From contig QCMT01000002.1 of NCBI GenBank assembly GCA_003213625.1, positions 22,152-86,151 of the forward strand: a stretch of DNA of 64,000 nt. Reading direction: 5' to 3'. The position numbers were made by a program, and so were the translations under genes. Positions 1 to 64,000 of the stretch are shown here, one piece after another; positions within the stretch are counted from its first letter, which is position 1, and every line of letters begins with the position of its first letter. A model generated the notes under the pieces. That model made no database searches. It was given only the letters and a program-made list of their open reading frames with translations, and had not been told where the DNA came from. The DNA comes from OCS155 cluster bacterium AG-422-J23. GTDB taxonomy: Bacteria > Actinomycetota > Acidimicrobiia > Actinomarinales > Actinomarinaceae.

Positions 1-812
1 GCTTCCTTTAATGTTCTGGAGTCAGACAATAATAACTCCTCTGTTCCAACCTGAATCATAATTGGTGGACAGTTTTCATAATTGCCTGAAATTGGAAAGA
101 CTAATGGATTGTTTTGATCTGCATCTTCATTATTTAAATAACCATCATATAAATTATCATTATTTTCCCATACCTTCTTTATCATGGGACCAAGAAGTAT
201 ATCTCGATCAGCCATTTCGAGATTATATGATTCTCCAGTTCCAGCTGGATCTGCCCAAGGAGACAACAGGACTAAAGAGTTTGGTAAGTATTTACCTTCT
301 TCTTTAAGTTTCAGTAAAGTTATCAATGCTAAGTTTCCCCCTGCAGAGTCTCCTCCAATAGTTATTTGTTCAGATGAGTAATTAAAATCATTAATTAATG
401 CTTTGAATGCTCGGACTCCATCTTCCAATTGAGCTGGGTATTTATTTTCTGGTCCTAATCGATAATCAGGTACATAAATAGTTGTACCAGTAATATCTGC
501 CAAATAGCTTACTAAAGAGTAATGCGATTTAGGACTGCCCATAGAATAAGCACCCCCATGGTAATAAAGAAGAATTCTATTAGGATCTGACTTTGGAGTG
601 GAAACTTTCCATGTATTTATTCCATCTAAAGAAAGCTCTTCTTTGATTGTTCCTTCAACTTTTGGACCAAGTATTCCTTGAAGGTTTATAAACCATCTAA
701 AAAACCTTCTTTTACTTTTACTCATGTTTCCAGGACTTTCATACATTGAAGACATAAATACAGAAAATGACTTAAACCTTTTTATACTTTGTTCAGCTTC
801 TTTACTTAACAT
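1..812 (-). CDS. alpha/beta-hydrolase fold-3 esterase/lipase (HSL family), C-terminus cut by window edge
   Basis: Not in the ORF track because it runs off the window. Manual minus-strand translation from ATG at 812 gives MLSKEAEQSIKRF...YYHGGAYSMGS...GGDSAGGNLA..., i.e. the HGG oxyanion motif and GDSAG nucleophile motif in one frame. Confidence 0.8.
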   Translation of the reverse strand, partial: MLSKEAEQSIKRFKSFSVFMSSMYESPGNMSKSKRRFFRWFINLQGILGPKVEGTIKEELSLDGINTWKVSTPKSDPNRILLYYHGGAYSMGSPKSHYSLVSYLADITGTTIYVPDYRLGPENKYPAQLEDGVRAFKALINDFNYSSEQITIGGDSAGGNLALITLLKLKEEGKYLPNSLVLLSPWADPAGTGESYNLEMADRDILLGPMIKKVWENNDNLYDGYLNNEDADQNNPLVFPISGNYENCPPIMIQVGTEELLLSDSRTLKE

Positions 813-837
813 ATAGTTAATGATAAAGATAAATCAT

Positions 838-1257
838 CTATGATGCACCAAATTCTTTTTCTAGAAGTGTTTTTAGATCTTCCAAGCTCTCAACAATATC
901 TTCTCCGTAATTAAATATCCCCCAAACAAAATTGTTTATTGGTTTTATGGTATTTGCACTAATTCCAATCAATCTTTTACCTGCCTTATATGCATAACCA
1001 ATTTCCGCTGCAGTACCTGAATCAACATCCCGCCCTGTTAAAAGAGCTATCACAATATCTGCTGGCTCTAAATATTCCATATCTACTTCAAAAACTTTAA
1101 CCTTTTTTTCAAAAGTGAAATCACCTGTAACTAATCCTGCATCTCTATGAGGAACAAAAGTAGAGATTCCATAACTTTCAACTATTTGTGCAATTTTTTC
1201 GAGATACTCTCTTTCATGATCATCAAATAAAGGCCCAGCAATGTATGCTTTTTTCAT
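838..1257 (-). CDS. nucleoside 2-deoxyribosyltransferase-like protein
   Basis: 139 aa; N-terminal KAYIAGPLF and SGTAAEIGYAY motifs typical of the family; 4-nt overlap with the upstream gene. Confidence 0.6.
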   Translation of the reverse strand: MKKAYIAGPLFDDHEREYLEKIAQIVESYGISTFVPHRDAGLVTGDFTFEKKVKVFEVDMEYLEPADIVIALLTGRDVDSGTAAEIGYAYKAGKRLIGISANTIKPINNFVWGIFNYGEDIVESLEDLKTLLEKEFGAS

Positions 1258-1973
1258 AATTTCATTGTATTTAGTAAATCTTTTATTTCTACCAGTCCTT
1301 TGTAATTTAAAACACTTTCGCTCATTGAGTTAATGCTATCCAATATTTTTGGATCCCAAACATCTATTAATGGAAATACCTCAACTTTAATTAAAAACAA
1401 ACTTGTATTTTCATCAATTGGTGTTGAGGTTTGTGTCTCAACTCTAAAATAAAGATTTTCAAAAGTTGTTAAATCTGGTTTTTTTAGTTTTGGATGTTCA
1501 CTCAATTCTTTACTAGTTGTTACGGTCCAGACCCATCTTTGTATTGTTTGTTTGCACATGTATTCTGAAAGTTTTTGACTAGAGGCAATCAACTTTGAAT
1601 TATCAGCCACAGGTTCATGAATAAATGCAAAATTTTTGCCTAGTTTTTCAGAAAAATCCCAACCACTTGGAAAACATATTGATCCAAGCTCCATATTTCC
1701 ATTGAACATTATTGCGAAGTCTTCTTCTAATCTACGTGATAAGTCTTTAATATTAAGTGTCTTTTCAAAGTTAAAAAATACTAATAATTTTTCAAGTAAA
1801 TTATTTTCTTTTGATATGGTCGTTTGACCAAAAATACTGTCTTCAAAAAAATTAAATTGTTTTTCTTTGTCAATCAAATATCGTTTATCAGGATTTTTAT
1901 TGTAAATGGGACCGTCAAACCTTGTCATTGAAGGATTGTTTGTAAATGGAACTTTTACATAATCTAATTTCAT
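1254..1973 (-). CDS. hypothetical protein
   Basis: 239-aa ORF, coupled to the downstream gene; no family recognised by eye. Confidence 0.6.
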   Translation of the reverse strand: MKLDYVKVPFTNNPSMTRFDGPIYNKNPDKRYLIDKEKQFNFFEDSIFGQTTISKENNLLEKLLVFFNFEKTLNIKDLSRRLEEDFAIMFNGNMELGSICFPSGWDFSEKLGKNFAFIHEPVADNSKLIASSQKLSEYMCKQTIQRWVWTVTTSKELSEHPKLKKPDLTTFENLYFRVETQTSTPIDENTSLFLIKVEVFPLIDVWDPKILDSINSMSESVLNYKGLVEIKDLLNTMKL

Positions 1974-2004
1974 TATTATTAAGTTTATATAAAGGAGAAA
2001 AATT

Positions 2005-2742
2005 ATGGATGCCGGAGTTCTTTTACTTCATGGATTATTTGAACATAAAGGAAGACATCAAATCAATTCAGACTGGTTTGAAAATTTAAATATTTCACCA
2101 CACTCCATTGACCTTCCTGGACATGGTGAAGAAACAATAATTAAGGGCCATATTGATTCGTGGGAGGAAAATAATGAAGCATTAAAAAATGGTTTTCGAA
2201 ATTTAAATAACCATGGTAAGAAAATTGTTTTTGGCCATTCTTATGGAGCATTAATTGCAACCTATGGAGTAATTAACGAAATAATTAAACCTGATTACTT
2301 AATTTTGTCTGCACCATTATTTAAAGATAATTATCCAAAATTTATGAGATCTCTCTCAAGACCACTTGGAAACATAGCACCAAAATTAAGAACAATATCA
2401 CCTATAACAAAACGAAATTTATCAACTGATAAAGATGTTGTAGTTGATTACTTTAAAGATCCATTAGTTTTTCGAACATTTACTTTTAGGTTGGGTGCTG
2501 AAATTGCATTTGTGCAAGATTATGTACAAGAAAATATAAATAGATTGACTATACCAACAATTGTTCTTCATGGTGATAATGACAAAGTTTGCCCAATTGA
2601 TGGGAACAAAGAAATTTCTAAATTAGAAAATGTAAGGTTTGTTACTGTAAATAACTCTATGCACGAAATTTTGAACCAAGATACAAGAATGTTTGTTCTT
2701 AGCGAGATACATGAATGGTTAAAGGATAACAATTTAATATAA
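2005..2742 (+). CDS. alpha/beta hydrolase (lysophospholipase/monoacylglycerol lipase-like)
   Basis: LLLHG oxyanion region, GHSYGA nucleophile elbow, C-terminal HGDND...MHE. Confidence 0.75.
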   Translation: MDAGVLLLHGLFEHKGRHQINSDWFENLNISPHSIDLPGHGEETIIKGHIDSWEENNEALKNGFRNLNNHGKKIVFGHSYGALIATYGVINEIIKPDYLILSAPLFKDNYPKFMRSLSRPLGNIAPKLRTISPITKRNLSTDKDVVVDYFKDPLVFRTFTFRLGAEIAFVQDYVQENINRLTIPTIVLHGDNDKVCPIDGNKEISKLENVRFVTVNNSMHEILNQDTRMFVLSEIHEWLKDNNLI

Positions 2743-2747
2743 TCATT

Positions 2748-2772
2748 CTTATTGCAAAATGTTTGCAATAAG
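2748..2772 (+). terminator. perfect 11-3-11 palindrome (cttattgcaaa-atg-tttgcaataag) followed by a T-run; candidate intrinsic terminator or operator
   Basis: Lies between the hydrolase stop (2742) and the cbiM start (2797); followed by ttaaattttttttat. Confidence 0.4.
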
Positions 2773-2796
2773 TTAAATTTTTTTTATACTTTTTAT

Positions 2797-3723
2797 ATGC
2801 ACGTACCAGACGGATTTATAAACGCACCAGTATCTGCAGCAACTGGATTAATTAGCCTTGGAACTATTTGGGCTTATATAAGAAATGCAAAAAATTTAGT
2901 TGCTGATCGATTAATAGCATTGACAGGAATGATGTCAGCATTAATTTTTGTTTTACAGATGATCAATTTTCCAATTGCAGCTGGAACTAGTGGTCATCTT
3001 CTTGGAGGTGCATTAGCAGTAATTGTACTTGGACCAAGTCTTGGAATTATTTGTATTTCTATTGTTGTTGTCATACAGTCTCTTCTTTTTGCTGATGGAG
3101 GTTTAAGTGCCCTCGGTGTAAATTTACTTAATATGGCTGTAGTGACTTCACTTATTGGATGGTTAGTAATATCTACATGGAAAAAATTATTTAATGAGAG
3201 TTACTCATCAATAATTTCTGGTTCATTTATAGCTGGTTTATTGTCAGTTGTTTTTTCATCAATAGCTTTTGTGCTTGAATATGCTATTGGAGGTACAGTC
3301 GCTGTACCACTTGGAAGTGTATTGATTGCAATGGTTTCAAGCCATGTATTAATTGGTATAGGAGAAGGAATTATTACTGGTTTGATTGTTTCTCTACTTT
3401 TAAGGGTTCGCTCAGATTTAGTCTATGTTAATCAAAATAAAGAAATTAAAAATAATGCAACTTCATTTTATGGAATATTTATTCTGTTGATTTTGTTACT
3501 GACATTGATCACACCATATGCATCATCATCGCCAGATGGACTTGAATCTGTCGCAGAATCTTATGGTTTTAATGAAGAATCTGGAATAGTTTTGTTTTTA
3601 GATGATTATGGAATTACAAATATTAATAATAATTTTTTATCAACTGTTCTAAGTGCTGTTCTAGGAATCGTTGTGATAGTTGTTTTATTTAATATATATA
3701 TAAAAGTTAAAAACAAGAATTAG
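2797..3723 (+). CDS. cbiM: CbiM/NikM-type ECF metal (Co/Ni) transporter S-component fused to a C-terminal PDGLE domain
   Basis: ATG at 2797 chosen so that the N-terminus is MHVPDGF (the canonical CbiM/NikM metal-binding N-terminus). Polytopic. C-terminal SSSPDGLESVAE motif plus a final TM helix. Confidence 0.8.
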   Translation: MHVPDGFINAPVSAATGLISLGTIWAYIRNAKNLVADRLIALTGMMSALIFVLQMINFPIAAGTSGHLLGGALAVIVLGPSLGIICISIVVVIQSLLFADGGLSALGVNLLNMAVVTSLIGWLVISTWKKLFNESYSSIISGSFIAGLLSVVFSSIAFVLEYAIGGTVAVPLGSVLIAMVSSHVLIGIGEGIITGLIVSLLLRVRSDLVYVNQNKEIKNNATSFYGIFILLILLLTLITPYASSSPDGLESVAESYGFNEESGIVLFLDDYGITNINNNFLSTVLSAVLGIVVIVVLFNIYIKVKNKN

Positions 3724-4057
3724 AGTGGGAAAAAATTTATTATTTTTTTTTGAAATCTTTAGATATTTTATTTATCTTTAAATTAACTTTTTGTGAAGAA
3801 AATCTTTATAGAGGATCATTACAAGAAGGGTAAGAGATAACCCTTGAAGAAGTGAGTTTTGGCAACAAAACAAGCGGAGTATTCAAGGGTTTTCTCATTT
3901 TTACTAACATTGTTCTTTTGTTTAACTTCTATTTAATTCAATAATTCATAATTAAATTAAATACTACGCTACTCCCTTAAAGTTGTTGGTATACAAAAAC
4001 TCCCCAGTTATGAAGAACTGGGGCGTTCAGAAAAATAATTTATATTAATATTTTGAT

Positions 4058-4636
4058 ATGACTTCAAAAAATCAATTGGAACTGCTTCATAAAGAATGCA
4101 GGAAGTGCAAAGAGTGTTCACTCGCAAAAACTAGAACCAATGTTGTAGTAGCAAAAGGTAATCCTGATGCAGAAATTTTAATAATCGGTGAAGGGCCAGG
4201 AGAACAAGAGGATATTACTGGTTTTCCTTTTGTAGGTAGAGCTGGAAAAATGTTGGATTCAGCTCTTAACTCAGTCGAAATTGATCCTCTAGAAGATTGT
4301 TATATTACAAATATTGTGAAATGTAGACCTCCTAACAATAGAAAACCGTCTTTAGAAGAAGCCAAGTCTTGTATTCCTTGGCTTGATAAACAAATCGATT
4401 TTTTAGATCCTAAAATTATTGTGCTTGCAGGATCTACAGCTGTTGAGTCTTTTCTCAATATAAAACAACCAATATCCAAAATTAGAGGCGAATGGATTGA
4501 AAAAGATGATATCAAAGTGATGCCAATTTTTCACCCATCATATCTTTTAAGAAATCCGTCAAAAGAACCCGGTAAACCAAAATGGTTAACTTGGCAAGAT
4601 TTAAAAAAAGTTAAAAAGGTATACGATAGCTTTTAG
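4058..4636 (+). CDS. udg: uracil-DNA glycosylase, family 4
   Basis: CRKCKEC cluster, GEGPGEQED motif, HPSYLLR motif. Confidence 0.85.
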   Translation: MTSKNQLELLHKECRKCKECSLAKTRTNVVVAKGNPDAEILIIGEGPGEQEDITGFPFVGRAGKMLDSALNSVEIDPLEDCYITNIVKCRPPNNRKPSLEEAKSCIPWLDKQIDFLDPKIIVLAGSTAVESFLNIKQPISKIRGEWIEKDDIKVMPIFHPSYLLRNPSKEPGKPKWLTWQDLKKVKKVYDSF

Positions 4637-5541
4637 TCTGAAAATTCATCCTTGGTTGTTAACAACAGAGAAGCAAAAATAAATAGGCTTGATATCAATA
4701 TATTTCTGTTAAATGTCTCTCCTAAAAATAGAACCCCTGCTGTAACACCAACCACGGGTACTAAGTAGTCAATACTTGCCACTTGCAAAGCACTAACTCT
4801 TTGAATAAGCCATGTAAATGAAAGAAAAGCTCCAAGATTACATACAACAAGTGCTACTAATCTCAAAAGCTGAGATAGATTTAAGATATCTATACCTACA
4901 CCGGAAATAAAGAATGTAAGCAAAGTCAAAATTATTACAAGTGGGTACTGAAATGTTAGCCAACTGTTTACCTTATACCTAGGTGCATATTTTCGATTTA
5001 GGACTGTAGCAAGAGCAATACATTGGACGCCAAGAAATGCTAATGATCCTCCTAAAAAAATATTTCCTTGATTAAGCAGTCCAGTTTCTTGTGAAATAAA
5101 CAAGTATGCTATGCCTGAAAATCCAACAACAACTGATAAATATTTAAGTTTTGATATCTTTTCTTCTTTTAAAATAAGCTTGACCCACATTGCCGTAAAA
5201 ATTGGTGCTGAGCTTATTAATAAAGTGACAAGACCAGATGAGATATATTGTAGTGCGAATATAAATGCCCAACTAACAAAAAATATTGAGGCCAATCCAG
5301 TAAATGAAGCTTCTTTAAGAAGTTGTTTATCAAATTTATCTTTATTGAAAATAATATAATATGAAAAAAGTAGCGTACCAATTATTAGTACTCTCGCAGT
5401 TACGAGGAAAATTTCATTAAGCCCTTCTAATAAAAGACTTCTTATAATTACATTTCCAGATCCCCACATTACACCTGCAGTTAAAACAGCTGAAATTGTT
5501 TGAATTAAAGAAGGTTTTTGAAGAAGATAATTATTTTTCAT
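4633..5541 (-). CDS. EamA/DMT family transporter
   Basis: 302 aa, about 10 TM helices arranged as two repeats. Confidence 0.75.
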   Translation of the reverse strand: MKNNYLLQKPSLIQTISAVLTAGVMWGSGNVIIRSLLLEGLNEIFLVTARVLIIGTLLFSYYIIFNKDKFDKQLLKEASFTGLASIFFVSWAFIFALQYISSGLVTLLISSAPIFTAMWVKLILKEEKISKLKYLSVVVGFSGIAYLFISQETGLLNQGNIFLGGSLAFLGVQCIALATVLNRKYAPRYKVNSWLTFQYPLVIILTLLTFFISGVGIDILNLSQLLRLVALVVCNLGAFLSFTWLIQRVSALQVASIDYLVPVVGVTAGVLFLGETFNRNILISSLFIFASLLLTTKDEFSD

Positions 5542-5604
5542 TATTGAGATGTTAATAATAAATTATAGATAGGTTGTTTATTCAAAATTTAAACTAATAT
5601 ATAA

Positions 5605-5700
5605 CTAACGGGAGCAGTAGAGCTGAGAGGGTTAAAAACCGACCGTATGAACCTGTTAGGTAATTCTAACGAAGGGATATTCGGTACTCTTATCCCATTT
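5605..5700 (+). promoter_or_regulatory. TPP (THI-box) riboswitch
   Basis: acGGGAGC..GCTGAGAGG..ACC..GAACCTGtTaGGTAATtCTAaCGaAGGGAta matches the conserved THI element blocks. It sits directly 5' of the transporter, whose SD/start (gaggtaattGTG) follows. Confidence 0.85.
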
Positions 5701-5716
5701 ACGAAATGAGGTAATT

Positions 5717-7096
5717 GTGCAAATTAGTGCAGATGTTTTAATAAATTATATTTTAATCTTTTTCATCCTTTTACTATTTCTTGTTTTAACGAGAAAACTT
5801 TCAAATAAAGAAGTTGGGGATGGATATTTTGTGATGTTAAAATCTCAAAATACTTTTAATTTGAGTCTTAGCTTTTACGCAAGTGGTATGGGACTTTGGA
5901 TTATTGCTTCTCCAGCGGAGGTCGGCTGGTATGGTTTAGGTTTTGATGTAATAGGTTACGCTATTTCAGCTGCAACACCTTTTGGACTGCTTTATTTTCT
6001 GGGTCCTAAAATTGTTGAAGCTGTACCAGATAAGGCAACACTACCTCAATATATAAACAAACAATACGGTAATTTTGCACAAATTTTTGTTTCATTAGTT
6101 GCAATCATCTATATGTCAGCTTTTTTAATTGCTGAATTTGCATCAATCAACTTTCTTTTTCCAGAGATATCTAACACTTCAGGCCTAATTGTTTGTATAG
6201 CAATAGCACTAGTCACATTCCTATATTTAAACTTGTCGGGTTTCAAAGCATCTTTAATTACTGATAGATTTCAGGGGATCTCGATAATTATTCTATTATT
6301 TATAGTTTTTTCTCTCTGGATTAGTCAAAACGGTTTAGGAGAAATTATCAAAGCAGCAAACATTGGAGGACTTAATTCATTCACACTTCCTAGCTTTAAA
6401 TCTGCTGTTGCAGTTATCCTTGCAGTGACTGCAGCTGAAATTTTTTCACAAGGTTACTGGCAAAGAACTTACTCAGCATTAGACGATAGCGTAATAAAAA
6501 AATCTTCAATTTTTGCAGGTCTTGGATGTTTTTTAACTGTACTAATACTTGGGATTGCTGGATCGTCAGGTGCTGGTTTTGGAATTGAGAACCCATCATT
6601 AAGTTTTATTCAACAAATACAATTAAATACTTTCTCAAGAATACTTGTTATAGGCCTTTGCACAATGTTGGTTGCATCAAGTATCGACACACTACAAAGT
6701 GCAATATCATCAACAATGGCTTTAGATATTGTCAAAAGTGGTGTTGCTGAAGCAAAAATAATCACGCTGGTTATAACATTTGGATCTTTAACCTTGTCGT
6801 TTTTTGTTACAAATATTTTTTCAGTTTTTTTATTTGCTGATTTACTAGCAGTATGTTTGGTTTTTCCAGCGTTTTATAAAATCCGCATGAGAAAAACAAG
6901 TCAAGGTATTGTGATTCCATTTTCACTAGGATTTGTTTCATCAATATTATATAGATTTAATTATGTTGATCTAAATATAAATCCTGGGGGGTTGTTTATA
7001 CCGACTGACATTTATGGACTTGCTGACTTAAATACTTTTGGTGTAGGTTTTATATTCTCTATAATTGGCACACTGCTTTACAACAGAATAAAATAA
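5717..7096 (+). CDS. sodium:solute symporter (SSS) family transporter, candidate thiamine-precursor importer (ThiV-like)
   Basis: 459 aa, polytopic, GTG start; placed under the TPP riboswitch. Confidence 0.7.
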   Translation: MQISADVLINYILIFFILLLFLVLTRKLSNKEVGDGYFVMLKSQNTFNLSLSFYASGMGLWIIASPAEVGWYGLGFDVIGYAISAATPFGLLYFLGPKIVEAVPDKATLPQYINKQYGNFAQIFVSLVAIIYMSAFLIAEFASINFLFPEISNTSGLIVCIAIALVTFLYLNLSGFKASLITDRFQGISIIILLFIVFSLWISQNGLGEIIKAANIGGLNSFTLPSFKSAVAVILAVTAAEIFSQGYWQRTYSALDDSVIKKSSIFAGLGCFLTVLILGIAGSSGAGFGIENPSLSFIQQIQLNTFSRILVIGLCTMLVASSIDTLQSAISSTMALDIVKSGVAEAKIITLVITFGSLTLSFFVTNIFSVFLFADLLAVCLVFPAFYKIRMRKTSQGIVIPFSLGFVSSILYRFNYVDLNINPGGLFIPTDIYGLADLNTFGVGFIFSIIGTLLYNRIK

Positions 7097-7109
7097 CATA
7101 AAACTATAA

Positions 7110-8993
7110 ATGAATCCTAATAATATATCTGACATTAAAAATTTGTCTGAGCTTCAAAGTAATGGTTCAGATATTGTTTACAAATCAACGAAAATAAACT
7201 TGGAAAACAATTCATATGAATCTTCAATTCATAAATTATCAAAAAATAAATGGACAGATTTAAAAAAGTCTACAAACTGGAATTTCTCAATTCCAAAATA
7301 TTCAAAAAATAATAAATTGATTTCATTTGTTAAAACACCTAAATCTTCGGAGATTCTTGACTCGCTTGAGAAAAAGAAAAATTCATCAAAAACTTATTTA
7401 GTTGTAAAAAATGGTAATAGTGAAAAAGTAATCTTTGATACTGAGGACTCAATTGTAAATTATGTTTGGAGTGAGAATAGCAAGTTCGTTTATGTGATTA
7501 CCAAAGAATGGTCTGATGAGTTTAAAAAAATTGAGAATAAAACAGATCAGCCTACAGTTATCAACAAGTTACCCTTCAGATTTGACACCACTGGAGTAAT
7601 TTACAATAAAAGATTTCACATTTATAAAATAAACATATCTTCATTAAAAATTGAAAAAATTGTTGATGGTGATAAGGAATCGTTACTTTCTATATCATCT
7701 CTAATTGAAGTGGGGTCGGATCTTTACTTTATAGGAAGTCAGCATAATGAAAACGGGACAATGCTTGAGGAACACATAATCAAATTAGTAAAGTCAAAAT
7801 TAGTAAAAATTAATTCTGGTGGAATGTTTAATCAAATCTTTAGTCTTAAAGATAAACTTTACGCCGTCGGCTTAAGAAAAAGATTCGATTGGCCAACAAA
7901 CACTACCATTTTAAAAGTCTCAGAAAATGGAAAATTGAGTTTTCTTGAGCATGAATTTGATAGAAATGTCGTGTCAGTAAAAATATATAATAATGAAATT
8001 TTTTGTTTATATGAAGACTCTGGAAAAACTCTTTTAAGGAATGCTAGTCAGAAAGAAACGATAATTGAAGAAGATATAACTATAAAAGATTTTAATTTTA
8101 TAGGAGAAGACTTGTATGTGATAGCAAATTCTTTCTCTCATCCCGATGAAATATTTAAATTGGTAAATGGGAGACTCAAGAAACTGTCTACCACAAATGA
8201 TGACTTCAATAATAATGTGAGAACATTTGGATGTGAATATCATCGAATAGATACTGGTCAATCTGATATAGACACATGGGGAATTTTTGTTGGGAAGAAT
8301 AAACCAACACTATTAAATATACATGGTGGACCTGCGAGTCAATATGGATACACGTTTTTTGATGAATTTCAAACATATGCTTCAGCTGGTTTCAATGTTA
8401 TTGCCTGCAATCCTAGAGGTTCAACAGGAAGAGGTCATGATTTCTTGAGAGATGTATGCGGAAGAAAATGGGGAGTTAATGATGTACACGATGTATTAAC
8501 TTCTTTTAAAAAAATGCTGAAGCTTATGGGTATTGAAAACAAAAATTACGGAATTATGGGTGGTTCTTATGGAGGATTTATGACCTCTTGGGTTATTGGC
8601 CATTATCCAAAAATGTTTAAATCTGCAATTGTTGAGCGAGCTTTGCTGAATTGGGAAACCATGGTAGGAACGTCAGATATCGGTATTGGTTTTCCTGAAA
8701 TGTATCTTTTAGATGATATGAATAATAATTTAAATTTATACAGAAAAAAAAGTCCAATCACATATGCAAATAATATTATTACTCCAACCCTAATTATTCA
8801 TTCTGAAAAGGACTATAGATGTCCAGTTGAACAAGCTGAACAACTGTTTTCAAATCTTAAAAGACGTGGTATTGATACAACAATGATTAGATTTCCAGAT
8901 GAAAGCCACGAACTTTCTAGATCAGGGAAGCCAAATCATAGAATTCAAAGGTTTGAATCGATAATTGACTGGCACAAAAAACAATTAACATAA
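7110..8993 (+). CDS. S9 family serine peptidase (prolyl oligopeptidase/acylaminoacyl peptidase-like)
   Basis: N-terminal propeller-like region; GGSYGGFM nucleophile motif; C-terminal EKDYRCP and ESHEL. Confidence 0.85.
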   Translation: MNPNNISDIKNLSELQSNGSDIVYKSTKINLENNSYESSIHKLSKNKWTDLKKSTNWNFSIPKYSKNNKLISFVKTPKSSEILDSLEKKKNSSKTYLVVKNGNSEKVIFDTEDSIVNYVWSENSKFVYVITKEWSDEFKKIENKTDQPTVINKLPFRFDTTGVIYNKRFHIYKINISSLKIEKIVDGDKESLLSISSLIEVGSDLYFIGSQHNENGTMLEEHIIKLVKSKLVKINSGGMFNQIFSLKDKLYAVGLRKRFDWPTNTTILKVSENGKLSFLEHEFDRNVVSVKIYNNEIFCLYEDSGKTLLRNASQKETIIEEDITIKDFNFIGEDLYVIANSFSHPDEIFKLVNGRLKKLSTTNDDFNNNVRTFGCEYHRIDTGQSDIDTWGIFVGKNKPTLLNIHGGPASQYGYTFFDEFQTYASAGFNVIACNPRGSTGRGHDFLRDVCGRKWGVNDVHDVLTSFKKMLKLMGIENKNYGIMGGSYGGFMTSWVIGHYPKMFKSAIVERALLNWETMVGTSDIGIGFPEMYLLDDMNNNLNLYRKKSPITYANNIITPTLIIHSEKDYRCPVEQAEQLFSNLKRRGIDTTMIRFPDESHELSRSGKPNHRIQRFESIIDWHKKQLT

Positions 8994-9034
8994 ATAAAAT
9001 TTATTAAGACAATTAAAGTGAATACGAGGTATTC

Positions 9035-10405
9035 ATGAATAATGATTCAAAAGAACCATTAAAAGGTAAAGAATTAAGAGATTTAGCACGTTCAGAGCCT
9101 GGTCAAGCTTTGATATATTTAGAAAATAATAAAGACCTATGGGTTCAAATTGCTGAAACCGACCCATTTGACTCTGCTGATACTCTAGAAGAATTTGACC
9201 CATCAGAAGCAGGAAAATTAATTACCTCACTTCCTATTGAAACTTCAGTAAAAATATTTGAATCACTGAGACCAAGAGCAATTATTGAAATTGTAGAGAT
9301 ATTAAAAGATTCTTATGTTGAAGAGATATTTAAACAAATGGATACAGAAGATGTAGTTGATGTTTTTGAGAGATCTACTGAAGATGAAACCGAAGAAATT
9401 TTAGAAATTCTTGATAAGTCAACAAAACTCAACATAAACAAGAGACTAGCTTACCCTGAAAACTCGGTAGGTAGACAGATGTCTGAAGAGGTTGCAAAAA
9501 TATCAACTGGTTTAAAAGTTAAAGATGCACTAAAAGAGTTAAAAGCTCTTCACGATAATGTTGAAGATCTGATTTACGTATATTCCGTTGATAATGAAGG
9601 GAAATTAACCGGGGTTATTTCATTCAGGGAAATAGTATTTGCAGATGAAAATAAATTAATTAAAAATGTAATGATTCAAAATCCAATTTCTGTAAATCCG
9701 TCCTCAGATCAAGAGGAGGCAGCAATTTTAATTAAACAATATGAACTGTTAGCTCTTCCAGTAGTAGATAAAAGTAACAAACTTATCGGTCAAACCACTG
9801 TCAATACGGCGCTAGATGTTATTCAAACTGAAATTGCAGAAGATTTCTCACAATCGTTTGGTGCTGGAGCAGAAGAAACTATATTCACACCCATACAAAA
9901 GTCTATACGTTTAAGGCTCCCATGGATTGCAATAAATATGGGTTTGGCTTTTATAGTGTCTTTACTAATATCTCAATTCGAAGAGACTATTGCTAGCGAC
10001 ATTCTGCTAGCTGCCCTAATGCCAGTAGTTGCTTTAGTTGGTGGAAATTCAGGTGCTCAATCTCTAGCTATAGTAATTAGGGCTCTTGCTAGAAATGATG
10101 TTTCGGATGCTAGGGTTTTTGAGGTAATCGGAAAACAAACTTTCATAGGAATAATAAATGGTATTTTTGTAGGTGTTTTATCTTTTTTAATACTAAGTTT
10201 CATTGGTTTGAATGATTATTCTTTAGCACTTAGTATTGCAGTTTTTGGAAACATATTTATTGGTAATTTATTTGGTTCATCAATACCTTTAATGCTTAAA
10301 AAGATAGGTTTTGATCCCGCATTAGCATCAAACATATTTCTTACATTAATTACAGACATTGCAGGATTTGCTGGTTTTCTAGGAATAGCTCTTTTACTGT
10401 TATAA
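9035..10405 (+). CDS. mgtE: magnesium transporter MgtE
   Basis: N-domain, tandem CBS region and a C-terminal 5-TM domain with GGNSGAQS and DIAGF motifs. Confidence 0.9.
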   Translation: MNNDSKEPLKGKELRDLARSEPGQALIYLENNKDLWVQIAETDPFDSADTLEEFDPSEAGKLITSLPIETSVKIFESLRPRAIIEIVEILKDSYVEEIFKQMDTEDVVDVFERSTEDETEEILEILDKSTKLNINKRLAYPENSVGRQMSEEVAKISTGLKVKDALKELKALHDNVEDLIYVYSVDNEGKLTGVISFREIVFADENKLIKNVMIQNPISVNPSSDQEEAAILIKQYELLALPVVDKSNKLIGQTTVNTALDVIQTEIAEDFSQSFGAGAEETIFTPIQKSIRLRLPWIAINMGLAFIVSLLISQFEETIASDILLAALMPVVALVGGNSGAQSLAIVIRALARNDVSDARVFEVIGKQTFIGIINGIFVGVLSFLILSFIGLNDYSLALSIAVFGNIFIGNLFGSSIPLMLKKIGFDPALASNIFLTLITDIAGFAGFLGIALLLL

Positions 10406-10430
10406 ATACTGTTATAAATACTGTTATAAA
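10395..10430. repeat. 3 x 12-bp perfect tandem repeat (tactgttataaa)
   Basis: The first unit holds the last codons and TAA stop of mgtE. Units 2-3 fill the gap to the convergent ndh stop. Confidence 0.9.
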
Positions 10431-10431
10431 G

Positions 10432-11673
10432 TTAAGTAGGTTCTCTATAAATTAATCTTGTTCCTTTTTTATTAAAGAGGTAAGAGAATATCCATTCGAT
10501 AACTACTAATATTTTTGATCTATATCCAATTAAATAAAGTATGTGTATTGCACTCCAAAACAACCAAGCGATAAATCCAGATATTTCTATATTTCCAATC
10601 TTGCCAATTGCTTTGTATTTCCCAACTGTTGCCATCATTCCTTTGTCATAATATTTGAATGGTTTTCTATCTTGTTTTAGAGTTTTATTCTTAATAATTT
10701 TTGCTAAATATTTACCTTGTTGAATAGCAACAGGAGCTATACCAGGGAGTGTAGAGTTGTTCTTATTCTTGTAATTTGCGGCATCCCCGATAACGAATAC
10801 ATTTCCATCTTCTTTAATAGAACAGTCAGGATCAACTATCGCTCTTCCTTCAGAGTCAGTTTTTGTATTTAGTTTTTTAATTATTGAGCTTGCTTCATTT
10901 CCAGCAGCCCAAATCACATTGTCTGTTTCTATGCTTTCTTTATCAGTAACTACTAAATCATTTTCTATTTTTATCACTTTTTCGTTTGTTCTAACCTGAA
11001 CCCCAAAATCGATTAAATATTTTTCTGCTTTGCCAGAAAGCCTATCACTATACATTGGTAATATTTTTTCTGTTGCTTCGATAAGATATACGTTTGCATC
11101 TGAGCTTTTGAAGTTTCTAAATTCCTCTTTCATATTTTTATAAGCTATTTCTGCAATTGACCCAGCCATTTCAACTCCTGTAGGACCTCCTCCTACAACA
11201 ACAAAATTTAAATATTTATTTCTCTTCTCAATATTTTTTTCGTTCTCAGCTTTTTCAAAAGCTCTTAATAAACGTTCTCTAATCTGCAGTGCATCATTTA
11301 TGCCTTTAAGACCATTTGAATACTCTGACCAATCATCATTGCCAAAATATGAATGTCTAGAGCCCGTGCTTACAACTAATTGGTCATATTTTATTTTTTC
11401 ACCACTGGAAATTGTTACAGTTTTATCTTCTCTATTAATGTCAGTTGCCTCGTCTAAAATAACTTTTACATTTTTAAAATTTTTAAACATTCTTCTTATT
11501 GGAAAAGCGATGTTTGCAGGCGACAAAACTGCTGTTGCAACTTGATAGAGTAAAGGTTGAAATAAATGATGGTTTTGTTTATCAATAAGCGTAAATTGAA
11601 TCTTGCTGCTTCTAGCCCGTTGTAGGAATTTAAGACCCCCAAAGCCACCACCTATTACGACTACATTTAACAT
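10432..11673 (-). CDS. ndh: type II NADH dehydrogenase (NDH-2)
   Basis: VVIGGGFGG and VVGGGPTGVE dinucleotide-binding motifs; GDAA motif; C-terminal membrane-anchor helices. Confidence 0.85.
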   Translation of the reverse strand: MLNVVVIGGGFGGLKFLQRARSSKIQFTLIDKQNHHLFQPLLYQVATAVLSPANIAFPIRRMFKNFKNVKVILDEATDINREDKTVTISSGEKIKYDQLVVSTGSRHSYFGNDDWSEYSNGLKGINDALQIRERLLRAFEKAENEKNIEKRNKYLNFVVVGGGPTGVEMAGSIAEIAYKNMKEEFRNFKSSDANVYLIEATEKILPMYSDRLSGKAEKYLIDFGVQVRTNEKVIKIENDLVVTDKESIETDNVIWAAGNEASSIIKKLNTKTDSEGRAIVDPDCSIKEDGNVFVIGDAANYKNKNNSTLPGIAPVAIQQGKYLAKIIKNKTLKQDRKPFKYYDKGMMATVGKYKAIGKIGNIEISGFIAWLFWSAIHILYLIGYRSKILVVIEWIFSYLFNKKGTRLIYREPT

Positions 11674-11703
11674 ATAATTAAATTATAAAACTTTGGTGAA
11701 TAA

Positions 11704-12204
11704 TTAATGTTCCCTTGATCTTGATGCTTTTGTCATGGTTTTCTCAAGTATCCCGTTTTTAAATTCAAAAGACTCGACGCCCTCAACAAGATGTTTTCCC
11801 TGTTGTGATTTTTGAGATATTACTTGCACCTTCATGCCTTCAAATGGTGAAATCAGCGTTATCGAATGTTGCCTAAAGTTTTTTGAAGATTGGTCTCTTC
11901 GTATTACATCACTAATCATGTGTGGTGACTCCCATGACCATTCCTCGTCAATGACAATAAATTTACAAATATGTCTTGTTTTTGTTTTATCAATTCTTGC
12001 TCCAGGGCAAATAATTAAGGAATTCTCAATCCAAGGGTTTAGTCCTAGGCCATCTACTTTTGGAAAACCTACATTAAAAGAATTATCAATTATTTCCTCT
12101 AAATCTCCTTTTTCAAGATTTCTTTGTTTTACAATTTCTGATATTTTATTCTGTAAATCAAAGAGTTCTGAGTCATTAAGGTTTTCTAGTTCACCAAAAT
12201 TCAT
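11704..12204 (-). CDS. hypothetical protein
   Basis: 166-aa ORF; no family recognised. Confidence 0.55.
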   Translation of the reverse strand: MNFGELENLNDSELFDLQNKISEIVKQRNLEKGDLEEIIDNSFNVGFPKVDGLGLNPWIENSLIICPGARIDKTKTRHICKFIVIDEEWSWESPHMISDVIRRDQSSKNFRQHSITLISPFEGMKVQVISQKSQQGKHLVEGVESFEFKNGILEKTMTKASRSREH

Positions 12205-12241
12205 AATCTAATATAAGTATTTTGTTGTGACAAAAAAATGA

Positions 12242-12385
12242 TTATTCTTCTTCTTTGCCTGAAACATGTTTTTGTTGAAATTTAGCTAAATCTATCCTAA
12301 TTATTCCAACTACAAAGACAGTAAGGGTTACAACTGGAAATATTAATACCAATGAAAGCGGATTTTGACTTAATGTTTCTATCAT
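12242..12385 (-). CDS. small membrane protein (47 aa), hypothetical
   Basis: Manual: MIETLSQNPLSLVLIFPVVTLTVFVVGIIRIDLAKFQQKHVSGKEEE; one TM helix with a charged tail; below the ORF-track size cutoff. Confidence 0.4.
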   Translation of the reverse strand: MIETLSQNPLSLVLIFPVVTLTVFVVGIIRIDLAKFQQKHVSGKEEE

Positions 12386-12443
12386 TTACTAATTAATACT
12401 AATAATTGTGGTAAATTATAATATTAATTGAAAGGACCTTTTA

Positions 12444-12602
12444 ATGATAAAACTTGGACTTTATGCAAGCATAGTTTCCGTGATCGCATCGGTATTAATC
12501 TATGTTGTGCTTGATGATTCACAGCTAGCAATCTATGTTGGACTATGGGCACCTACCTTAATTCTTTATAGTCAGGCATACGAAAAAGCAAATAGAGAGT
12601 AA
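12444..12602 (+). CDS. small membrane protein (52 aa), hypothetical
   Basis: Manual: MIKLGLYASIVSVIASVLIYVVLDDSQLAIYVGLWAPTLILYSQAYEKANRE; aaagga SD about 8 nt upstream. Confidence 0.45.
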   Translation: MIKLGLYASIVSVIASVLIYVVLDDSQLAIYVGLWAPTLILYSQAYEKANRE

Positions 12603-12642
12603 TTAATTACTTAAAACTTTTTTTTATCACTACCATTCAACT

Positions 12643-12750
12643 GTGAGTAAATTAGAAAAACGTACATTTTGGGCATTCATGGGAGTTGCTTTTGTTTTTC
12701 ACTTCTATTTAGTTCTAAATTCAATGGGCTTAGTCACGATCTCATTGTGA
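12643..12750 (+). CDS. micro-protein paralog 1 (35 aa, hydrophobic)
   Basis: GTG start; VSKLEKRTFWAFMGVAFVFHFYLVLNSMGLVTISL; its stop overlaps the next start (GTGA). Confidence 0.45.
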   Translation: MSKLEKRTFWAFMGVAFVFHFYLVLNSMGLVTISL

Positions 12751-12842
12751 GTAAATTAGAAAAAAGACTTTTTTGGTCATTTCTCTTTGTAACTTTCTTA
12801 CTGCATTTGTACTTAGTTGTGACGCTTGTTTTTAGTGGATAA
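12747..12842 (+). CDS. micro-protein paralog 2 (31 aa, hydrophobic)
   Basis: GTG start; VSKLEKRLFWSFLFVTFLLHLYLVVTLVFSG. The peptide pattern is conserved with paralog 1 although the DNA has diverged. Overlaps the next gene start. Confidence 0.45.
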   Translation: MSKLEKRLFWSFLFVTFLLHLYLVVTLVFSG

Positions 12843-13302
12843 GAAGTTTCAAAAATTATTTTTAATTATCTTTTTTTTATTCAATTGTACTTCTACAAAT
12901 GCTGATAATGATCTTGTAGTTGAACAAAAAGATTCTGAGGATGTTCTTATTGAGATAATGGAAAGCTATAGAAATTTCTCATTGGACCCAGATAAAGCTG
13001 TTGAAATAATCTGGAATAATGCTCACAAAGACAATAAAGAGGTTACCGGGCCAATTGGAAGATTTAAATCAATGCTTATTTCTGCTCCATACAACGCAAT
13101 AGTTGATTTAACTGATTACTCATATGAAGTAATTCAAGAAGATGGCGAGATGGTTCATTATGAAATAAAAATTTTAAATAATAAAAATGAGTATTTTGTT
13201 GTTACTTGGGTGTTTACTTATGATGAATGCGAAATTAGTGAAGGCCTGTGTTGGCAGACAATAGGAGTAAGCCCACCTATGTATTTTGATTCAGGAATTT
13301 AA
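12835..13302 (+). CDS. putative lipoprotein, unknown function
   Basis: The ORF track starts at 12826. GTG at 12835 gives VDKKFQKLFLIIFFLFNCTS (signal peptide plus lipobox LFNC). Confidence 0.6.
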   Translation: MDKKFQKLFLIIFFLFNCTSTNADNDLVVEQKDSEDVLIEIMESYRNFSLDPDKAVEIIWNNAHKDNKEVTGPIGRFKSMLISAPYNAIVDLTDYSYEVIQEDGEMVHYEIKILNNKNEYFVVTWVFTYDECEISEGLCWQTIGVSPPMYFDSGI

Positions 13303-13928
13303 TCATCACCTATCGAATCAAGAGGATTTTCTGGTTGGCAAATTTCAAATGCTTCTTGAACCTCGTCTGAAGTCCATTCAATATCTGCATCTCTAAAAGC
13401 AAAAAATCCAAATTCACCTGGTGTTGGGTCAGGAAAGTTGCTGATACCTTCATCTCTCATACATTTTGAAAATTCTAATGAAGCATCAACCAAAGCTGCC
13501 TCAACTTCTGGATCAAGATCAAATTGATCAGGAAGGGCGTTTCTCAAAATATCTTCACAGTTTGTAAATGCTTCTTCAAATTCTTCTTCGTTTTCAATAT
13601 CTAAATTATCAAATTCTGGATTGCCGTCTATATCAAATGAAGGGTCTGGAAAGTCAATGCCTTCTTCTCTCATACATTGAGCAAAATTCAGAACCCCTTC
13701 TTCAAAAGTCACTTGCTCAATAATTGTTGTAGAGGATACACTTTCTTCGAGTGAGACTACACCCTTAGTTTCTTCTTCACCAATAGTGCAGGCGGAAACC
13801 AACAAAGCAAGAAAGATTACTTTCTTACTGCTTCTGCTGGTTGGATTTTTGATGCTTTTATAGCTGGATATACACCTGAAATTGCTCCAATTAATAAGGC
13901 TAAAAAGACTGCTCCTAAAATCTGCCAT
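13299..13928 (-). CDS. double-Cys-motif lipoprotein, paralog D (start uncertain)
   Basis: Lipobox LLVSAC. Two modules: AQCMREEGIDFPDP...C and SKCMRDEGISNFPDP...C. The maximal ORF overlaps the permease by 112 nt. The real start is probably near 13850, but no canonical start codon is seen there. Confidence 0.7.
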   Translation of the reverse strand: MADFRSSLFSLINWSNFRCISSYKSIKNPTSRSSKKVIFLALLVSACTIGEEETKGVVSLEESVSSTTIIEQVTFEEGVLNFAQCMREEGIDFPDPSFDIDGNPEFDNLDIENEEEFEEAFTNCEDILRNALPDQFDLDPEVEAALVDASLEFSKCMRDEGISNFPDPTPGEFGFFAFRDADIEWTSDEVQEAFEICQPENPLDSIGDD

Positions 13929-15001
13929 ATAGGTATTGAGAATACAATATCTGTGTAGTTAGTGTAAGCCAAAGTAATGAAGGTTCCTAGGCCAACACCA
14001 ACAAGGCCTCCTATTCCTGATAAAACTATACTTTCTAATAAAAATTGATACCTTATTTCTCTACGGGTTGCACCAATTGATCTTCTCACACCTATTTCCA
14101 TTCTTCTTTCAAGAACAGACATAACCATTACGTTTGCTATTGCAACACCTCCAACAAGAAGAGCTACAGAACCTAGCCCCAGTAATAAATTAGTAAATGC
14201 TTCTTCAGCTGCTTGTTGCGCTTCAAGTGCGTCTGAGGGTCTAGTAACTTCTACTTGATCAGGATTTTCAGGGTTCATTGATGGAGCTAATACCTCAACA
14301 ACATCCTCAATAAAAGTAGGATTTGCTCTTAAATAAATTGTTGTTGGTTCCTCGTCAATATCAAAAAGAGTTTTTGCAACTCCATAACCTATAAATACTG
14401 ATCTATCTAGGTCTGGATGTATTTTAAGCTCTTCTAACACCCCTATTACCCCAAACCATTCATTATCAATGAGAATTTTTGTAGGTGTCGAGAGATTTGT
14501 AATTCCAAGTCTCTCAGCAGTAACACTTCCTAACACGGTTACGGGTATATTAGACAAACCAGGTGTAATGAACCTGCCTTCAACAAGATTACCTCCAATT
14601 ACATCCAAAAGTTCTGCGCTTGTAATTATTGTTGAAATTCCCCCACCTTCAAATTCTGATATAAAGTTACTTCTACGAACTAGTAAATCGGTCTGGGTTG
14701 TAGAGGTTACTTCTTCAACTGGTCCAATTCTTTCAACCATTCCGAGGACTCCTTTTGGTAAATCTTCTTGAGTTCCAAAAAATCCTGCTTGAGGAGAAGC
14801 TTTTACCAGATTTGTTCCAAGTGACTCAAGAGTTGATAGTAAATCAGCCCTTCCAGATGCTGATATTCCAGAAACTGCAACTATTGCAGCTATTCCAATT
14901 CCAATTCCAATAGAAGTAAGAGTAGCTCTGCCTTTTCTTGCGCGAACTCCATAAAGTGCAACAAAAAATAAATCTCTAGTTCTTAGTTTTTTTCTTTTCA
15001 T
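13817..15001 (-). CDS. ABC transporter permease, FtsX/MacB type
   Basis: 394 aa: N-terminal TM, large extracytoplasmic domain, C-terminal 3-TM FtsX-like domain. Confidence 0.85.
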   Translation of the reverse strand: MKRKKLRTRDLFFVALYGVRARKGRATLTSIGIGIGIAAIVAVSGISASGRADLLSTLESLGTNLVKASPQAGFFGTQEDLPKGVLGMVERIGPVEEVTSTTQTDLLVRRSNFISEFEGGGISTIITSAELLDVIGGNLVEGRFITPGLSNIPVTVLGSVTAERLGITNLSTPTKILIDNEWFGVIGVLEELKIHPDLDRSVFIGYGVAKTLFDIDEEPTTIYLRANPTFIEDVVEVLAPSMNPENPDQVEVTRPSDALEAQQAAEEAFTNLLLGLGSVALLVGGVAIANVMVMSVLERRMEIGVRRSIGATRREIRYQFLLESIVLSGIGGLVGVGLGTFITLAYTNYTDIVFSIPIWQILGAVFLALLIGAISGVYPAIKASKIQPAEAVRK

Positions 15002-15680
15002 TTTTCACAATTTTTCCATCAATCAATTCAATTACTTTTTTAAACATATTTGCATGTTCTTGATTGTGAGTAATCATAATTACAGTTTTTCCTTGGTCAT
15101 TAAGTTCTTTTAAGATATTTAAAATATTTATTCCTGATTCTTTATCCAAATTTCCAGTTGGCTCATCTGCTAAAACAAATGCTGGGTCTTGTACTAGCGC
15201 TCTAGCAATTGCAACTCTTTGTTGCTGACCACCGGAAAGTTCTTTGGGAAGGTGACTTAACCTATCACCTAGCCCTACTTGTTCTAAAACGTCTCCGGCT
15301 TTTTCTAACCTTTCTGACCTTGAAATCCCTTGATATAGTAACCCCTCCGCAACATTCTCTTGTGCGGTCAATCCAGGCAGAAGAAAAAAGCTTTGAAAAA
15401 TGAATCCTATTTTTTCACCTCTAAATTTTGAGAGTTCATTATCTGTTAAGTCAGATATATCTTTGCCTTCTATTTCAATTGAACCGTCTGTAACACTATC
15501 CAGTAAACCAATCATATTTAATAAAGTTGATTTACCACTTCCAGATTGTCCAACAATTGCAACTAAATCTCCTTCTTTAACATTTAAAGAAACTCCATCT
15601 AGTGCTTTTACAGGGGGTGGTCCTTCATAAACTTTTGAAATATCATTGATTGAAATTACAGTTTTTGTATCGGTTTTCAT
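14976..15680 (-). CDS. ABC transporter ATP-binding protein (MacB/LolD-like)
   Basis: Walker A GQSGSGKST, signature LSGGQQQR, Walker B FVLADEPTGNLD. Confidence 0.9.
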   Translation of the reverse strand: MKTDTKTVISINDISKVYEGPPPVKALDGVSLNVKEGDLVAIVGQSGSGKSTLLNMIGLLDSVTDGSIEIEGKDISDLTDNELSKFRGEKIGFIFQSFFLLPGLTAQENVAEGLLYQGISRSERLEKAGDVLEQVGLGDRLSHLPKELSGGQQQRVAIARALVQDPAFVLADEPTGNLDKESGINILNILKELNDQGKTVIMITHNQEHANMFKKVIELIDGKIVKNEKKKTKN

Positions 15681-17263
15681 CGTGGTACGACTACAAGTTG
15701 ACCTTTAGTAATATTTCCCTTGATTTCTACAAACCCATCAGTAAAGACTCCGATTTCAACAGCTACATAGATAGTGTCAACTCCTGACTCACCCTCAAAA
15801 ACTCCTCCTTCAGCTTCACCTTCATAAATTTCTAAGGCATAACCTCCCTCAGCTAAAGCAATTAGTGCATTTACTGGTACATAAAGCACATTCTCGGATA
15901 TTTCAGTTGTAACAAATACTTTTACAGGTGCTTGATCATAAGCTTCAATTTCTTCTGGATTTAGTACTTCAAGAATCACCTCAATAAAATCTCCAGTTTG
16001 AGTTTGAGTAACAACTTGGTCTATAAAGGTAATCACCGTTGGTACTCTTTCATCTGTAGGAAGTTCTATCTCAACACTATCTCCAATTGAAACTGTCTCT
16101 TGATCTGATGCGTCAACTTGGAAAACAACCTCAATTCCAACTGAAGAAATATTATAAAGTTGTGAGTTTAGAACTACAGCAGATCCAACCTTGTTTATAT
16201 AAGAACCAACAATTATTGCTGTTTCTGATGCATAGGCGTTTGTTGGACTAAATGTTTCTGACTTTGAAGCTAATCTAAGTTCTTCTAGTTCTTCTTTTGC
16301 TTTTGCTAATTCAGCCTCCTGATCAACTCCTTCGTTGTAATCTTTTAAAACATCATCATAAGCTTTTTGGGCTGTCTCAATTGCAAGTGCCTCTGTTGCG
16401 TCTATGCCTGACTCTTTTCCTTTTTCTAGTGCTTTAATTCTTTTTTGTTCTTCTATTGTTTGTTCTAAGTCTTCAATTGCAGAATCTAAAGTTCCATCAG
16501 CTTTTTTCTCTTTTGTTTTTGGGTTTGTTTCATCTCTATAAAGTGTCAAAGTCTCTTCAGCGTCTTTAATTGCTGTATCTGCAGCTTTCCAAGCTGCGCT
16601 CTCTTCTGTAGCATCTTCTTTTGCATCGTCTAGTTTCTTTTTTTTATCATTTACTTCAGCAACTGTTGTCCCACCTGAGTCAATGGTTTCTTCAATATTC
16701 TTCACTTCTGTTTCTTTCAAATTGATAGCAACCTGCTCAGATGGAGTAACTTCAGATTTTGTTTCTATTTTGTAGTCAAGATAAAGCTTGTTAAGCATCT
16801 GTGAAGTAATTTCATCAAAAGTGTCATCTGGAGCAAATCCATCAGCTGCATATCCTAAATAAACTAGAGCTTTTTCAAGCTGTAATACGTCTGGTCCTGG
16901 ATCAGAGTTAAGATCTAATGTTCTATAAAAAGGAACTGATCCTTCAACAAGGATGACTGGTTTGTTATCAACAGCAAAGAGTATCTCTCCAAATTTTACA
17001 ATAGTTCCTTCATCTGGAATAAAAGTTACAACACCAGCCATAGGACTATTAAGTATTTTGCTGTCAGTTTGTCTTAATGTCCCGTTATATTCTTCTTTCT
17101 TTTCAAGATCACCTTGCTTTACAGATGTAGTTGTCAGCTGTAGTGTTTTGTTTATGGATGAAGATTCAGTATTTTGGGTTCCAAAATAATAGGCTACAGA
17201 ACCAACAAGAATTAAAACTACCAAGACATAAAAATTTCTGTTTTTAAATATATTTAACTTCAT
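15677..17263 (-). CDS. HlyD-family periplasmic adaptor with peptidoglycan-binding-like domain
   Basis: N-terminal TM; PDVLQLEKALVYLGY...FDEITSQML resembles PG_binding_1; long charged coiled-coil hairpin; C-terminal beta-barrel-like region. Confidence 0.75.
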   Translation of the reverse strand: MKLNIFKNRNFYVLVVLILVGSVAYYFGTQNTESSSINKTLQLTTTSVKQGDLEKKEEYNGTLRQTDSKILNSPMAGVVTFIPDEGTIVKFGEILFAVDNKPVILVEGSVPFYRTLDLNSDPGPDVLQLEKALVYLGYAADGFAPDDTFDEITSQMLNKLYLDYKIETKSEVTPSEQVAINLKETEVKNIEETIDSGGTTVAEVNDKKKKLDDAKEDATEESAAWKAADTAIKDAEETLTLYRDETNPKTKEKKADGTLDSAIEDLEQTIEEQKRIKALEKGKESGIDATEALAIETAQKAYDDVLKDYNEGVDQEAELAKAKEELEELRLASKSETFSPTNAYASETAIIVGSYINKVGSAVVLNSQLYNISSVGIEVVFQVDASDQETVSIGDSVEIELPTDERVPTVITFIDQVVTQTQTGDFIEVILEVLNPEEIEAYDQAPVKVFVTTEISENVLYVPVNALIALAEGGYALEIYEGEAEGGVFEGESGVDTIYVAVEIGVFTDGFVEIKGNITKGQLVVVPR

Positions 17264-17333
17264 ATGTGTATTTTTCTACTTAAAACATTGTATTGTATTT
17301 AACGGTATTAAGACAAAGTTTTTATTGTAAGTT

Positions 17334-17930
17334 TTAATCATCCCACTCTTCCTTCAGTTCTTCAGGTAACTTTTCCTCACAACCTTGCCAGGTTTGAACT
17401 AAAGGATCATCTTCTCTAAGTTCCCAATTTTCGTCTATATATGCATCAAGATTTACATCTCTATTGAAGTAATTAGGGTCTGGTACTTTTTCATATCCTT
17501 CTTCTCTGAAACAATTTGCTATAAATAAAGCTCTATCTAGTTCTTTTGAAGTTTGGATTGGGTCTTCAAATTGTGCCTCATCAGCAACTCCCCATAAGTT
17601 GTATTTGAGTGCACAATCTTCAATAGACTTCCAGAGTTCTTCTGCTTCTTGTTCGGTAAGTGTCTCGAAATAAGTTGAAATTGTTGTATATAGATCTATA
17701 AAGTTTTTTGGTTCTTGAAATTTATAACCTGCTTCGTTTACGCATTGAACTAAAACAAGAGGAGCATCTTCATCTGCTATTTCCTCCTTCTCTTCGTTAA
17801 TTTCTACACCTGCTGCAATAGCCTCTTTTCCTTTGTCTGTATCGACAACAGATACCACGGCTTGTTCTTCATTTTGAAATAGCGAGCAAAAAGAAAAAAA
17901 TAATATGAATAATGCTACTTTTTTTCTCAC
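17334..17930 (-). CDS. double-Cys-motif lipoprotein, paralog A
   Basis: Lipobox FSFC; modules VQCVNEAGYKFQEP...C and ANCFREEGYEKVPDP...C. Confidence 0.8.
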   Translation of the reverse strand: MRKKVALFILFFSFCSLFQNEEQAVVSVVDTDKGKEAIAAGVEINEEKEEIADEDAPLVLVQCVNEAGYKFQEPKNFIDLYTTISTYFETLTEQEAEELWKSIEDCALKYNLWGVADEAQFEDPIQTSKELDRALFIANCFREEGYEKVPDPNYFNRDVNLDAYIDENWELREDDPLVQTWQGCEEKLPEELKEEWDD

Positions 17931-17954
17931 ATCAGAATTATAAAGTATTTTTTA

Positions 17955-18554
17955 TTACCCGCCAGGAGGAGGGTCAAGCCCTAGATCGTCAAAGCACTCA
18001 GCAGCAGCCTCTCGAATTTGATCTGCTGTATATTTTTGTGACTGTACAAGATCAATAAGTATTGGCCTTAGGGGTTCCTCAGATGATGGATCAGAAACAT
18101 CTATTCCTTTACCTCTTAGACACTGCGCAAACTCAAGTTCAGTATCAAGTCTATCAGCAACATCAGCAGGATTTTCAAAATCATTGTTGCTTTCAAGTGG
18201 AATAGAGTTCTCCTCCGCACACAATTGTATATTGTCAAACAACTCCTGCCTCTGTTTTTCATTGAAACTAATAAATATTGGTGTTAAAACTGTTCTTAAG
18301 CCCTCATCATTTTTTGGATCAGCTACGTCATAACCTTTTTCCCTTAAACATCCTGCAAGTATTAGCTGTGCTTCCTCTTCTGTTAGATCTTCAATTTCAG
18401 GGCTGTCCTGGACAGTTGTTACTGTTGTAATAGTTGTTTGTATTGTTAAGTCCTCTGAAGAAACGACTCCTTTTTGCTCATTCGAAGCTGAACAAGCCTG
18501 TGTTAATAAACAAATTAATAGTATAAGGAACTTATTTTTTGTTTGTTTTTTCAT
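17955..18554 (-). CDS. double-Cys-motif lipoprotein, paralog B
   Basis: Start moved to MKKQTKNKFLILLICLLTQAC; modules AGCLREKGYDVADP...C and AQCLRGKGIDVSDP...C. Confidence 0.8.
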   Translation of the reverse strand: MKKQTKNKFLILLICLLTQACSASNEQKGVVSSEDLTIQTTITTVTTVQDSPEIEDLTEEEAQLILAGCLREKGYDVADPKNDEGLRTVLTPIFISFNEKQRQELFDNIQLCAEENSIPLESNNDFENPADVADRLDTELEFAQCLRGKGIDVSDPSSEEPLRPILIDLVQSQKYTADQIREAAAECFDDLGLDPPPGG

Positions 18555-19035
18555 CAAGCTCACATTCGTCTAATAAAGTAATTATTTCATCTTTTGATTG
18601 AACTAAGTTGCTTAGGTCAATTTTAGGTTGATCTTGTGTTGGATCGGGTACATCAAGACCTTTTTCTCTCAGACATCTCGCCAAAGAAATATTTTCATCA
18701 TACAAACTTGCCAGTTCTTCTGGGTTTAAAGTGCTTCGTTCTGTCCATAGGCTGTATTTATCAATACAAAAATCGATAGCTTCTCCAAGTTTTAATTCGT
18801 CTTCCTTACTTTGACTTAACTGGTTTATTGTTGTTTTTAAATCCTCTAAATCAAATGGAGTCATAATTTGATAGCCCTTTTCTTCATTTAAACACTTTGC
18901 TAAAACTAATGGATAATCTTCTTCGTTTATGATTTGGGTTGTTGTTGTGTTTTCAGAAATTGAAATAACCCCATTTTCTGAGGTACTACAGATATTAAAA
19001 AATAAAATAAAAAAAAGTATGCTTATTTTTTTCAT
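18532..19035 (-). CDS. double-Cys-motif lipoprotein, paralog C
   Basis: Lipobox FNIC; modules AKCLNEEKGYQIMTP...C and ARCLREKGLDVPDP...C. Confidence 0.8.
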   Translation of the reverse strand: MKKISILFFILFFNICSTSENGVISISENTTTTQIINEEDYPLVLAKCLNEEKGYQIMTPFDLEDLKTTINQLSQSKEDELKLGEAIDFCIDKYSLWTERSTLNPEELASLYDENISLARCLREKGLDVPDPTQDQPKIDLSNLVQSKDEIITLLDECELDEKTNKK

Positions 19036-19089
19036 GTTTATGTATTAATAATAATTATTTACTCATCAAGAATTTAACTTTTTTGACCT

Positions 19090-20292
19090 TTAAACAAATA
19101 TCTGTGTTTTAGGTTCTATACCTCCAGTTAAAGGCATTGCGTATTCAAAAAAATTGTTAGTTACATACGGTTTATTTTTTTCTAGATATTCTTCAGGCAT
19201 ATTTTTTGTATGTTTTGCAACCTTATGTAGTTCAACAACATCTACATCACAATAATAAGTTTCTGAAAACTGTCTTCTTAGAATAATTGATCCGCTTTCT
19301 TTATCTTTTGAAGCTACAACTGCATGCTGTCCAACCCTCTCGGCCTCTTCAGCGTCAACTTCTGAAATGTCTGCGAGAAAAGATCTCTGAAGATAGCCAA
19401 ACGTATCTGCTCTTACCCTCGCTCCTTGAATATGTTCTGAGACAATGTTTGTAAGTGTATCTCCTAAGGCACCCGAACCTGAGAGCTGGATGTTTCCGTG
19501 GCTATCTTTTTTTCCTGCAAGTCCAGAACCTGTCTCGCTTGCGTATGTTTGGAGAAAGTACTCACCATCTTTATTGTGAATGCCTTCGGATACAGCAACT
19601 ATACATCTTCCTAAAGAATCGTAAACTTCTTTTACATCCTTTAAAAATTCATCTAAATTAAATATTTTTTCAGGTACATAAACTAAATGTGGACCGTCTT
19701 CTTCAGTTGATTTTCCTAAAGTGCTGGCAGCGGTAAGCCATCCTGCATGCCTACCCATTAAAACATTGATTTTTATTCCTCTAAGGCTCCTGTTGTCAGC
19801 ATCATCTCCTTGAAATGCATGTGCAACAAATCGGGCTGCTGAACCATAACCTGGACAATGATCCGTTTCCAAGAGGTCATTATCTATAGTTTTAGGAACA
19901 TGAAAAGCTTTAATTTCATATCCTATTTTTTTTGCACCCTCATATACAAGATTTGCAGTTTCTGCAGAATCATTTCCACCGATGTAGAAAAAATATCTTA
20001 TGTTTTGTTTCTCAAAGATTGAAACTAATTTCTCAATATCATTCTCCGTTGGTTTTTTTCTTACTGAGCCTAAAGCAGCTGCAGGTGTTTTTGATATTCC
20101 ATAAAGTTGAGACTCTGAAAGTTTAGATAAATCAACAAAATCCTCCTTTAATATCCCCTCCAGTCCGTGTCTTGCTCCAAGTATTTCATCATATTCCTGA
20201 TTAATAGCCTCTTTTATGAAACCAACTAGTGACTTGTTAATTACAGCTGTCGGACCACCTGATTGACCGATTACCGCTTTGCCAACAGGCAT
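19090..20292 (-). CDS. pfp: 6-phosphofructokinase family, predicted PPi-dependent
   Basis: 400 aa; GQSGGPTAVIN, IGGNDS and VPKTIDNDL. Asp at the fourth GGxDS position and Lys in PKTIDND are the residues associated with PPi specificity. Confidence 0.75.
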   Translation of the reverse strand: MPVGKAVIGQSGGPTAVINKSLVGFIKEAINQEYDEILGARHGLEGILKEDFVDLSKLSESQLYGISKTPAAALGSVRKKPTENDIEKLVSIFEKQNIRYFFYIGGNDSAETANLVYEGAKKIGYEIKAFHVPKTIDNDLLETDHCPGYGSAARFVAHAFQGDDADNRSLRGIKINVLMGRHAGWLTAASTLGKSTEEDGPHLVYVPEKIFNLDEFLKDVKEVYDSLGRCIVAVSEGIHNKDGEYFLQTYASETGSGLAGKKDSHGNIQLSGSGALGDTLTNIVSEHIQGARVRADTFGYLQRSFLADISEVDAEEAERVGQHAVVASKDKESGSIILRRQFSETYYCDVDVVELHKVAKHTKNMPEEYLEKNKPYVTNNFFEYAMPLTGGIEPKTQIFV

Positions 20293-20295
20293 TTC

Positions 20296-21204
20296 TTAGC
20301 TCCCGTTTTGATATACAGAGATAAAATTTAAATATGAATTGGCTATTTCTGATACGGCTTCTTCTCTTGACTTTTCATTTTCATGCCATCCTTTTAGCGA
20401 GTTCCAAAATATAGACCTACCTATCGCAAAGCCACTATATCCATCAACAGATGATCCAGCCCTCAGCCACTCATTAACTTTTTCGTCATTTGCACCTCTA
20501 CCTAGAACAACGGCTATTACATCATCTCTGCCACCATCTTTGATTGCAGAAGAGACTTTTTCACAATCTTCTTTTGTGTCTAATCCTTCTATCTTCCAAA
20601 TGTCAGGGTCTGCCCCTTTTTCTCTCATCTCTTCAACAACCTGAACTGCTAATTTAGGTCTTATTTCTGAATCGTATCTTGATTGATCTCCATCTACACT
20701 CGACAATTGCTCTTCAGTCGCAGGGACTAAAAATTCCAGCAAAAATTTTCTTTCATTTTCTTCAAGCCAATCAGATAATGTTTTTATTCTTTTACCTTGA
20801 ACTTCTCTAGTTTCTTCATCATCATTTGGGTTCCATCTGACTAAAATTTTTACAAAATCAGCATTAACTTCTTTTATCTTTTCTCCAAATTCATCACCAT
20901 ACTCAAAATCAAATACTTTTTGACCTGATTTTTCAACAGGGGCTGCGAACTTAACACCCATTTCTTTTGCTTTTTGTTGCACTTGTAATCCGAAAGTCTC
21001 GTCAACAAGTATTGCGGGTTCACCTGTCCCAATACCTGTTTCTTTAGCTTCTATAAATCCATCAAAAATAATATCTTTCATTGAAGACACTCTTGATGCT
21101 TCTTCCTCGTTAGGCGGTCTTCCTTCTACGCCTAAAAGACCTTTTGTTAGAGTTCCTCTGTGGTCAAATGCAAGTATGTAGAGCTCATTAGAATAACCCT
21201 TCAT
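20296..21204 (-). CDS. class I aldolase, LacD/DUF2090-like (candidate fructose/tagatose-bisphosphate aldolase)
   Basis: 302 aa; the N-terminal YILAFDHRGTL resembles the LacD ALAFDQRGAL motif; 3 nt downstream of the PFK gene. Confidence 0.5.
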   Translation of the reverse strand: MKGYSNELYILAFDHRGTLTKGLLGVEGRPPNEEEASRVSSMKDIIFDGFIEAKETGIGTGEPAILVDETFGLQVQQKAKEMGVKFAAPVEKSGQKVFDFEYGDEFGEKIKEVNADFVKILVRWNPNDDEETREVQGKRIKTLSDWLEENERKFLLEFLVPATEEQLSSVDGDQSRYDSEIRPKLAVQVVEEMREKGADPDIWKIEGLDTKEDCEKVSSAIKDGGRDDVIAVVLGRGANDEKVNEWLRAGSSVDGYSGFAIGRSIFWNSLKGWHENEKSREEAVSEIANSYLNFISVYQNGS

Positions 21205-21218
21205 AGTAATTTATCTCC

Positions 21219-22190
21219 TTAACTTTGTACTTTACTCTTATTCCTTCTTGTAATAAGTATGTACGCTGTCAAGATTATCACAATTATTGTTGCAATGATG
21301 ATGTTTTGAGTACTGTCTGAGCTGCCAAGATCACTTTCTAAATATTTTGCTTTATAAACTAAACCAGGATCTTCATTAAATTTTGTTATTTCAGATAATG
21401 TATTTATCAAATCAACAGTATTTACACCCCAATTATTTGCTAAGTTTTCATCGAGGAAATAAACATTCTCATTTGATACGGCATTAAGACCATCCCAGCC
21501 TTGTCTTGTTGAGATGTCTTTATTCAAAAAGTCAGAGTGTCCAATTACGATTAGATCAGGGTTTGCATTTAAGACCTGTTCTTCTTCAAGAAGTGGGTAA
21601 CCAGATCCGTACGGGTCCTCAGTCTTATCTGCAATATTGCTTACACCAAGAATATTGTAAATTTCTCCTAAAAAAGAATTTTCATTTATTGAATATATGC
21701 CATATGTGTAACCAATTTCGTGATAAACAGATATAGATTCAGTTGCTGAGTTTTCAATAATTTCATCAATGTCAGATTTCATTTCTAAAACTAGAGAACT
21801 TGCTGTATTTTCTTTGTTAATAATTGTCCCAATGGTTTCAATTTGGTAATAAACGTCATCCAAATTTTGTGCAGGTGGAAGAAGAGCATATTCAATATTT
21901 AAATTTTCTAATCCCTCTAAGATACCGTTAAAATCAAAAGCAACGATTACAATATCTGGATTGAGTAAAAGAAGCTCATCTGCTGTAACTGTATAGGCAT
22001 CTATTTTTTTTATTGGAAGTTCTGTCTCTGAGAACGAATCAACACCAATTAGCTGATTCTCAGCTTCAAGCATTTGAATAATTTCTGTATGCGTGGTTGA
22101 TAATGAAATAATATTTTTTTCATTACCTTCGTCAGACGTGCCTCCACACATTGAAATTATCATGGCAAGAAGAAGTATTTTTATTTTCAT
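21219..22190 (-). CDS. BtuF/FhuD-like (cluster A) ABC substrate-binding lipoprotein with extra C-terminal TM anchor
   Basis: Start set at ATG 22190 (MKIKILLLAMIISMCGG lipobox; aaagga SD). NPDIVIVAFDF and NPDLIVIGHS motifs. C-terminal IIIATIIVIILTAYILITRRNK helix. Confidence 0.75.
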   Translation of the reverse strand: MKIKILLLAMIISMCGGTSDEGNEKNIISLSTTHTEIIQMLEAENQLIGVDSFSETELPIKKIDAYTVTADELLLLNPDIVIVAFDFNGILEGLENLNIEYALLPPAQNLDDVYYQIETIGTIINKENTASSLVLEMKSDIDEIIENSATESISVYHEIGYTYGIYSINENSFLGEIYNILGVSNIADKTEDPYGSGYPLLEEEQVLNANPDLIVIGHSDFLNKDISTRQGWDGLNAVSNENVYFLDENLANNWGVNTVDLINTLSEITKFNEDPGLVYKAKYLESDLGSSDSTQNIIIATIIVIILTAYILITRRNKSKVQS

Positions 22191-22211
22191 ATTTTCCTTT
22201 CTCACCACGAG

Positions 22212-22345
22212 AAAAAGTACGATACTCCATTCCTTCTCTCGAGGATTGTTGTAAAAAGTAATAAAGTCGACCTGACTTATCTTTCGAATTACAGTTGCGG
22301 GACAGCGCTAGATTCTCACTAGCTTCGCTTTGTTACTTTGTTTAT
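22212..22345 (-). promoter_or_regulatory. cobalamin (B12) riboswitch
   Basis: Minus strand reads ..GAAGCtAGTGAGAATCTaGCGCTGTCCCGCAACTGTAA..AAGTCAGG.. . This is the conserved GCxGxCCCGCAACUGUAA core (plus-strand coordinates 22289-22306) and a B12-box-like AGTCAGG (22271-22277). Confidence 0.8.
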
Positions 22346-22368
22346 TTAGTGGTTAAGTGTAGCAAAAA

Positions 22369-22959
22369 TTATTGTTCTGTATCGTTTTCAGGATAACTTT
22401 TTAAAGTTTCTGTGAGTGTTTCTTCCTCAATGTCTCTTGGAACATCTGGTCTGGGCATTTCTGGAACCATAAAATCGTCATTTCTGTTTTTTTGTCTCTT
22501 AAATCTTCCCAACGTTTTTGCAACAGGCATTGCTGCAGTTTCTGTGTTTTCATTCCTGGCGTTATCACCGCTAGGTTTTGAGCCAGTTTCGTTATATGAC
22601 TCCTCTAGTACTATTACCTCGATTCCACCAACCAAATCTGAAATTAGGTTATAAAAGAATGCTCCTAGAGTTGCTATTGCTGTTTGAGTTAATAAATATA
22701 CAGTTGCAAAAAATAAGACACTAGAAAATAAAGTTTCTACATTGCCAACTAGAGATGCATTGTCGTCTAGTAGTGCTAGTCTTCTTGCAATTTCTTCAAG
22801 TCCTTGAGGAACCCCAGCATTTACAAGCAAAACCCATAAAATTGAAAATCCAAGAACAATTGTTAACGAAATAATAAAATTGAAGACAAAAGAAACTTTT
22901 AAGACGGTCCAAGGATCAACCTTTCTTATAATTCTTCTAACTCTGTTTACTCTTACCAT
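22369..22959 (-). CDS. DUF3566-like membrane protein (conserved gyrA-downstream gene of Actinobacteria)
   Basis: VRRIIRKVDPWTVLKVSFVFNF N-terminus; 2-3 TM helices; position immediately after gyrA. Confidence 0.6.
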   Translation of the reverse strand: MVRVNRVRRIIRKVDPWTVLKVSFVFNFIISLTIVLGFSILWVLLVNAGVPQGLEEIARRLALLDDNASLVGNVETLFSSVLFFATVYLLTQTAIATLGAFFYNLISDLVGGIEVIVLEESYNETGSKPSGDNARNENTETAAMPVAKTLGRFKRQKNRNDDFMVPEMPRPDVPRDIEEETLTETLKSYPENDTEQ

Positions 22960-25454
22960 TACGATTCATTTTTAATTGGAATAAAGGCAGATATTTCTTC
23001 TTCTTTTGAAAGCTTCATAACCTTTACTCCTTGAGCAACTCTACTCATTTGTTTTATTTGTTTTACAGCACATCTTATTGCTGTTCCACCAGTACTCATA
23101 AGCATAACCTCTGTATCTTCATCAACGGGTCCTGCGCCAATTAAATCTCCTTTGGCTTCCGTAACCTTAAGAGCCTTGACTCCGAGTCCTCCTCTTCCAG
23201 CTCTTCTGAATTCATCTAATTTTGTACGCTTTCCATACCCTTTGGCCGTAATAAATAAGAGTGTTTCCTCTCTGGATGTTGCTGCACCTACAACCTTGTC
23301 CCCTTCACGAAGTTTTATTCCTCTAACTCCCATTGCTGATCTACCTTGGGCTTTAAGATTGTTTTCATCAAATCTTATTGCTTGTCCCTTCTGGGAAACA
23401 AGTATTATGTCTTCTTTCCCAGACGTTGTTTTTACAGAAACAACTTTGTCACCATCCTTTAGCTTTATGGCTTGTAATGATTTATAGTTTGAATCAAAAT
23501 CTTTAAATTTTGATTTTTTTACCGTTCCTTTCTCAGTCATTATTAATAAGAATTTTTCTGTTTCATAATCCCTTGTGTCAATTATTGCCTGAACTTTTTC
23601 ATCTTGTCCCATTGAAAGTACATTGTGAATTAAAGATCCTTTTGCAGTCCTATTTGTTTTTGGAATTTCATGTGCCTTGGCTCTGTATACTTTTCCGTTG
23701 TCTGTAAAGAAAAGTAAATAAGAGTGAACAGATGTTGAAAGGAGGTGCTCAATTACGTCTTCCTCTGAAGAAGCTGCTTTAACACCCTTACCTCCTCTAC
23801 CTTGTTTTTTATAGGAGGTTGAAGGAACTGATTTTATATAACCTTCAGATGAGATGGAAACAATAATTTCCTCGTCTTCAATTAAATCTTCAATTTTTAC
23901 CTCGCCAACATCTGGAACAATTCTGGATCTTCTTTCATCACCAAACTTGTCTGTTATTGCATCAAGCTCTTCAATAAGTATTTGATTTTGTTTCGCTCTA
24001 CTTTTTAATATTGCTGTAAGGTCTTTAATTGTTTCTTTGAGTTCTTTCTTTTCATCTTCGAGCTTTTCTTTTTCCAATGCAGTTAACCTTCTTAGGGGCA
24101 TATCAAGGATGTGTGTTGCCTGAATTTCTGATAATTTAAATTTACTCATCAGTGATTTTCTTGCTACCTCCACATCTTTGGAAGATTTAATGACTTTTAT
24201 TATTTGATCGATTTTATTCAATGCAAGCAATAAGCCATCAACGATATGTAACCGTGCTTTTGCCTTTTCAAGTCTGTATTTAGATCTTCTTTGAATTACA
24301 TCTATTTGATGATCAATGTAGTATCTAATAAGTTCGGGAACCGATAGTACTTTAGGCACTCCTTCAACAAGGGCTACTGAATTAACTGAAAAAGTATCTT
24401 GAAGTTGTGTAAATTTAAAAAGATCATTTAACACAACTTGTGGTACGGCGTCTCTCTTTAACTCAACAACGAGTCTGGTTCCGTTTCTGTCACTACTTTC
24501 ATTCCTTAAGTCTGAGACTCCGGTTAATTTTTTGTCCTGAACCAAAGATGCTATTTTTTCCATAATTCTGTCAATTGAAGCTTGATACGGAAGCTCTTTA
24601 ACAATAATTGCAGATCTACCTTTTCCTAATTCTTCTATGTCTGCAACAGCTCGAAGTTTTATAGACCCTCTACCTTTAAGTATTGCTTCTTTTATCGTGG
24701 GGGTGTCTACAATTAATCCTCCTGTAGGAAAATCTGGACCTTTTATTATTTTTAAATAATCTCGTGGTTTGGGGTCTTTTGTTTTTAATGTAAATTTAAC
24801 TGCCTCTGTAATCTCTTTCAGGTTGTAGGGTGGCATATTTGTTGCCATAGCAACTGCGATACCCTCAGCTCCATTAATTAAAAGGTTTGGAAATCTTCCA
24901 GGTAATACTTTTGGTTCGCTTGTCTCTCCGGAATAATTAGGCTCAAAGTCTACTGTCTCTTCGTCAATCCCATCTAATAGCTGTGAAGACAGGGAAGACA
25001 TTCTAGACTCTGTATACCTCATAGCAGCAGGTGGGTCGTCGGGGGTTCCAAAGTTACCCTGTGGTTCAATCAGGGGGTATCTAGTACTAAAATTTTGTCC
25101 CAACCTTACTAAGGTTCCGTATATAGCGTCGTTTCCATGTGGATGATAGTTACCCATAACATCACCTACAACCTTTGAACACTTTCTGAAAGGTCCTGTT
25201 GGTCTAATTCCTGTTTCATACATTGAATATAAAATTCTTCTTTGTACTGGTTTTAATCCATCCTTTACGTCTGGAAGAGCTCTGGAAACAATAACCGACA
25301 TAGCATAATCTAAGAATGACTTAGATATTTCATCTTCAACAGCAATTGAACCGTTTAGTGTATCAGATTTAATTGTTGGTTTTTTCTTTGTAGCAGTAGC
25401 GGTTTTCGATTTCTTTGCTGCTGGTTTCTTTGCTGCTGGTTTCTTTGCTGCCAT
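22959..25454 (-). CDS. gyrA: DNA gyrase subunit A
   Basis: AMSVIVSRALPDVKDGLKPVQRRILY; catalytic-Tyr region AAMRYTE; C-terminal beta-pinwheel repeats. Confidence 0.97.
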   Translation of the reverse strand: MAAKKPAAKKPAAKKSKTATATKKKPTIKSDTLNGSIAVEDEISKSFLDYAMSVIVSRALPDVKDGLKPVQRRILYSMYETGIRPTGPFRKCSKVVGDVMGNYHPHGNDAIYGTLVRLGQNFSTRYPLIEPQGNFGTPDDPPAAMRYTESRMSSLSSQLLDGIDEETVDFEPNYSGETSEPKVLPGRFPNLLINGAEGIAVAMATNMPPYNLKEITEAVKFTLKTKDPKPRDYLKIIKGPDFPTGGLIVDTPTIKEAILKGRGSIKLRAVADIEELGKGRSAIIVKELPYQASIDRIMEKIASLVQDKKLTGVSDLRNESSDRNGTRLVVELKRDAVPQVVLNDLFKFTQLQDTFSVNSVALVEGVPKVLSVPELIRYYIDHQIDVIQRRSKYRLEKAKARLHIVDGLLLALNKIDQIIKVIKSSKDVEVARKSLMSKFKLSEIQATHILDMPLRRLTALEKEKLEDEKKELKETIKDLTAILKSRAKQNQILIEELDAITDKFGDERRSRIVPDVGEVKIEDLIEDEEIIVSISSEGYIKSVPSTSYKKQGRGGKGVKAASSEEDVIEHLLSTSVHSYLLFFTDNGKVYRAKAHEIPKTNRTAKGSLIHNVLSMGQDEKVQAIIDTRDYETEKFLLIMTEKGTVKKSKFKDFDSNYKSLQAIKLKDGDKVVSVKTTSGKEDIILVSQKGQAIRFDENNLKAQGRSAMGVRGIKLREGDKVVGAATSREETLLFITAKGYGKRTKLDEFRRAGRGGLGVKALKVTEAKGDLIGAGPVDEDTEVMLMSTGGTAIRCAVKQIKQMSRVAQGVKVMKLSKEEEISAFIPIKNES

Positions 25455-25455
25455 G

Positions 25456-27378
25456 TTATACGTCCAAGAACCTTACATCTTTGGCGTTTTCCTCAATGAA
25501 AGTCTTTCTTTTTGCAACGTCGTTACCCATTAATATTTCAAACATGTTTGCTGCTCTAGCTTCAGCTGCCTTTCCATCAGCAATGCTTACTTTTATAAGA
25601 GTTCTACTTTCTGGATTCATTGCAGTGTCCCAAAGCTCTCCTGCGTTCATTTCTCCAAGACCTTTAAATCTGCTGATATCAAATTTCTTATTTTTGTTTT
25701 CTTTTTTAAAATTTTCAAGGGCTTGATCGTCTTTCAAATAATTTATTGAACCAGAAGACTTTGCTCTATAAAGTGGAGGTTCGGAGATCCAAACCTTTCC
25801 TTCTTTAATGAGTCCGGGCATAAATTTAAAGAAGAATGTTAACAACAAGGTTCTAATGTGGGCACCATCAACGTCTGCATCTGTTAAAAATATAATTTTG
25901 TCATACCTTGATTCTTCTCCGTTATATTCGGCTTTTATTCCTGTTCCGATTGCCTTGATAAGAGAACTTATTTCTTCATTTTGTAAAGCTCTGTTCTCTG
26001 TAACTTTTTGAACATTAATAATTTTTCCTCTAATTGGAAGAATTGCTTGCGTTCTTGAGTCTCTTGCTTGCTTGGCGGGACCAGCAGCAGAATCTCCCTC
26101 TACAATAAATAATTCACTTTGTGATGGATCTGTTGAAGAACAGTCTGCCAGCTTTCCTGGAAGGCCTGATGTTTCAAGTATGCTTTTTCTTTTAGTAAGC
26201 TCTCTTGCTTTCTTTGCACTCATTCTTGCTTTTGCCGCAATAGCGCACCTCTCGACAATAGCTCGTCCTTCTTTTGTATTTTTTGAAAGCCATTTTGGAA
26301 ATTCTTGGTTTACTAATACTTGTACTTTAGATTTCATTTCGGTGTTCCCAAGTTTTGTTTTTGTTTGGCCTTCAAATTGTGGTTCTTTCACCCTTACAGA
26401 AACAACACCTGTTAAGCCTTCTCTTATATCATCGCCTGTTAAAGAAATATCAGAGTGAAGATTTCTAGATTTAGCAAAATCGTTTATTGCTTTAGTAACT
26501 GCTGTTCTAAGACCTTCTTCGTGAGTTCCTCCTTCAAGAGTATGTATATTGTTTGCAAAGCTTTTTATATTTACGTCGTCTTCGTTTTTCCACTGCATTG
26601 CAACTTCTATTTCGGAGTCCTTGCTTTGATCTGAAAATGAAATTGTTTTTTCATGAAGAACCTCAAACCCCTCATTTAAATAATCAACAAAATCAACTAA
26701 ACCACCTTTATAAAAGAACTGTTCTTTTGTTGCTGGTTTTACTCTGTTGTCAGTTAGGTTAATCTTGAGGCCTTTGTTTAAAAATGCTGTTTGTCTCAAT
26801 CTTTCCGAAACAATGTTGTATTCGAAAACCTGTGTTTCATCAAATATTTCTGGATCAGCCAAGAAGTTTATTTTTGTTCCTGTTTTTTTGGAAGCTTTTC
26901 CTTTTTTAATTTTTGAAGTGGGCTTTCCGTAATCAAAATTTTGATTCCATACATGTCCGTCCCTTTCTACTTCAACCTTCACAAAAACAGAAAGTGCGTT
27001 TACTACCGAAATACCAACTCCGTGTAGACCGCCGCTTACTGTGTAGGCTCCTGACTCAAACTTTCCTCCAGCATGTAGTGTTGTTAAGACGGTTGTTAGG
27101 GCAGATTTTTTTGTTTTAGGGTGGGGCTTTACGGGTATTCCGCTTCCATTGTCTTTTACTGTGACTGAGCCGTTTTTTTCAAGCATTACATCAATTTGAG
27201 TACACCTTCCCGCCATTGCCTCATCAACAGAGTTGTCCACAACTTCCCAAATTAGATGGTGGAGGCCGTTTGGTCCGGTCGAACCAATATACATTGCTGG
27301 TCTTTTTCTTACCGCTTCTAGACCTTCTAAGACTTTTATGTCTTTAGAATCATAGCTTTTTGAATCTTTTTTTGGCAC
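25456..27378 (-). CDS. gyrB: DNA gyrase subunit B
   Basis: GTG start with aggag SD; LEGLEAVRKRPAMYIGST, GGLHGVG, EGDSAGG, PLRGKILNV-like and DADVDGAHI motifs. Confidence 0.97.
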   Translation of the reverse strand: MPKKDSKSYDSKDIKVLEGLEAVRKRPAMYIGSTGPNGLHHLIWEVVDNSVDEAMAGRCTQIDVMLEKNGSVTVKDNGSGIPVKPHPKTKKSALTTVLTTLHAGGKFESGAYTVSGGLHGVGISVVNALSVFVKVEVERDGHVWNQNFDYGKPTSKIKKGKASKKTGTKINFLADPEIFDETQVFEYNIVSERLRQTAFLNKGLKINLTDNRVKPATKEQFFYKGGLVDFVDYLNEGFEVLHEKTISFSDQSKDSEIEVAMQWKNEDDVNIKSFANNIHTLEGGTHEEGLRTAVTKAINDFAKSRNLHSDISLTGDDIREGLTGVVSVRVKEPQFEGQTKTKLGNTEMKSKVQVLVNQEFPKWLSKNTKEGRAIVERCAIAAKARMSAKKARELTKRKSILETSGLPGKLADCSSTDPSQSELFIVEGDSAAGPAKQARDSRTQAILPIRGKIINVQKVTENRALQNEEISSLIKAIGTGIKAEYNGEESRYDKIIFLTDADVDGAHIRTLLLTFFFKFMPGLIKEGKVWISEPPLYRAKSSGSINYLKDDQALENFKKENKNKKFDISRFKGLGEMNAGELWDTAMNPESRTLIKVSIADGKAAEARAANMFEILMGNDVAKRKTFIEENAKDVRFLDV

Positions 27379-27455
27379 GGATCTCCTAAGATACGCTTCT
27401 TTTTTATATTAAGTACAGCCCCTTGCTGAACTCTTATTTTAGTAGAAATACGTTA

Positions 27456-27746
27456 TTATTGTTGGCTATTTTGCAATTCAACACGTATAGAATTCACCGA
27501 AAATCCAAGCTTTTTTTCTATATTGTTGATTATTTTTAGAGACTCCAGTTCGATTATGTCTTTTAGTCTTTTTGAGTCCACATAAATTACAAGGCTATCG
27601 TTAATTACTGGTCCTGAAGATATTTCGTCCTTCCAGGGGTAGGAAGAGTTATTAAGGTGTTTTTTAACTTGTTCTGATTTTTTAAAATTTATTCCAACAC
27701 TGTTTTCTTCAATGTTTATTTTTTCAGGTCCACTTGCTTGTTTCAC
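27456..27746 (-). CDS. DUF721/DciA-like protein
   Basis: 96 aa; occupies the slot between dnaN and gyrB that the DUF721 gene fills in Actinobacteria; C-terminal pattern LVIYVDS...LKIINNIEKKLG..V..IRV. Confidence 0.5.
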   Translation of the reverse strand: MKQASGPEKINIEENSVGINFKKSEQVKKHLNNSSYPWKDEISSGPVINDSLVIYVDSKRLKDIIELESLKIINNIEKKLGFSVNSIRVELQNSQQ

Positions 27747-28858
27747 GAGGCTCTTACTGGCATTAAGAGATATTTATAGTTCTCTGATTCTCCTTGTACT
27801 ACTACCGGTTTTTCGTTTCCAGAGAATCTAATGTAAACCTTGTTGCCTTCTAAAACTTCGATGCCTTGAATTAAGAAATTCGGATTGAAAGACATTTGAA
27901 AGCCGTTTATATCCCCTGTTTCAACACCAAGAATTTTTATATTTAAGTTTTCGTTTCCACCACCAACGTCTTTATTAAGTGTGGTGATTGTTAATTTTTC
28001 GTTGTTTTCAAAAATAAAGGTTACGGGTATATACCCCTCAGCAACGACAGTAGAGCGATCAAGACTTTCTAATATCTCTTTCTTGTCAATCTCTGCTGTA
28101 AACAGTGTTTCTTTTGGAAAAAGGTTTTGATATTCTGGAAAAGTTCCTTCTACTTTTCTTAATGAGGCAAAGTATTTGTCATTAAAAAAGTAAAGATCTT
28201 TTTCGTTTGAATTAATGTTTAGTGTTTCTTCTTCATTTTCAAAAAGCCTAATTACTTCGCTTAACGATTTAAATGAAATAATTCCCACATCGTTTATTGG
28301 GAAGTTGCTAATTTGTTGTGTGGCTAATCTATAACTGTCTGTTGCTGCTAGTTCTGTTTTTTCGTCTTGATTGTTGAAATAAACACCTGTTAACACGGGT
28401 CTTCCACCCTCTGGAGTAGAAGCAATACCTACGTTCTTCAACGAATCAAACAACTCTGAAACCAACACTTCTTGTGTTTGATCGTCTTTTTCGTGTTTTT
28501 TCAAGAATGCTTCTGGATAGTCCTGGTCTTCCAGTTTTCTTAAGGTGAAGTCTAATGATTTGGTTTCTATTTTTAATTCACTTCCTACATCAGAAAAGAC
28601 AACCTCTCCCTCGGGAAGTTTTCTTACAATTTCTGATAGTTTATTTGAATTAACAAGACACTTTCCTTCAACATCTACGTCAACAACTATCTTTGACTTA
28701 ATTGTTATATCCAGATCAGAACCTATAACCTCTAGAAAACCGTCTGAAGCGTGAAGATAAAGACCTGTTAGGGCGGGTGTTGAAGGTCTGGGATTAACAA
28801 CTCGAGAAACAGAAGAAACTACTTCCTTTAATACGCTTGTTTGTGTTTTAAACTTCAT
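27743..28858 (-). CDS. dnaN: DNA polymerase III beta sliding clamp
   Basis: 371 aa, three-domain clamp pattern; C-terminal YLLMPVR; synteny with dnaA. Confidence 0.93.
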   Translation of the reverse strand: MKFKTQTSVLKEVVSSVSRVVNPRPSTPALTGLYLHASDGFLEVIGSDLDITIKSKIVVDVDVEGKCLVNSNKLSEIVRKLPEGEVVFSDVGSELKIETKSLDFTLRKLEDQDYPEAFLKKHEKDDQTQEVLVSELFDSLKNVGIASTPEGGRPVLTGVYFNNQDEKTELAATDSYRLATQQISNFPINDVGIISFKSLSEVIRLFENEEETLNINSNEKDLYFFNDKYFASLRKVEGTFPEYQNLFPKETLFTAEIDKKEILESLDRSTVVAEGYIPVTFIFENNEKLTITTLNKDVGGGNENLNIKILGVETGDINGFQMSFNPNFLIQGIEVLEGNKVYIRFSGNEKPVVVQGESENYKYLLMPVRAS

Positions 28859-28975
28859 ATTTAATCTTTTATAAATTTAATAGTAATAAGAACGTCTGAC
28901 ATGTATAAATAGAAAAAAAACCAATTTACAAAAAGGATTTTAGAGGAGCAAAAAGACAACAAAACCGACAAAGAA

Positions 28976-30280
28976 TCAACCAACCTCTTTTATTGAGAGT
29001 GAACTGTCGAAATTGTTTATTTCTTTGATAACTAAAGGTGAGTCTTTAGATTTATCAATATAGCTTAAAACTGTTGAGTGGCTTCTACCACCAAGATACA
29101 AACCTATTTGATTTAATGATAGATCTGTATGTTTCCTTGCCAGTGATGCAAAAAGCCTCCTAGACTCATTAACCTTCGATGTTCTGTTTTTTGAAGATAT
29201 GAGGTTTTTATCAACTTGAAAAACCTTTGAAACGTAATCTAATATTTGATCAGGACCAACAGACTCTACAAAACCCGACTTAGAAACAGAAATCAACTCC
29301 TTAATATAATCGAAATTACCCTTTCCTGTTTGTTTATTTATCAAGAGTTGGTTAACAATTCCGTTTATATCTCTAAAACTATCGACCCTTAACCCACTTA
29401 TTTTTTTAATCTCTTCCTTAGAAAGCAAATAACCGCCCTGTTCAACATTTGCTTTCTCAATTGCTTTAAGAAACATTTCTTCATCAGGTTTTTCAATGTC
29501 AGTAACTAAACCGTTTAAAATTCTTGAAATTAGGCGATCCGGAAAGCCTAAAAGTTTATTTGGTTTTTGATCTGAAACCAAAACAACCGCTTTCTGATTG
29601 TTTAAAAAATAATTAATAGTGTGGAAAAGCTCCTCTGAAACACCCTTTTTACCCATAAAAAACTGAATATCATCTACTAGTAAAATTTCGACAGACCTTA
29701 TTTTTGATTTAAATATATCTATATCTTTATTTTTTATTCCTTGAATATATGAATCTAAAAAAGATTCAGAATCAATATAAAAAGAAGAGGGGTGAGCTTT
29801 TTCAATAGTTTTTAGAAGGTGTGTTTTACCAACCCCCGGAGATCCATAAACAAAAAGAGGGTTAAAACGTCCACCAGGATCTTTAACAACATTTTTTGCT
29901 GCCGTTACTGAAAGATTATTAGAGGAGCCGACAAACATCTCGTCAAAAACAGATAAATCAGGCTGAACTTTTTTTATCTCTTCTTGATTTTTTAATAGAT
30001 CTTCATTTTTTTCTTCAAATTCATAGGCTTGAAAGTCTTTTTTCATATTCTTATCCAAAACAAAAACACATTCTTTAAATCCCGTGCTTATGTTGAATGT
30101 TTTTTTGATTTTTTTATATAGTTTTTTCTCAATTGATGATTTTACAAAGTCTGATCCTACGAAAATACTTAAAGACTCATTGTCAATTTCAAAATTTACT
30201 TGTTCTAACCAATATCTTTCAGTTTTAGATAAATCTAGTTTGTGTATTTCAGATTTAAACTCTTTAAGTAAATTACTCAT
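28976..30280 (-). CDS. dnaA: chromosomal replication initiator DnaA
   Basis: Start moved to ATG 30280 (MSNLLKEF...). Walker A GSPGVGKTHLL, LVDDIQF box, C-terminal DNA-binding helix (GGRSHSTVLSYIDK). Confidence 0.95.
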   Translation of the reverse strand: MSNLLKEFKSEIHKLDLSKTERYWLEQVNFEIDNESLSIFVGSDFVKSSIEKKLYKKIKKTFNISTGFKECVFVLDKNMKKDFQAYEFEEKNEDLLKNQEEIKKVQPDLSVFDEMFVGSSNNLSVTAAKNVVKDPGGRFNPLFVYGSPGVGKTHLLKTIEKAHPSSFYIDSESFLDSYIQGIKNKDIDIFKSKIRSVEILLVDDIQFFMGKKGVSEELFHTINYFLNNQKAVVLVSDQKPNKLLGFPDRLISRILNGLVTDIEKPDEEMFLKAIEKANVEQGGYLLSKEEIKKISGLRVDSFRDINGIVNQLLINKQTGKGNFDYIKELISVSKSGFVESVGPDQILDYVSKVFQVDKNLISSKNRTSKVNESRRLFASLARKHTDLSLNQIGLYLGGRSHSTVLSYIDKSKDSPLVIKEINNFDSSLSIKEVG

Positions 30281-30444
30281 TCTGAACAATCTAATAAAAC
30301 CCCTTCGGAAATCATAGAGTGGTAAAAACATATTAATTTTTAGAAAACAAACACACACCAACTAAAAACCCAACGATTGTTGAGTTTATTAGAGGAAATA
30401 ATAAGAAAAATAATAAGTGAATTTCAGATTATAAAACCTAGTTA

Positions 30445-30480
30445 GTTTTGTTTTCGCGAAGATGGTTTTGTTTTCGCGAA
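30445..30480. repeat. two direct copies of gttttgttttcgcgaa, each ending in the palindrome TTCGCGAA, spaced 20 bp
   Basis: Copies at 30445-30460 and 30465-30480, in the AT-rich dnaA-rpmH intergenic region. Confidence 0.85.
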
Positions 30481-30551
30481 CTTTTAAATTAAATATTAAT
30501 TTACTTTGTTTAAATAATTTTTTAATATATTGTGTTTAAACAGGAAGAAAA

Positions 30552-30686
30552 ATGAAAAGAACTTATCAACCTAGTAATAGAAAAAGAAGTAGAAAACACG
30601 GTTTTAGATCGAGAATGAGTACCAGAGCTGGCAGAGAAATTCTTAAAAGAAGAAGAAGAAAAGGTAGAAAAACACTTTCTGCATAA
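30552..30686 (+). CDS. rpmH: 50S ribosomal protein L34
   Basis: Manual: [44 protein letters not shown]; below the ORF-track cutoff. Confidence 0.95.
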
Positions 30687-30691
30687 GCTAA

Positions 30692-31015
30692 TTGGTTAGA
30701 TTTACTGCACTGAATAAGAAAAATGATTTTTTCAGACTGAAAAAAGAAACAAATTGTTTTACTGAAAAAGGATTAAGGGTTTATATAGAGAAAAACCAAG
30801 AAAAAGTTTCAAGACTTGGTATAAGCATCTCAAGTAAGCAGACAACCGCAGTAGAACGTAATAAATTTAAAAGAAGGATTAAAGAGGCAGTTAGGGGTTT
30901 AGAAGATAAAGAAAGTTTTGATATTTATATTATTGGATCAAAAAAAAACTTAAATTTAAAGATTTTAGAAATACAAAAAATAATTTCTTCTCATCCCAAA
31001 CTAATTAAAAAATGA
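30692..31015 (+). CDS. rnpA: ribonuclease P protein component
   Basis: TTG start; basic 107-aa protein with the RNKFKRRIKEA motif; position after rpmH. Confidence 0.9.
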   Translation: MVRFTALNKKNDFFRLKKETNCFTEKGLRVYIEKNQEKVSRLGISISSKQTTAVERNKFKRRIKEAVRGLEDKESFDIYIIGSKKNLNLKILEIQKIISSHPKLIKK

Positions 31016-31224
31016 AGATAACAAACATTTTGTTTACAGTGTTTCGTTCACTGCTCGGGCTCTTTGGCATTGGTCAGGGAAATTGTTTATATTACCCAAC
31101 CTGTTCGAACGCGATAAGAGAAAGCTTTGAAAACAAAGGTTTAATTAGGACTCTCCCTGTTTTTATAGAAAGGGTTTATAAATGTAATCCCGTATATAGA
31201 AAGTTTGGTAAAAATTGGCAATAA
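31012..31224 (+). CDS. yidD: membrane protein insertion efficiency factor YidD
   Basis: CLYYPTCSNA motif; 70 aa. Confidence 0.9.
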   Translation: MKITNILFTVFRSLLGLFGIGQGNCLYYPTCSNAIRESFENKGLIRTLPVFIERVYKCNPVYRKFGKNWQ

Positions 31225-32033
31225 TTGAACCTTTTGCACTAGCTATTGGCTTTTTGCTATCATTTGTTTACGGATATGTCCCCTCCTATGGGATTTCCAT
31301 AGCCATTTTGACGGTCATAATCAATATAATTATTTTCCCACTAACTCTTAGGCAGACGAGGTCTACCAAAAGAATGCAAGATGTTCAACCAGAGCTAAAG
31401 AAGTTACAGAAAAAACATAAAGACAATAAAGAAGAATTAAACAAAGAAATAGCAGCTTTTTACAAAGAAAAAGGAATCAACCCGCTTGGTTGCGTTGTTC
31501 CTTTATTGGTACAAATGCCAGTTTGGTTTGCTTTGTTTAGAGTGTTGAGAGAACCGCTCTTGTTTATACCAAAATCTGAATCTTTATTTTCAGATCTAGA
31601 AAACAATATAAACATTCTTTTCTTTAACATGGATCTTCAAATACCTGCATCTGAAATATCAGGATGGGTAGAAAGAGTTCCATACATTGTTCTTATTTTA
31701 ATGGTTGTTGCAACCGCACTATTTCAACAACAACAAATTACAAAGAAACAAGGAAAAAGCGACAACCCACAAGCACAACAAATGCAAATGATTGGAAAGG
31801 TTATGCCAATATTTTTCGGGTTCATTTCCTGGACTTTGCCTTCAGGTCTTGTCGTATATTTCTTAACAGGAAATATTTTCAGAATTGGTCAACAAGCCTT
31901 AATTATTCGTATAGAAGATAAAGAGGACAAAAGTGATAAAACTGAAAAAGATAACGAAGAGAACGAGGAAACACCAGAAACCAAGCAGCAAGAAGATCCT
32001 CGCAAAAACAGAAAAAAAAGAAGGAGAAAATAA
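31215..32033 (+). CDS. yidC: membrane protein insertase YidC (short Gram-positive type)
   Basis: TTG start; PLTLRQTRS, GCVVPLLVQMPVWFAL and PSGLVVYF motifs; K/R-rich C-tail. Confidence 0.92.
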   Translation: MAIIEPFALAIGFLLSFVYGYVPSYGISIAILTVIINIIIFPLTLRQTRSTKRMQDVQPELKKLQKKHKDNKEELNKEIAAFYKEKGINPLGCVVPLLVQMPVWFALFRVLREPLLFIPKSESLFSDLENNINILFFNMDLQIPASEISGWVERVPYIVLILMVVATALFQQQQITKKQGKSDNPQAQQMQMIGKVMPIFFGFISWTLPSGLVVYFLTGNIFRIGQQALIIRIEDKEDKSDKTEKDNEENEETPETKQQEDPRKNRKKRRRK

Positions 32034-32785
32034 TGTCAGACAAATGGGTAGAGGTTGAAGCAAAAACCATTGATGATGCAATTAAAGCCGGTTTGAAAGA
32101 GCTTAATTTAGAGGATGCAACTGAAGCCAACATAAGTATTTTACGCGAACCCGAAGGCGGAGTTTTTGGAGTTGGAGGAACAAAAGCCCTTGTAAGAATC
32201 TCAGTTAGATCTGGGTTTAAAAACAATAACTCAAGACAATACAAACAAAGGAACAAAAGAGACAATAGAAAAAGAGAAAAAAGAAGCTATGAGCCAAAAA
32301 AACCAAGGGTTGAAGCAGACCCCAATGAACAATTAAAGGTATCAGTTGACTTTTTACAAGGACTAATTGACTCTTTTGGGCTTGATGGAAAAGTTGAAGG
32401 AGAAGTTGAAGATAAAAATCTTGTTGTAAACGTTAAAGGAGAACAAACCGAAGCCCTTGTAGGGGAAAAAGGAATTATTATTCGGTCACTTCATGAACTA
32501 ACACGAACAGCAGTTCAAAGAAAAACAGGTGCTGGAACAAGACTAAGACTTGATGTGGCAGATTATGCTTTAAAAAGGAAAGAGGCTCTAACAATTTATG
32601 CTGAGAGACTTACTAAACAAATATTAGAGGACAAACAGGAAGTTATGCTCGAACCAATGAACTCTGTAGACAGAAAGACCCTTCATGATGCTGTTGCAGA
32701 AATAGATGGAATTAGATCATATTCTGAAGGTAGAGAGCCATATAGATCAGTAGTTTTTGCACCTAGTAGCAACGAAGAAGAATGA
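32033..32785 (+). CDS. jag: Jag/KhpB RNA-binding protein (Jag_N, KH, R3H)
   Basis: Position after yidC; basic linker; C-terminal LEPMNSVDRKTLHDAV R3H motif. Confidence 0.85.
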   Translation: MSDKWVEVEAKTIDDAIKAGLKELNLEDATEANISILREPEGGVFGVGGTKALVRISVRSGFKNNNSRQYKQRNKRDNRKREKRSYEPKKPRVEADPNEQLKVSVDFLQGLIDSFGLDGKVEGEVEDKNLVVNVKGEQTEALVGEKGIIIRSLHELTRTAVQRKTGAGTRLRLDVADYALKRKEALTIYAERLTKQILEDKQEVMLEPMNSVDRKTLHDAVAEIDGIRSYSEGREPYRSVVFAPSSNEEE

Positions 32786-33399
32786 ATTTTGAACCCCAGA
32801 TACCAGAGTGGGGTTTAGACGACTTTAAAAATCATCAAGATAAATTATTTGAATATCATGAATGGCTAAAAAATACTGCCGTAAAAACGGGTTTAATTAG
32901 TAAAAAAACAGATCAATTTATTTGGGATGAATTTATAATTCACTCACTTTATTTTGCAAAATTAATTAAAAAATTCAAAAATTTAAGTGAATGTGAAATT
33001 ATTGACCTTGGGACAGGAGCCGGAATACCCGGCATACCCATCTCAATTGTAAACAAAACAAATGTTTCATTAGTAGACAACAAACAAAAAAGAATATATG
33101 AACTGGAAAGATTAGTAAAAATTTTAAATTTGAACAATGCTAAACCTATAAAAAAAGATGCAAAAACAATTCTAAAAGAGGCAAAAAACTCAATAATCGT
33201 AATGAGATGCTATGTTTCAACCTCTAATATTCTGAAAACGTTAGAAAAAAAACAACTCAAAGATAATAATTTAACAATATTTGTCTCATCTAACTCTCAA
33301 TCATCAGAAATATTTAATTCAATGTTTCACGTGAAACAAGAAAAGTTTCTCATAAATAAAAATAATTTTCGTTATATAGATGTTATAACTGATATGTGA
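32782..33399 (+). CDS. rsmG: 16S rRNA (guanine527-N7)-methyltransferase RsmG
   Basis: IIDLGTGAGIPGIP SAM motif; synteny. Confidence 0.88.
   Translation: MNFEPQIPEWGLDDFKNHQDKLFEYHEWLKNTAVKTGLISKKTDQFIWDEFIIHSLYFAKLIKKFKNLSECEIIDLGTGAGIPGIPISIVNKTNVSLVDNKQKRIYELERLVKILNLNNAKPIKKDAKTILKEAKNSIIVMRCYVSTSNILKTLEKKQLKDNNLTIFVSSNSQSSEIFNSMFHVKQEKFLINKNNFRYIDVITDM
33323..33338. other. parS centromere-like site
   Basis: Perfect TGTTTCACGTGAAACA 16-mer inside the 3' end of rsmG, 58 nt upstream of the parA start. Confidence 0.85.
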
Positions 33400-34181
33400 A
33401 ATCTTTATCGATATTATGTCAAAAGGGCGGTGTTGGAAAAACCACTATTGTTGTAAATATTGCAAAAATATATTCAAATAATGGAATAAAAACACTAATT
33501 GTTGATTTAGACCCACAAGGTAATACGTCAACTTATCTTGATTTTGATAAACAAAAAAAATCAATACTCACTTCACAGGATCTTATGGAAGGAAAATTGG
33601 AAAAAGAAATCGCTTTTCTTGGTGATAATTTAGCCTTAATTCCCTCAAATGAATCTATTTTAAAATTTAATAATGAAAAAATAATCGGAGGTTCTGTTCT
33701 AGCAAAGGCTCTGCAATCATTCGTTTTTAAAGACTTTGATATAGTAATTTTTGATACACCTCCAACAATGAGTTCACTTGTACAAGAAGCATTGTGTGCT
33801 TCTGATTTCTATTTAATACCAACAAAACCAGAATTTTTAGCAATAGAAGGAGTTTCTCAAGCAATGTCTTTTGCAAAAGAAACAATTTCAAAACAAATAA
33901 AAGTTAACCCCGTTTTCCTAGGTGTTGTATTAAACCAAATAGAAAGTGGAAGATCAAGCTATCTTGATTTTGAAAAAGAACTTGAGTATTTGTTGGCAGA
34001 TAAACTCTTAAATACAAAAGTTTCAAGCTCAGCAGATGTTGCTGATAGCCCATATTATTTAAAAACCGTTGAAGACTTTACCAATGACAACAAATCGAAA
34101 AAAGAGTTTTATCAATTAGCTAATGAATTATTAGAAAGGATGAATATTAATGAAAAGATCATTGAGCAGTCTTATAACTGA
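33396..34181 (+). CDS. parA: chromosome partitioning ATPase ParA/Soj
   Basis: GTG start overlapping the rsmG stop; deviant Walker A CQKGGVGKTT; DLDPQGN; FDTPP. Confidence 0.92.
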   Translation: MKSLSILCQKGGVGKTTIVVNIAKIYSNNGIKTLIVDLDPQGNTSTYLDFDKQKKSILTSQDLMEGKLEKEIAFLGDNLALIPSNESILKFNNEKIIGGSVLAKALQSFVFKDFDIVIFDTPPTMSSLVQEALCASDFYLIPTKPEFLAIEGVSQAMSFAKETISKQIKVNPVFLGVVLNQIESGRSSYLDFEKELEYLLADKLLNTKVSSSADVADSPYYLKTVEDFTNDNKSKKEFYQLANELLERMNINEKIIEQSYN

Positions 34182-34947
34182 TACAAATGTAAGAGAATAT
34201 AAGGTAAGAGAAATAAATGTCCAAAATATTAGTGAGAGCAATTCTCAGGCAAGAACAACATTCGACGAAAATAAACTAAATGAGTTAAAAAATTCAATCC
34301 AAAAAAATGGCTTACTTCAGCCACTAATTGTTCAAGAAGTGGAGCCAAATAAATATAAGTTAATTGCTGGAGAGAGAAGATTAAGAGCATCAAAAATGGT
34401 CGGCCTAGAAAAAGTACCTTGTCTCATAAAAGACATTAGCGAGAGAGACGCAGCAATTGTTGGCCTGGTTGAGAACATTCAAAGAGAAAGATTAAACCAT
34501 ATTGATGAGGCAATGGGATATAAAGAAATATCAGAAAAATTCAATCTAAGCCCTGAAGAAATAGGACTACTGGTTGGTAAAAGCAGAGCACACGTTTCTA
34601 ATATTCTACGTTTAACAAATTTAAGCGACACAGTTTATCAAGCTCTAAAAGAAGAAAAAGTCTCAATGGGGCAAGTACGTCCACTCATTAATTTAGAATT
34701 TAATTTACAAAACTCTATTCTAAATGAAATTATTTCTCTGAAGCTTTCAAGTAGGGCGGTAGAAGATAAAGTAAGAGATCTTAGTAGTGAGAAAATTTCT
34801 GATCAAGAAGTGACTCACTATAAAAACTTTTTTGAGGACAAAACAGGATCAAAAGTAAAAATAAATAAAAGCAAAGAAAAGTATAAGTTGTCTTTTACCT
34901 TTGATTCAAAAGATAAGCTAGATAAGTTTGTTAATAAAATAAATTAG
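34150..34947 (+). CDS. parB: chromosome partitioning protein ParB/Spo0J
   Basis: GLLQPLIV and AGERRLRA motifs; HTH region. Confidence 0.92.
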   Translation: MKRSLSSLITDTNVREYKVREINVQNISESNSQARTTFDENKLNELKNSIQKNGLLQPLIVQEVEPNKYKLIAGERRLRASKMVGLEKVPCLIKDISERDAAIVGLVENIQRERLNHIDEAMGYKEISEKFNLSPEEIGLLVGKSRAHVSNILRLTNLSDTVYQALKEEKVSMGQVRPLINLEFNLQNSILNEIISLKLSSRAVEDKVRDLSSEKISDQEVTHYKNFFEDKTGSKVKINKSKEKYKLSFTFDSKDKLDKFVNKIN

Positions 34948-35912
34948 TTTTCAAATTGATTCTTTAAAGAATCAACCAATGATTGTACTAAATTATCAAT
35001 TTCTAATTTTTGGTAAAATTTACCATTTATGACGACTCCAACTGATTTTGTTTCTTTAAGAATGTTTGAGGACTTACCTATTGATTCAATTTTCAAAGTT
35101 TCAGATAAATGTTCTGCAACTTTTTTTCCAACAACACTCTCAGAAAACCTTCCTTTAAAGAAATTAACTGATTCTTCTTCTGAGTTATTAAATGAAACAA
35201 ATAAAGTTGGTTGAAGATTGTTAATATATTGAATTTTGTTTTCAAGATTTAGTTCTTCATTAATTTCTGATGCAAATATCGAAATAATTCCATGATTTAT
35301 GCAACTCTTTTTTATCTGATCATAAAATTTTATTTGTTCTTTGTAAGTTCCTAAATTTGGAATATCAAAACAAACATTAAAACCTATTGTTCCAGTAGTA
35401 AGATTTGGTGATATTGACTTTATTGCTTCGTTTAATGAGATCTCTTGACCAGGCCTTACCAAATTTCTAATTTCATAAACAGTATTAAGCCCAACCACCC
35501 CATCAATAGTTAAGCCTCTGTTTTCTTGGAATCTTGTTACAGCTTCAACAACAGAATTTGAATATATTCCGTTGATAGGTTCGGAATAAAAACCCATTCT
35601 TGATAAAAGTTCTTGGAGTTCTTCAACATCTGAACCATAGAGTTCTTTAGTATTAAAACTTAATATTCTGTCTCCAAGTTTGTATCCAAAATTAATGAGC
35701 TCTTTCCAAAGATCTTCTTTGTTGTTTATGTTTTCTAAATTATTGTCATCGACAAATATTTCAACAACTGTTTTTAACTCGTTAATATCTTGATTGGTTG
35801 AGTAGCCAACATAATTTAATTTATTTTTTAAGTCTTCAACTTCTTCATTCGATAAGTTATCAACAATAGAAGATAAATCAAATTTAATTTTCAAGCCACC
35901 TTTCAGCATCAA
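34944..35912 (-). CDS. cwlM: CwlM-like protein: PG_binding_1 domain plus degenerate MurNAc-LAA (amidase_3) domain
   Basis: LQELLSRMGFY...VVEAVTRFQENRGLTIDGVVG PG-binding motif. The C-terminal amidase_3-like region reads FDIPNLG and VSFNNS where DPGHGG and SIHAN are expected. Sits between parB and trxB as in mycobacteria. Confidence 0.6.
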   Translation of the reverse strand: MMLKGGLKIKFDLSSIVDNLSNEEVEDLKNKLNYVGYSTNQDINELKTVVEIFVDDNNLENINNKEDLWKELINFGYKLGDRILSFNTKELYGSDVEELQELLSRMGFYSEPINGIYSNSVVEAVTRFQENRGLTIDGVVGLNTVYEIRNLVRPGQEISLNEAIKSISPNLTTGTIGFNVCFDIPNLGTYKEQIKFYDQIKKSCINHGIISIFASEINEELNLENKIQYINNLQPTLFVSFNNSEEESVNFFKGRFSESVVGKKVAEHLSETLKIESIGKSSNILKETKSVGVVINGKFYQKLEIDNLVQSLVDSLKNQFEN

Positions 35913-36798
35913 TTGCTGCTTGGCATCCGGTACCGGCTGCAGTTACGGCTTGTCTATAAATTGAGTCAGCAACATCTCCTGCTGCAAAGACACCAGGGAC
36001 GCTAGTACTGGTAGCAGTAGTAGACCCAGTCTTTATATATCCTTTTTCATCAAGCTCTAGAAATCCATTTAAAAAACTTACATTTGGTGTGTGTCCTATA
36101 GCTATGAAAACTCCATCAATTTCTTTTTCTTCCATTTCGTTTGTTTGACTATCTTTGAGAAGAACAGATGAAACTTGACTCTCACCTTTAATTTCCACAA
36201 CTTCTTTGTTCCACGAGACATCTATTTGATCGTGACTTAGTACCCTGTCTTGCATAATTTTACTTGCTCTAAATGAATCTCTTCTATGGACAACAGTTAC
36301 ATTTTTTGCGAATTTAGTTAGAAATAAAGCTTCCTCCATAGCTGAATCTCCTCCACCGACAACTATTACATTTTTATCTTTGAAAAAGAAACCGTCACAA
36401 GTCGCACAAGCCGAAACACCATGTCCTTGTAGCTCTTTTTCTCCCTTTACATCAAGCCAGTTCGCCGATGCTCCAGATGAAATAATTACAGTTTTGAACT
36501 CATAAGTATTTTTCGAAGTTGTTAGCTTAAATCCATTTTCAATCTTTTCTATTGAATCTACAGTCTCAGTTAAAATTTTTGTTCCAAACCTTTCAGCTTG
36601 ATTTTTAAAGACCTGCATCATTTCAGGACCCATAATTCCTTGATCAAAACCTGGATAATTTTCAACATCTGTAGTGAGCATTAACTGTCCACCAGACTCT
36701 AACCCTTCAAATAAGACTGGTTCCAGGTTAGCCCTTGCAGCATAAATTCCAGCTGTATACCCAGCAGGACCAGAACCAATTATTGCTAAATCATCCAT
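35884..36798 (-). CDS. trxB: thioredoxin-disulfide reductase
   Basis: IIGSGPAGYTA, CATCDG redox motif, VVGGGDSAMEEA. Confidence 0.95.
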   Translation of the reverse strand: MDDLAIIGSGPAGYTAGIYAARANLEPVLFEGLESGGQLMLTTDVENYPGFDQGIMGPEMMQVFKNQAERFGTKILTETVDSIEKIENGFKLTTSKNTYEFKTVIISSGASANWLDVKGEKELQGHGVSACATCDGFFFKDKNVIVVGGGDSAMEEALFLTKFAKNVTVVHRRDSFRASKIMQDRVLSHDQIDVSWNKEVVEIKGESQVSSVLLKDSQTNEMEEKEIDGVFIAIGHTPNVSFLNGFLELDEKGYIKTGSTTATSTSVPGVFAAGDVADSIYRQAVTAAGTGCQAAIDAERWLEN

Positions 36799-37075
36799 TT
36801 TTTTTCTTTCTGTAACTATTCAATGACAAAATCATAAATACTAAGCCGAGTGCACCCATTGCAAATCCAGTAGGGTTAACGCCTAGTAAAAGACCAAGTC
36901 CTTGCATAATCTTTAATATTCCTGAGAATAAAAATATTACTGCAGTGATTAATAATACAACAAGTAGTAAACCTAAAGATGCAAAACCAGTAAGTCTTTT
37001 TACAGGTCGAACAATAAGATCTTTTACACTTTTTATTAAGCTCTCAACCGAGTCAACAAAGCTATCTTCTTCCAT
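36791..37075 (-). CDS. small membrane protein, hypothetical
   Basis: 94 aa, 2-3 TM helices, coupled to trxB. Confidence 0.55.
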   Translation of the reverse strand: MEEDSFVDSVESLIKSVKDLIVRPVKRLTGFASLGLLLVVLLITAVIFLFSGILKIMQGLGLLLGVNPTGFAMGALGLVFMILSLNSYRKKKNG

Positions 37076-37103
37076 AAGTTAATCATAAGCTATGTAAAAC
37101 TAT

Positions 37104-37811
37104 TCATGAAGTTTTCATAATTACAAGCTTCCTTGGTGAAATCTCGAATTTGTTTTTTTTATATAGATTTAGAGCGGCAATATTGTCACTTTGGGTATTA
37201 AGTTTCATATTTATAAACTTTTTTTCAACAGCAAAACTAATTACACAATTAAGTAAATTATTTCCAAGACCCGATCCTTGAGAGCTCTTTACTATTCCTA
37301 TTCGTTGAAGATAAGTAAACTTTCTAGTCTCTCCTAAAATTGCATAACCATCAAGGTTATTTTCGCCTCCACTTTTAAATAAATAATTGTTGTTACAGCT
37401 TTTTATAGTTTCCTCAAGACTTGATTTAGAATTTTTCCAATAATCTTCAAATATTTTATGATCTAATTCAAGCAAATATTCTATATCTTTATTTTCAAGT
37501 TTTTTAATTTCTATATGTTTATTGTCACTCGGATATCTGTGGTTTGAATTTCTAAGGTTTAATACACAAACATTTAATCTATGATTAATGGTCCATCCTG
37601 ATTTAATCCAGGGTTTAATTGAATTTTCATTTACCATTGACGAACTAAAACTAATGTTTGAATTTTTTGATATTTTTAATATTTTTTTTAAAAGACCCTC
37701 TCCTCCATAAATTTTCTGGAACAATATATCATTAACAAATTCATTAATACTCCTTGTATAAAATATTCCGTTGTAAAAGTAATGAATCTTTTTATTTTCT
37801 GTTGAATACAT
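37104..37811 (-). CDS. GNAT family N-acetyltransferase
   Basis: Motif A QRIGIVKSSQGSGLGNNLL; C-terminal ALNLYKKNKF. Confidence 0.75.
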   Translation of the reverse strand: MYSTENKKIHYFYNGIFYTRSINEFVNDILFQKIYGGEGLLKKILKISKNSNISFSSSMVNENSIKPWIKSGWTINHRLNVCVLNLRNSNHRYPSDNKHIEIKKLENKDIEYLLELDHKIFEDYWKNSKSSLEETIKSCNNNYLFKSGGENNLDGYAILGETRKFTYLQRIGIVKSSQGSGLGNNLLNCVISFAVEKKFINMKLNTQSDNIAALNLYKKNKFEISPRKLVIMKTS

Positions 37812-38226
37812 ATTTTAAAATTTTTTTATCTTCTTCATATGCTAATAATTCAAAGGCCTCTTCAAAGGGAACAATGGCAATCTCCTCTATTTCATCATCA
37901 GGCTCTTTTGAGAAACTTTCAACAACATTCATTTCATAAAACCAGACAGTTTTTTTAACTGGTTTACCATCTTTTTTTATCTCATAACGGGATTCTGCAA
38001 TAGGTTTTTTTCCAACAGCAGAAACTTTAAAACCAGTTTCTTCATAAACTTCTCTTTCTGCAGCTTTAATTGGTGTTTCTTCATCGTCTAAATGACCTTT
38101 TGGGTAACCCCAAAATCCAGAATCGTAATCACCCGCATATTCTTCACTCAATCTATTTTTTACGATCAGTATCTTATCGTCAATTAAAACGATGCCACCA
38201 GCTGCAAAATCAACTTCTGAATTCAT
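37792..38226 (-). CDS. NUDIX hydrolase
   Basis: Nudix box GHLDDEETPIKAAEREVYEETGF. Confidence 0.88.
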   Translation of the reverse strand: MNSEVDFAAGGIVLIDDKILIVKNRLSEEYAGDYDSGFWGYPKGHLDDEETPIKAAEREVYEETGFKVSAVGKKPIAESRYEIKKDGKPVKKTVWFYEMNVVESFSKEPDDEIEEIAIVPFEEAFELLAYEEDKKILKYVFNRK

Positions 38227-38262
38227 ACTTTATTGTTTCTATACATCTTCTAAGCTATCAAT

Positions 38263-39636
38263 ATGGTACCAACAACTCTAATAAACCGAATTGAAGAGAA
38301 CCCATTTTTAATGGAGTTATCCTCATTATTTAATGACAATCAATTTAGTTTCTACTTAGTTGGGGGTGCTGTCAGGGATTTTATTTTAGATATCGATACA
38401 AAAGATTTTGATTTTACAACAAACGCAACGCCTGAAGAGTCAAAAAAATTACTGGAGGATAATAATTATAAGACCACAAGTATTGGTATAAAGTATGGAA
38501 CAATTGAAACAGCCTTGGAGGATTTAACTGTACATATTACCCAATTCAGGAGCGACACATACAACGAAAACTCTAGAAAACCAGAAATAACAGACTCCAA
38601 AGATATTAATGAAGATTTAATTCGAAGAGACTTTACAGTTAATGCAATTGCATTTGATATTAAGCAAAATGAATTAATTGATCCATACAACGGACTTAAA
38701 GATCTTTCAGAAGGAAAACTAAAAACACCTGACAATCCAAATCAGTCGTTTTCAGATGATCCACTAAGAATGATTAGACTATGTCGATTCATAAGTACTC
38801 ATGGTTTTGCTCCTGATAATGAAACATTTAAATCAATACAACAAAACATTGAAAGAGTAGAAATTGTAAGTAAGGAGAGAATAAGAGATGAGTTTTCAAA
38901 ATTAGTAACTGGAGATAATGTAGCAATGGGAATTCAGGCACTAGTTGAGAGCAATTTGATTGATTATATTATTCCTGAAATTAGAGATTTAAAAATTGAA
39001 GTTGATCCCAACCACCATCATAAAGACGTTTATGAACATACTTTACAAGTAACAAGCAAAGTATCACCTGATCTAATCTTAAGATTGGGTGCGTTATTGC
39101 ATGATATTGCAAAACCAGCAACAAAAGGTATTGATAACGGAAAGGTTCACTTTAGGCATCACGAGGTTGTGGGTGCAAGAATGACAAAAGAAATACTATC
39201 AAAACTAAAATATCCAAAAAAATTGATTTCGTCAGTTGCTTTATTAGTAGAAAATCATTTAAGACCTCATACTTACAAAATGGGTTGGACTGACTCAGCA
39301 GTAAGAAGATACATTATTGATGCTGGAGAAGTTCTTGATGAACTTAACGAATTGGTGAGATGCGATGTTACAACTAAAAACAACGAAAAAGCTGAAACAA
39401 TATATAAATATCTTGATGATTTAGAAAAAAGAATAAAAGAAGTTATAGAAAAAGAAGAACTTAAGAAGTTGAGACCTCCAGTGGATGGAAATGAAATTAT
39501 GAAAATTTTAAATATTGAACCAGGACCATCTTTAGGAAAAATTATGGAATCTTTGTATGAACAAAGAATTAATGAAGGTGAAGTATCAAAAGAGGAAGCA
39601 ATCAAATTAGCCAAAGAAGTTTATAAAAAACTTTAA
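38263..39636 (+). CDS. CCA-adding enzyme / poly(A) polymerase family protein with HD domain
   Basis: LVGGAVRDFIL, RRDFTVNA and HD region HHKDVYEHTL...LLHDIAKP; position as pcnA in mycobacteria. Confidence 0.85.
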   Translation: MVPTTLINRIEENPFLMELSSLFNDNQFSFYLVGGAVRDFILDIDTKDFDFTTNATPEESKKLLEDNNYKTTSIGIKYGTIETALEDLTVHITQFRSDTYNENSRKPEITDSKDINEDLIRRDFTVNAIAFDIKQNELIDPYNGLKDLSEGKLKTPDNPNQSFSDDPLRMIRLCRFISTHGFAPDNETFKSIQQNIERVEIVSKERIRDEFSKLVTGDNVAMGIQALVESNLIDYIIPEIRDLKIEVDPNHHHKDVYEHTLQVTSKVSPDLILRLGALLHDIAKPATKGIDNGKVHFRHHEVVGARMTKEILSKLKYPKKLISSVALLVENHLRPHTYKMGWTDSAVRRYIIDAGEVLDELNELVRCDVTTKNNEKAETIYKYLDDLEKRIKEVIEKEELKKLRPPVDGNEIMKILNIEPGPSLGKIMESLYEQRINEGEVSKEEAIKLAKEVYKKL

Positions 39637-39673
39637 TTGTATAAATATCCAAAATAATGTATATTTATACAAA
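39636..39673. promoter_or_regulatory. tandem ARG boxes (ArgR operator)
   Basis: ATTGTATAAATATCCAAA (39636-39653) and AATGTATATTTATACAAA (39656-39673) both fit TnTGnATwwwwATnCAnw. They are 2 bp apart, and the second abuts the argR ATG. Confidence 0.7.
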
Positions 39674-40134
39674 TGTCTAAATCAACTTTACAAAGACAAA
39701 AATTAATTGCTGATTTAATTGAAGAAGGAAAAATTACTTCCCAGAATCAATTAAAGGGAATGTTGAAAAAAGAAGGTATCTCAATTACTCAAGCTACCCT
39801 TTCTAGAGATCTAACAGAAATTGGAGCAAGTAAAAAAAGAGATTCAAATAATAATTTGAAATATATTCTTCCAAAAGACGATGTAAACAATGCTCAAAAA
39901 TCAATTGCAAAAAAAGCTCTAAGAGACTTTGTTTTAACTGTCGAACCAGTTTCTAACCAGGTAATTGTAAAAACAACAACTGCTGCTGCTCAAGTCGTTG
40001 CCGAAGCTATAGATAATCTATATGTTGATGGTATAGCTGCTTCTATTGCAGGTGATAATGTTGTGTTAATCATTTCTTATGGAAAAAAAGAGGCAATTTT
40101 AATTTCAAAATTACTTGATTCTTATTTGATATAA
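39673..40134 (+). CDS. argR: arginine repressor
   Basis: wHTH ITSQNQLKGMLKKEGISITQATLSRDLTEIG; C-terminal GTIAGDDT-like IAASIAGDNVV. Confidence 0.9.
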   Translation: MSKSTLQRQKLIADLIEEGKITSQNQLKGMLKKEGISITQATLSRDLTEIGASKKRDSNNNLKYILPKDDVNNAQKSIAKKALRDFVLTVEPVSNQVIVKTTTAAAQVVAEAIDNLYVDGIAASIAGDNVVLIISYGKKEAILISKLLDSYLI

Positions 40135-40179
40135 AAATCTACTAGCAATTTTCTACCCATTTACATTATCCTTATTTGA

Positions 40180-41604
40180 ATGATGGAATTATCTAAATTT
40201 AATAGAGAAAACCTTTCAAAAAAAATAACTGAAGGCGCTGTTCTCTTACATGGAAATAATACTGTTTATAGAAACAATGATGTTGCTTTCGATTTTAGGC
40301 AAGATTCAAACTTTCATTACCTGACAGCTTGGCCCGAGCCATTTGCACACGCAATTATCATCATTAAAAATAAACAACCCGATCTTTATTTGTTTGTTCA
40401 GGATAGAAATGTTGAAATGGAAACCTGGGATGGAAAGAGATTTGGACCAGAGGGTGCAAAAAAATATTTTGGTGCAACAGAGGCATTTACTTACGATGAT
40501 TATGAAAAAATAGCCCCAAAATTACTATCAGGAATACAAGATATTTATTGCGATTATTCAAATGAGATTTTTGAAAAATATGATAAAAAAATAATAAATC
40601 AGGCAACACCATACGACCAAAGAGGAGCTAGTTTCAGTGATGCATCACTAAGACCGCTTTCCCCAATACTTTCTGAGCTTCGACTTATAAAAAATGAAGA
40701 TGAAATTAATAATTTGAAAAAAGCCTGTGAAATTACAGTAGAAGGACACAAAGTGGCAATGCAGTACGCTCAAAAAGATATGTTTGAGTACCAAATTGAA
40801 GCCGAAATGGAAAAAACATTTTATGATCTAGGTGCTGAAAGACTTGGCTACCCCTCAATTGTTGCATCTGGAGATAATGCTTGCATTCTTCATTACTCAA
40901 CAAACAGGGAAAAAGTAGACAATAGAGGTTTAGTTTTAATTGATGCCGGAGCAGAATATGACATGTATTCTTCGGATGTAACTAGAACATTTCCAATAAA
41001 TGGGAAATTTTCAGCTCCACAAAAAGATGTTTATCAAGAGGTACTAAAAGCTCAAACTCTTGGGATTAATAGTGTCAACACCAAAAATACTATGTCTGAT
41101 ATACATAAATTAACAGTTTCATCAATTTCTCAATCATTGGTTGATTTAGGACTGGTCCCAATGGGGGTTGATGAAACAATTTCTATGATGCATTATTTTG
41201 AATTTTTTATGCATGGAACAGGTCACTGGTTAGGTTTAGACGTTCACGATGCAGGAAGTGTAGAAGAAAACAATAAGCCAAGAAAATTAATGCCAGGTAT
41301 GGTTACCACAGTTGAGCCAGGTATCTATATAAGACCAAACAAACCCGAAATCGAGTTTAAATTACTTGAAAGAAACCCGAAAGAAATAAGAGAAAGAAGA
41401 AAGCTTCTTGGTATGGAAAAAGCGACAAAACTAGAAAATGAAGAAATTAAAGATGCAAAATCTGTAAAGCACAAAATCCCAAAAGACCTTCTTGGAATAG
41501 GGATCCGTATTGAAGATGATATTGTTTGTACTGATGATGAGCCAATTAATTTGACTGAGGAAGCACCAAAATCTGTAGAAGACGTTGAAGCAATTTGTAG
41601 TTAA
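40180..41604 (+). CDS. pepP: Xaa-Pro aminopeptidase (M24B)
   Basis: AMP_N region FRQDSNFHYLT; LIDAGAEYDMYSSDVTRT; HGTGHWLGLDVHD; EPGIY; IRIEDD. Confidence 0.88.
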   Translation: MMELSKFNRENLSKKITEGAVLLHGNNTVYRNNDVAFDFRQDSNFHYLTAWPEPFAHAIIIIKNKQPDLYLFVQDRNVEMETWDGKRFGPEGAKKYFGATEAFTYDDYEKIAPKLLSGIQDIYCDYSNEIFEKYDKKIINQATPYDQRGASFSDASLRPLSPILSELRLIKNEDEINNLKKACEITVEGHKVAMQYAQKDMFEYQIEAEMEKTFYDLGAERLGYPSIVASGDNACILHYSTNREKVDNRGLVLIDAGAEYDMYSSDVTRTFPINGKFSAPQKDVYQEVLKAQTLGINSVNTKNTMSDIHKLTVSSISQSLVDLGLVPMGVDETISMMHYFEFFMHGTGHWLGLDVHDAGSVEENNKPRKLMPGMVTTVEPGIYIRPNKPEIEFKLLERNPKEIRERRKLLGMEKATKLENEEIKDAKSVKHKIPKDLLGIGIRIEDDIVCTDDEPINLTEEAPKSVEDVEAICS

Positions 41605-41606
41605 TT

Positions 41607-42371
41607 ATGGTCACTCCTAGATTTGTCTACTCTGTATATGAAAATAGACTTCAAAACAAAATAAAAAATGAAAACCTTCCACAACACATCGGCCTAATTC
41701 ATGATGGACATAGACGTTACGCAAGAAGAGAAAACCTCCTTACTTATGAAGTTTCTTATAGGATTGGAATGGTCCGATTTAAAGAGTGTTTAGCCTGGTG
41801 TGATGAGCTTGGAATTAATCATGTTACAAGTTGGTTGCTTTCTAAAGAGAACTTATCAAGACCTGAGGAGGAATTAAATTCTTACTATCTTGTTTTAAAT
41901 GAACTATTTCAAGAATTACTCATAGATGACTTAGTTGATAATTTTAAAATAAATTTTGTAGGAAGTATTGATTTACTTCCTGAATATCTTCAAAACTCAA
42001 TTAAACAATTGCAAGAAATCAGAGGTGGAGGTGAAAAAATCCTTACAATTGCTTTGGGCTACGGTGGGAGGCAAGAGATAGTTGATGCCATAAAGAGCTT
42101 GCTTAAAGAAAATAAAGAATTAGAAATAGATGATTTAATAAAGAGCATTAATGATGAACAAATAAGAGACCATTTGTACTCTCCTGACTCACCAGATATT
42201 GATTTGATAATTAGAACTAGCGGTGAATCAAGACTGTCTGGATTTTTACTATGGCAAAGTGCTTATTCTGAAGTTGTATTCCAAGATGTTTATTGGCCTG
42301 AATTCAGGAAGATTGATTTCCTAAGGTGTCTTAGAGAATATGTTCAGCGGGATAGAAGATTTGGTAAATGA
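41607..42371 (+). CDS. uppS: cis-prenyltransferase (UppS family isoprenyl transferase), variant catalytic motif
   Basis: HIGLIHDGHRRYA instead of the common IMDGNGRWA; ALGYGGRQEI; IRTSGESRLSGFLLWQ. Confidence 0.8.
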   Translation: MVTPRFVYSVYENRLQNKIKNENLPQHIGLIHDGHRRYARRENLLTYEVSYRIGMVRFKECLAWCDELGINHVTSWLLSKENLSRPEEELNSYYLVLNELFQELLIDDLVDNFKINFVGSIDLLPEYLQNSIKQLQEIRGGGEKILTIALGYGGRQEIVDAIKSLLKENKELEIDDLIKSINDEQIRDHLYSPDSPDIDLIIRTSGESRLSGFLLWQSAYSEVVFQDVYWPEFRKIDFLRCLREYVQRDRRFGK

Positions 42372-42613
42372 AGATAAGGAACCTAGATAATCTTCTAAAA
42401 ACTGGTTTATTTTTTTTGCTTTTATTTTTTGTTTTCGGGATTATTTATCAAGTACTTGGTGGAGGTGAATGCATAGAACAAGAGGGTATCAACGGTTGCG
42501 TTGTTCAGGATAATTTAGGGCTACCACTATCAATGATCTCTTTACTTTTATCAAGTCTTAGTTTTTTTATTTTTACTATCAAAAAATTATTTAGATACCG
42601 TCAAAACAGTTAA
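42368..42613 (+). CDS. small membrane protein, hypothetical
   Basis: 81 aa, 2 TM helices, coupled to uppS. Confidence 0.5.
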   Translation: MKIRNLDNLLKTGLFFLLLFFVFGIIYQVLGGGECIEQEGINGCVVQDNLGLPLSMISLLLSSLSFFIFTIKKLFRYRQNS

Positions 42614-42615
42614 TA

Positions 42616-43893
42616 TTGTTTGATATGGAAATTCTCAACGCTATAGAATCAATTAATTTTACAACGCTATTTATTTTGTTTATAGGATTGAAATTTACTA
42701 TTGAGACATATTTAAAATATCGAAACATAAACTCTATAAAACAAAACGAAGGAAGAGTTCCAAAAAGATTTGAAAATATTGTTAACAGTGAGGAATATAA
42801 AAAATCTACAGACTACAACCTTGATAGGTTAAAGTTTCAGATCCTTGTTTCTTTTGTAAGTATATTCACCCTCTTACTTCTAACCCTTGGGGGATTGCTT
42901 AGTTGGTTAACTCAAATTGTTCTTGGAATAACTTCATCAAACATACTAGGCGCTATTCTTCTCGGTTTTTTTATTATTATTATTTCAGAAATACTCGAAA
43001 TCCCATTAGCTATATATTCAACATTTGTTATTGAGGAAAAATATGGTTTTAATAAGACAACCAAAAAAACGTTTGTGACAGATATTTTTAAAAATCTGAT
43101 TATCTCATCTTTAATCTCTTGTTCAATTTATGCTGTCGTCATTGGAATAATTGAAAATTTAGGAAGCAATTGGTGGATTTTTGCTTTTGGAGCAGTATTT
43201 TCAATACAGTTGATTATTTTCTTTCTTTATCCAGTACTTATAATGCCTTTATTTAATAAATTTGAGCCTCTTGATGATGAGCAATTTAAAAAACCAATAG
43301 AAAAACTTTTAGAGAAAGTCAAATTTAAAGCAAAAGGTCTTTTTGTTATGAACGCTAGCTTAAGAAGCTCACACGGCAATGCTTTTTTTACTGGCTTTGG
43401 CAACAATAAGAGAATAGTTTTCTATGACACCTTATTAGAAACAATCACACCTGATGAAATGGAAGCAATATTAGGTCATGAGTTAGGCCACTATAAACTT
43501 GGACATATTAGAAAGTCACTTATTAGCTCATTAGTTTTTGGCTTTATTGGTTTTTATATTTTAAGTGAGGTTTTTAAGTCAGAAAACTTTTTTGTATCTC
43601 ATGGGTTAAATGACATTACTTTATATTCCAAATTTATTCTTTTTTATCTGGTTGCCGGGACGTATACTTTTTTTACTCGACCAATTACTTCTTATCTATC
43701 AAGACAAAGGGAATTTGCAGCAGATGATTTTTCTTTTAAATTTACTGATGGAAAGTATATGATTTCAGGCTTATTGAAGTTAAGTAAAGACAATGCTTCT
43801 AATTTAACTCCTGATCCATTGTACAGTTCTTACTACTACTCCCATCCTCCAATTGCTGAAAGAGTGGCCAGTATAGAAAATAAGTTAAAATAG
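42616..43893 (+). CDS. M48 family metallopeptidase (Ste24-like)
   Basis: HELGHYKLGH zinc motif, multi-TM N-terminal half, EFAAD motif. TTG at 42616 or ATG at 42625. Confidence 0.82.
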   Translation: MFDMEILNAIESINFTTLFILFIGLKFTIETYLKYRNINSIKQNEGRVPKRFENIVNSEEYKKSTDYNLDRLKFQILVSFVSIFTLLLLTLGGLLSWLTQIVLGITSSNILGAILLGFFIIIISEILEIPLAIYSTFVIEEKYGFNKTTKKTFVTDIFKNLIISSLISCSIYAVVIGIIENLGSNWWIFAFGAVFSIQLIIFFLYPVLIMPLFNKFEPLDDEQFKKPIEKLLEKVKFKAKGLFVMNASLRSSHGNAFFTGFGNNKRIVFYDTLLETITPDEMEAILGHELGHYKLGHIRKSLISSLVFGFIGFYILSEVFKSENFFVSHGLNDITLYSKFILFYLVAGTYTFFTRPITSYLSRQREFAADDFSFKFTDGKYMISGLLKLSKDNASNLTPDPLYSSYYYSHPPIAERVASIENKLK

Positions 43894-43897
43894 ACAT

Positions 43898-44218
43898 ATG
43901 AGTACAGCTGATGAAATCAAAAAGTTAAATGACCTACTTAAAGAAAGAGTTATTACCCAAGAAGAGTTTGATTTACAAAAAGAGAAATTATTAAATTCTT
44001 CTGCAACAACAAGCACAACAGACTGGCTAACTTTATTTCTACTAACCTTTTTTGTTGGTGTTCTAGGTGTCCATAGATTTTATGTCGGAAAAATAGGTAC
44101 AGGGTTTCTTATGTTGCTTACTCTTGGGGGATTAGGAGTATGGTTCCTGGTTGATTTAATTCTTGTTGTCACAGGGCAATTTACCAATAAAGATGGTCAA
44201 AAAATCCCTAGAACCTAA
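43898..44218 (+). CDS. SHOCT-like plus TM2 domain membrane protein
   Basis: ADEIKKLNDLLKERVITQEEFDLQKEKLL (SHOCT-like); GVLGVHRFYVGK...GGLGVWFLVDLILV (TM2). Confidence 0.75.
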   Translation: MSTADEIKKLNDLLKERVITQEEFDLQKEKLLNSSATTSTTDWLTLFLLTFFVGVLGVHRFYVGKIGTGFLMLLTLGGLGVWFLVDLILVVTGQFTNKDGQKIPRT

Positions 44219-46614
44219 CCATCTAAATTAATCCAGTAAACTCCACCAGCTCTTGTTCCAGCATATAAGATTCTATTTTCTTCTGATAGTTCAAGAGAGA
44301 AAACACCAAGGTGATTTAAGCCTGAATTGAACTCTTCCCATGTTGTCCCACCATCGGTACTTTTGTAAACTCCAAAATCACCTAAGACACCCCTGCTTTC
44401 TGATAGTCTAAAATAATCTACAGTCCCCATATAAACATTGTTGCTATTTTGTGGATCAACAACTATGTCACCAATTCCAAAAGATGCAGAAGGAATTAAT
44501 TTTTCCCAGTTTTCTCCTCCATTAATGCTTTTATATATTCCATCATCATCAGTCCCAAGATAGAGTACATCTGAGTCATTAGGGTCAACTGCCAATACAT
44601 TAGTTTCCAGGCTATTTAGTCCATTATTAATTTGAGTCCAGTTGTTACCACGATCAGTACTTTTAAACACCCCTGCTCCATCACCAACTTTGTCTGTATA
44701 TTCTGTCTCTCCTTGTGTTGTTGCATAAAAGACATTATTGTTGTTTGGATCAATTACTAATTTACTTACATGAACATCTCTTACAAAACCATCATCAGAA
44801 TTTCTCCAAGATTCTCCGTTATCCTCTGATCCAGTTAATCCCACACCTTCTTTTGCGTATTGATCCCCACCACTACCTACAAGAACTTTGAAAGGTGCTT
44901 CTTTCTCTACAACGATTCCGTGATAATGACAATTTCCACCTGCATCTTCATCATCACAAAGATCCGAACCTCCAATAAGCTCCCAAGATTCTCCAGCATT
45001 TGTTGATTTATAAACCCCTCCATTAGTTGTTGTAAATAAGGTATCAGCATCTTCTGGGTGGGTTGCTAGTTGCATACCATACCAATTTTTTATGCCAAAA
45101 GAAGCAAAAACCCAGTTTTTACCTCCATCAGTACTCTTAAAAATTCCTAAATTGTAAGTTGTTGCATACATAGTTCCATCCAAAGAAGTAACTAGATCTA
45201 CAACTTCAGAACCTACAAAACCTGTATTTGTTTCAATCCAAGTTTTACCATCGTCGTAAGTTCTGTAAACACCTTGGAGACCTGCCATAAATACCTCAGA
45301 TTCACTTTCACCAAACGTTATTATTTCCACACCAACATCGGGAATAATAGGGTGTTCTTTTGTATCTAAGAATATATCAGATGAAATTCCAGCATCTTTA
45401 CTTACAAATGTTTCTCTTCCAAAAACTGAGTAAATTTCTGAATCATTATATTCATTTATATACACCCCACCTTCTGATGGGTCTCCGGTAACTTCCTCAA
45501 GTAATTTCCAGCTTTCACCTCCATCAGTACTTTTATAAATACCTGGACAATATTTGGATACACTTTCTTCATAATCGGCGTCATCATTATCTACATCTGA
45601 ACAATCTGAAAATGTATAAAGTCCAATTCTTGCATAAATTATGTTTGGATTGTTTGGATGAATTGCTAAACCTTTAATATCTGATCTATGGAAAGTGTCA
45701 CTTAAAGACTCCCAAGATGAGCCTCGATCATTACTTTTTAATAATAAATTACTTGTACCAACAAATATTTGATCATCATCAGATGGACTTACATAGAGAA
45801 CTGTCACTTTATCTATGTCTTCTTCCTCTAATTCTTGCCCTTCTTCTAATTCGATTTCTTTAAAAACTCCTTTTGGGATAGAGGACGATTTTATCCATGA
45901 GGTTCCAAAATCATTAGATATAAATATTGCTGAATTTTTTTCAGGAGTACAATCGTCTTCACCTTCTTCGTCTTCACAGTCTTCCCCATTTGGAAAATAT
46001 CTTCCTGCTACATATAAAGTAGATGTATTTTGAGAACCTATAGCTATAGCTGAATACTGTGAACCATCTATTTCTGTCTCATCCCAGGTTTTACCACCAT
46101 CTTTAGAAACAAAAACACCTGAATCCGAATTACTTGTTGCTTCGGTGTAAAAAGCTATCTGATTAGAGTTTGATGCATTAACTACAACTCCACCCATGTT
46201 TCCACTTATTGTTTTTTTCAACTCCCAAGTAAATGTTTTACTGTTCACTAAATAAAGATTGCTATCTGAGAGTCCAGAATTGTCTGTTGTAGTAACCCAG
46301 TACCCATCCGAACTCTTAAAAATACTTGTAATTGTTCCACCAAAAGGGCCATTTACTTGATTCCATTTTGAAGAACTTAAAACTGGATCTGGTAAATCTG
46401 GTAATTCAGGAGGTATAAATTCTGTAATATCCATATCATCATTTTCTTCTTCATTACCATCTTCCTCTTCATCAATATCTTCCTCTTCATAATCTACATC
46501 TTCATCAGAAGATATCTCAACTAATGTAGGACCAGAAGAATCATCGCTTGAACATGCTGAAACAATTAATAGAAATAAAATAAATACGATTAATTTTTTA
46601 CTATTTTCTATCAT
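44215..46614 (-). CDS. secreted lipoprotein with about 11 BNR/Asp-box repeats (double beta-propeller, sortilin/Ycf48/GH74-like)
   Basis: Lipobox IVSACSS; acidic linker; repeated S-x-D-x-G-x-(T/S/N)-W (SKDGGKTW, SNDFGTSW, SNDRGSSW, STDGGESW, TYDDGKTW, STDGGKNW, STNAGESW, SEDNGESW, STDRGNNW, SINGGENW, STDGGTTW). Confidence 0.8.
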   Translation of the reverse strand: MIENSKKLIVFILFLLIVSACSSDDSSGPTLVEISSDEDVDYEEEDIDEEEDGNEEENDDMDITEFIPPELPDLPDPVLSSSKWNQVNGPFGGTITSIFKSSDGYWVTTTDNSGLSDSNLYLVNSKTFTWELKKTISGNMGGVVVNASNSNQIAFYTEATSNSDSGVFVSKDGGKTWDETEIDGSQYSAIAIGSQNTSTLYVAGRYFPNGEDCEDEEGEDDCTPEKNSAIFISNDFGTSWIKSSSIPKGVFKEIELEEGQELEEEDIDKVTVLYVSPSDDDQIFVGTSNLLLKSNDRGSSWESLSDTFHRSDIKGLAIHPNNPNIIYARIGLYTFSDCSDVDNDDADYEESVSKYCPGIYKSTDGGESWKLLEEVTGDPSEGGVYINEYNDSEIYSVFGRETFVSKDAGISSDIFLDTKEHPIIPDVGVEIITFGESESEVFMAGLQGVYRTYDDGKTWIETNTGFVGSEVVDLVTSLDGTMYATTYNLGIFKSTDGGKNWVFASFGIKNWYGMQLATHPEDADTLFTTTNGGVYKSTNAGESWELIGGSDLCDDEDAGGNCHYHGIVVEKEAPFKVLVGSGGDQYAKEGVGLTGSEDNGESWRNSDDGFVRDVHVSKLVIDPNNNNVFYATTQGETEYTDKVGDGAGVFKSTDRGNNWTQINNGLNSLETNVLAVDPNDSDVLYLGTDDDGIYKSINGGENWEKLIPSASFGIGDIVVDPQNSNNVYMGTVDYFRLSESRGVLGDFGVYKSTDGGTTWEEFNSGLNHLGVFSLELSEENRILYAGTRAGGVYWINLDG

Positions 46615-46658
46615 TAATTACGATGTTAGCTTCAAAAAATATACGTTGCCTGTATATT

Positions 46659-47900
46659 TTATCCAACACTAAGCACAAATAAAGCCTGTAGCGTCAGTGC
46701 AACAGTTATGAATAAAAATATGTATTGTGTTTTATCACTTTGTTGATGACCAAAAAGCTTAACTGCTAGGTCGTGAGCTAACACAACGCTTAACATATGA
46801 CCTAGAAGGGTAACAGCAACTTGAATTCCCCAGATAACTAAAGGCTCTATAAAATAATTTATCGTTGGTTCTTCTACATTTAATATATTCATACCAATTC
46901 CTATCGGATCATTAAATCTGTAAAAAAATGTTTGGGATTCGAAAAGTAGAAGTGTCAAATAGTGAGTTACATGGTATGCAAAAGCGATTGGTAGCATCGT
47001 ATGTCCAAAGAGATTTGAAACATGGTTAAGTTTAAGATCAGAGCCACCTACTTTGATTGCAAAGAAGCATGCAAAACGATAAAAAAGAATCGTTCCTAAG
47101 TTCATGATCAAAAACATCATCGTTGAAAACCCCATATCATCTGTTCTTGATCCGAACTGGTTATACCAGAAAGTAGTCTCTCTTAAACCATCGTAAGTTA
47201 CGGTACCTATCATTAAAAGTACAAAATATTCGATACCTCTTAGTTTCGCTAAATTTCCAATATTATCTAAAAGAGATCGAAAATAAGGCTTGCTGTTAAA
47301 TAGTTTTAGTTTGCTATATAAATAATGAAGTAAAAGTAATGGATCAACTTCGATTAATGACTTCTTTAAAAAATATCTCAATAAATTTACACAAACAAAG
47401 AGTGTAATTAGGACGACTGCAATATTTAAAGGATTTCCAGGTCTCCTCCAAACAAGCTCAAACCAGGTAAGTCCAATAAATAATATGCAAGCAAAATAAA
47501 CAGATTCTGGCTTATCCGATTTTAAAGAAAATAAATTCAAAGGGTTAAATTTTGAATATATGTCACCAAACAATAAGCCAAGTACTGGAACACCAATCCA
47601 AAGAAAAACCCAAAGTATCAAAGGGGCGACGGATGTTTTTGATGATTCATTTCCAAATATTCCAGGTGCAATAAGTAAAAATAAAATGATTATTCCAAAC
47701 AATTTTCCAATAAAATTTTGCTTGTCATTAAAAACCTCTTGTCTTGGTGTAATAATGGATTCTTTCCATGAGACTTTTAAATAAACAAATGTAATCAATA
47801 CAACTAAGGCTGAAGAATTGAGGACAATATCGAAAGGTATTGGGAGATCTCCAACATTTACAACACCATGATTTAATGATGCTGAGTTTTTTATTATCAT
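46659..47900 (-). CDS. polytopic membrane protein, unknown function
   Basis: 413 aa, about 10-12 TM helices; no motif recognised. Confidence 0.6.
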   Translation of the reverse strand: MIIKNSASLNHGVVNVGDLPIPFDIVLNSSALVVLITFVYLKVSWKESIITPRQEVFNDKQNFIGKLFGIIILFLLIAPGIFGNESSKTSVAPLILWVFLWIGVPVLGLLFGDIYSKFNPLNLFSLKSDKPESVYFACILFIGLTWFELVWRRPGNPLNIAVVLITLFVCVNLLRYFLKKSLIEVDPLLLLHYLYSKLKLFNSKPYFRSLLDNIGNLAKLRGIEYFVLLMIGTVTYDGLRETTFWYNQFGSRTDDMGFSTMMFLIMNLGTILFYRFACFFAIKVGGSDLKLNHVSNLFGHTMLPIAFAYHVTHYLTLLLFESQTFFYRFNDPIGIGMNILNVEEPTINYFIEPLVIWGIQVAVTLLGHMLSVVLAHDLAVKLFGHQQSDKTQYIFLFITVALTLQALFVLSVG

Positions 47901-47959
47901 CTACTGTTTACATTAAACAAATAATTTTATAAAATTATCGTTAACAGGGAGTTTTAATT

Positions 47960-48136
47960 ATGTGTGTAATTTGTAATTTGACCACTCAAGGATACGAAGC
48001 AGCTTACTTAGCAGTTGAAACTGATGCGTCTGAGAGCATGGTTATTCCAGTAGTAAATAGATTATTAGATTTCCACTCTTATTTAGCAGTTGACTCTATG
48101 TTGATCCAGGCATCATTAGTTGGAATTATTCTCTAA
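47960..48136 (+). CDS. hypothetical 58-aa protein
   Basis: Manual ORF MCVICNLTTQGYEAAYLAVETDASESMVIPVVNRLLDFHSYLAVDSMLIQASLVGIIL; gggag SD 7 nt upstream; just below the track cutoff. Confidence 0.35.
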   Translation: MCVICNLTTQGYEAAYLAVETDASESMVIPVVNRLLDFHSYLAVDSMLIQASLVGIIL

Positions 48137-48141
48137 GAAAA

Positions 48142-48576
48142 TCAGCTGCAATTTTTGCAAAGATCTGTACACTTTCCAAACAATTCAAGCCTATGATCCT
48201 CTATTGAAAAATTAAATTTCTTTTCTATTCTTTTTATTTCTTTAGATAAAGTTTTTTCAAACTCATCACCCATTTGAATATCAATTATCTCTCCACAGTC
48301 ACTACAGAATAAATGATGGTGGTGGGAATCGTCCTCAAGTAAAAGCTCAACAACAGTTGCATTTTCGGGATTTGTAAATTCATTCAATATATTTATTTTT
48401 TTAAGGTCATTTAAAACTCTGTAGAGAGTCGATTTAGCAACTTTTTTCTTTAGCTTTATCTGAAGTTCATCTACAGTTAGGGGATTGTTGTTTTCTAGCA
48501 ACGCCTCGATAACCAGAATTCTTGGATTGGTTATTGAAACTTTATGATCTAATAAAATTTGTTTTGAATCTTTCAT
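48142..48576 (-). CDS. zur: Fur family regulator, probable Zur
   Basis: wHTH (STLYRVLNDL), HHHHLFCSDCGE and CTDLCKNC metal sites; divergent from znuABC. Confidence 0.85.
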   Translation of the reverse strand: MKDSKQILLDHKVSITNPRILVIEALLENNNPLTVDELQIKLKKKVAKSTLYRVLNDLKKINILNEFTNPENATVVELLLEDDSHHHHLFCSDCGEIIDIQMGDEFEKTLSKEIKRIEKKFNFSIEDHRLELFGKCTDLCKNCS

Positions 48577-48611
48577 ACGCTTTCAATTATACAGAATTTA
48601 TGAAAAATAAA

Positions 48612-48670
48612 AAATGAGAATAATTCTCATTTATTCTTGACAAATATTTAATTGAGACTTAATCTCATTT
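48612..48670. promoter_or_regulatory. two 21-bp Zur/Fur-type operator palindromes flanking or overlapping the znuA promoter
   Basis: Box 1 aaatgagaat-a-attctcattt (48612-48632, perfect 10-1-10). Box 2 aattgagacttaatctcattt (48650-48670). ttgaca at 48637-48642 and taatct at 48660-48665 lie between or within them. Confidence 0.75.
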
Positions 48671-48691
48671 ATTGTAAGTTAAAGGAGAATT

Positions 48692-49687
48692 TTGAATCAT
48701 AATAAATTTTTTAAGTTTGGTGTAATAGCACTCTCTATTGTTTTAATTGCATGCACAGGAGGGTCGGAAGCTGGGTGTCCTGAACTGGGAGATAGAAACC
48801 TCAATGTTGTAGCCACCACTCCTATGGTTGGAGAATTTGTTAATCAAGTAGGTGGCGATAACATAAACCTTACTATTTTGATGCCACCTGAAGCTGATCC
48901 TCATACATACGAACCAGCTCCACAAGATGCAGGAACCATTGCTGAAGCAGATCTTATTTTTTATACAGGTTTGAGGTACGAACCAGCTGCTTTAGTAAAA
49001 CTCTTGGAAAATTCTGCATGTAGTTCTGAGATATTAGCTGAAGTGGGTGAAAGCGTTTATCCAATAGAATTTAAAGAAGAAGGTGGGCATGACGATCATG
49101 GAGATGAAGAAGGTCATGAAGATGAAGAAGAGGAAGGTCACGAAGGACACGATCATGGTGAATATGATCCTCATTTCTGGTTTGATCCAAGCAGAGTTGT
49201 GTATGCTACTGAATACATTGAAGGAAAATTGAGTGAGTTTGATCCGTCAAACCAATCTAATTTTGAAGCATCTTTGGTTTCTTACAAAAGTGAGCTAAGT
49301 GGTCTTACAGGACAAGTATCTGATTTAATTTCAACAGTTCCGTCCCAAAATAGAAAGCTTATTACTACTCATGAGTCTCTTGGTTACCTTGAAGCAAAAT
49401 TTGGACTACAAGTTTTATCAACAATTATTCCAGATTTAGATTCTTCAAATGAGATAACACCCGCACAGCTCGTAGATGTTATTGATGTAATCGAAGACAA
49501 TAATGTAAAAGTAATCTTTATTGAATCGGAAGCTCCATCAGTTTATGCAGAAACAATTGTTGCAGAAACTGGTATTAAAGCAGTTGAAGGATTATGGGTT
49601 GAGACCTTGAAAGAAGGACAAACATATCCAGAATTCTTAATAAATGCTGTTGAATTAATTGTGGAGAATCTAAAAAATACTGATTAG
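48692..49687 (+). CDS. znuA: zinc ABC transporter substrate-binding lipoprotein ZnuA (His/acid-rich loop)
   Basis: TTG start with aaggag SD; lipobox LIACTG; HDDHGDEEGHEDEEEEGHEGHDHGEYDPHFW loop; cluster A-I SBP pattern. Confidence 0.88.
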   Translation: MNHNKFFKFGVIALSIVLIACTGGSEAGCPELGDRNLNVVATTPMVGEFVNQVGGDNINLTILMPPEADPHTYEPAPQDAGTIAEADLIFYTGLRYEPAALVKLLENSACSSEILAEVGESVYPIEFKEEGGHDDHGDEEGHEDEEEEGHEGHDHGEYDPHFWFDPSRVVYATEYIEGKLSEFDPSNQSNFEASLVSYKSELSGLTGQVSDLISTVPSQNRKLITTHESLGYLEAKFGLQVLSTIIPDLDSSNEITPAQLVDVIDVIEDNNVKVIFIESEAPSVYAETIVAETGIKAVEGLWVETLKEGQTYPEFLINAVELIVENLKNTD

Positions 49688-49731
49688 GTTGATTGTAGAT
49701 AACTTTCAATAACTTAGGGAAAGGTATCACG

Positions 49732-50523
49732 ATGAACAATGTAAAAAAAGATAGTTTAAATGACACAGCGATCATTGTTTCTGATGGTTGCTGTGTTCAA
49801 CTAGGTAATGCACAAGCTTTAGATGATGTAACTTTTTCCATTGAAAGAGGAAAAAAAGTAGCTGTTGTCGGACCAAATGGTGGAGGAAAATCTACCTTGT
49901 TTAATGCTATTGCTGGGCTTGTTCCTATTGTTGATGGTTCTCTTAAAATCAAAGGAATGAATCCTGAAGATGCCAAAGGGTCAATTAGCTATGTTCCACA
50001 AAAAGATTTAATAAATAGAAACTTTCCTCTTTCTGTAAAGCAAGTGGTAGAAATGGGTTTAATCAATAAAGATACTTTGAATTTATTTTCAAGAAAAAAA
50101 ATTAATAAAAAAATTAAAGAAGCCTTAGAAAATGTAGGACTTGTAGAGAAAATTAATGAAAATATAAATAATTTATCTGGAGGTCAGTTCCAAAGAGTAT
50201 TAATTGCCAGGGGACTAGCTCAAGATGCTGATATTTTATTACTTGATGAAGCTTTTAGTGCCGTTGATGTAGGCGCTCAGGAAGATATCATGAATCTAAT
50301 AAGTGATATAAATCTAGATGGTAAAACTATTCTGATTGCAACACATGATATCAATAATCTTGAGGAAAAATTCGATGAAGTGTTGTGTCTAAATAGACAT
50401 TGCTGCGCTTATGGAGATCCCTCAGAAGTCTTAACCAGTGAAGTCATTGAAGAAATGTATGGTTCCCACAACGAAATGTTTAAATTTCATACACCAGAAA
50501 GTCATACAAAAAATAATGATTGA
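49732..50523 (+). CDS. znuC: zinc ABC transporter ATP-binding protein
   Basis: GPNGGGKST, LSGGQFQRVLIA, LLLDEAF. Confidence 0.88.
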   Translation: MNNVKKDSLNDTAIIVSDGCCVQLGNAQALDDVTFSIERGKKVAVVGPNGGGKSTLFNAIAGLVPIVDGSLKIKGMNPEDAKGSISYVPQKDLINRNFPLSVKQVVEMGLINKDTLNLFSRKKINKKIKEALENVGLVEKINENINNLSGGQFQRVLIARGLAQDADILLLDEAFSAVDVGAQEDIMNLISDINLDGKTILIATHDINNLEEKFDEVLCLNRHCCAYGDPSEVLTSEVIEEMYGSHNEMFKFHTPESHTKNND

Positions 50524-51337
50524 AATTTTAATCGAGCCATTTCAGTACGAATTTATGACCCGATCAATTGTGACCGCTATTGGGTCTGGGGTTATGCTTT
50601 CTTTATTAGGACCTTTTGCAATAAATAGAAATATGGGCTTTATGGCCGATGCAATGGCTCATGCAACTCTACCAATTATTGCAATTGGAGTGTTCTTAGG
50701 TTTTAGTATTTCCGAATTAGGTGTCCCTGCTTCAATATTGATTGCATTTTTTCTTGGATACATAATTAAAAATTCAAATATTGGTGAAGATACCTCAATA
50801 GGAATAATTTTTTCATCTTTTTTTGCTTTAGGATTTGTTTTGATATCAATTCTTGATGTCACTATTAACCTAGAAGACTTACTTTTTGGACAAATACTGG
50901 CAGTTAGCAACTTCGATGTTGTGATAGTCGTTTCAATGTCTATTGGAGTAGTCAGTCTTGTAGTTATCTTTTTTAAACAGTTATTGTTTTATTCTTTTGA
51001 CCCTATTGGAGCAGAAGTTAAAGGTTTAAATACAAATTTTTTAAATTATTTATTTCTTGTAATTTTATCCGTATCGATTGTGGCTTCCCTTCAGACAGTT
51101 GGAATAATTTTGGTACTCAGCATGCTGCTTATTCCAGCAGCAGCATCAAAACTAATAACGAATACATTTGTTACCTCAATATTTGCGAGTATATTTTTTG
51201 GGGTTACTTCATCTGTCACAGGTCTATATTTTTCTTACTTTTTCAACTTGCCGTCAGGGCCAACAATGTCATTAGTCGCAACAGGCATTTTTATATTTTG
51301 TTTTTTTGTTAGTAAATTATCAAAAGTTAAAATTTAG
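50516..51337 (+). CDS. znuB: zinc ABC transporter permease
   Basis: Start moved to ATG 50516 (MIEILIEPFQYEFM), overlapping the znuC stop; ABC-3 type polytopic protein. Confidence 0.85.
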   Translation: MIEILIEPFQYEFMTRSIVTAIGSGVMLSLLGPFAINRNMGFMADAMAHATLPIIAIGVFLGFSISELGVPASILIAFFLGYIIKNSNIGEDTSIGIIFSSFFALGFVLISILDVTINLEDLLFGQILAVSNFDVVIVVSMSIGVVSLVVIFFKQLLFYSFDPIGAEVKGLNTNFLNYLFLVILSVSIVASLQTVGIILVLSMLLIPAAASKLITNTFVTSIFASIFFGVTSSVTGLYFSYFFNLPSGPTMSLVATGIFIFCFFVSKLSKVKI

Positions 51338-51344
51338 GAAAATC

Positions 51345-51815
51345 ATGTATTCGATATGGGTTGAATCTTCTTCAAAGCAATTGACTCAAATAAAAAAAGT
51401 AATCAAAACTTTATCAGAGGAAGAGAATAAAGACTACTTTGAGCCTCATGTCACACTAGTAACAAACTTAAATTCAGAACATTCAGCTATGAATGTATTT
51501 GATAAAATATCGAAGAAGAGATTTGATATCACATTTGATACAATCCAAGAAGGAACGACCTACTTTCAACGACTTTTCTTAACATCCACAGATAATACAA
51601 ATTTTCAAAACTCAATAATTGATATAGAGGGATGGCCTAGTCTATGGATTCCTCATCTGTCACTTTTTTACGGGAACGAGTTACCAAAATCTTATCCATC
51701 TAAAGATTTTGATAATCTCATTCCCGTAACCGTTACGTTTGATACATTAGTACTGTCAGAAACAGGCCCTATAGTATCGAAGTGGAAGGAGATAACCACT
51801 TTATTTTTGGACTGA
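51345..51815 (+). CDS. 2H phosphoesterase superfamily protein (cyclic phosphodiesterase-like)
   Basis: Start moved to ATG 51345; two H-x-(T/S)-x motifs (HVTL, HLSL). Confidence 0.6.
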   Translation: MYSIWVESSSKQLTQIKKVIKTLSEEENKDYFEPHVTLVTNLNSEHSAMNVFDKISKKRFDITFDTIQEGTTYFQRLFLTSTDNTNFQNSIIDIEGWPSLWIPHLSLFYGNELPKSYPSKDFDNLIPVTVTFDTLVLSETGPIVSKWKEITTLFLD

Positions 51816-53156
51816 CTCCAAAGCAACTTTTACCTTTTCAGCAGGGAAATCATAATCAATTATTTCACCACTTAAGAAGTTCTCATATGCTTTCATGTCA
51901 AAATGTCCATGACCACACATTGCTGTCAAAACAGCTACTTGCTCAGATCTTTGATCAGCATCTTTTACTGCTCTGATTGCTGAAGCTATAGCGTGAGTAG
52001 CTTCAGGTGCTGGGACAATACCTTCAGTTTTTGCAAAGAGCTGACCAGCTTCAAAACATTCTCGTTGACCAATTGCTTCGGCCTCGATCAGATTATCTTC
52101 ATACATAGCACTTACCAATGGAGCCATGCCATGATATCTTAAACCACCAGCATGTATGGGGTCAGGCACAAAACTGGATCCAAGAGTATGCATTTTTACA
52201 ACTGGTGCCATACCTACAGAATCTCCAAAATCATACGTATAAACACCTTTAGTCAAAGATGGACACGCTTGAGGTTCCACAGCTCTAATAATGGTTTTTT
52301 TATTTGACTCCATATTGTTTTTTGCAAAAGGAGAAAATAATCCAGTAAAGTTTGATCCCCCACCTGTGCAACCAACAATTATATCTGGATAGTCTTCTGC
52401 CATTTCCATTTGTTTTAAAGCCTCTAAGCCAATAATTGATTGGTGCATTAGAACATGATTTAAAACACTACCCAAGGCATATCTAGTTCCTTCTTCTTTT
52501 CTAGCTACCTCTATAGCCTCAGAAATTGCAATACCTAAGCTTCCAGGTGTATTTGGATCCTGAGATAAGAATTGTTTCCCAATATCTGTTCTTTCAGATG
52601 GACTAGGGTGAACTGTTGCACCATAAATTTCCATCATTGTCTTTCTATGAGGTTTAGAGGCATACGAAGCTGCTACTTGAAAAACTTCAAGCTCAATACC
52701 AAACGCTTGACATGCGAAAGATAAAGCAGAACCCCACTGACCCGCACCCGTTTCAGTAACCATTTTCTTAACACCCTCTTCAGCGTTGTAAAAAGCCTGA
52801 GGAATTGCAGTATTTGGCTTATGTGAACCAGAAGGAGACCCACCTTCATACTTGTAATATATTCTTGATTTTGTACCTAATGCTTCCTCCAACCTTAAAG
52901 CTCTATACATTGGAGAAGGTCTGTATATCTTATATAATTCCAAAACAGGCTCTGGAATATCAATATAGTTTTGGTCAGATACCTCCTGCAATATAAGACC
53001 CATTGGAAATAAAGGTGCTAAATCTTCAGGACCAATAGGCTCCATAGTTTGAGGGTTTAATTGCGGTGGTAAAGGGTTTGGAAGATCTGGGACTATGTTG
53101 TACCACTGTTTAGGAATATCACTTTCATTTAGTAGATATTTGTATTGTTTTTTCAT
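51801..53156 (-). CDS. trpB: TrpB2-type tryptophan synthase beta-like PLP enzyme
   Basis: 451 aa (long TrpB2 form); GGSPSGSHKPNTA PLP-lysine motif; GCTGGGSNF. Confidence 0.88.
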   Translation of the reverse strand: MKKQYKYLLNESDIPKQWYNIVPDLPNPLPPQLNPQTMEPIGPEDLAPLFPMGLILQEVSDQNYIDIPEPVLELYKIYRPSPMYRALRLEEALGTKSRIYYKYEGGSPSGSHKPNTAIPQAFYNAEEGVKKMVTETGAGQWGSALSFACQAFGIELEVFQVAASYASKPHRKTMMEIYGATVHPSPSERTDIGKQFLSQDPNTPGSLGIAISEAIEVARKEEGTRYALGSVLNHVLMHQSIIGLEALKQMEMAEDYPDIIVGCTGGGSNFTGLFSPFAKNNMESNKKTIIRAVEPQACPSLTKGVYTYDFGDSVGMAPVVKMHTLGSSFVPDPIHAGGLRYHGMAPLVSAMYEDNLIEAEAIGQRECFEAGQLFAKTEGIVPAPEATHAIASAIRAVKDADQRSEQVAVLTAMCGHGHFDMKAYENFLSGEIIDYDFPAEKVKVALESVQK

Positions 53157-53212
53157 TTTTACTCCTTAGCTTTTTGGGTTGAGCCCGGAGTTTTAATTTC
53201 AGTGACAGTAAT

Positions 53213-53234
53213 AAAAAAACCGGGCTGTGCCCGG
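53213..53234 (-). terminator. intrinsic terminator (attenuator) inside the trpB2 5' leader
   Basis: Minus strand: ccgggc-aca-gcccgg followed by ttttttt, about 57 nt upstream of the trpB2 ATG. Confidence 0.8.
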
Positions 53235-53262
53235 TTTAAGAACTAACTAGTGGGGCACCTAC

Positions 53263-53304
53263 CTATGTAGTTGACCACCAATTCCAGCTAGTTATATATT
53301 TCAT
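53263..53304 (-). CDS. trpL: Trp-rich leader peptide (13 aa) of the trpB2 attenuator
   Basis: ATG AAA TAT ATA ACT AGC TGG AAT TGG TGG TCA ACT ACA TAG = MKYITSWNWWSTT. Three Trp codons within four; the stop abuts the antiterminator segment. Confidence 0.7.
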   Translation of the reverse strand: MKYITSWNWWSTT

Positions 53305-53382
53305 ATTTAATAACATACCAAATAAACTTTAAGATACAAAATTCATTTAAGTAAAAATCTTATCTCTTCTATTCTTTATAAA

Positions 53383-54111
53383 GTGGAAAAAATAATAGAA
53401 GCAAAAAACCTTACAAAGGTTTATGGAGAAGATGGAACATCAGTTACAGCATTAAACAATGTAAATCTTGATTTTTATGAAAATAAATTTACAGCAATTA
53501 TGGGTCAGTCTGGATCAGGCAAATCAACTCTTCTCCACTGTCTTGCAGGATTGGATAAAGTTACTTCAGGATCAATTTTTGTAAAAGGTGTTGACCTAGG
53601 AAGCCTTAACGACAAAGAATTAACAAAAATAAGAAGAGACTCTTTTGGGTTTGTATTCCAAGCTTTCAATTTAATACCAACATTAACTGCAGAGGAAAAC
53701 ATCACACTACCCTCTTCAATTGCAGGAAGAAAACCTGATGAAGAGTGGATAAACCAAATTGTTAATACCGTAGATATTGGAGATAGATTAAATCATCGAC
53801 CAAATGAACTTTCAGGAGGTCAGCAACAAAGGGTCGCTGCTGCACGAGCAATGGCAACAAAGCCAGAAGTAATTTTTGCTGATGAACCATCAGGAAATTT
53901 AGACTCAAAATCAAGTAAGGAACTATTAACTTTTATGAAATCTGTTGTCAAAGAGTTAAATCAGACCATAGTTATGGTGACACACGATCCTTTCGCTGCA
54001 TCATTTGCTGAGAGGGTAATAATGCTAAAAGATGGAGAAGTAGCAAGTGATATGGAAGACCCATCTCAAGAAGAGATTATCTCAATGGTCACATCCTTAA
54101 GCGATATTTAA
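53383..54111 (+). CDS. ABC transporter ATP-binding protein (MacB/FtsE-like)
   Basis: GTG start; GQSGSGKST, LSGGQQQRVAAARA, IFADEPSGNLD. Confidence 0.9.
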   Translation: MEKIIEAKNLTKVYGEDGTSVTALNNVNLDFYENKFTAIMGQSGSGKSTLLHCLAGLDKVTSGSIFVKGVDLGSLNDKELTKIRRDSFGFVFQAFNLIPTLTAEENITLPSSIAGRKPDEEWINQIVNTVDIGDRLNHRPNELSGGQQQRVAAARAMATKPEVIFADEPSGNLDSKSSKELLTFMKSVVKELNQTIVMVTHDPFAASFAERVIMLKDGEVASDMEDPSQEEIISMVTSLSDI

Positions 54112-56762
54112 TGTTTGGATTTACAAAAAGACCCCTTCTATTAATAGCTTGGAAAAATCTTAAAACTTATCCAGTAAGAATATTTCTGACAACCTCATCA
54201 ATTATTCTTGGAGTTTCAGTCATAATTGCTGCGAATATTTTCTCTGAAAGCAACAAAAACGCATTCGATAATTTATTTTCTGGCGTATTTGAAGGAATAG
54301 ATCTAGTTGTTCAGCCTATCCAGGAAGATTTTGCTCAAGGCTTTGGAGACGATGGTGGTCAGGGACCAATATCATTTGAGTTTAGAAAAATTTCTGATAA
54401 AAAGATAAATGAAATAAAGAGCATAGATGGTGTAAAAGATGCATGGGGTGATGTTATTGGGTTTGCTCAATTCATAAAATTTGGACCAAGACAAGATTGT
54501 CATGCTTTTAACCCAGAATGTGAAAGAGAAACTATCTTAATTCAAAATGGTTTTGCCCCTACTTTTGGAGCTGCGTGGGATACATCACCTTACGCCTCAC
54601 AGTGGGAAATAATTGATGGACAGCCTCCAACAAATAACAAAGAGGTCGTTATGGACTCAACAACGGCTGAAGGAAATGGGTTTAGTGTTGGAGACAGAGT
54701 CACTGTACTTGCTGGGGCTATACCAGCTACTTTCACGATCGTTGGAATAGCAGAATTTGCAAATACGGGGTCACCTGGTGGAGCATCTTTTGCTCTTTTT
54801 GATTTTAGAACTGCACAAGTTCTTTTAGATTCTATAGGTGAAGTAGATTTTATAAATGTTGTCGTTGATGAAAATGCTGACATAAATGAAGTTCGAAATG
54901 CTATTTCAAATATCGACAGTCAAGGTTTAGAAGTTATTGATGCACAGGAAGCAGCAGCTGAACAAGCCGACTCTATAAAACAAGGCCTTGATTTTTTTAA
55001 TACTATATTGAACGTATTTGCAGGTATAGCTATCTTTGTAGGTGCTTTTATTATTCAAAATACGTTTAGAATCCTTTTACTACAAAGAACAAAAGAGCTA
55101 TCTTTGTTGAGAGCTTTAGGAACTTCTAAGAGACAGATTTATAGACTTGTTGTCTCAGAATCATTATATATGGCAGTAATTGGCTCAGGACTTGGAGTCG
55201 CACTTGGCATTGGTTTATCAGTAGTTGTTAAAGAGGGATTAAAGTATTTTGATTTTGGTCTACCTGAAGGTCCTTTAGTTTTAACTCCTAGTGCTGCAGT
55301 CACAGGAATTATTATTGGTGTAGTTGTCACTATATTTTCATCGTTGTTGCCGGCCAGAAAAGCATCTCAAGTGAGCCCACTTGAAGCTATTAGAGACAGT
55401 CAGTCAACTCCAAAAAGAAAGTCACTATTTATACGATTGATTGTTGGATCATCAGTATCATTGTCAGGTTTAGGTATTCTTTTCGGTGTTTTGTACTCTT
55501 TTTTTAGAGTTCCATCTTTATCTGTCCTTCAACAAGTGGGCTTAGGTGCAAGCATAATCTTTATTGGTATTTCAGTAATTACACCCTCAATCACAAAACC
55601 TTTTGTTACAATCTTCGATAAAATTTACAAAACTATTTTTGGAATTCTTGGTAAATTGGCAACGGAAAACTCTAAAAGAACTCCACGAAGGACTGCCTCC
55701 ACTGCTTCAGCATTAATGATCGGACTAACCTTAATATCTCTTGCTAACGTTTTAACTACATCCTTTAAAGCACAAGCTGAGAAAGTTGTAAAAGAAGTTG
55801 TTCTTGCAGATTATCAGGTTAGTGCAGCTCAAATTTTTGCATCTCCAGGTATTCCAACAGGTCTATCTCAAGAATTAATTGAACTTGAAGAGGTTACGGA
55901 ACTATCAAGAACACGAGCTACCGTTGTTGGTTACAACAATAGACCATTGATACTGGGAGCTGTTGATAAAGAGGTTTTTGATCTAATCAAGACCGTTGAC
56001 ATTGCCGGTTCAAGAGAGGATTTTTACGAACAAGACGCTATTGGGGTTTTAAAATTTAAAGCTGATAATGATAATATTTCACTAAACGACAGAGTAACTT
56101 TGACGATACCTGAAGTAGGAAAAAAAGAATTTATTGTTAAATATATTTTTGACTGGACCACACAGCCCCCAGCTGAATTTTTTCTTCTTTTAGATAATCA
56201 CGAATTTTTCTCAAACGAATCTTTAGATACAGAATTATATTTCAACGTTATAAACAAGGATGAAGCTACTAAAAATAAACTTGATGATATTGTAGATCAT
56301 TACCCAGGAGTAACATTACGTGATCAAGATGCTCTGATTGAAGAGGCAAATAGCCAGATCCAATTGTTGTTGAATGTTATTTATGGATTTTTATCTATAT
56401 CTATTTTTGTGGCTTTATTTGGAATTACGAACACTCTTTCATTATCAGTTTATGAAAGAACTAGGGAGATTGGTTTAATGAGAGCAATAGGAACGTTAAG
56501 AAAACAAATTAGAAATATGGTATTTATAGAATCTTCAATCATTTCAGTATTTGGTGCAATACTTGGAACGGGTCTTGGTATATTTTTTGCATGGAGTCTA
56601 ATTCAAGCACTTGAGGATCAAGGTTTTACAGAATTTGTTGTTTCTACCCAGCAGACAATTTTATGGATCGGAATTGCAATACTTTCGGGCGTAATTGCTG
56701 CAATCATTCCTGCAATTAGAGCTTCAAGACAAAATATACTTGAAGCTATTTCTTACGAATAA
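54111..56762 (+). CDS. ABC transporter permease with two FtsX/MacB modules (about 10 TM)
   Basis: 883 aa; two large extracytoplasmic domains, each followed by an FtsX-like 3-TM bundle (LRALGTSKRQI, MRAIGTLRKQI). Confidence 0.85.
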   Translation: MFGFTKRPLLLIAWKNLKTYPVRIFLTTSSIILGVSVIIAANIFSESNKNAFDNLFSGVFEGIDLVVQPIQEDFAQGFGDDGGQGPISFEFRKISDKKINEIKSIDGVKDAWGDVIGFAQFIKFGPRQDCHAFNPECERETILIQNGFAPTFGAAWDTSPYASQWEIIDGQPPTNNKEVVMDSTTAEGNGFSVGDRVTVLAGAIPATFTIVGIAEFANTGSPGGASFALFDFRTAQVLLDSIGEVDFINVVVDENADINEVRNAISNIDSQGLEVIDAQEAAAEQADSIKQGLDFFNTILNVFAGIAIFVGAFIIQNTFRILLLQRTKELSLLRALGTSKRQIYRLVVSESLYMAVIGSGLGVALGIGLSVVVKEGLKYFDFGLPEGPLVLTPSAAVTGIIIGVVVTIFSSLLPARKASQVSPLEAIRDSQSTPKRKSLFIRLIVGSSVSLSGLGILFGVLYSFFRVPSLSVLQQVGLGASIIFIGISVITPSITKPFVTIFDKIYKTIFGILGKLATENSKRTPRRTASTASALMIGLTLISLANVLTTSFKAQAEKVVKEVVLADYQVSAAQIFASPGIPTGLSQELIELEEVTELSRTRATVVGYNNRPLILGAVDKEVFDLIKTVDIAGSREDFYEQDAIGVLKFKADNDNISLNDRVTLTIPEVGKKEFIVKYIFDWTTQPPAEFFLLLDNHEFFSNESLDTELYFNVINKDEATKNKLDDIVDHYPGVTLRDQDALIEEANSQIQLLLNVIYGFLSISIFVALFGITNTLSLSVYERTREIGLMRAIGTLRKQIRNMVFIESSIISVFGAILGTGLGIFFAWSLIQALEDQGFTEFVVSTQQTILWIGIAILSGVIAAIIPAIRASRQNILEAISYE

Positions 56763-56765
56763 AAC

Positions 56766-59700
56766 TCAAGGATTTCCAGGAGGAGGTGCTTCTCCACCGC
56801 CACCGCCACCACCAGGAGGTTCAGGAGGAGGTGCTTCTCCACCACCACCAGGAGGTTCAGGAGGAGGTGCTTCTCCACCACCACCAGGAGGAACATCGCC
56901 TTCACCACCAGGAGGAACATCGCCTTCACCACCAGGAGGTGCTTCACCACCAGGAGGAGGATTGTAGCCTTCTCCTTCAGGAGGTGGTCCTTGACCTTCT
57001 TGTCCAGGCTGACATCCTGGTGCAGCTGGATTATTTGCACAATCTTCTTGATCTTGCTGTCCACTAGGAGGTGTATTTCCACCAGGAGGATTATCTCCAC
57101 CACCAGGAGGAGGATTGTAGCCTTCTCCTTCAGGAGGTGGTCCTTGACCTTCTTGTCCACCACTTTGAGGGCAACCAGGTGCATAAGGGTTATCGTCACA
57201 ATCTTGATCTTGTATTATTCCATCTTGAGGTGGAGGAGGTGGAACATTAGAGCAAGAAGGGTCATCAGGATTTTCATCACAATAATTTCCTGTAAAATCT
57301 GTATATGTATCTGTTTGTTCCTTAAATTCTCCAGCTTTTTGTTCGTCACCCCAGAACCCAATATTTGCTGGTGCAACTCCAGGTGGAACAGGCTCACCAC
57401 TTACTGGTCCAAAGATGTCAGTCTGGGGAGATCCTTGACCTCCAACTGGCTGAACAAAACATAATGGGTCTTGTGGATTGTTCTCACATAGTTCACCAGT
57501 ATCTTCTGGGTTGAAAGATTCATATTCAGCAATTCCATCTTGTCCTCCCGAAAACAAATTAGAATTTTCAGGACTGAAACCAACAGAACAAGCTGGATCA
57601 TTCTGGTTTTCTGGAGCTGTGCAATCAATAACTAAATAATCATTGTGATTTCCATATCTTTGTGATGCTAAATCATCAGCACCATTTATTGAATCATAGA
57701 AAACTCCTTGTTTTTCCAAATCAATATACGAGTCATCACTAAACAAATTTCCTAAAAATTCACCAGTTTCTAATGGTTTAGGACCGAAATAGTCTCTTGA
57801 ACACTCTGGATGATTAGGATCGTCAGAGCAAAAATTAGGAAGCTGACCAAGTTCTTCAACAGTTGGCGCTGCATAAGTTGCTAATAAATTACCAGTTAGA
57901 GGTCCTTGTAATCCACCCCCCTGTCCAAAATTTGGATCACATTCAGGTGCATCCGGATTTTCATTACAATAACTTGGTTGAACGTATTCACCGTCTTCAA
58001 AAATATCTGATGGTCTAAAATCTTCACTACACTCCGGAGCACTTTCATTTTCTTGACAGAACTCAGGTGGTGGACCTTCTAATTGTTGAGGGCCCCCATA
58101 TATATCAAACATATCATTTCTGTCTAACGCAATAGCTGTAGCCTGCCCAACATGTTCATGAAAAAAGTCACCTTCACCTGTACACATCGGATCATCTGGG
58201 TAGGATGTACAGTCAACCGGTTTCCATTCGTCTCCAAGTACTTCATCATCATAAACATGAAAAAAGGTGTATACAGCTACAGAGTTTCCTCCAGTACACA
58301 TTGGGTCATCTGTATTCTCTTCGCAAAAAGTTGAATTATCATCATTGTTGAAAAATACATTCCCAACATTTTCATTATTCTGACATGATTCTGGATTAGC
58401 CTCGCAAAAAGATCCGCCCTCTTTAAATTCATCTCCAACATACCCAGGTCCGTTTGCACATTCAGGTAACCATGGAGACTCTTCACAATAATTTGGTTTT
58501 AAGTCATTTTCTGTGAATGTATAGGCAAACCCCATGTCATTTACCATATCTTCAACAAAGTGGTTTCCTGCAAATGCCTGGGCAAGAAAATCTGGATCAG
58601 GACCTCCACCCAAACAATCTTCATCTTCAGGATTATCGTAACAATAAGTTCCCTCAGCAAATCCTTCAGTTTCTGCATTAACAAACATGTTCGCAGCTGC
58701 AAGTGCCATTGCTGAGGCAACATCTCCTGTTTCCGCAAGCTCATTCACAGCATTTGTATCAGCGGATATAAACTGCATCATTCCGTGTTGAGCTCTAAAC
58801 CCACCATGTTCCTCATGATTAAACCCAAGATCTTTTAATTCCACATTCTCATGAACTTTTGCAGCATCTCCAAAATTATCTGCAAGTGTGAGAGGTGGAA
58901 GTTCTTGCCATTGACCATCATCTCCTGGGGCGGTATTCCAAGCCTCATCTATAAACTCTTTTACCTCTGCTTCTGGAACAGCAACCTCAGCAACAACCTG
59001 GGCTAAATTTTCAACAGATTGAGTTATTTCTTCTGGAGCGCCAGCAGCTGTAAGAAGAGTTGATGTAAGATCTAATCTTTCAGTATCATTTTCAGTAAAA
59101 ACAGCATTTGGAGCAGTGTCAGGAGTTAGAGTTTCAGACCCATCAGCTAATCCCTCTTGAGTTTCTGCTTTACAAGTGTAACTACAATCACCCTCCATGT
59201 TTGATACAAAATCATCAACAATAAGAGCTACTGTTCCTGGTTCTTCCTCTGTCCAGCCAGAACCTCCAGTTGTTGCACTTCCAAGCTCTGTTCCAGCAGT
59301 TTGTGAAATTGCTACAAGTACGGGTTGACCATTCTCATCTGGAAGGAGTTCGCTGAAAACAGCATCATCAGTTTCTTCACCACCTTCTAGGACGGTACTC
59401 TTTGCTGATAATGTTGTAACATCATATTCAAAAACACCTTCCGTTCCATGAACTGAAAGCTCTGCAGTAGGGGTGACAATTTTAGCTAGAGAAGCCTGGA
59501 GACCTTCACTTTTTATATCATATGCAATACTTCCTGAGATTACATCAACTGTTAAAACTCTTGCTTTTGCTTCCTCATCATAGTCAAAACTTCTTATGTT
59601 AATAACGGAGTTACCTCCCATTAAAAGTGATGAACCATCTTCAAAGGTCATTTGAGCAGTACCATTGTCAGCTGTTCTAATCTTCACACCCATATCTAGT

Positions 59701-59969
59701 GGAACAATCTCACTAATCACTTCCCAGTCACTTGAAGCATCTGTGAGAATACCTGTTGCTCCAATAAGAGGTTTTAAGAGAATTGGAGGAACAACCAAAT
59801 CTGTTTCGTTATAGATTTCCCCAGAAGATGTTTCTACATCCGCAACTGTAGTTGTTGTAGTTTCTTCGGTAGCATCAGTACTTTCATTTGATGTATCATC
59901 TGAACCACCACAGGCAGAAAGAATTAGAAAAAGAATAGTTAAAATAACAAAACTTTTTTTATGTTTCAT
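56766..59969 (-). CDS. giant secreted lipoprotein: FecR-like domain, 13 Cys mini-loop repeats, Pro/Gly-rich repetitive C-terminal tail
   Basis: Start moved to MKHKKSFVILTILFLILSACGG. FecR-like GVKIRTADNGTAQMTFEDGSSLLMGGNSV...IVTPTAELSVHGTEG. 13 x C-[DESAT]-x-N/x-P-x-x-P-x-C. Tail (GQEGQGPPPEGEGYNPPPGG)x2 and (PPGGGGEAPPPE)n. Confidence 0.8.
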   Translation of the reverse strand: MKHKKSFVILTILFLILSACGGSDDTSNESTDATEETTTTTVADVETSSGEIYNETDLVVPPILLKPLIGATGILTDASSDWEVISEIVPLDMGVKIRTADNGTAQMTFEDGSSLLMGGNSVINIRSFDYDEEAKARVLTVDVISGSIAYDIKSEGLQASLAKIVTPTAELSVHGTEGVFEYDVTTLSAKSTVLEGGEETDDAVFSELLPDENGQPVLVAISQTAGTELGSATTGGSGWTEEEPGTVALIVDDFVSNMEGDCSYTCKAETQEGLADGSETLTPDTAPNAVFTENDTERLDLTSTLLTAAGAPEEITQSVENLAQVVAEVAVPEAEVKEFIDEAWNTAPGDDGQWQELPPLTLADNFGDAAKVHENVELKDLGFNHEEHGGFRAQHGMMQFISADTNAVNELAETGDVASAMALAAANMFVNAETEGFAEGTYCYDNPEDEDCLGGGPDPDFLAQAFAGNHFVEDMVNDMGFAYTFTENDLKPNYCEESPWLPECANGPGYVGDEFKEGGSFCEANPESCQNNENVGNVFFNNDDNSTFCEENTDDPMCTGGNSVAVYTFFHVYDDEVLGDEWKPVDCTSYPDDPMCTGEGDFFHEHVGQATAIALDRNDMFDIYGGPQQLEGPPPEFCQENESAPECSEDFRPSDIFEDGEYVQPSYCNENPDAPECDPNFGQGGGLQGPLTGNLLATYAAPTVEELGQLPNFCSDDPNHPECSRDYFGPKPLETGEFLGNLFSDDSYIDLEKQGVFYDSINGADDLASQRYGNHNDYLVIDCTAPENQNDPACSVGFSPENSNLFSGGQDGIAEYESFNPEDTGELCENNPQDPLCFVQPVGGQGSPQTDIFGPVSGEPVPPGVAPANIGFWGDEQKAGEFKEQTDTYTDFTGNYCDENPDDPSCSNVPPPPPQDGIIQDQDCDDNPYAPGCPQSGGQEGQGPPPEGEGYNPPPGGGDNPPGGNTPPSGQQDQEDCANNPAAPGCQPGQEGQGPPPEGEGYNPPPGGEAPPGGEGDVPPGGEGDVPPGGGGEAPPPEPPGGGGEAPPPEPPGGGGGGGEAPPPGNP
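56777..57159. repeat. GC-rich coding tandem/dispersed repeats (36-bp x2-3, 24-bp x2, 57-bp x2)
   Basis: 36-mers at 56815-56850 and 56851-56886. 24-mers at 56887-56910 and 56911-56934. 57-mers at 56950-57006 and 57103-57159. Confidence 0.9.
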
Positions 59970-60078
59970 GTCTATATTCAATATCCTAGACAAAATTTCT
60001 TTCATGTTCTATTTTGATTAATTTAATGTTTGCCACTCTCTTTAGTAAAAAAATAAATATCTTTTACAATAAACACAT

Positions 60079-61371
60079 ATGAAAAACGCTTATATTACTG
60101 AGTTATTGTCAAAATTAGTGGAAATTCCATCTATAAGCTCTCTTGATGAAAACCATAAAGATGTATTAGATTCAGCAAATTATATTGCTGAATTATTCAA
60201 TGAGATTGGTTTAAAATCAAAGGTCACTTCAAGTAAAAATAGTAAACCAGCCGTACTTGGTCAGACTGAAATAGACCCATCTAAAAAAACCGTTCTTCTC
60301 TATGCACATCATGATGTTCAACCAGTTGGCGATATAAATAAATGGGATACAGATCCCTTTAAACCAGAGATTATTGATGGAAGACTTTTTGCAAGAGGCT
60401 CAGGAGATAACAAAGCAGGAGTTGTAACTCATTACGAAGTTGTTAAAAAATTGATAGATGACCTACCTGTAAATATAAAAATCTTTATCGAAGGTGAAGA
60501 GGAAATTGGTTCTCCTTTCATGGCAGAGTTTATAGAAGAAAACAAAAGTGACTTAGAAGCAGATGTCATTGTTATTGCTGATTCTGGAAATATTAAGTCA
60601 GGTGTCCCAACTATTACAACATCCCTGAGAGGTTTGGTTGATGGAATTATTGTTGTTGATCAGCAAATGAATCCTGTTCACTCAGGTCTTGGAGGTGGTG
60701 TTGTACCTGATGCATTTATGGTATTAAGTAAAATTATTTCATCATTTCATAATGAAAAAGGGGAACTATTAATTGATGGATTAACTTCGACTGACCAGGA
60801 CGTGTATGAATTATCTGAAGAGTTTGTACAAAACTCCCTTTCTTCTAATGGTGTAAATTTATTTGAAATGGATAGCTATTCAAAACGATTATGGCTCGAA
60901 CCAGCATTGAGTATTTTAGCTATCGATGCCCCACCCGTAGAAGAATCAGTTAATCTACTTATTCCAAAAGCTAGAGCAAAAGTAAGTTTGAGATTACCTC
61001 CCACAGAAGATCCAGATCATGCAATGGATATGCTCCATAAACATATAAAAGAGAACACGCCTTGGAATGCAAATGTTGAATTTATTCCTGAAGCAAAAGG
61101 AAAAGGTGTACTAGTAGATCCGCAAAAAGAGTTTTCAACACAATTGATCAAATCTTTTGATAAATACTGGGATAATGACGTTGCATTTATGGGTGTAGGT
61201 GGTTCCATACCTTTCGCAAACATATTTACAGAACAGTTTCCAAATGCTGAGATTGTTTTGGTTGGAGCAGGAGATGAAGAAGGTAATGCTCATGCACCAA
61301 ATGAAAGTGTAAATATTGACGATATTCAAAGACTTATTGATAGTCTTACAGACGCACTTTCAAATTATTAA
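60079..61371 (+). CDS. M20 family metallopeptidase (dipeptidase/ArgE-DapE-like)
   Basis: LLYAHHDVQPVGD, RGSGDNKAG, EGEEEIGS, and a C-terminal HAPNE motif. Confidence 0.85.
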   Translation: MKNAYITELLSKLVEIPSISSLDENHKDVLDSANYIAELFNEIGLKSKVTSSKNSKPAVLGQTEIDPSKKTVLLYAHHDVQPVGDINKWDTDPFKPEIIDGRLFARGSGDNKAGVVTHYEVVKKLIDDLPVNIKIFIEGEEEIGSPFMAEFIEENKSDLEADVIVIADSGNIKSGVPTITTSLRGLVDGIIVVDQQMNPVHSGLGGGVVPDAFMVLSKIISSFHNEKGELLIDGLTSTDQDVYELSEEFVQNSLSSNGVNLFEMDSYSKRLWLEPALSILAIDAPPVEESVNLLIPKARAKVSLRLPPTEDPDHAMDMLHKHIKENTPWNANVEFIPEAKGKGVLVDPQKEFSTQLIKSFDKYWDNDVAFMGVGGSIPFANIFTEQFPNAEIVLVGAGDEEGNAHAPNESVNIDDIQRLIDSLTDALSNY

Positions 61372-61502
61372 CAGAATGTTAATTTGAGGTAAATTCTTCA
61401 AATTCAACTACAAGCTCACAAATATCTTTATATAATCAGCTTGAGTATGGGGGAAGCTCATATTTATTAACAATTTAGAGGGAACTTAGGGAAGGAAGTT
61501 TT

Positions 61503-62045
61503 ATGAAAAAATTCTTTATTCAAGATGATGTATCAACAGCAAAAACATCTTCAGTAATATTCTTTATATCAGGAGTTGTAGCTTTTATACAGCCAGAGAT
61601 ACTAGTAATCCGAACTTTAGCAAGTTTCTTTGGAGCTGTAGCAATAGCACAGATTGTACTACTTGGCCCACAAATCATGGAAGATAGCATTCCTGAATCT
61701 TGGAACACTGCAAACGCAATGATCGCCGCTGTTATTTTGCTCGATAATTTAATCGACACTGGTTATGTAGCTCGAGAAATAGAAAACCCGATTGCACGAG
61801 AACCAATTTTTATATTTCTTAATTTTGCCTTTCTTGGGTATGCTTTCACGACCGAAGGAAAAATGTCTAATGTTTATAGATATATGATTATGTTTGGTGC
61901 ATCTTCTTTTATTCTTGTTATAGGTGCGGAGTTCTTTTTTGGAGTTGAGATACCCGAATCTCTTGACATAATATTTTTGCCAGTGTTCTTTACGTGGCTT
62001 ATAGGAATTACAGCAGGAACTTACACAGCTTTTAGTAATAAATAA
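61503..62045 (+). CDS. polytopic membrane protein, tandem paralog 1
   Basis: MKKFF...; IPESWNTA and EIPESL motifs shared with the next two genes. Confidence 0.7.
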   Translation: MKKFFIQDDVSTAKTSSVIFFISGVVAFIQPEILVIRTLASFFGAVAIAQIVLLGPQIMEDSIPESWNTANAMIAAVILLDNLIDTGYVAREIENPIAREPIFIFLNFAFLGYAFTTEGKMSNVYRYMIMFGASSFILVIGAEFFFGVEIPESLDIIFLPVFFTWLIGITAGTYTAFSNK

Positions 62046-62063
62046 AAAAAGAAAGGAAATAAA

Positions 62064-62636
62064 GTGAAAGCATTTTTTACCCAACCGATAGGGCAACTAG
62101 CAAGACAAAACTGTATTGGTTTTATTGGTTGCAATTTATATTTAATTGGTAATGGTTTCGGACTATATGAGGGGCCAGAAGGGATTAATAGAATATTCAA
62201 TTTCGCCTGGGCATTTACACTATTAGGAATAATTCTTGGAGGTTATTATTTAATAGAAGATCAAGTACCAGAATACTGGAGAATGGCAACAGGCATATTA
62301 GGTGGTGTGATAATTCTTGGGACATTAATTGAAATATCATTTCCAGAATTTAGGGAAAATGGTTTTGCTGGGATGTATTTTTTATGGGCATTTAACTCAT
62401 TAACATTTTCTTTAACAATAAGAGGTACAGGAGTCTTTAGACCGGTCTATGAATACTTGAGCATTTTTGCTTTTACATTCATAATGATAGGTTCAGGAGC
62501 ACAGCTGTTTTTTGACTACACACCACCAGAGTCAATTCAACCATTATTTGGAATTGGCTGGATTGCCATGATTATTGGATTAGGTGTTGGCAGTTATGTT
62601 GCTTGGGGTGACAAAATGTCATCAAGCACGGAATAA
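62064..62636 (+). CDS. polytopic membrane protein, tandem paralog 2
   Basis: GTG start after aaagaaaggaaataaa; MKAFF...; VPEYWRMA, TPPESI. Confidence 0.7.
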   Translation: MKAFFTQPIGQLARQNCIGFIGCNLYLIGNGFGLYEGPEGINRIFNFAWAFTLLGIILGGYYLIEDQVPEYWRMATGILGGVIILGTLIEISFPEFRENGFAGMYFLWAFNSLTFSLTIRGTGVFRPVYEYLSIFAFTFIMIGSGAQLFFDYTPPESIQPLFGIGWIAMIIGLGVGSYVAWGDKMSSSTE

Positions 62637-62653
62637 AAGAAAGGAAATAAATT

Positions 62654-63193
62654 ATGAAATCATTTTTTGCATCAACAGATAAAGAAAATGCACAACAGGC
62701 TGGTTACTTATTCCTAATTACTAACCTTTTAGGATTTGTAACTACGGGATTAATGGGAATGGAAGCTCCTCCGGGAGAGTTATTGGTAAGCTTTTTATGG
62801 GGTTTAAGCCTTGCTGGTATTTTTCTGACCATCAAACCACTATTAGGAGATAATGTGCCTGAAAATTGGAGAGAAGGCACAACTTTTCTAGCAGCAGCAA
62901 TTTTTGCAGGAAACTGTTTAACACTAGGAAGTGATGGAAATGAATTTGGTCCGTTTTTCTTTTTTATTTGTTTAAACATGGTGGCTTTATATGCAGTTTC
63001 AGAAGGTGTTATTGGTAATATATGGAGATACAACCTTTTAGTCGGAGGGCTTATGGGAGTTATTTTTGCTGGAGCTGGGACATTTTTTGGATATGAACCG
63101 CCAGAAGCTTTAATGCCCCTTCAATTAGTCCTTTGGATAACATTTATCCTAGGTTTAGGTGTAGGGCCACTGTTGGCCTGGAGAGATAGGTAA
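62654..63193 (+). CDS. polytopic membrane protein, tandem paralog 3
   Basis: ATG after aaagaaaggaaataaa; MKSFF...; VPENWREG, EPPEAL. Confidence 0.7.
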   Translation: MKSFFASTDKENAQQAGYLFLITNLLGFVTTGLMGMEAPPGELLVSFLWGLSLAGIFLTIKPLLGDNVPENWREGTTFLAAAIFAGNCLTLGSDGNEFGPFFFFICLNMVALYAVSEGVIGNIWRYNLLVGGLMGVIFAGAGTFFGYEPPEALMPLQLVLWITFILGLGVGPLLAWRDR

Positions 63194-63210
63194 GTAAAGA
63201 AAGGAAAAAA

Positions 63211-63825
63211 ATGAATACATTATCAGATAGTGAAAAAAGAATAGGAAGCCTAATGGCTCGTATATCTGCAGTATGCATCTTTCTATCTTTTGGAGTACAA
63301 GTTGCTTTAGGAGATCCGGGAAGTGCTGGTTACGATTCAGCAACAGGAGGAATAGTTGCAACTTTAAATTATGCACAAGCATTTTCTTTTTTGTTTGTAC
63401 TTGCATTCTCGCTTAAGCTTTTCAATGCTGAAGAGAATGCGTACTTTAGAGTTGTTACGCAAGCATTTTTTGTAGTAATAGCTATAAACATGGTAAATAG
63501 CTTTAATGCAACTGGATACTTTAACAACGAAGGAACAATCTTTACACCAGATCAAATACAGATACTTCAGAATGTAAATGCATGGGGTTGGAACTTACTA
63601 GCTGGAATTGTAGTGCTTTGTGTACTTTCAGTTAATGAAGATCAGCTCCCAACTTATGGAGTTTATGCTGGCTGGGGTGGAGCAATTTTAATATTGGCCT
63701 TTTCTATCGGGAGCATATTTGGACTTCTACCAGAAGGAGCTTTTATTTTAATAGCAGTCTTAGGAGGAGTTGTTTTGTTTCCAGCATTTATATTTTCATT
63801 CTCATCAGCATTTTCTAAAGCATGA
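63211..63825 (+). CDS. polytopic membrane protein, divergent fourth member or unrelated neighbour
   Basis: Same aaagaaaggaaaaaa RBS spacer and similar size and TM layout, but the motifs are not clearly shared. Confidence 0.6.
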   Translation: MNTLSDSEKRIGSLMARISAVCIFLSFGVQVALGDPGSAGYDSATGGIVATLNYAQAFSFLFVLAFSLKLFNAEENAYFRVVTQAFFVVIAINMVNSFNATGYFNNEGTIFTPDQIQILQNVNAWGWNLLAGIVVLCVLSVNEDQLPTYGVYAGWGGAILILAFSIGSIFGLLPEGAFILIAVLGGVVLFPAFIFSFSSAFSKA

Positions 63826-63881
63826 AGTGAAATAGGGCTTTGTAGACATACTTAACTGACGAAATAACGTTAGGAGGAAAA

Positions 63882-64000
63882 ATGTTTGTAAGACTAACTC
63901 TTGCAGATGTAAAAGAGGGTGAAATGAATAATGCCCTTGAGTATGTCAAAAATACAGTAATGCCATCTTATGATGGAATTTCAGGTTTATTAGGAATAGC
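63882..64000 (+). CDS. hypothetical protein, N-terminal fragment (runs off window)
   Basis: aggagg SD then ATG; MFVRLTLADVKEGEMNNALEYVKNTVMPSYDGISGLLGI... Confidence 0.5.
   Translation, partial: MFVRLTLADVKEGEMNNALEYVKNTVMPSYDGISGLLGI

Follow-up and report, generated by a model that had tools for sequence, protein, structure and literature searches.

What four related lipoproteins are doing around a MacB-type pump, and whether they are parts of it, is the question raised by a minus-strand gene cluster at positions 13299 to 19035 of the 64-kb stretch of DNA analyzed here (the window). All seven open reading frames (ORFs) of the cluster were present, in the order three lipoproteins (LpA, LpB, and LpC), a periplasmic-adaptor-fold protein, a MacB-type ATPase, a permease, and a fourth lipoprotein (LpD). 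The ORF coordinates confirmed that these genes are tightly packed (overlaps, 4 to 32 nt; gaps, 24 and 70 nt), and scanning of the intergenic regions of the cluster revealed no convincing terminator.

Four paralogous lipoproteins with two modules each

LpA (18532 to 19035; minus strand, as for all features below) is a lipoprotein of 167 aa with box FNIC, lipid Cys16, and modules at aa 40 to 93 (DNA 18757 to 18918) and aa 111 to 161 (DNA 18553 to 18705). LpB (17955 to 18563) has 202 aa when read from the GTG at 18563, or 199 aa from an alternative ATG at 18554, as called in relatives (P0121); its box is TQAC (Cys24) and its modules span aa 64 to 118 and aa 138 to 193. LpC (17334 to 17930; 198 aa, GTG start), whose ortholog cluster P0014 comprises 888 member sequences, has box FSFC (Cys15) and modules at aa 55 to 109 and aa 130 to 187. 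The ORF of LpD (13299 to 13928) has 209 aa from the ATG at 13928, with the signal peptide KKVIFLALLVSAC, box VSAC, lipid Cys47 (DNA 13788 to 13790), and modules at aa 77 to 127 and aa 146 to 200. A canonical start codon is absent beside the LpD signal peptide, and junction analysis showed that the ATG at 13928 results in a 112-nt overlap with the FtsX permease gene; this overlapping start is the probable one for LpD. The four lipoboxes of the original prediction could all be assigned; by inspection, however, position −1 is atypical in FNIC and in FSFC, and orthologs of these two copies carry the canonical boxes LVAC and LTAC (P0128 and P0122).

In pairwise BLASTP comparisons, LpA to LpD were 27 to 32% identical (E values of 1e-13 to 1e-20). 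A family profile made from high-GC members only matched exactly four ORFs in the window, namely, LpA to LpD (E values of 2e-41 to 5e-13); with this profile, LpD, the window copy nearest to the high-GC consensus, scored an E value of 2.1e-41 and LpA one of 8.6e-16. Judged by sequence, the four are true paralogs. All eight module motifs quoted in the original prediction were found in them, and the two modules within each lipoprotein are mutually homologous (hhalign probability, 99.8%; E value, 7.5e-30). Each protein has a long acidic linker. Each module has about 55 residues, three helices, and one invariant Cys pair, and an AF2 model of the LpB domain (pLDDT, 87.6) contained six helices arranged as 2 × 3. 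LpA to LpD all share the lipobox Cys plus four other invariant Cys residues. Each Cys pair would form one disulfide per module, as deduced only from the invariance of the Cys residues and their positions on the helices.

A lipoprotein family of Actinomycetota

The family is very large: it comprises 3369 clusters at 50% identity (E value of ≤1e-3) and 4642 clusters at 90% identity, and every member cluster is annotated as hypothetical. Its architecture consists of a lipid anchor, a flexible acidic linker of 28 to 44 aa, and three-helix modules in tandem, usually two and rarely three. Each module has the conserved loop C-M-R-E-H-G-[VI]-D-[MV]-P-D-P, whose Cys, R, G, and D-P residues do not vary. 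Conservation of the Cys residues among orthologs was borne out: their positions were invariant among 120 aligned sequences, and exactly four nonlipid Cys residues were present in 111 of 112 high-GC members. In the high-GC motif, conservation was 100% for Met, 86 to 93% for His, and about 63% for the other Met. The Met and His residues are not retained in the window paralogs, where Met is replaced by L, V, or F and His by K, E, A, or G, and both also vary across the wider family. High-GC members have a median pI of 4.5 and a median net charge of −11; the net charges of the window copies range from −18 to −41.

As predicted, the module could not be assigned to a named domain. Neither the window lipoproteins nor 45 diverse relatives matched any Pfam or NCBIfam model, sequence-profile searches of the PDB with the module yielded nothing real, and a Foldseek search with the lipoprotein model of pLDDT 87.6 found no structural neighbor (best E value, 2.6). 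The family is unnamed, and its module maps to no characterized domain.

A MacB-type pump with a degenerate peptidoglycan-binding adaptor

The assignment of the ATPase and the permease to the MacB type was upheld. The ATPase (14976 to 15680; 234 aa; MacB/LolD/FtsE type) matched Pfam ABC_tran (E value, 2.6e-36) and the N-terminal half of MacB (242.6 bits), and its translation contains the Walker A motif GQSGSGKST, the signature LSGGQQQR, and the Walker B motif FVLADEP. The permease (13817 to 15001; 394 aa) matched MacB_PCD (aa 27 to 229; E value, 1e-16) and the FtsX C-terminal domain (aa 277 to 388; E value, 3.4e-22) and by inspection has four hydrophobic segments.

The adaptor (15677 to 17263; 528 aa) had been predicted to be a peptidoglycan-binding HlyD protein with a long coiled coil, and this holds with qualifications. 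Its AF2 model (pLDDT, 68) matched MexA, AcrA, MacA, and EmrA in Foldseek searches (E values of 4e-15 to 1e-8), as well as BesA and CusB, which supports the adaptor fold. However, Pfam searches gave no HlyD-type match, just a weak PG_binding_1 match below threshold (E value, 0.02; 15.5 bits versus a cutoff of 23). This degenerate segment (aa ~119 to 165; DNA 16769 to 16909) is credible only because adaptor homologs carry a clear PF01471 domain at the aligned position; in typical homologs, the domain is placed where the adaptor α-hairpin normally sits. An N-terminal transmembrane helix (aa 9 to 29) is followed by a beta-rich region, and the C-terminal domains (aa 342 to 528) are likewise beta rich. 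Alignment with high-GC homologs of about 350 aa showed a helical insertion of about 160 residues in the window clade (aa ~174 to 334; DNA 16262 to 16744). The long coiled coil is an insertion specific to this clade, and the peptidoglycan-binding domain of the window adaptor is degenerate.

A phylum-wide cassette headed by the lipoprotein gene

Module proteins and adaptor/FtsX operons co-occurred throughout the loci examined. These loci came from species-representative genomes of Thermoleophilia, Acidimicrobiia, Actinomycetes, and Nitriliruptorales, and in 80 of 80 the next gene downstream of the lipoprotein gene, in the same orientation, encodes the adaptor; the ATPase and permease genes then follow as far as the contig extends. 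A 4-nt overlap joins the stop codon of the lipoprotein gene to the start codon of the adaptor gene in three called high-GC cassettes (four loci). No other neighbor recurs in more than 8 of the 80 loci. Marine relatives with enough flanking sequence all have the permease gene directly upstream of LpD and the LpA to LpC genes upstream of the adaptor gene. The lipoprotein gene is thus not peculiar to this genome but regularly opens a cassette found across the phylum; only the copy number, up to 3 + 1 in the marine low-GC clade, is special to that clade.

Of the 67 loci whose upstream flank reaches 3.5 kb or more, 61 have an OmpR-type response regulator and a histidine kinase next to the cassette, in either divergent or codirectional orientation relative to the lipoprotein gene. 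The archetypal cassette is under this adjacent two-component system, and the present locus is without one: no two-component-system ORF was found in the whole window, which nevertheless has four lipoprotein copies. This speaks for a tie of the lipoprotein to the pump rather than to the regulator.

Role of the lipoproteins

Each test run on the original prediction (named domain, gene linkage, and Cys conservation) supported its interpretation. Most likely, the lipoprotein is a fourth component of the actinobacterial MacB-type pump that has so far escaped study. More specifically, with about an even chance in our judgment, LpA to LpD are extracytoplasmic accessory or substrate-capture subunits of a peptidoglycan-anchored MacB-type (type VII ABC) machine. 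The tethered modules would reach the MacB periplasmic domain or the adaptor ring, capture a ligand at the membrane surface or in the wall zone, and pass it to the pump; alternatively, they might gate and stabilize the assembly. ATP hydrolysis would then drive the MacB periplasmic domain by mechanotransmission, and the ligand would be expelled through the peptidoglycan-anchored adaptor or past it. For high-GC species, the neighboring two-component system suggests a role in inducible detoxification or envelope stress, and a cationic ligand, e.g., a peptide or a metal, fits modules with so strong a negative charge. In the marine clade, up to four old paralogs (about 30% identity) may widen the range of ligands or occupy several sites on the complex. 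Against the subunit reading, the conserved loop might serve structure alone, lipoprotein gene number does not follow adaptor domain duplications, and neighboring genes would be expected just as much if the lipoprotein were cargo or a coregulated but independent envelope protein. The loss of Met and His in the window paralogs weakens any single-ligand model. The choice among partner, capture subunit, and cargo is one that we infer.

As cargo, the lipoproteins would be substrates that are extracted from the membrane in a LolCDE-like manner and released or placed in the cell wall. Lol-type extractors grip the disordered linker that follows the lipid Cys, and the long linker of this family resembles such a grip site; moreover, each cassette encodes its own lipoprotein, and the permease belongs to the MacB/LolC/FtsX superfamily, with weak lolCE matches (E value, 2e-9; high-GC homolog, 1e-13). 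All lolCE scores were, however, far below the family cutoffs, Lol systems do not encode their own substrates or use periplasmic adaptors whereas every cassette here has an adaptor, a LolA- or LolB-like carrier is not conserved nearby (see the neighbor count above), and the 4-nt gene overlap in the called high-GC cassettes suggests that lipoprotein and pump subunits are produced in step, unlike a bulk cargo, so that we regard this role as unlikely. Equally improbable is a lipoprotein that mainly modulates the adjacent histidine kinase, with the pump as regulated output. LpqB for MtrB and CseA for CseC are precedents, the linkage in 61 of 67 loci favors such a role, and the kinase by inspection has about 125 residues between two N-terminal hydrophobic segments, possibly a partner-binding extracytoplasmic loop. 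Yet the window clade retains and multiplies the lipoprotein without a two-component system, one locus (L169) has none within the region covered, another (L171) has one on the far side of the pump, and the lipoprotein gene is fixed beside the adaptor gene while the orientation of the two-component system varies.

A specific version of capture, in which a metal ion would be bound by the modules and handed on to the adaptor in the manner of CusF in CusCFBA, under CusRS/CopRS-like control, seems to us slightly less probable still. The best NCBIfam subfamilies for the regulator and kinase were the heavy-metal types CztRS/SilRS/CopRS (217 and 181 bits), the modules are strongly acidic, and the high-GC motif conserves Met and His; against this, the NCBIfam scores were below cutoffs with MtrAB nearly equal, Met and His are replaced or variable as described above, and MacB-type pumps are not known to export metals. 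That the lipoprotein is a structural wall- or membrane-associated protein merely sharing the pump operon is very improbable. In favor of this reading, neither a known functional domain nor a structural neighbor was detected, but all of the 80 loci keep one gene order in classes that have no other neighboring genes in common, a constancy that would hardly last without functional coupling.

Comparison with known systems

Among the known systems closest to the cassette are Streptococcus pneumoniae Spr0693-0695, Bacillus subtilis YknWXYZ, and Enterococcus faecalis AS-48EFGH, which likewise belong to monoderms and join a MacB-type permease to a separate ATPase and an adaptor anchored in the membrane; the latter two also have an extra accessory protein in the operon. 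Such accessory proteins, e.g., YknW and AS-48E, are a feature of Gram-positive MacAB-like pumps (PMC5985334), and the YknX adaptor binds peptidoglycan (PMC5768738; PMC5985334). Here, in contrast, the accessory protein is a lipoprotein with disulfide-type helical modules rather than a polytopic membrane protein, typical homologs have PG_binding_1 at the adaptor α-hairpin site, and the cassette occurs in Actinomycetota only, in most cases next to a two-component system. LolCDE belongs to the same transporter superfamily and also involves lipoproteins, but it has no adaptor, its substrates are encoded outside the operon, and match scores were far below equivalog cutoffs. CusF/CusCBA/CusRS resembles the cassette in having a small extracytoplasmic accessory protein inside the pump operon, with CusF feeding the adaptor, and an adjacent divergent OmpR-type two-component system; the regulator and kinase of the cassette also had their best matches among heavy-metal-type models. 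CusF, however, is a beta-barrel that serves an RND pump in diderms, the scores of the cassette proteins were below cutoffs, and the window clade does not conserve the candidate metal ligands.

LanI is a ligand-binding lipoprotein that acts alongside the LanFEG transporter and LanRK; LanFEG is not MacB type. LanI/LanFEG/LanRK and BceRS-BceAB share with the cassette a two-component system and an ABC transporter at the outer face of the membrane, with a ligand-binding lipoprotein in the LanI case, and protect against peptide antibiotics, but they have no known relationship to it in sequence or fold, and neither has an adaptor. BceB is likewise of the FtsX/MacB type (PMC5985334). YbjP (DUF3828), a small lipoprotein bound to TolC in Escherichia coli MacAB-TolC and AcrABZ-TolC, is a formerly unrecognized component of tripartite pumps (PMC13082787). 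Homology of the present lipoprotein to YbjP was rejected, as there was no DUF3828 match and no PDB sequence or fold match; YbjP also differs in binding an outer membrane duct that is absent in monoderm Actinomycetota and in being encoded apart from the pump. Two YbjP-pump structures (PDB 9qgy and 9tg4) appeared in the Foldseek results for the adaptor.

The seven-gene locus encodes a MacB-type pump

All seven open reading frames of the predicted operon (13299-19035, minus strand) were found as described: the lipoproteins LpA (18532-19035), LpB (17955-18563), and LpC (17334-17930), the 528-aa adaptor (15677-17263), the ABC ATPase (14976-15680) and permease (13817-15001) of the pump, and a fourth lipoprotein, LpD (13299-13928). 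Genes overlapped by 4 to 32 nt or were separated by gaps of 24 and 70 nt (the start of LpD is treated separately below). A consensus scan of the interval found no convincing terminator between the seven genes and a single promoter-like site, in the 70-nt gap 5' of the adaptor, and no Rfam element lies inside it; on these grounds cotranscription of the seven genes is plausible.

The assignment to the MacB type was borne out for both pump proteins. In the permease, MacB_PCD (PF12704; aa 27 to 229, E = 1e-16) and FtsX (PF02687; aa 277 to 388, E = 3.4e-22) both exceeded the Pfam gathering score, and its translation contains four hydrophobic segments, in agreement with the large extracytoplasmic core between TM1 and TM2 and the FtsX-type C-terminal 3-TM bundle expected of a MacB-type protein. 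The ATPase matched ABC_tran in Pfam (E = 2.6e-36) and had its highest NCBIfam score with the N-terminal (ATPase) half of MacB, ahead of the DarD, LolD, and FtsE models. It carries Walker A (GQSGSGKST), signature (LSGGQQQR), and Walker B (FVLADEP) motifs and belongs to the MacB/LolD/FtsE subfamily; it is encoded as a separate polypeptide, whereas in Escherichia coli MacB the ATPase is fused.

The adaptor had been described as an HlyD-type protein with a peptidoglycan-binding motif, of which the first part stood and the second fell short of the Pfam threshold in the window protein. No HlyD-type Pfam domain was matched by the window adaptor, and TIGR01730 (RND_mfp) was matched by a high-GC homologue below the cut-off (E = 9e-12). 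The periplasmic-adaptor fold was nevertheless confirmed at the level of predicted structure, since the AF2 model (pLDDT 68) matched MexA, AcrA, MacA, EmrA, BesA, and CusB in Foldseek (E = 4e-15 to 1e-8, probability 1.00); a TM helix modelled at aa 9 to 29 would supply the N-terminal anchor. PG_binding_1 (PF01471) stayed below threshold in the window adaptor (E = 0.02; 15.5 bits versus a cut-off of 23), and in the alignment only its first half is conserved (G123, D125, V126, E130, L136, G137, D146, and T153). High-GC adaptor homologues pass PF01471 and are annotated as "peptidoglycan-binding protein"; in the alignment, those of the typical length (~350 aa) carry the domain in the usual position of the alpha-hairpin and have no hairpin. 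In the marine, low-GC clade to which the window belongs, the domain has decayed. After the degenerate segment, the moderate-confidence model of the window adaptor has some 160 extra helical residues (aa ~174 to 334; DNA 16262-16744); this charged, helical insertion of the marine clade is absent from the ~350-aa high-GC homologues.

Longer adaptors of 480 to 540 aa from other lineages (P0387-P0398) were considered as lipoprotein-adaptor fusions and rejected, their extra length consisting of duplicated lipoyl and PG-binding units; one or two lipoprotein genes accompany them, a number that does not clearly correlate with the duplications. Nor were two sequences resembling such fusions (P0178 and P0238) taken as evidence of fusion. 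They are probably artefacts, produced by read-through or a frameshift where the two genes overlap by 4 nt, because a lipoprotein domain placed before the single TM helix of the adaptor would put the adaptor in the cytoplasm.

The lipoproteins form a large family without a named domain

LpA to LpD share 27 to 32% identity with one another (E = 1e-13 to 1e-20) and are paralogues in which the lipobox Cys and four further Cys are invariant. In the 64-kb window, a profile built from distant high-GC relatives alone matched these four proteins and no others (E = 2e-41 to 5e-13). Two copies of a ~50-aa module per lipoprotein had been predicted, and modules 1 and 2 proved homologous (hhalign probability 99.8%, E = 7.5e-30); the predicted four nonlipid Cys per protein likewise recurred, exactly four being present in 111 of the top 112 family members. 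When a signal peptide ending in [LVI][ASTVI][GAS]C was taken as the criterion, TQAC (LpB) and VSAC (LpD) fitted, by inspection, a relaxed lipobox, and FNIC (LpA) and FSFC (LpC) were atypical at position -1; canonical LAACG, LVAC, and LTAC boxes occur in relatives.

The AF2 model of the LpB domain (pLDDT 87.6, with 120 aligned sequences as input) consists of two three-helix units, in each of which the first Cys ends helix 1 directly before a conserved loop and the second lies in helix 3. These modelled positions make one disulfide per module plausible. Family members with three modules were also found (P0271-P0274, P0001, and P0002). P0001 and P0002, from short marine contigs, are apparent exact internal duplications of an LpD-type protein and could be assembly artefacts.

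An exhaustive profile search of 1.84 billion representative proteins returned 3369 clusters at an E value of ≤1e-3, 339 of them at ≤1e-10, and a second search returned 4642 clusters at 90% identity, of which all named ones are called "hypothetical protein." The typical member is a high-GC actinobacterial protein of 170 to 230 aa with an L-A-A-C-G box, a linker of 28 to 44 residues, and two copies of A-x-C-M-R-E-H-G-[VI]-D-[MV]-P-D-P...A-x-x-A-C; the top 112 members have a median pI of 4.5 and a median net charge of -11. The window lipoproteins are divergent, with the Met of the motif replaced by L, V, or F and the His by K, E, A, or G, and are more acidic than the top 112 (net charge of -18 to -41).

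The earlier view that the module could not be assigned to a named domain was upheld. Pfam and NCBIfam gave no match for the window lipoproteins and at most scattered weak matches for 45 diverse relatives, sequence profile searches of the PDB gave no genuine match, and the best Foldseek match of the two-module model in the PDB had an E value of 2.6 (TM ≤ 0.26). Several weak resemblances were rejected. Foldseek matches to acyl carrier proteins were those of generic small helical bundles. Designer PPR proteins matched the four-paralogue profile (E = 6e-8), but the relationship was discarded because this score was the sum of repeats of ≤10.7 bits each (per-repeat E > 4) and the match was lost with the 120-sequence family profile. 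Weak Pfam matches to CX9C proteins occurred in 3 of the 45 relatives (best E = 3e-4), the Cys spacing of the module being 36 to 48 residues and not 9, and DUF732 (E = 2e-3) and CHCH (E = 4e-3) were each matched weakly by a single relative. YbjP/DUF3828 gave no Pfam, PDB sequence, or Foldseek match, with 9qgy and 9tg4 among the structures searched. The family clearly lends itself to a new Pfam or NCBIfam entry.

The lipoprotein gene is linked to the pump genes across Actinomycetota

Linkage was assessed with an alignment of high-GC members as the query against one genome per GTDB species, which yielded at least 581 confirmed matches. The best 80 of these, from which the counts were taken, span Thermoleophilia/Solirubrobacterales, Acidimicrobiia, Micromonosporaceae, Streptomyces, Streptosporangiales, Nocardioides, Frankia, and Nitriliruptorales. 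As far as the contigs reach, the same-strand order lipoprotein, adaptor, ATPase, and FtsX permease was found in 80/80 of these best loci, so that the homologues there are indeed linked to MacB/HlyD-type genes, with the adaptor next in all 80; in called genes, the two genes share 4 nt where the lipoprotein stop meets the adaptor start. Of the 67 loci whose flank is 3.5 kb or longer, 61 have genes for an OmpR-type response regulator and a HAMP-HisKA kinase immediately upstream, divergent from or codirectional with the cassette. This two-component system was found by targeted phmmer, single-linkage clustering of open reading frames having merged many neighbours into one giant component; no other neighbour recurred in more than 8 of the best 80 loci. 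The fixed order and the adjacent regulator and kinase thus define the archetype as a six-gene cassette of regulator, kinase, lipoprotein, adaptor, ATPase, and permease. Complete cassettes were also present on contigs of metagenome-assembled genomes labelled Burkholderiales, Chloroflexia, and Bifidobacterium breve (L053, L065, and L066), which could reflect misbinning or horizontal transfer beyond the typical carriers.

In the marine clade, this conserved lipoprotein component is expanded to four copies. Eighty metagenome loci contained close relatives of LpD (64 to 100% identical in most, with four outliers at 30 to 49%), in the order LpA-LpB-LpC-adaptor-ATPase-permease-LpD, some with one or two upstream copies. 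The marine relatives sampled keep 5.7 kb in one gene order, which is of interest to marine microbiology. The genome GCA_902592825.1 is syntenic with the window, and its locus lies near dnaN-gyrB-gyrA.

Possible role of the lipoproteins

Taken together, the data confirm the original observation and support its interpretation. The locus represents a variation on the adaptor-dependent pumps of MacB type, in which an unnamed, conserved lipoprotein is a putative further component. The tethered acidic modules, stabilized by disulfides, would work on the outer side of the membrane, where we infer that they partner the MacB periplasmic domain or the adaptor and serve either to capture a ligand that is then expelled or to gate and stabilize the assembly. 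Accessory proteins of MacB-type pumps have precedents in YknW and AS-48E (PMC5985334) and in the lipoprotein YbjP on MacAB-TolC (PMC13082787). The layout of the cassette is analogous to that of CusF/CusCBA/CusRS. LanI/LanFEG/LanRK has an analogous layout as well.

Four rival readings are less probable, each having specific evidence against it. The lipoprotein could be the cargo of a Lol-like extractor, or it could be an envelope protein with no relation to the pump, the latter reading being at odds with the gene order fixed in 80/80 of the best loci among at least 581. A role as an accessory of the kinase has to be set against the window itself: no response regulator or kinase open reading frame was found within the 64 kb, and where the regulator is missing, the lipoprotein is still found with the pump, which argues that its function is tied to the pump rather than to the kinase. 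For a metal chaperone speak the high scores of the cassette regulator and kinase with models of the heavy-metal systems CztRS/SilRS/CopRS, which are only a lead, since MtrAB models score almost as well and all scores are below cut-offs; the loss of the motif Met and His from the window copies speaks against it.

At its fullest, the partnership with the pump would amount to a phylum-wide, four-part MacB class (lipoprotein, peptidoglycan-anchored adaptor, ATPase, and permease) in which a disulfide-stapled lipoprotein is the obligatory substrate-capture or gating subunit and, in tiny marine Actinomycetota, four ancient paralogues give several specificities to one pump without its own regulator at the locus; this reading we offer tentatively, as possible rather than probable. 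A secondary element of it is that LpD, having lost its canonical start, would be translated from an ATG within the permease gene (112-nt overlap), with a signal peptide of 47 residues. No description of this cassette emerged from literature searches directed at it. The role of the adaptor without an outer membrane and the substrates are open questions for monoderm MacB-type pumps (PMC5985334). An actinobacterial branch of this family gains a conserved fourth gene, with thousands of clusters, no domain model, and a fixed order, which is a defined target for structural biologists and Streptomyces geneticists. The adjacency of the cassette genes provides thousands of natural sequence pairs for coevolution analysis.

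LpD may start within the permease gene

No ATG, GTG, or TTG stands in front of the LpD signal peptide KKVIFLALLVSAC. We compared the junction of the window (13788-13928) with those of loci L089-L168. Some marine relatives have a classic AAAATGA overlap, with the LpD ATG over the permease TGA stop; most, the window included, have AAAGTAA, AAAATAA, or AAAGTAG, placing GTA or ATA at the start position, overlapping the stop. In 27 of 28 such GTA/ATA-type junctions, the LpD frame is open over the last 46 permease codons and an ATG is retained (24 distinct sequences among the 27, with 46 of 138 sites variable). The exception, L144, has ATA at the start position and a frame closed at -5, and reinitiation at ATA is possible there. 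Lineages with a junction ATG mostly have stops at -36, -13, or -2 in the LpD frame. Resampling of synonymous permease codons put the chance of such an open frame at ~5%, the junction sequences being phylogenetically related and the counts therefore not independent trials. The most economical reading is that LpD of the window starts at ATG 13928, so that its gene would overlap that of the permease by 112 nt and encode a signal peptide of 47 residues. An alternative, a -1 ribosomal slip at GAAAG|TAA that would fuse permease to LpD, is unlikely, since the overlapping frame remains open for 46 codons before the slip site. Reinitiation at the GTA overlapping the stop codon was also set aside; GTA is two positions away from ATG and is not known to serve bacteria efficiently as a start codon.

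A 10-bp inverted repeat, AGTAAGAAAG-TAAT-CTTTCTTGCT (13806-13829, minus strand), followed by a T-rich run, extends over the permease stop and the codons that begin the LpD signal peptide. It could affect coupling or termination, or may simply reflect the KK (AAGAAA) and FL (TTTCTT) codons.

Neighbouring features

Upstream of the locus, an AdoCbl riboswitch (22221-22353, minus strand) precedes a Peripla_BP_2 gene. DUF2090 and PFK genes follow the latter closely, and 54 nt separate their end from LpA, which is on the same strand. The syntenic GCA_902592825.1 (L001, 9536-9967) and several metagenome contigs have a gene for a 143-aa 4HBT thioesterase between PFK and LpA, which is missing from the window (19036-19089). 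A TPP riboswitch was found at 5598-5694 (plus strand). On the other side, a convergent 158-aa open reading frame (12826-13302, plus strand) has a 4-nt overlap with the LpD stop, a lipoprotein-like signal of its own (IIFFLFNCTS), and no Pfam match. It falls outside the double-Cys family; its position is conserved in most marine relatives.

Follow-up and report, generated by a model that had tools for sequence, protein, structure and literature searches.

The question raised by this locus is whether a stand-alone trpB2 gene is controlled by the supply of charged tRNA-Trp. The locus lies in a 64,000-nucleotide stretch of contig QCMT01000002.1 of OCS155 cluster bacterium AG-422-J23, the whole of which is referred to here as the window, and its initial annotation proposed a classical Trp-codon attenuator in front of the gene. 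Actinomarina, the genus concerned, is among the most abundant and smallest free-living marine bacteria and has been reported to be a Trp auxotroph. It is uncultured, and its genome is streamlined (1.1 Mb, 34% G+C). Our analysis indicates that a ribosome-mediated (leader-peptide) transcription attenuator very probably couples trpB2 expression to the supply of charged tRNA-Trp.

The trpB2 gene and its leader ORF

Comparison of the trpB2 product with protein family models gave 697 bits against NF009057 (cut-off 366), 608 bits against TIGR01415 (cut-off 519), and 142 bits against the classical trpB model TIGR00263, under its cut-off of 392. Judged by these scores, the product is a full-length TrpB2-type enzyme distinct from classical TrpB1, as the initial annotation had named it. 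The PLP-lysine motif SGSHKPN is present in the translation, and the nearest solved structures are those of Sulfolobus TrpB2 (6HUL, 4QYS and 6HTE; E 1e-125 to 1e-114). The dN/dS values of 0.02–0.06 indicate strong purifying selection on the gene.

No other trp gene was found in the window, where tblastn searches with E. coli TrpA, B, C, D and E matched trpB2 only. In the pathway tables, K01609, K01657, K01658, K01695, K01696 and K13503 were each found in 0 of 84 complete Actinomarina genomes. K06001, which we take to be the KEGG group for TrpB2-type enzymes, is absent from the supplementary Actinomarina pathway table, which queried six other trp KOs. Published pathway reconstructions also report no other trp gene in the genus (PMC7771536).

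The leader peptide with UGG AAU UGG UGG that had been proposed upstream of trpB2 is present base for base (Table 1). Among the short ORFs between the listed long ORFs, only this one has clustered Trp codons, and three codons follow its WW pair before the stop. Three copies of TGGNNNTGGTGG are present in the window, where 0.21 would be expected; the two outside the leader are within a long ORF. Covariance model R1 matched one leader only, so there is no second copy in the window.

A putative promoter was identified directly upstream. In the window and in 22 of the 23 related Actinomarina species loci, the leader ATG is preceded at 7 nt by a TAnnnT box; in the remaining locus (L020) the spacing is 8 nt. 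The same box at 7 nt was found in the two further lineages L202 (TATAGT) and L205 (TAAATT). A TTGnAn-type hexamer stands at an equal distance in the leader groups termed A and B, while the promoter region is just 56–69% identical between them. The TTGTAT of the window agrees with the actinobacterial −35 consensus ttgnca (PMC3890552). No Shine-Dalgarno sequence was found before the leader ATG in group A, B or C. Since the TAnnnT box is kept at a conserved 7-nt spacing and the Shine-Dalgarno sequence is absent, the leader ORF is probably translated from a leaderless mRNA whose transcription would start at or beside the A of the ATG. Both TAnnnT −10 boxes and leaderless mRNAs (33%) are documented in C. 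glutamicum (PMC3890552).

Table 1. Positions in the window of trpB2 and of the putative regulatory elements upstream of it.
Feature	Position	Strand	Remarks
−35-like hexamer TTGTAT	53334..53339	minus	16 nt upstream of the −10 box
−10 box TATGTT (TAnnnT)	53312..53317	minus	TGG before it; spacing to the leader ATG exactly 7 nt
Leader ORF MKYITSWNWWSTT*	53304-53263	minus	13 codons + stop; ATG 53304, TAG 53265-53263
Putative regulatory Trp codons UGG AAU UGG UGG	53286-53275	minus	W7, W9, W10
Segment 1, AACUAGCUGG	53293-53284	minus	
5′ arm of 1:2 hairpin	53267..53293	minus	anti-antiterminator, probable pause; Trp codons included
Apex hairpin CUAC-AUAG-GUAG	53259..53270	minus	holds the leader stop codon
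Segment 2, GUGCCCCACUAGUUAGUU	53258-53241	minus	5′ part GUGCCC (53258-53253) is the antiterminator arm; remainder pairs with segment 1
Segment 3, GGGCAC	53232-53227	minus	4 terminator 5′-arm bases + 2 loop bases; pairs with GUGCCC
Terminator stem-loop AAACCGGGC-ACA-GCCCGGUUU	53237-53217	minus	segments 3:4; U7 ending 53213
Conserved spacer, 56 nt	53157..53212	minus	ends in trpB2 SD AAGGAG (53167-53162)
trpB2	51801..53156	minus	TrpB-like PLP enzyme, 451 aa, gene predicted to be regulated; ATG 53156

The start, frame and stop position of the leader ORF are kept in all 23 species loci, in at least 24 metagenome contigs, and in L202 and L205, including between groups that differ by indels and whose ORFs have 13 or 14 codons. 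All 23 loci encode a leader of the W-x-W-W or L-N-W-W type. The WW pair is invariant in groups A and B, and group C (L202) reads W-N-W-P. W7 is substituted in a few loci only, by L in L012 and by F in L092, L140 and L170. The codons near WW are variable (K/Y/N, I/V, T/I/N, S/N, N/H/S, S/T/I/K). This conservation could be partly structural, because Trp has no codon other than UGG and the codons in question are also part of a helix.

Alternative helices and their conservation

The leader RNA can form three mutually exclusive helices. The folding energy of the 154-nt leader is −45.4 kcal/mol, compared with −32.3 ± 3.7 among its shuffles (z = −3.54), and 0 of 200 shuffles equalled it. The helix energies are −20.7 kcal/mol for 1:2, −8.8 for 2:3 (the antiterminator) and −13.8 for 3:4 (the terminator). 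The terminator CCGGGC-ACA-GCCCGG with its U7, and segment 3 overlapping its 5′ arm, were found as described at first reading; it has nine pairs, six of them G-C, and a loop of three. The pairing of GUGCCC in segment 2 with GGGCAC in segment 3 was likewise borne out. Segments 1 and 2 do pair, but in the minimum-energy fold the register is not the one first given: it is AACUAGCUGG:CUAGUUAGUU, continuing through the Trp codons to the apex hairpin. The earlier register is an equally possible alternative, since UAGUU is repeated.

The minimum-energy folds of the window leader and of all 20 distinct leaders folded include the 1:2 hairpin, and its inner part is retained in the fold of L202. The states of the leader were then represented by constrained folds, which yielded the three expected states in each lineage. 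When a ribosome was modelled on the Trp codons and the RNA was transcribed to segment 3, the antiterminator formed in 21 of 21 distinct leaders (the 20 and L202), at −5 to −13 kcal/mol. The −5 kcal/mol belongs to L020, whose antiterminator is much weaker. With the ribosome at the stop codon no stable structure formed, and the free leader RNA folded into the 1:2 hairpin plus the terminator. With the ribosome on the Trp codons and the full RNA at equilibrium, the terminator still formed. Because the antiterminator is weaker than the terminator, the switch would rely on the co-transcriptional order of folding, as in E. coli.

The device is common to the 23 species-level genomes, one 1.14-Mb contig, and at least 24 metagenome contigs. 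The metagenome count comes from the pattern TGGTGGN{4,6}CTACATANGTAG, which samples group A only; group B was left out because its gap is 3 nt. Group C, a lineage of 78% identity, also bears the leader. Every lineage whose leader belongs to group A, B or C has kept the terminator. L203 encodes WW in its leader but lacks a terminator with a U tract, and in L204 (66% identity, 60% G+C) no convincing leader was found. A possible W-T-W mini-ORF lies 200 nt upstream in L204. None of 55 TrpB2 loci of other phyla has an Actinomarina-type leader.

Changes in the stems preserve the structure or are compensatory. In the 1:2 hairpin, 94–99% of the alignment cells are paired, with compensatory changes between groups. 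Its apex hairpin is invariant in groups A and B, and reads UCAC-AUAU-GUGA in L202, with two pairs changed on both sides. For the terminated state, 94.4% of cells are paired and 12 cells are changed on both sides, a score reached by 0 of 500 shuffles. The antiterminator is 98.5% paired across 23 distinct leaders in an alignment that was not fitted to this helix; again 0 of 500 shuffles reached the score, and slid controls gave 27–53%. Its outer pair is G-C in 17 leaders, C-G in three and U-A in one, and is mismatched in two; the variable 3′ partner is a base of the terminator loop (ACA to AGA). Within group A alone the covariation is thin, with one pair changed on both sides and the score reached by 23 of 500 shuffles. 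The sequences compared are closely related.

From these elements the following order of events is proposed. Transcription would start about 7 nt past the TAnnnT box, the first base probably being the A of the leader AUG, so that a ribosome could bind the 5′ end with no need of a Shine-Dalgarno sequence. When Trp is ample, the ribosome would pass UGG-AAU-UGG-UGG and reach the UAG in the apex hairpin, where its footprint would cover GUGCCC. Segment 3 would then pair with segment 4, and the terminator with U7 would release a transcript of about 92 nt. Without translation, the 1:2 hairpin would sequester segment 2 and termination would again result. When Trp is scarce, a ribosome stalled on the Trp codons would cover segment 1 and end about 6 nt short of GUGCCC, which would pair with the nascent GGGCAC; the terminator would be blocked and RNA polymerase would enter trpB2. 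A ribosome footprint extends about 12–13 nt beyond the A site, and 19 nt separate GUGCCC from a Trp codon placed there. The stop codon lies 6 nt before GUGCCC in group A and abuts GUGCC in groups B and C. That a stall at the Trp codons would free segment 2 for antitermination, by the logic of trpL, had been suggested at first reading; the constrained folds and the conservation support this.

The element might instead be an evolutionary relic or a constitutively leaky terminator, trpB2 not being regulated by Trp at all. Such a terminator would fit the thermodynamic dominance of the 3:4 helix. Furthermore, intact-looking leaders are left in five contigs from which trpB2 has been deleted (L092, L095, L140, L170 and L152), so a leader can outlast its gene and its presence is no proof of current function. 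However, the leader is 90–98% identical where the four-fold sites of trpB2 are saturated (about 40%), and the changes at paired positions are compensatory or wobble-preserving. The architecture is also common to groups A, B and C despite different stem sequences, and trpB2 itself is under strong purifying selection. We therefore consider a relic or a leaky terminator very improbable, and an attenuator in use the better account.

Within group A, the 56-nt spacer between the terminator and trpB2 shows 91–98% identity, compared with about 40% at four-fold sites; it is missing from groups B and C. It occurs once in the window, with no further copy there and none in viral contigs. In the minimum-energy fold, ACUCC of the spacer pairs with GGAGU of the trpB2 Shine-Dalgarno sequence; this pairing has no covariation support, and its fifth pair is lost (A-U to U.U or U.C). 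A 4:5 pairing of the terminator 3′ arm GCCCGG with a CCGGGC copy in the spacer (−12.7 kcal/mol), which would free the Shine-Dalgarno sequence on readthrough, was also considered. It was not preferred in constrained folding and is unsupported.

Possible modes of tryptophan sensing and comparison with known systems

Another possibility is sensing of Trp or uncharged tRNA-Trp by the RNA itself or through a protein, as with a T-box, a TRAP-like factor or a riboswitch, the mini-ORF being incidental and untranslated. The hairpins are indeed conserved in their own right, the mini-ORF has no Shine-Dalgarno sequence, and conservation of UGG codons that lie within a helix is by itself no proof of decoding. 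But the leader has no Rfam match, T-box and known Trp elements included, even at E <= 10. A cmscan of positions 52900–53600 at this threshold gave six chance-level matches, all to unrelated families, with RF00513, RF01692 and RF00230 unmatched. At Rfam gathering scores, the whole window contains only a TPP and an AdoCbl riboswitch, both away from the trpB2 leader. The T-box reading was rejected as RF00230 does not match the leader region. The TRAP reading was rejected on spacing: the leader has five UAG triplets with gaps of 22, 1, 9 and 1 nt, against the 9–11 (G/U)AG repeats spaced by 2–3 nt that a TRAP site requires. Also against direct sensing are the start codon, frame and stop position kept in leaders of 13 and 14 codons, and the WW retained in L203, where the surrounding RNA differs. 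The constant 7-nt distance between the −10 box and the ATG fits leaderless translation. In addition, the unrelated Bacteroidota trpB2 leaders described below encode WWW followed by a terminator. For these reasons direct sensing has in our view only a very slight chance of being correct, and decoding of the Trp codons by a ribosome is preferred.

The likeness to E. coli trpL (RF00513) lies in the plan. Both have a short ORF in which three codons separate tandem Trp codons from the stop, four segments which pair 1:2, 2:3 and 3:4, a segment 3 overlapping the terminator, and an antiterminator weaker than the terminator. However, the Actinomarina leader has no sequence or covariance-model similarity to trpL. 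Its ORF lacks a Shine-Dalgarno sequence, is probably leaderless, and carries a third Trp codon (W-x-W-W). The device spans only 92 nt, and the gene under it is a single one of the TrpB2 type in an organism that lacks trpEDCBA.

Nearer in phylogeny, classical trp attenuators have been predicted before the trp operons of Corynebacterium and Streptomyces and before Streptomyces trpS (Seliverstov et al. 2005, PMC1262725). These share with the Actinomarina attenuator the phylum, the mechanism, two or three UGG codons, and G+C-rich terminators with U tracts. They belong to high-GC genomes, have trpS or a full biosynthetic operon behind them, and share a gGCC-rGCy-GGCC pattern. By contrast, the Actinomarina attenuator has CCGGGC/GUGCCC/GCCCGG in a 34% G+C genome and precedes an orphan TrpB2 gene. 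Its mechanism is of a kind already known in Actinobacteria, and the leader matches no Rfam family.

The probable leaderless translation of the leader ORF also has parallels. Cys-rich leaderless short ORFs of mycobacteria are an actinobacterial case of leaderless leader peptides. Small leader peptides of C. glutamicum trpE, leuA, ilvB and aroF have been detected by RNA-seq (PMC3890552). The leaderless leader peptides of this species resemble the Actinomarina one in that TAnnnT stands within a few nt of the start codon and a Shine-Dalgarno sequence is lacking, although the Actinomarina transcription start is placed by the conserved 7-nt spacing only.

Two Bacteroidota trpB2 loci (L045 and L060) have unrelated WWW leaders. 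As in Actinomarina, and comparable to Bacteroid-trp (RF01692), a Trp-rich mini-ORF and a strong intrinsic terminator stand directly upstream of a stand-alone TrpB2-type gene; both leaders are below the Rfam gathering score for every family. They have no sequence similarity to the Actinomarina leader, which suggests an independent origin.

Proposed role of TrpB2 and its dikinase neighbour in Actinomarina

The Actinomarina protein is a full-length member of the family that includes TrpB2 of Sulfolobus solfataricus (TrpB2a/i/o; 6HUL, 6HTE, 4QYS), Thermotoga and Thermococcus. But those organisms also own a complete trp pathway, whereas in Actinomarina TrpB2 is the only trp enzyme and stands behind a predicted Trp-sensing switch. 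The physiological role of orphan TrpB2 has so far been based mostly on enzymology. Use of O-phosphoserine by TrpB2 was reportedly described by Busch et al. in 2014. Since trpB2 is the sole trp gene of the genus, its product most likely converts scavenged indole, together with serine or O-phosphoserine, into Trp, and the switch would limit this salvage route to times of Trp shortage. The indole/serine salvage suggested in the initial annotation is thus a reasonable reading. Indole salvage has been proposed for stand-alone TrpB2, and TrpB2 of Thermococcus kodakarensis is reported to take part in it (Hiyama et al. 2014, as cited in PMC11085991).

The gene had been described as a lone trpB2. This holds for the window genome, which has trpB2 without the dikinase described here, but not for many sister species, where one leader heads a two-gene operon of trpB2 and a 745-aa rifampin-phosphotransferase-like (PEP-utilizer-like) dikinase. 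Some lineages have the leader and the dikinase without trpB2. That the dikinase might be a foreign replacement of trpB2 was considered and rejected, the gene being the normal downstream neighbour of trpB2 in many species. One copy of the dikinase gene lies in L010 at 4358–6595. The dikinase homologues available for alignment are close ones, with 86–97% identity.

The dikinase bears on a further reading, in which the attenuator is real but the task of TrpB2 in vivo is something other than salvage of indole to Trp, perhaps another beta-replacement, a deamination, or a reaction as partner of the dikinase. A leader that drives both genes in many species, and the dikinase without trpB2 in some, means that the regulon is not simply a Trp synthase. 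However, a Trp-codon attenuator is the classic sign of a gene that relieves Trp shortage, and the product is a full-length TrpB2 equivalog whose nearest solved relatives are Sulfolobus TrpB2. The indole salvage reported for the T. kodakarensis enzyme and the retention of trpB2 without the dikinase in the window genome also speak against it. We regard such a different function as unlikely, and salvage of indole as the main reading.

A broader proposal is that the leader marks a small Trp-starvation regulon of trpB2 and often the dikinase, that the dikinase is a new Trp-salvage enzyme, and that Actinomarina is an indole-dependent Trp producer. Taken as a whole it is speculative and quite unlikely to be right. 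If it were true, the dikinase, with its ATP-grasp and phospho-His swivel domains, could supply TrpB2 with O-phospho-L-serine, in a genus from which serC is reported to be absent, or it could activate some other scavenged precursor. Actinomarina would then not be a strict Trp auxotroph, and the half of the module that is retained would vary from population to population.

The switch may also be of practical use, being a compact natural attenuator of 92 nt, predicted to be Trp-responsive, whose covariance model is usable for annotation of marine metagenomes. For the family, a position behind Trp codons implies that the gene product is needed while tRNA-Trp is uncharged, and the leader thereby gives evidence of a regulatory kind, from within the genome, on the role of stand-alone TrpB2. 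The presence of trpB2 with its switch in many species, a 1.14-Mb contig included, qualifies the published view that Actinomarina is a fixed Trp auxotroph, and cross-feeding on indole is predicted. The module is polymorphic in nature, occurring as trpB2 alone, trpB2 with the dikinase, the dikinase alone, or neither. A streamlined genome of 1.1 Mb still pays for a cis-regulatory device of 150 nt. With it, an organism that is by report a Trp auxotroph would switch on a one-enzyme salvage route, most likely from indole, under Trp shortage.

Leader upstream of trpB2 in the window

Reading of the minus strand located a Trp-codon mini-ORF, the pairing segments, and a terminator with its T run upstream of trpB2, all where the initial annotation had described them. 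Folding of the 154-nt leader stretch gave −45.4 kcal/mol, versus −32.3 ± 3.7 kcal/mol in shuffles (z = −3.54). TGGNNNTGGTGG has three copies in the window versus 0.21 expected, the other two lying inside one long ORF, and the leader ORF is the only short ORF with clustered Trp codons between the listed long ORFs of the window. This indicates that the pattern is not due to chance and is therefore real.

Features of the trpB2 leader region and other elements of the window
Feature	Position	Strand	Basis
Leader ORF, ATG AAA TAT ATA ACT AGC TGG AAT TGG TGG TCA ACT ACA TAG, encoding MKYITSWNWWSTT and stop	53304-53263	-	read directly (minus strand 53700-51500)
GGTAGGTGCCCCACTAGTTAGTTCTTAAACCGGGCACAGCCCGGTTTTTTT	immediately 3′ of leader ORF	-	read directly
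Intrinsic terminator: 9 pairs, 6 of them G-C; loop of 3; T run after	53237-53217	-	simple terminator scan
56-nt spacer, then AAGGAG, then trpB2	53212-53157 (spacer)	-	read directly
trpB2, 451-codon ORF	53156-51801	-	read directly
Upstream in-frame ATG	53314-53316	-	
Terminator-like hairpin plus T run in spacer	53172-53190	+	
TPP riboswitch, upstream of ORF 5717-7096	5598-5694	+	
AdoCbl riboswitch, upstream of gene cluster on minus strand ending at 22208	22221-22353	-	

No Rfam model was matched by the leader (52900-53600 at E ≤ 10; whole window at gathering scores). The spacer is 91–98% identical within group A (the leader type of the window), where neutral sites are saturated, and is not present in the other two leader types, groups B and C. 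It contains no ORF and has no match in Rfam, elsewhere in the window, or in viral contigs. A hairpin sequestering the Shine-Dalgarno (SD) sequence is possible in it, with no covariation support. A terminator-like hairpin was also seen on its opposite strand. Since thiamine biosynthesis is reported missing from the genus, the two riboswitches of the window probably control transport or salvage genes.

Conservation and covariation of the leader

The mini-ORF was found upstream of trpB2 in all 23 Actinomarina species loci. Group A leaders (window and L001-L012) read MK[NY][IV][TI][SN]W[NH]WW[STI][TS]T, and group B leaders (L013-L022 and L029) read MYKVTNWNWW[TI]LHM, MIHSNNWSWWTLHM or MYKTNNWNWWKLHM, each ending in a stop codon. 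A metagenome scan, whose pattern matched group A only, added at least 24 further group A leaders. Three further cases came from protein search and contig look-ups. L205, a 1.14-Mb contig, carries a group B leader; L202 (group C), of a lineage with 78% TrpB2 identity, has the leader MYKLNSWNWPDSHM and the same terminator; and L203, whose TrpB2 is 77% identical, has the leader MRPIQSSNWWPIGQI with different hairpins (two small ones of G+C) and without a U-tract terminator (L203 1-205). The true trpB2 start of L203 is probably 21 nt downstream of the called one, at the second ATG, which has the SD sequence GAGGAA before it. None of the 55 TrpB2 loci outside Actinomarina had an Actinomarina-type leader.

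The tandem Trp codons (WW) are kept in all group A and B leaders, and all other leader codons vary. The first Trp codon (W7) is replaced by L in L012 and by F in three metagenome leaders (L092, L140, and L170). When the window was compared with L005, L008, L010 or L012, the four-fold sites of trpB2 were about 40% identical, that is, saturated; in the same comparisons the leader was 90–98% identical.

Compensatory changes were present both in the helices of the terminated state (the 1:2 hairpin plus terminator) and in the antiterminator. Every substitution at the paired positions of group A preserves pairing (99% of cells paired), via G-C/G-U and A-U/G-U changes. The outer pair of the antiterminator is mostly G-C, with C.C in L008, L010, L011, and L114 and C-G in L092, L095, and L120. 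On the 3′ side the change falls at the centre of the terminator loop (ACA to AGA), at a base that does nothing for the terminator itself; it is therefore accounted for by the 2:3 pairing alone. R1, a covariance model built from group A, scored groups B and C at 36–61 bits and matched nothing in the window besides the leader. In a 23-sequence alignment the terminated-state structure was 94.4% paired, a value somewhat inflated because the alignment was fitted to that structure, and four pairs had 12 cells changed on both sides; slid controls were 32–53% paired. The antiterminator, a helix not fitted in the alignment, was 98.5% paired with four double-change cells, its slid controls being 27–53% paired. 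For neither structure did any of 500 shuffles reach the covariation score; as the leaders are related by descent, these figures are to be read as support and not as probabilities. The apex hairpin is changed from CUAC/GUAG to UCAC/GUGA in L202.

Alternative RNA states and start of the leader ORF

Folding of the free RNA gave the long 1:2 hairpin plus terminator in all 20 distinct leaders and in the window; the minimum-energy fold of L202 retains the inner part of the 1:2 hairpin. The Trp codons lie in the 5′ arm of this hairpin, and the stop codon is located in, or directly next to, the hairpin apex, CUAC-NNNN-GUAG. When the RNA was masked at the Trp codons, as by a stalled ribosome, and only the RNA transcribed up to segment 3 was folded, the GUGCC(C/U):GGGCAC antiterminator was formed in 20/20 leaders and L202, at −5 to −13 kcal/mol. 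When the RNA was masked as by a ribosome at the stop codon, no stable structure was left, so the terminator wins. The geometry in groups A and B agrees with this: the A-site Trp codon is 19 nt before segment 2, which leaves that segment free, and the stop codon is 0–6 nt before it, which leaves it covered.

The alternative states proposed in the initial annotation were obtained. The isolated helices have energies of −20.7 (1:2), −8.8 (2:3), and −13.8 kcal/mol (3:4), and since the antiterminator is weaker than the terminator, the decision of the switch must be kinetic. The antiterminator is likewise the weaker helix in E. coli trpL, whose peptide also has WW followed by three codons and then the stop.

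Between the leader ATG and the end of an upstream TAnnnT hexamer (TATGTT, TACATT, TAACTT, TAGATT, TATAGT or TAAATT) there are exactly 7 nt in the window, 22 of the 23 species loci, L202, and L205, and 8 nt in L020; a TTGnAn hexamer is located 16 nt further upstream. The leader ATG has no SD sequence before it, in contrast to trpB2, which is preceded by AAGGAG or GGAGG. TAnnnT is the sigma-A −10 motif of Corynebacterium glutamicum, 3–11 nt from the start; a third of the mRNAs of that species are leaderless, and the leader peptides of trpE, leuA, ilvB, and aroF were detected in it by RNA-seq (PMC3890552). We infer that the Actinomarina leader ORF would be translated from a leaderless transcript with a predicted start site. 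The in-frame ATG 12 nt before the leader start, whose product would be MLLNMKYITSWNWWSTT, lies within the −10 box TATGTT; it is confined to lineages whose −10 box has this sequence, so the conserved start is 53304. With its called TTG start, the divergent tRNA_edit-domain gene of L205 (1825-2406, minus strand) overlaps the trpB2 leader ORF and promoter, which lie on the opposite strand; the call is probably over-extended.

The folds, leader conservation, and covariation support the reading as a classical Trp-codon attenuator, and we consider it very likely that the leader functions as one. Such attenuators were predicted earlier for trp operons and trpS of Corynebacterium and Streptomyces (PMC1262725), and the Actinomarina mechanism is ordinary in this respect. 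The E. coli trp leader and those of other Actinobacteria have no sequence in common with the Actinomarina leader. Two Bacteroidota loci, L045 (about 2820-2990) and L060 (about 2800-2990), have a WWW mini-ORF and a strong intrinsic terminator before a stand-alone trpB2; their leaders match no Rfam family at gathering score and have no similarity to that of Actinomarina. This suggests that a Trp leader before an orphan TrpB2 arose more than once, and to judge from the sequences the Bacteroidota arrangement looks like an independent invention.

TrpB2, the dikinase gene, and the host

The trpB2 product is of the TrpB2 type (NF009057, 697 bits, cut-off 366; TIGR01415, 608 bits), a type of enzyme collected in KEGG group K06001, while the classical trpB model TIGR00263 gave 142 bits, below the required 392. 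Its closest solved structures are the Sulfolobus TrpB2 entries 6HUL, 4QYS, and 6HTE (E 1e-125 to 1e-114; TrpB1 chains about 1e-32). Flanking genes encode a MacB/LolD-type ABC exporter (divergent) and a CPDase-like protein (convergent), the latter gene adjoining a ZnuABC-type transporter. A scan of species-representative genomes assigned the window to Candidatus Actinomarina, TrpB2 being 99% identical in four single-cell genomes, and gave 23 Actinomarina loci at 84–99% identity; the next relatives (≤64%) are from high-GC Acidimicrobiia and other phyla. TrpB2 proteins of 83% identity are encoded on a 1.07-Mb and a 1.14-Mb contig, and dN/dS of trpB2 is 0.02–0.06.

Other trp genes were sought, and E. 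coli TrpA, TrpC, TrpD, and TrpE had no match within the 64-kb window. Actinomarina and Actinomarinales have been described as uniformly Trp auxotrophic (PMC7771536; bioRxiv 10.64898/2026.04.03.716425), and K01609, K01657, K01658, K01695, K01696, and K13503, the six KOs queried for the Trp pathway in the latter study, were present in 0/84 complete Actinomarina genomes (its supplementary table). K06001 is absent from that supplementary file. Therefore, TrpB2 is the sole trp enzyme, and appears to have been overlooked in the published reconstruction.

The gene was initially annotated as standing alone under its leader. This holds for the lineage of the window, as for L001-L004 and L012, but in many sister species a gene of about 745 aa, here called dikinase, follows trpB2 by 4–7 nt on the same strand (L005-L011, L013-L016, L114, L149, L159, L167, L184, and L203; L010 3001-6595), so that the attenuator controls a two-gene operon. 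A PEP-utilizer swivel domain is present at the C-terminus of its protein, together with a weak N-terminal PPDK_N signal, and PRK05849 gives 483 bits, slightly below cut-off. The best solved relatives, 5FBS and 5HV1-5HV3, are deposited as "phosphoenolpyruvate synthase", and we take them to be Listeria rifampin phosphotransferase. A GG..(S/T)H motif is conserved in the alignment and is taken as the putative phospho-histidine site.

Among the 24 metagenome leaders listed, trpB2 was downstream in 15. The dikinase follows directly, with trpB2 deleted, in four (L120, L151, L131, and L141), and neither gene follows in five (L092, L095, L140, L170, and L152); all nine nevertheless retain an intact leader ORF, antiterminator, and terminator. 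In L131 the first four codons of trpB2 are still present, and the L141 dikinase has an early stop. The locus thus shows presence/absence polymorphism in natural populations. Between L120 and L131, dikinase identity is 73% and the four-fold sites are saturated, and the two 92-nt leaders have only about five differences (counted from the sequences), so the dikinase-only arrangement also looks maintained. About 20 nt of the trpB2 3′ end recur downstream of the dikinase gene (at about 6620-6650 in L005), a repeat through which deletions or rearrangements at the locus may arise.

That the dikinase supplies O-phosphoserine to TrpB2 is offered as an idea, not a result. Salvage of indole to Trp is, on balance, the purpose we favour for the attenuator, with moderate confidence. 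The interest of this system rests on its host context and on the variable trpB2/dikinase module, not on the mechanism.

What the first reader, a model, noticed from the sequence alone, without database searches (positions are those of the whole stretch)
56766..59969. Giant lipoprotein with a FecR-like domain, 13 C-x-x-N-P-x-x-P-x-C mini-loops and a Pro/Gly tail
The 1067-aa lipoprotein (lipobox LILSACGG) has an N-terminal FecR-like beta domain. A long acidic region follows, with 13 spaced copies of a 9-12-residue two-Cys motif. Examples are YCYDNPEDEDC, YCEESPWLPEC, FCEENTDDPMC, DCTSYPDDPMC, FCQENESAPEC, YCNENPDAPEC, FCSDDPNHPEC, LCENNPQDPLC, YCDENPDDPSC, DCDDNPYAPGC and DCANNPAAPGC. An aromatic residue usually precedes the first Cys. 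I do not recognise this repeat as a named family. The protein ends in a low-complexity PPGG/EAPPPE tail with no sortase or other anchoring signal visible. It converges, with a 3-nt gap, on a second MacB-like ABC system (53383-56762). So both MacB-type pumps in this window sit beside Cys-patterned secreted lipoproteins.
Basis: partly seen in the sequence, partly recalled or inferred. Interest (0 to 1): 0.7.

Follow-up and report, generated by a model that had tools for sequence, protein, structure and literature searches.

The report
Acidic Actinomarina surface lipoprotein with CP12-like loops
This is a real, intact gene for a very acidic, lipid-anchored cell-surface protein found only in the tiny marine bacterium Candidatus Actinomarina; it carries 13 short two-cysteine loops resembling the disulfide loop of the plant and cyanobacterial regulator CP12, and strains swap its outer half by recombination.

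Summary
ORF 56766-59969(-) encodes a 1067-aa protein with these parts:
- a Sec-type lipoprotein signal (LILSAC, Cys20);
- a FecR domain above Pfam's cutoff;
- a helical region with an extra C-x3-C pair;
- 13 two-Cys loops, 11 of them exactly C-x8-C (shuffles give a mean of 0.58);
- a Pro/Gly tail built from perfect tandem repeats.

In 23 homologues the loop cysteines are kept or lost in pairs, which points to one disulfide per loop.

Three findings are new.
1. The loop is not without precedent. A profile of it searched against all PDB sequences returns CP12 as the top three hits (E = 7e-5 to 4e-3). Three of the four weaker hits are the CP12-derived tail of chloroplast GAPDH-B. The protein fails the other CP12 criteria, so this is a shared motif, not family membership.
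2. The family is confined to Ca. Actinomarinales. An exhaustive profile search of 1.84 billion proteins found only this family.
3. The gene is a mosaic. Against close strains, the flanks and the 5' 1.9 kb are 90-100% identical, while the 3' 1.5 kb is 58-68% identical.

The proposed link to the MacB pump is not supported: the genes converge, and five relatives lack the pump next door. My best reading is an exposed polyanionic surface coat protein. Its function remains inferred.

The parts
56766..59969 (-). Whole CDS of the 1067-aa acidic lipoprotein (stop codon 56766-56768). An alternative upstream ATG at 60005 is unlikely to be used.
59910..59969 (-). Sec-type lipoprotein signal peptide and lipobox (MKHKKSFVILTILFLILSAC, Cys20)
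   Evidence: Read from the sequence. S18, C20 and G21 are invariant. It is the most hydrophobic segment in the protein.
59805..59909 (-). Thr/Ser/Asp/Glu-rich linker (aa 21-55), poorly conserved
59235..59804 (-). Conserved beta-rich region containing the FecR domain (aa 56-245; Pfam match at 96-196). dN/dS is 0.03-0.07.
   Evidence: A weak Foldseek match to FecR-type anti-sigma C-terminal domains (PupR 6OVK, BDI_1681 4M0H) came from a low-confidence model.
58650..59234 (-). Conserved region predicted to be helical (aa 246-440), with no family match
59172..59186 (-). Invariant C-x3-C pair CSYTC (aa 262-266)
58614..58643 (-). Loop 1, CYDNPEDEDC (aa 443-452)
   Evidence: both Cys present in 23/23
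58458..58487 (-). Loop 2, CEESPWLPEC (aa 495-504)
   Evidence: 23/23
58383..58406 (-). Loop 3, short form CEANPESC (aa 522-529, C-x6-C)
   Evidence: 22 have both Cys, 1 has neither
58296..58325 (-). Loop 4, CEENTDDPMC (aa 549-558)
   Evidence: 23/23
58182..58211 (-). Loop 5, CTSYPDDPMC (aa 587-596)
   Evidence: 23/23
58029..58058 (-). Loop 6, CQENESAPEC (aa 638-647)
   Evidence: 23/23
57939..57968 (-). Loop 7, CNENPDAPEC (aa 668-677). Its segment gives a sub-threshold Pfam CP12 hit, E = 0.056.
57801..57830 (-). Loop 8, CSDDPNHPEC (aa 714-723), followed by SRDY
57588..57623 (-). Loop 9, long form CTAPENQNDPAC (aa 783-794, C-x10-C)
   Evidence: 22 have both Cys, 1 has neither
57459..57488 (-). 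Loop 10, CENNPQDPLC (aa 828-837)
   Evidence: 23/23
57252..57281 (-). Loop 11, CDENPDDPSC (aa 897-906), preceded by a predicted helix and the invariant W873. This is the segment that aligns with CP12 in PDB entry 6GFO.
57171..57200 (-). Loop 12, CDDNPYAPGC (aa 924-933)
   Evidence: 19 have both Cys, 2 have neither, 2 are alignment-ambiguous
57012..57041 (-). Loop 13, CANNPAAPGC (aa 977-986), inside the Pro/Gly tail
   Evidence: 19 have both Cys, 4 have neither
56769..57089 (-). Pro/Gly/Glu-rich tail (aa 961-1067) with no anchor motif. It contains perfect tandem DNA repeats: 36 bp x2.4 at 56806-56891 and 24 bp x2.5 at 56879-56939.
56600..58100 (.). Divergent allelic cassette. Identity to the close strains L007 and L025 is 58-68% per 300-nt bin (28-87% in 60-nt windows), while the rest of the 8-kb region is 82-100% identical. 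It covers aa ~620-1067 and spills about 150 nt into the 3' end of the MacB-like permease gene.
53383..56762 (+). Neighbour, probably not part of the system: MacB/FtsX-type ABC ATPase (53383-54111) and an 883-aa double-FtsX permease (54111-56762), convergent with the lipoprotein gene
60079..61371 (+). Neighbour: M20 peptidase gene, divergent from the lipoprotein gene. It is kept next to it in 18 of the 27 related loci fetched (all from one clade).

Best explanation
The gene encodes a cell-surface protein specific to Candidatus Actinomarinales. It is tethered to the cytoplasmic membrane by an N-terminal lipid on Cys20.

A strongly conserved base lies next to the membrane. It consists of a FecR-type beta domain and a helical region, and it presumably contacts a conserved component of the cell's own envelope.

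Beyond the base runs a long, extremely acidic stretch rich in aromatic residues and poor in aliphatic ones. At irregular intervals it is pinned by at least 13 short loops with the consensus P-x-[YF]-C-x-[DE]-N-P-D-x-P-E-C. Each loop is most likely closed by its own disulfide into a one- to two-turn helical cap, as seen in crystal structures of the C-terminal loop of CP12. The protein ends in a Pro/Gly tail of variable repeat number.

In the oxidising, Ca/Mg-rich seawater outside the cell, the disulfides would be permanently formed and the polyanion loaded with cations. This would give a semi-ordered, protease-resistant surface coat or spacer.

The outer half (aa ~620 to the end) is exchanged between strains by homologous recombination and evolves several-fold faster than neighbouring genes. 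That is the signature of a part exposed to phages, grazers or other outside pressure.

Shown: anatomy, paired-Cys conservation, CP12-type motif match, lineage restriction, mosaic evolution.
Inferred: disulfide formation, helical-cap geometry, cation loading, coat or phage-contact role.
For: Anatomy.

More than chance: 11 C-x8-C pairs against a shuffle mean of 0.58.

Paired cysteines: in 13 of 14 Cys pairs, all 23 homologues have both Cys or neither. Homologues with more loops (10 to 32 short-gap pairs) always add cysteines two at a time.

Unit of repetition: only the 12-17-residue loop recurs, and the spacers between loops are unrelated (hhalign of all 78 unit pairs).

CP12 match: the loop profile against PDB gives CP12 chains 3b1j_C (E = 7.4e-5), 3zdf_C (6.2e-4) and 6gfo_E (4.2e-3). 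Three of the four remaining weak hits are the GAPDH-B C-terminal extension. The full-length profile's only PDB hit is also CP12. Pfam CP12 is the sole hit for 3 of 6 loop segments.

Structural precedent: the CP12 C-terminal domain is a two-turn helical region stabilised by a disulfide, and it orders only when oxidised (PMC6800369; PMC3906501).

Local order: in the low-confidence AF2 model, short helices and local pLDDT peaks coincide with the loops.

Lineage restriction: an exhaustive HMMER profile search of 1.84e9 representatives gave 36 hits, all in this family. All 23 GTDB loci are Ca. Actinomarina, Actinomarinales or OCS155.

Faster evolution: dN/dS is 0.14-0.28, against 0.00-0.12 for the three neighbouring genes.

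Mosaicism: against L007 and L025, dS is 0.12-0.48 for aa 1-600 and 1.2-1.7 for aa 601-960. Nucleotide identity drops from 90-98% to 58-68% over the 3' 1.5 kb only. Some pairs have 97-98% identical N-terminal parts and 58-59% identical C-terminal parts. Other pairs show the reverse, with C-terminal parts 89-95% and N-terminal parts 79-85% identical.

Tail: perfect tandem repeats. Eleven or twelve of the 23 SAG/MAG contigs break inside it.
Against: - There is no experimental or expression evidence that the protein is made or surface-exposed.
- Both AlphaFold runs were of low confidence (mean pLDDT 38 and 44). No loop geometry or Cys-Cys distance could be verified. The low confidence cannot be read as disorder, because even the FecR domain scored poorly.
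- The CP12 similarity covers only about 12 residues and is below Pfam's gathering score. It could be convergence on a helix N-cap (Asn-Pro followed by acidic residues) plus a disulfide.
- Overall dN/dS stays below 1, so relaxed constraint combined with ordinary recombination could explain part of the pattern without diversifying selection.
- No cation-binding motif such as DxDxDG is present.
- No phage homologue or phage link was found.
Confidence: 0.5

Rival explanations
1. Partner or cargo of the adjacent MacB/FtsX-type ABC system. The pump would use mechanotransmission to export, release or activate the lipoprotein, as LolCDE does for lipoproteins or FtsEX does for its extracytoplasmic effectors.
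For: The two genes are separated by only 3 nt in the window. The arrangement M20 - lipoprotein - ABC is kept in 10 related loci. The permease has MacB_PCD and two FtsX domains, and the ATPase is LolD/MacB-like.
Against: The genes converge, so they are separate transcripts. Five relatives at 57-67% identity (L002, L003, L004, L015, L023) have other genes downstream: rpiB-fumC-suf in L002-L004, and none of this window's genes in L015 and L023. Within the clade that keeps the arrangement, gene order around the locus is conserved on both sides anyway. The lipoprotein has no coiled-coil, peptidase or amidase-activator domain of the kind FtsEX partners carry. The pump genes evolve 3-10 times more slowly and are not part of the swapped cassette, apart from their last ~150 nt.
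Confidence: 0.12
2. A device for capturing or storing metals or cationic nutrients. The polyanion, plus His-rich patches in some alleles, would concentrate Fe, Cu, Zn, Ca or organic cations at the surface of a very small, nutrient-limited cell.
For: Net charge is -149 to -234 in all homologues, with almost no basic residues after aa 450. His/Asp/Glu-rich patches occur in the clade of P0033, P0034 and P0036 and in fragment P0070. CP12 itself binds Cu2+ and Ni2+ with micromolar affinity (PMC3906501). A metal-type ABC importer lies 6 kb away (49732-51337).
Against: The His patches are not conserved across the family. The cysteines behave as structural pairs, not as free thiol ligands. No known metal-binding motif or family was detected. 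The name 'FecR' reflects homology to a protein-binding anti-sigma domain, not an iron-binding site. Nutrient capture does not explain why the distal half is swapped between strains.
Confidence: 0.15
3. An adhesin. Like the Leptospira FecR-domain lipoproteins Lsa33 and LipL45, it would attach the cell to particles, phytoplankton or polymers.
For: The best NCBIfam hits are Lsa33 (E = 5.4e-5) and LipL45 (7.2e-4), over the FecR region only. The protein has a long repeat-bearing extracellular region and variable alleles.
Against: The scores are far below the family cutoffs (22.5 bits against 420, and 18.7 against 350) and cover only the shared FecR domain. The lineage is described as free-living plankton of the photic zone (PMC7771536). 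A strongly anionic protein is a poor general adhesin for surfaces that are mostly anionic.
Confidence: 0.08
4. An extracellular redox or ROS sensor that uses CP12-like conditional disorder. The loops would switch between reduced (disordered) and oxidised (ordered) states and pass the change to the FecR-like base.
For: The motif matches the redox-switched CP12 loop. The organism lives in sunlit surface water, where ROS are generated (bioRxiv 10.64898/2026.04.03.716425). FecR domains act in trans-envelope signalling in other bacteria.
Against: The protein has no transmembrane or cytoplasmic output segment. Neither adjacent gene is a sigma or anti-sigma factor (M20 peptidase upstream, ABC pair downstream). 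The extracytoplasmic side of an aerobic marine cell is constantly oxidising, so there is nothing to switch. Thirteen or more redundant switches, with variable copy number, do not fit a sensor.
Confidence: 0.05

Closest known systems
C-terminal disulfide loop of CP12 (Pfam PF02672; PDB 3B1J, 3ZDF, 6GFO), and its copy in the C-terminal extension of chloroplast GAPDH-B
   Same: The spacing is the same (C-x8-C) and the residues are nearly the same: [YF]-C-x-[DE]-N-P-D-A/D-x-E-C. These are the only significant PDB matches to the loop profile. In CP12 this element is a short helical turn locked by one disulfide inside an otherwise disordered, acidic polypeptide (PMC6800369).
   Different: CP12 is an ~80-aa cytosolic or stromal regulator of oxygenic phototrophs with a single such loop at its C-terminus. 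It also has an AWD_VEEL core motif and a tail that enters the GAPDH active site. Here there are 13 or more internal copies in a 1067-aa exported lipoprotein of a heterotrophic actinobacterium. There is no AWD_VEEL motif, and scores are below Pfam's cutoff. Homology and convergence cannot be told apart from 12 residues.
FecR-type domains (PF04773), found in the periplasmic part of FecR/PupR anti-sigma factors and in the Leptospira lipoproteins LipL45 and Lsa33
   Same: The Pfam FecR match is above the gathering score in all 23 homologues. As in LipL45 and Lsa33, the domain sits behind a lipoprotein signal rather than an anti-sigma/TM module. The weak fold matches are to PupR and BDI_1681.
   Different: There is no N-terminal anti-sigma domain and no transmembrane helix. 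No TonB-dependent transducer is expected, because this lineage probably has no outer membrane (PMC7771536). The 800-aa acidic loop-bearing extension has no counterpart in those proteins.
Thrombospondin type-3 'calcium wire' repeats (comparison from general knowledge, not tested here)
   Same: Both are Asp/Asn-rich extracellular polypeptides with little regular secondary structure, held in shape by short-range disulfides and bound cations.
   Different: There is no DxDxDGxxDxxD calcium-binding motif, no sequence match, and the Cys spacing differs.
Variable surface proteins with a conserved anchor-proximal base and a recombining distal part (a general class; here the comparison is only by evolutionary pattern)
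   Same: The base is conserved (dN/dS 0.03-0.07). The distal cassette is exchanged between strains, and the tail is a variable-number tandem repeat.
   Different: No silent cassette copies or invertase/recombinase machinery were seen nearby. Variation appears to arise by ordinary homologous recombination among co-occurring strains.

Membership tests
Bacterial lipoprotein (Sec/SPII-type signal) | A positively charged n-region, a hydrophobic h-region and a lipobox [LVI][ASTVI][GAS]C at the cleavage site | tested here: met
   The sequence is MKHKK-SFVILTILFLI-LSAC. S18, C20 and G21 are invariant and A19 is at least 90% conserved in 23 homologues. It is the most hydrophobic stretch in the protein.
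Bacterial lipoprotein (Sec/SPII-type signal) | Actual lipid modification by Lgt/LspA | not testable with these tools
   This needs biochemistry. The presence of lgt and lspA in the genome was not examined.
FecR domain family (PF04773) | Match to the Pfam model above its gathering score | tested here: met
   34.2 bits against a cutoff of 24, E = 3.6e-8, aa 96-196. All 23 homologues match, best E = 2.8e-9.
FecR/PupR-type anti-sigma factor (cell-surface signalling) | An N-terminal cytoplasmic anti-sigma domain and a single TM helix preceding the FecR domain | tested here: not met
   Only a cleavable lipoprotein signal precedes the domain. There is no other TM segment and no other Pfam domain.
FecR/PupR-type anti-sigma factor (cell-surface signalling) | An adjacent ECF sigma factor gene and a TonB-dependent transducer gene | tested here: not met
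   The immediate neighbours are an M20 peptidase and a MacB-type ABC pair. In the other context they are rpiB, fumC and suf genes.
CP12 (PF02672) | A C-terminal-type Cys pair, C-x8-C, with the [YF]CxxNPxxxEC signature | tested here: met
   Eleven C-x8-C loops are present. The loop profile hits CP12 chains at E = 7.4e-5 to 4.2e-3 as the top three of 177,635 PDB sequences.
CP12 (PF02672) | Match to the Pfam model above its gathering score (22.7 bits) | tested here: not met
   The best score is 14.7 bits (E = 0.056) for isolated loop segments. Only 2 of 23 full-length homologues reach E <= 10.
CP12 (PF02672) | The core AWD_VEEL motif | tested here: not met
   A regular-expression search found no AWD..EE in the seven sequences checked (the window protein and six diverse homologues). 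Only an invariant W873 in FWGDEQK, 24 residues before loop 11, is loosely similar.
CP12 (PF02672) | A small (~80 aa) intracellular protein of oxygenic phototrophs that binds GAPDH and PRK | tested here: not met
   This is a 1067-aa exported lipoprotein in Ca. Actinomarina, a heterotrophic actinobacterium. GAPDH binding is not testable here.
Extracytoplasmic partner of a MacB/FtsX-type ABC system | Same operon, or conserved gene linkage with the ABC genes | tested here: not met
   The orientation is convergent. The linkage is present in the window and 10 loci and absent in 5.
Extracytoplasmic partner of a MacB/FtsX-type ABC system | Physical interaction with the permease's extracytoplasmic domain | not testable with these tools
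   This needs interaction assays or a confident complex prediction.
Sortase-anchored (LPXTG) wall protein | A C-terminal LPXTG motif, a hydrophobic segment and a positively charged tail | tested here: not met
   There is no LP.[TSA]G motif. The C-terminus is ...GGGGGGGEAPPPGNP, with no hydrophobic segment.

The most novel reading that the evidence does not exclude
This protein is the main exposed protein coat of one of the smallest and most abundant free-living marine bacteria. It would be built on a previously unseen principle: an extracellular polyanion kept semi-ordered by an array of CP12-type disulfide-stapled helical caps. Its distal half would be a swappable cassette kept diverse in the population by phage or grazer pressure. 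That would make it a candidate primary phage receptor or shield for Actinomarina, and a second hot spot of diversity, inside a gene, separate from the known tRNA-bounded hypervariable region.
Probability: 0.2. Interest if true: 0.75.

Novelty: new variant of a known kind. Interest (0 to 1): 0.55.

Why it matters
Candidatus Actinomarina is among the most abundant bacteria of the sunlit ocean. It is uncultured, and its cell envelope is essentially unknown (PMC7771536).

A 3.2-kb gene in a ~1.1-Mb streamlined genome, found in all 23 Actinomarinales genomes recovered here and at least 55% identical among them, is likely to matter to the cell. Neither of the two genome papers I checked discusses it.

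If it is the exposed coat protein, three things follow:
- It offers a handle for envelope biology, for antibody or probe design, and for phage-host studies in this lineage.
- Its recombining cassette would be a gene-internal counterpart to the known flexible island.
- The recurrence of the CP12 loop outside photosynthesis, in many extracellular copies, would show that this 12-residue disulfide cap is a portable structural module and not a GAPDH-specific device.

Tried and rejected
- **Structure prediction.** The full-length run (A1, 23 sequences) gave mean pLDDT 38. The run on aa 52-442 (A5, 12 sequences) gave 44. Neither is usable. A Foldseek search with the second model only weakly recalled FecR-type anti-sigma domains, with probability 0.90-0.98 but TM-scores below 0.3.
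- **Sequence searches for a named family for the loop region.** The single sequence against PDB gave nothing. Pfam on the 530-aa loop region gave nothing. NCBIfam gave only signal-peptide and FecR-region hits. PHROGs gave only signal-peptide hits. PADLOC gave nothing for the lipoprotein.
- **Distant relatives.** The word-based search found only the family plus the odd P0040. The exhaustive profile search found only the family and its fragments.
- **Phage link.** There was no match in INPHARED phages by tblastn and none in IMG/VR.
- **P0040.** No contig is on record, and there is no relative in IMG/VR or the JGI metagenomes. It was left unexplained and may be a chimeric assembly.
- **Larger repeat unit.** The idea that the loops belong to a larger duplicated domain was rejected. 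Profile-profile alignments between the 13 units cover only 10-38 columns (mostly 12-20), centred on the loop.
- **Artefact or pseudogene.** Rejected. The ORF is intact in at least 23 genomes and under purifying selection.
- **Literature.** Neither Actinomarinales genome paper mentions this protein. No paper combines a FecR domain, a lipoprotein and Actinobacteria.

Full report
**1. What is in the sequence**

The minus-strand ORF 56766..60005 is intact. The first ATG gives 1079 aa.

The N-terminus, MKHKKSFVILTILFLILSAC, is a Sec-type lipoprotein signal. S18, C20 and G21 are invariant in 23 homologues. It is the most hydrophobic stretch of the protein; the only other above KD 1.6 is the Pro/Lys-containing aa 58-76.

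Pfam finds one domain: FecR (PF04773) at aa 96-196, E = 3.6e-8, 34.2 bits against a gathering score of 24. All 23 aligned homologues match it. NCBIfam adds only far-sub-threshold hits of the same region to the Leptospira FecR-domain lipoproteins Lsa33 and LipL45.

There are 29 cysteines:
- the lipobox Cys;
- 13 two-Cys loops. Eleven are exactly C-x8-C, one is C-x6-C (522-529) and one is C-x10-C (783-794).

Shuffling the mature sequence 20,000 times gives a mean of 0.58 adjacent C-x8-C pairs and a maximum of 5, against 11 observed.

Net charge is about -173. After aa 450 there are 8-12 acidic, 0-2 basic, 5-8 aromatic and only 4-8 aliphatic residues per 50.

The last 107 residues are 31% Pro and 31% Gly. 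They are encoded by perfect tandem DNA repeats (36 bp x2.4 and 24 bp x2.5). There is no LPXTG motif and no C-terminal hydrophobic segment.

**2. Where the organism and the family sit**

The window has about 32% G+C and carries dnaA-dnaN-gyrB-gyrA-DUF3566. It is the origin region of a low-GC actinobacterial chromosome.

The protein has 39 family hits at 55-97% identity, all from marine metagenomes, SAGs or MAGs, and none named. A scan of one genome per GTDB species found 23 loci. All are labelled Candidatus Actinomarina, Actinomarinales, OCS155 or unclassified marine Acidimicrobiia/Actinomycetota.

I built a HMMER profile of aa 231-960 from seven diverse members and searched it against 1.84 billion representative proteins. 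It found 36 proteins. One is the single full-length cluster representative, and the rest are short fragments of the same family.

Everything beyond the FecR domain is therefore confined to this order. The two genome papers on the group do not mention the protein.

**3. The loops**

Across 23 homologues, in 13 of the 14 Cys pairs every sequence has both cysteines or neither. The two exceptions lie in an alignment-ambiguous part of the tail. Homologues with longer C-termini carry up to 32 short-gap pairs. Gain and loss in pairs is what one disulfide per loop predicts.

The consensus from 234 unique loop instances is P-x-[YF]-C-[DAE]-[ED]-N-P-D-[DA]-P-E-C-x-G-G.

Profile-profile comparison of the 13 units (spacer plus loop) aligns only 10-38 columns (mostly 12-20), centred on the loop. 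The repeated element is the loop itself. The spacers are unique and individually conserved, for example VYTFFHVYDxxVLGD and ALDRxDMFDIYGGP.

**4. The loop has a known look-alike**

The profile of the whole family has a single PDB hit, CP12 (6gfo_E, E = 0.46). It aligns ...FWGDEEKAEEF...YCDENPDDPSC with CP12's ...YCDDNPDAAEC.

To test this lead I built a 19-column profile from 84 unique loops and searched all 177,635 distinct PDB sequences:
- The three best hits are CP12 chains: 3b1j_C (E = 7.4e-5), 3zdf_C (6.2e-4) and 6gfo_E (4.2e-3).
- Three of the four sub-threshold hits are the C-terminal extension of chloroplast GAPDH-B, which is known to derive from CP12 (PMC3906501).

Isolated loop segments scanned against Pfam give CP12 (PF02672, model positions 48-66 of 70) as the sole hit for three of six segments. 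The scores are 10.9-14.7 bits, below the 22.7-bit gathering score. Only 2 of 23 full-length proteins reach E <= 10.

The CP12 core motif AWD_VEEL is absent. The protein is also 13 times larger, exported, and from a non-phototroph.

I conclude that the loop is a CP12-type C-x8-C cap and that the protein is not a CP12 family member. Twelve residues cannot distinguish ancient homology, horizontal capture of a motif, and convergence on an Asn-Pro helix N-cap locked by an i/i+9 disulfide.

The structural precedent is useful in any case. In crystal and cryo-EM structures, the CP12 C-terminal domain is a two-turn helical region stabilised by its disulfide, and it orders only when oxidised (PMC6800369; PMC3906501).

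**5. Structure prediction**

AlphaFold2 gave mean pLDDT 38 on the full alignment and 44 on aa 52-442. I draw no fold conclusions from either model.

Two weak observations fit the rest. In the full-length model, 12 of 13 loops overlap short helices, and the few segments with pLDDT of 50 or more in the C-terminal half coincide with loops. The second model's best Foldseek hits are FecR-type anti-sigma C-terminal domains (PupR 6OVK; BDI_1681 4M0H/4M0N), with probability 0.90-0.98 but TM-scores below 0.3.

Low confidence here cannot be read as disorder. The alignments are shallow, and even the FecR domain scored poorly.

**6. Genomic context and the pump hypothesis**

The gene is divergent from an M20 peptidase gene. 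It converges, with a 3-nt gap, on a MacB/FtsX-type ABC pair: a LolD/MacB-like ATPase and an 883-aa permease with MacB_PCD and two FtsX domains.

The arrangement M20 - lipoprotein - ABC recurs in 10 related loci. Five relatives at 57-67% identity have different neighbours. L002-L004 have rpiB-fumC-suf downstream. L015 and L023 have none of this window's genes nearby.

Convergent transcription plus loss of linkage in the deeper clade argue against a dedicated functional coupling. The linkage that exists is explained by general gene-order conservation around the locus within one clade.

The small secreted proteins flanking the other MacB pump in the window (13299-13928 and 17334-19035) have a different motif, C-[LM]-R-[ED]-x-G-[YI]-x-x-x-D-P. 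They are unrelated to this protein.

**7. Mode of evolution**

The lipoprotein is far more diverged than its neighbours. Against L007, the M20 peptidase is 97% identical, the permease 98% and the ATPase 100%, but the lipoprotein only 81%.

Nei-Gojobori estimates give dN/dS of 0.14-0.28 for the lipoprotein and 0.00-0.12 for the neighbours. Within the protein, the FecR region scores 0.03-0.07 and the tail 0.24-0.82.

The gene is also a mosaic:
- Against L007 and L025, dS is 0.12-0.48 for aa 1-600 and 1.2-1.7 for aa 601-960.
- In 300-nt bins against L007, nucleotide identity is 90-98% through the flanks and the first 1.9 kb of the gene. It falls to 58-68% over the last ~1.5 kb and returns to 96-98% in the ABC genes.
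- At 60-nt resolution, the 5' breakpoint lies at about 58120-58060 (aa ~617-637). The 3' breakpoint lies about 150 nt inside the end of the permease gene.

Among 253 pairs of homologues, some have N-terminal parts 97-98% identical with C-terminal parts 58-59% identical. Others show the reverse: C-terminal parts 89-95% and N-terminal parts 79-85% identical.

This shows repeated exchange of a distal cassette by homologous recombination. Within the cassette, the loop cysteines and the loop consensus are retained while the spacers vary.

Eleven or twelve of the 23 SAG/MAG contigs end inside the 3' tail, as expected for a repeat-bearing, polymorphic stretch.

The locus lies about 27-30 kb from dnaA. 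That is far from the tRNA-bounded hypervariable region described at 85-90% of the chromosome (bioRxiv 10.64898/2026.04.03.716425).

**8. Interpretation**

Shown:
- a lipobox-bearing, FecR-domain, hyper-acidic protein restricted to Actinomarinales;
- 13 or more conserved Cys-pair loops of CP12 C-terminal type;
- a conserved membrane-proximal base and a recombining distal half with a VNTR tail.

Inferred:
- each loop is an internally disulfide-bonded helical cap;
- the polyanion is cation-loaded in seawater;
- the protein is surface-exposed and acts as a coat or spacer, with its outer part under diversifying pressure from phages or grazers.

I put about 0.5 on this combined reading. The anatomical parts deserve much higher confidence, and the specific biological role lower.

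Rivals: pump partner (0.12), metal or cation capture (0.15), adhesin (0.08), redox sensor (0.05). Their evidence is set out in the rival section. No phage homologue or defence-system match was found.

**9. Novelty and score**

The FecR domain and the lipoprotein signal are ordinary. The rest is not described anywhere I could search: an extracellular array of CP12-type loops set in unique acidic, aromatic-rich spacers, restricted to one abundant marine lineage, with an intragenic recombining cassette.

I classify it as a new variant of a known kind, namely variable, repeat-bearing surface lipoproteins. Interest is 0.55. It is a solid, unusual and testable feature of an ecologically important uncultured organism, but there is no functional evidence and no reliable structural model.

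Noticed in passing
window 13299-13928(-), 17334-17930(-), 17955-18563(-), 18532-19035(-): Four small paralogous secreted proteins or lipoproteins flank the first MacB-type pump (13817-15680) and its 528-aa adaptor-like protein (15677-17263). Each carries 2-3 copies of a C-[LMV]-[RN]-[ED]-x-G-[YI]-x-x-x-[DE]-P motif (for example AQCMREEGIDFPDP). None has a Pfam hit. The family is unrelated to the FecR lipoprotein.
   Followed up: partly
P0040 (metaclust TARA_004 protein, 615 aa), compared with window protein aa 205-242 and 460-475: An otherwise unrelated Asn/Lys-rich protein contains an almost identical ~37-aa patch (FSELLP...GGSGWTEE), followed directly by EFLAQQLAGNHFIEDF. This skips the helical region and the first loop. 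No contig, viral relative or metagenome relative was found. It may be a chimeric assembly or a real shuffled protein.
   Followed up: partly
L006, L008, L011-L014, L016, L020-L022, L024, L026 (ends of GTDB contigs): Eleven or twelve of 23 single-cell or MAG contigs end within the 3' Pro/Gly tail of this gene. The tail is a systematic assembly breakpoint in Actinomarina genomes.
   Followed up: partly
window 56560-56740, the 3' end of the MacB-like permease gene: The divergent recombined segment extends about 150 nt into the end of the convergent permease gene (73-87% identity to L007 and L025 there, against 93-100% just beyond at 56501-56560).
   Followed up: partly
window 61503-63825(+): Four tandem paralogous genes encode ~180-204-aa multi-pass membrane proteins. 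The one scanned against Pfam (61503-62045) had no hit. The first has copies at 25-32% identity in the same position in related loci.
   Followed up: no
window 22369-30361(-): The chromosome origin gene set is present: dnaA, dnaN, gyrB, gyrA and DUF3566. This places the lipoprotein about 27-30 kb from dnaA, away from the hypervariable region published at 85-90% of the chromosome.
   Followed up: partly
window 44215-46614(-): A 799-aa protein with BNR/Asp-box and Sortilin-Vps10 repeats, next to a 413-aa ORF (46659-47900) with no Pfam match.
   Followed up: no
homologues P0033, P0034, P0036 and fragment P0070: One clade of alleles replaces parts of the distal cassette with His/Asp/Glu/Gly-rich runs (for example DHGEGDHGEGDHG and HHEGDEDHGEDD). 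These hint at metal binding in some alleles only.
   Followed up: no
window aa 58-76 of the lipoprotein (about 59742-59798): The invariant segment LVVPPILLKPLIGATGILT is moderately hydrophobic (Kyte-Doolittle 1.67 over 19 aa) and sits just before the FecR domain. Its two Pro and one Lys make it unlikely to be a TM helix, but it could be a membrane- or partner-contact element.
   Followed up: no
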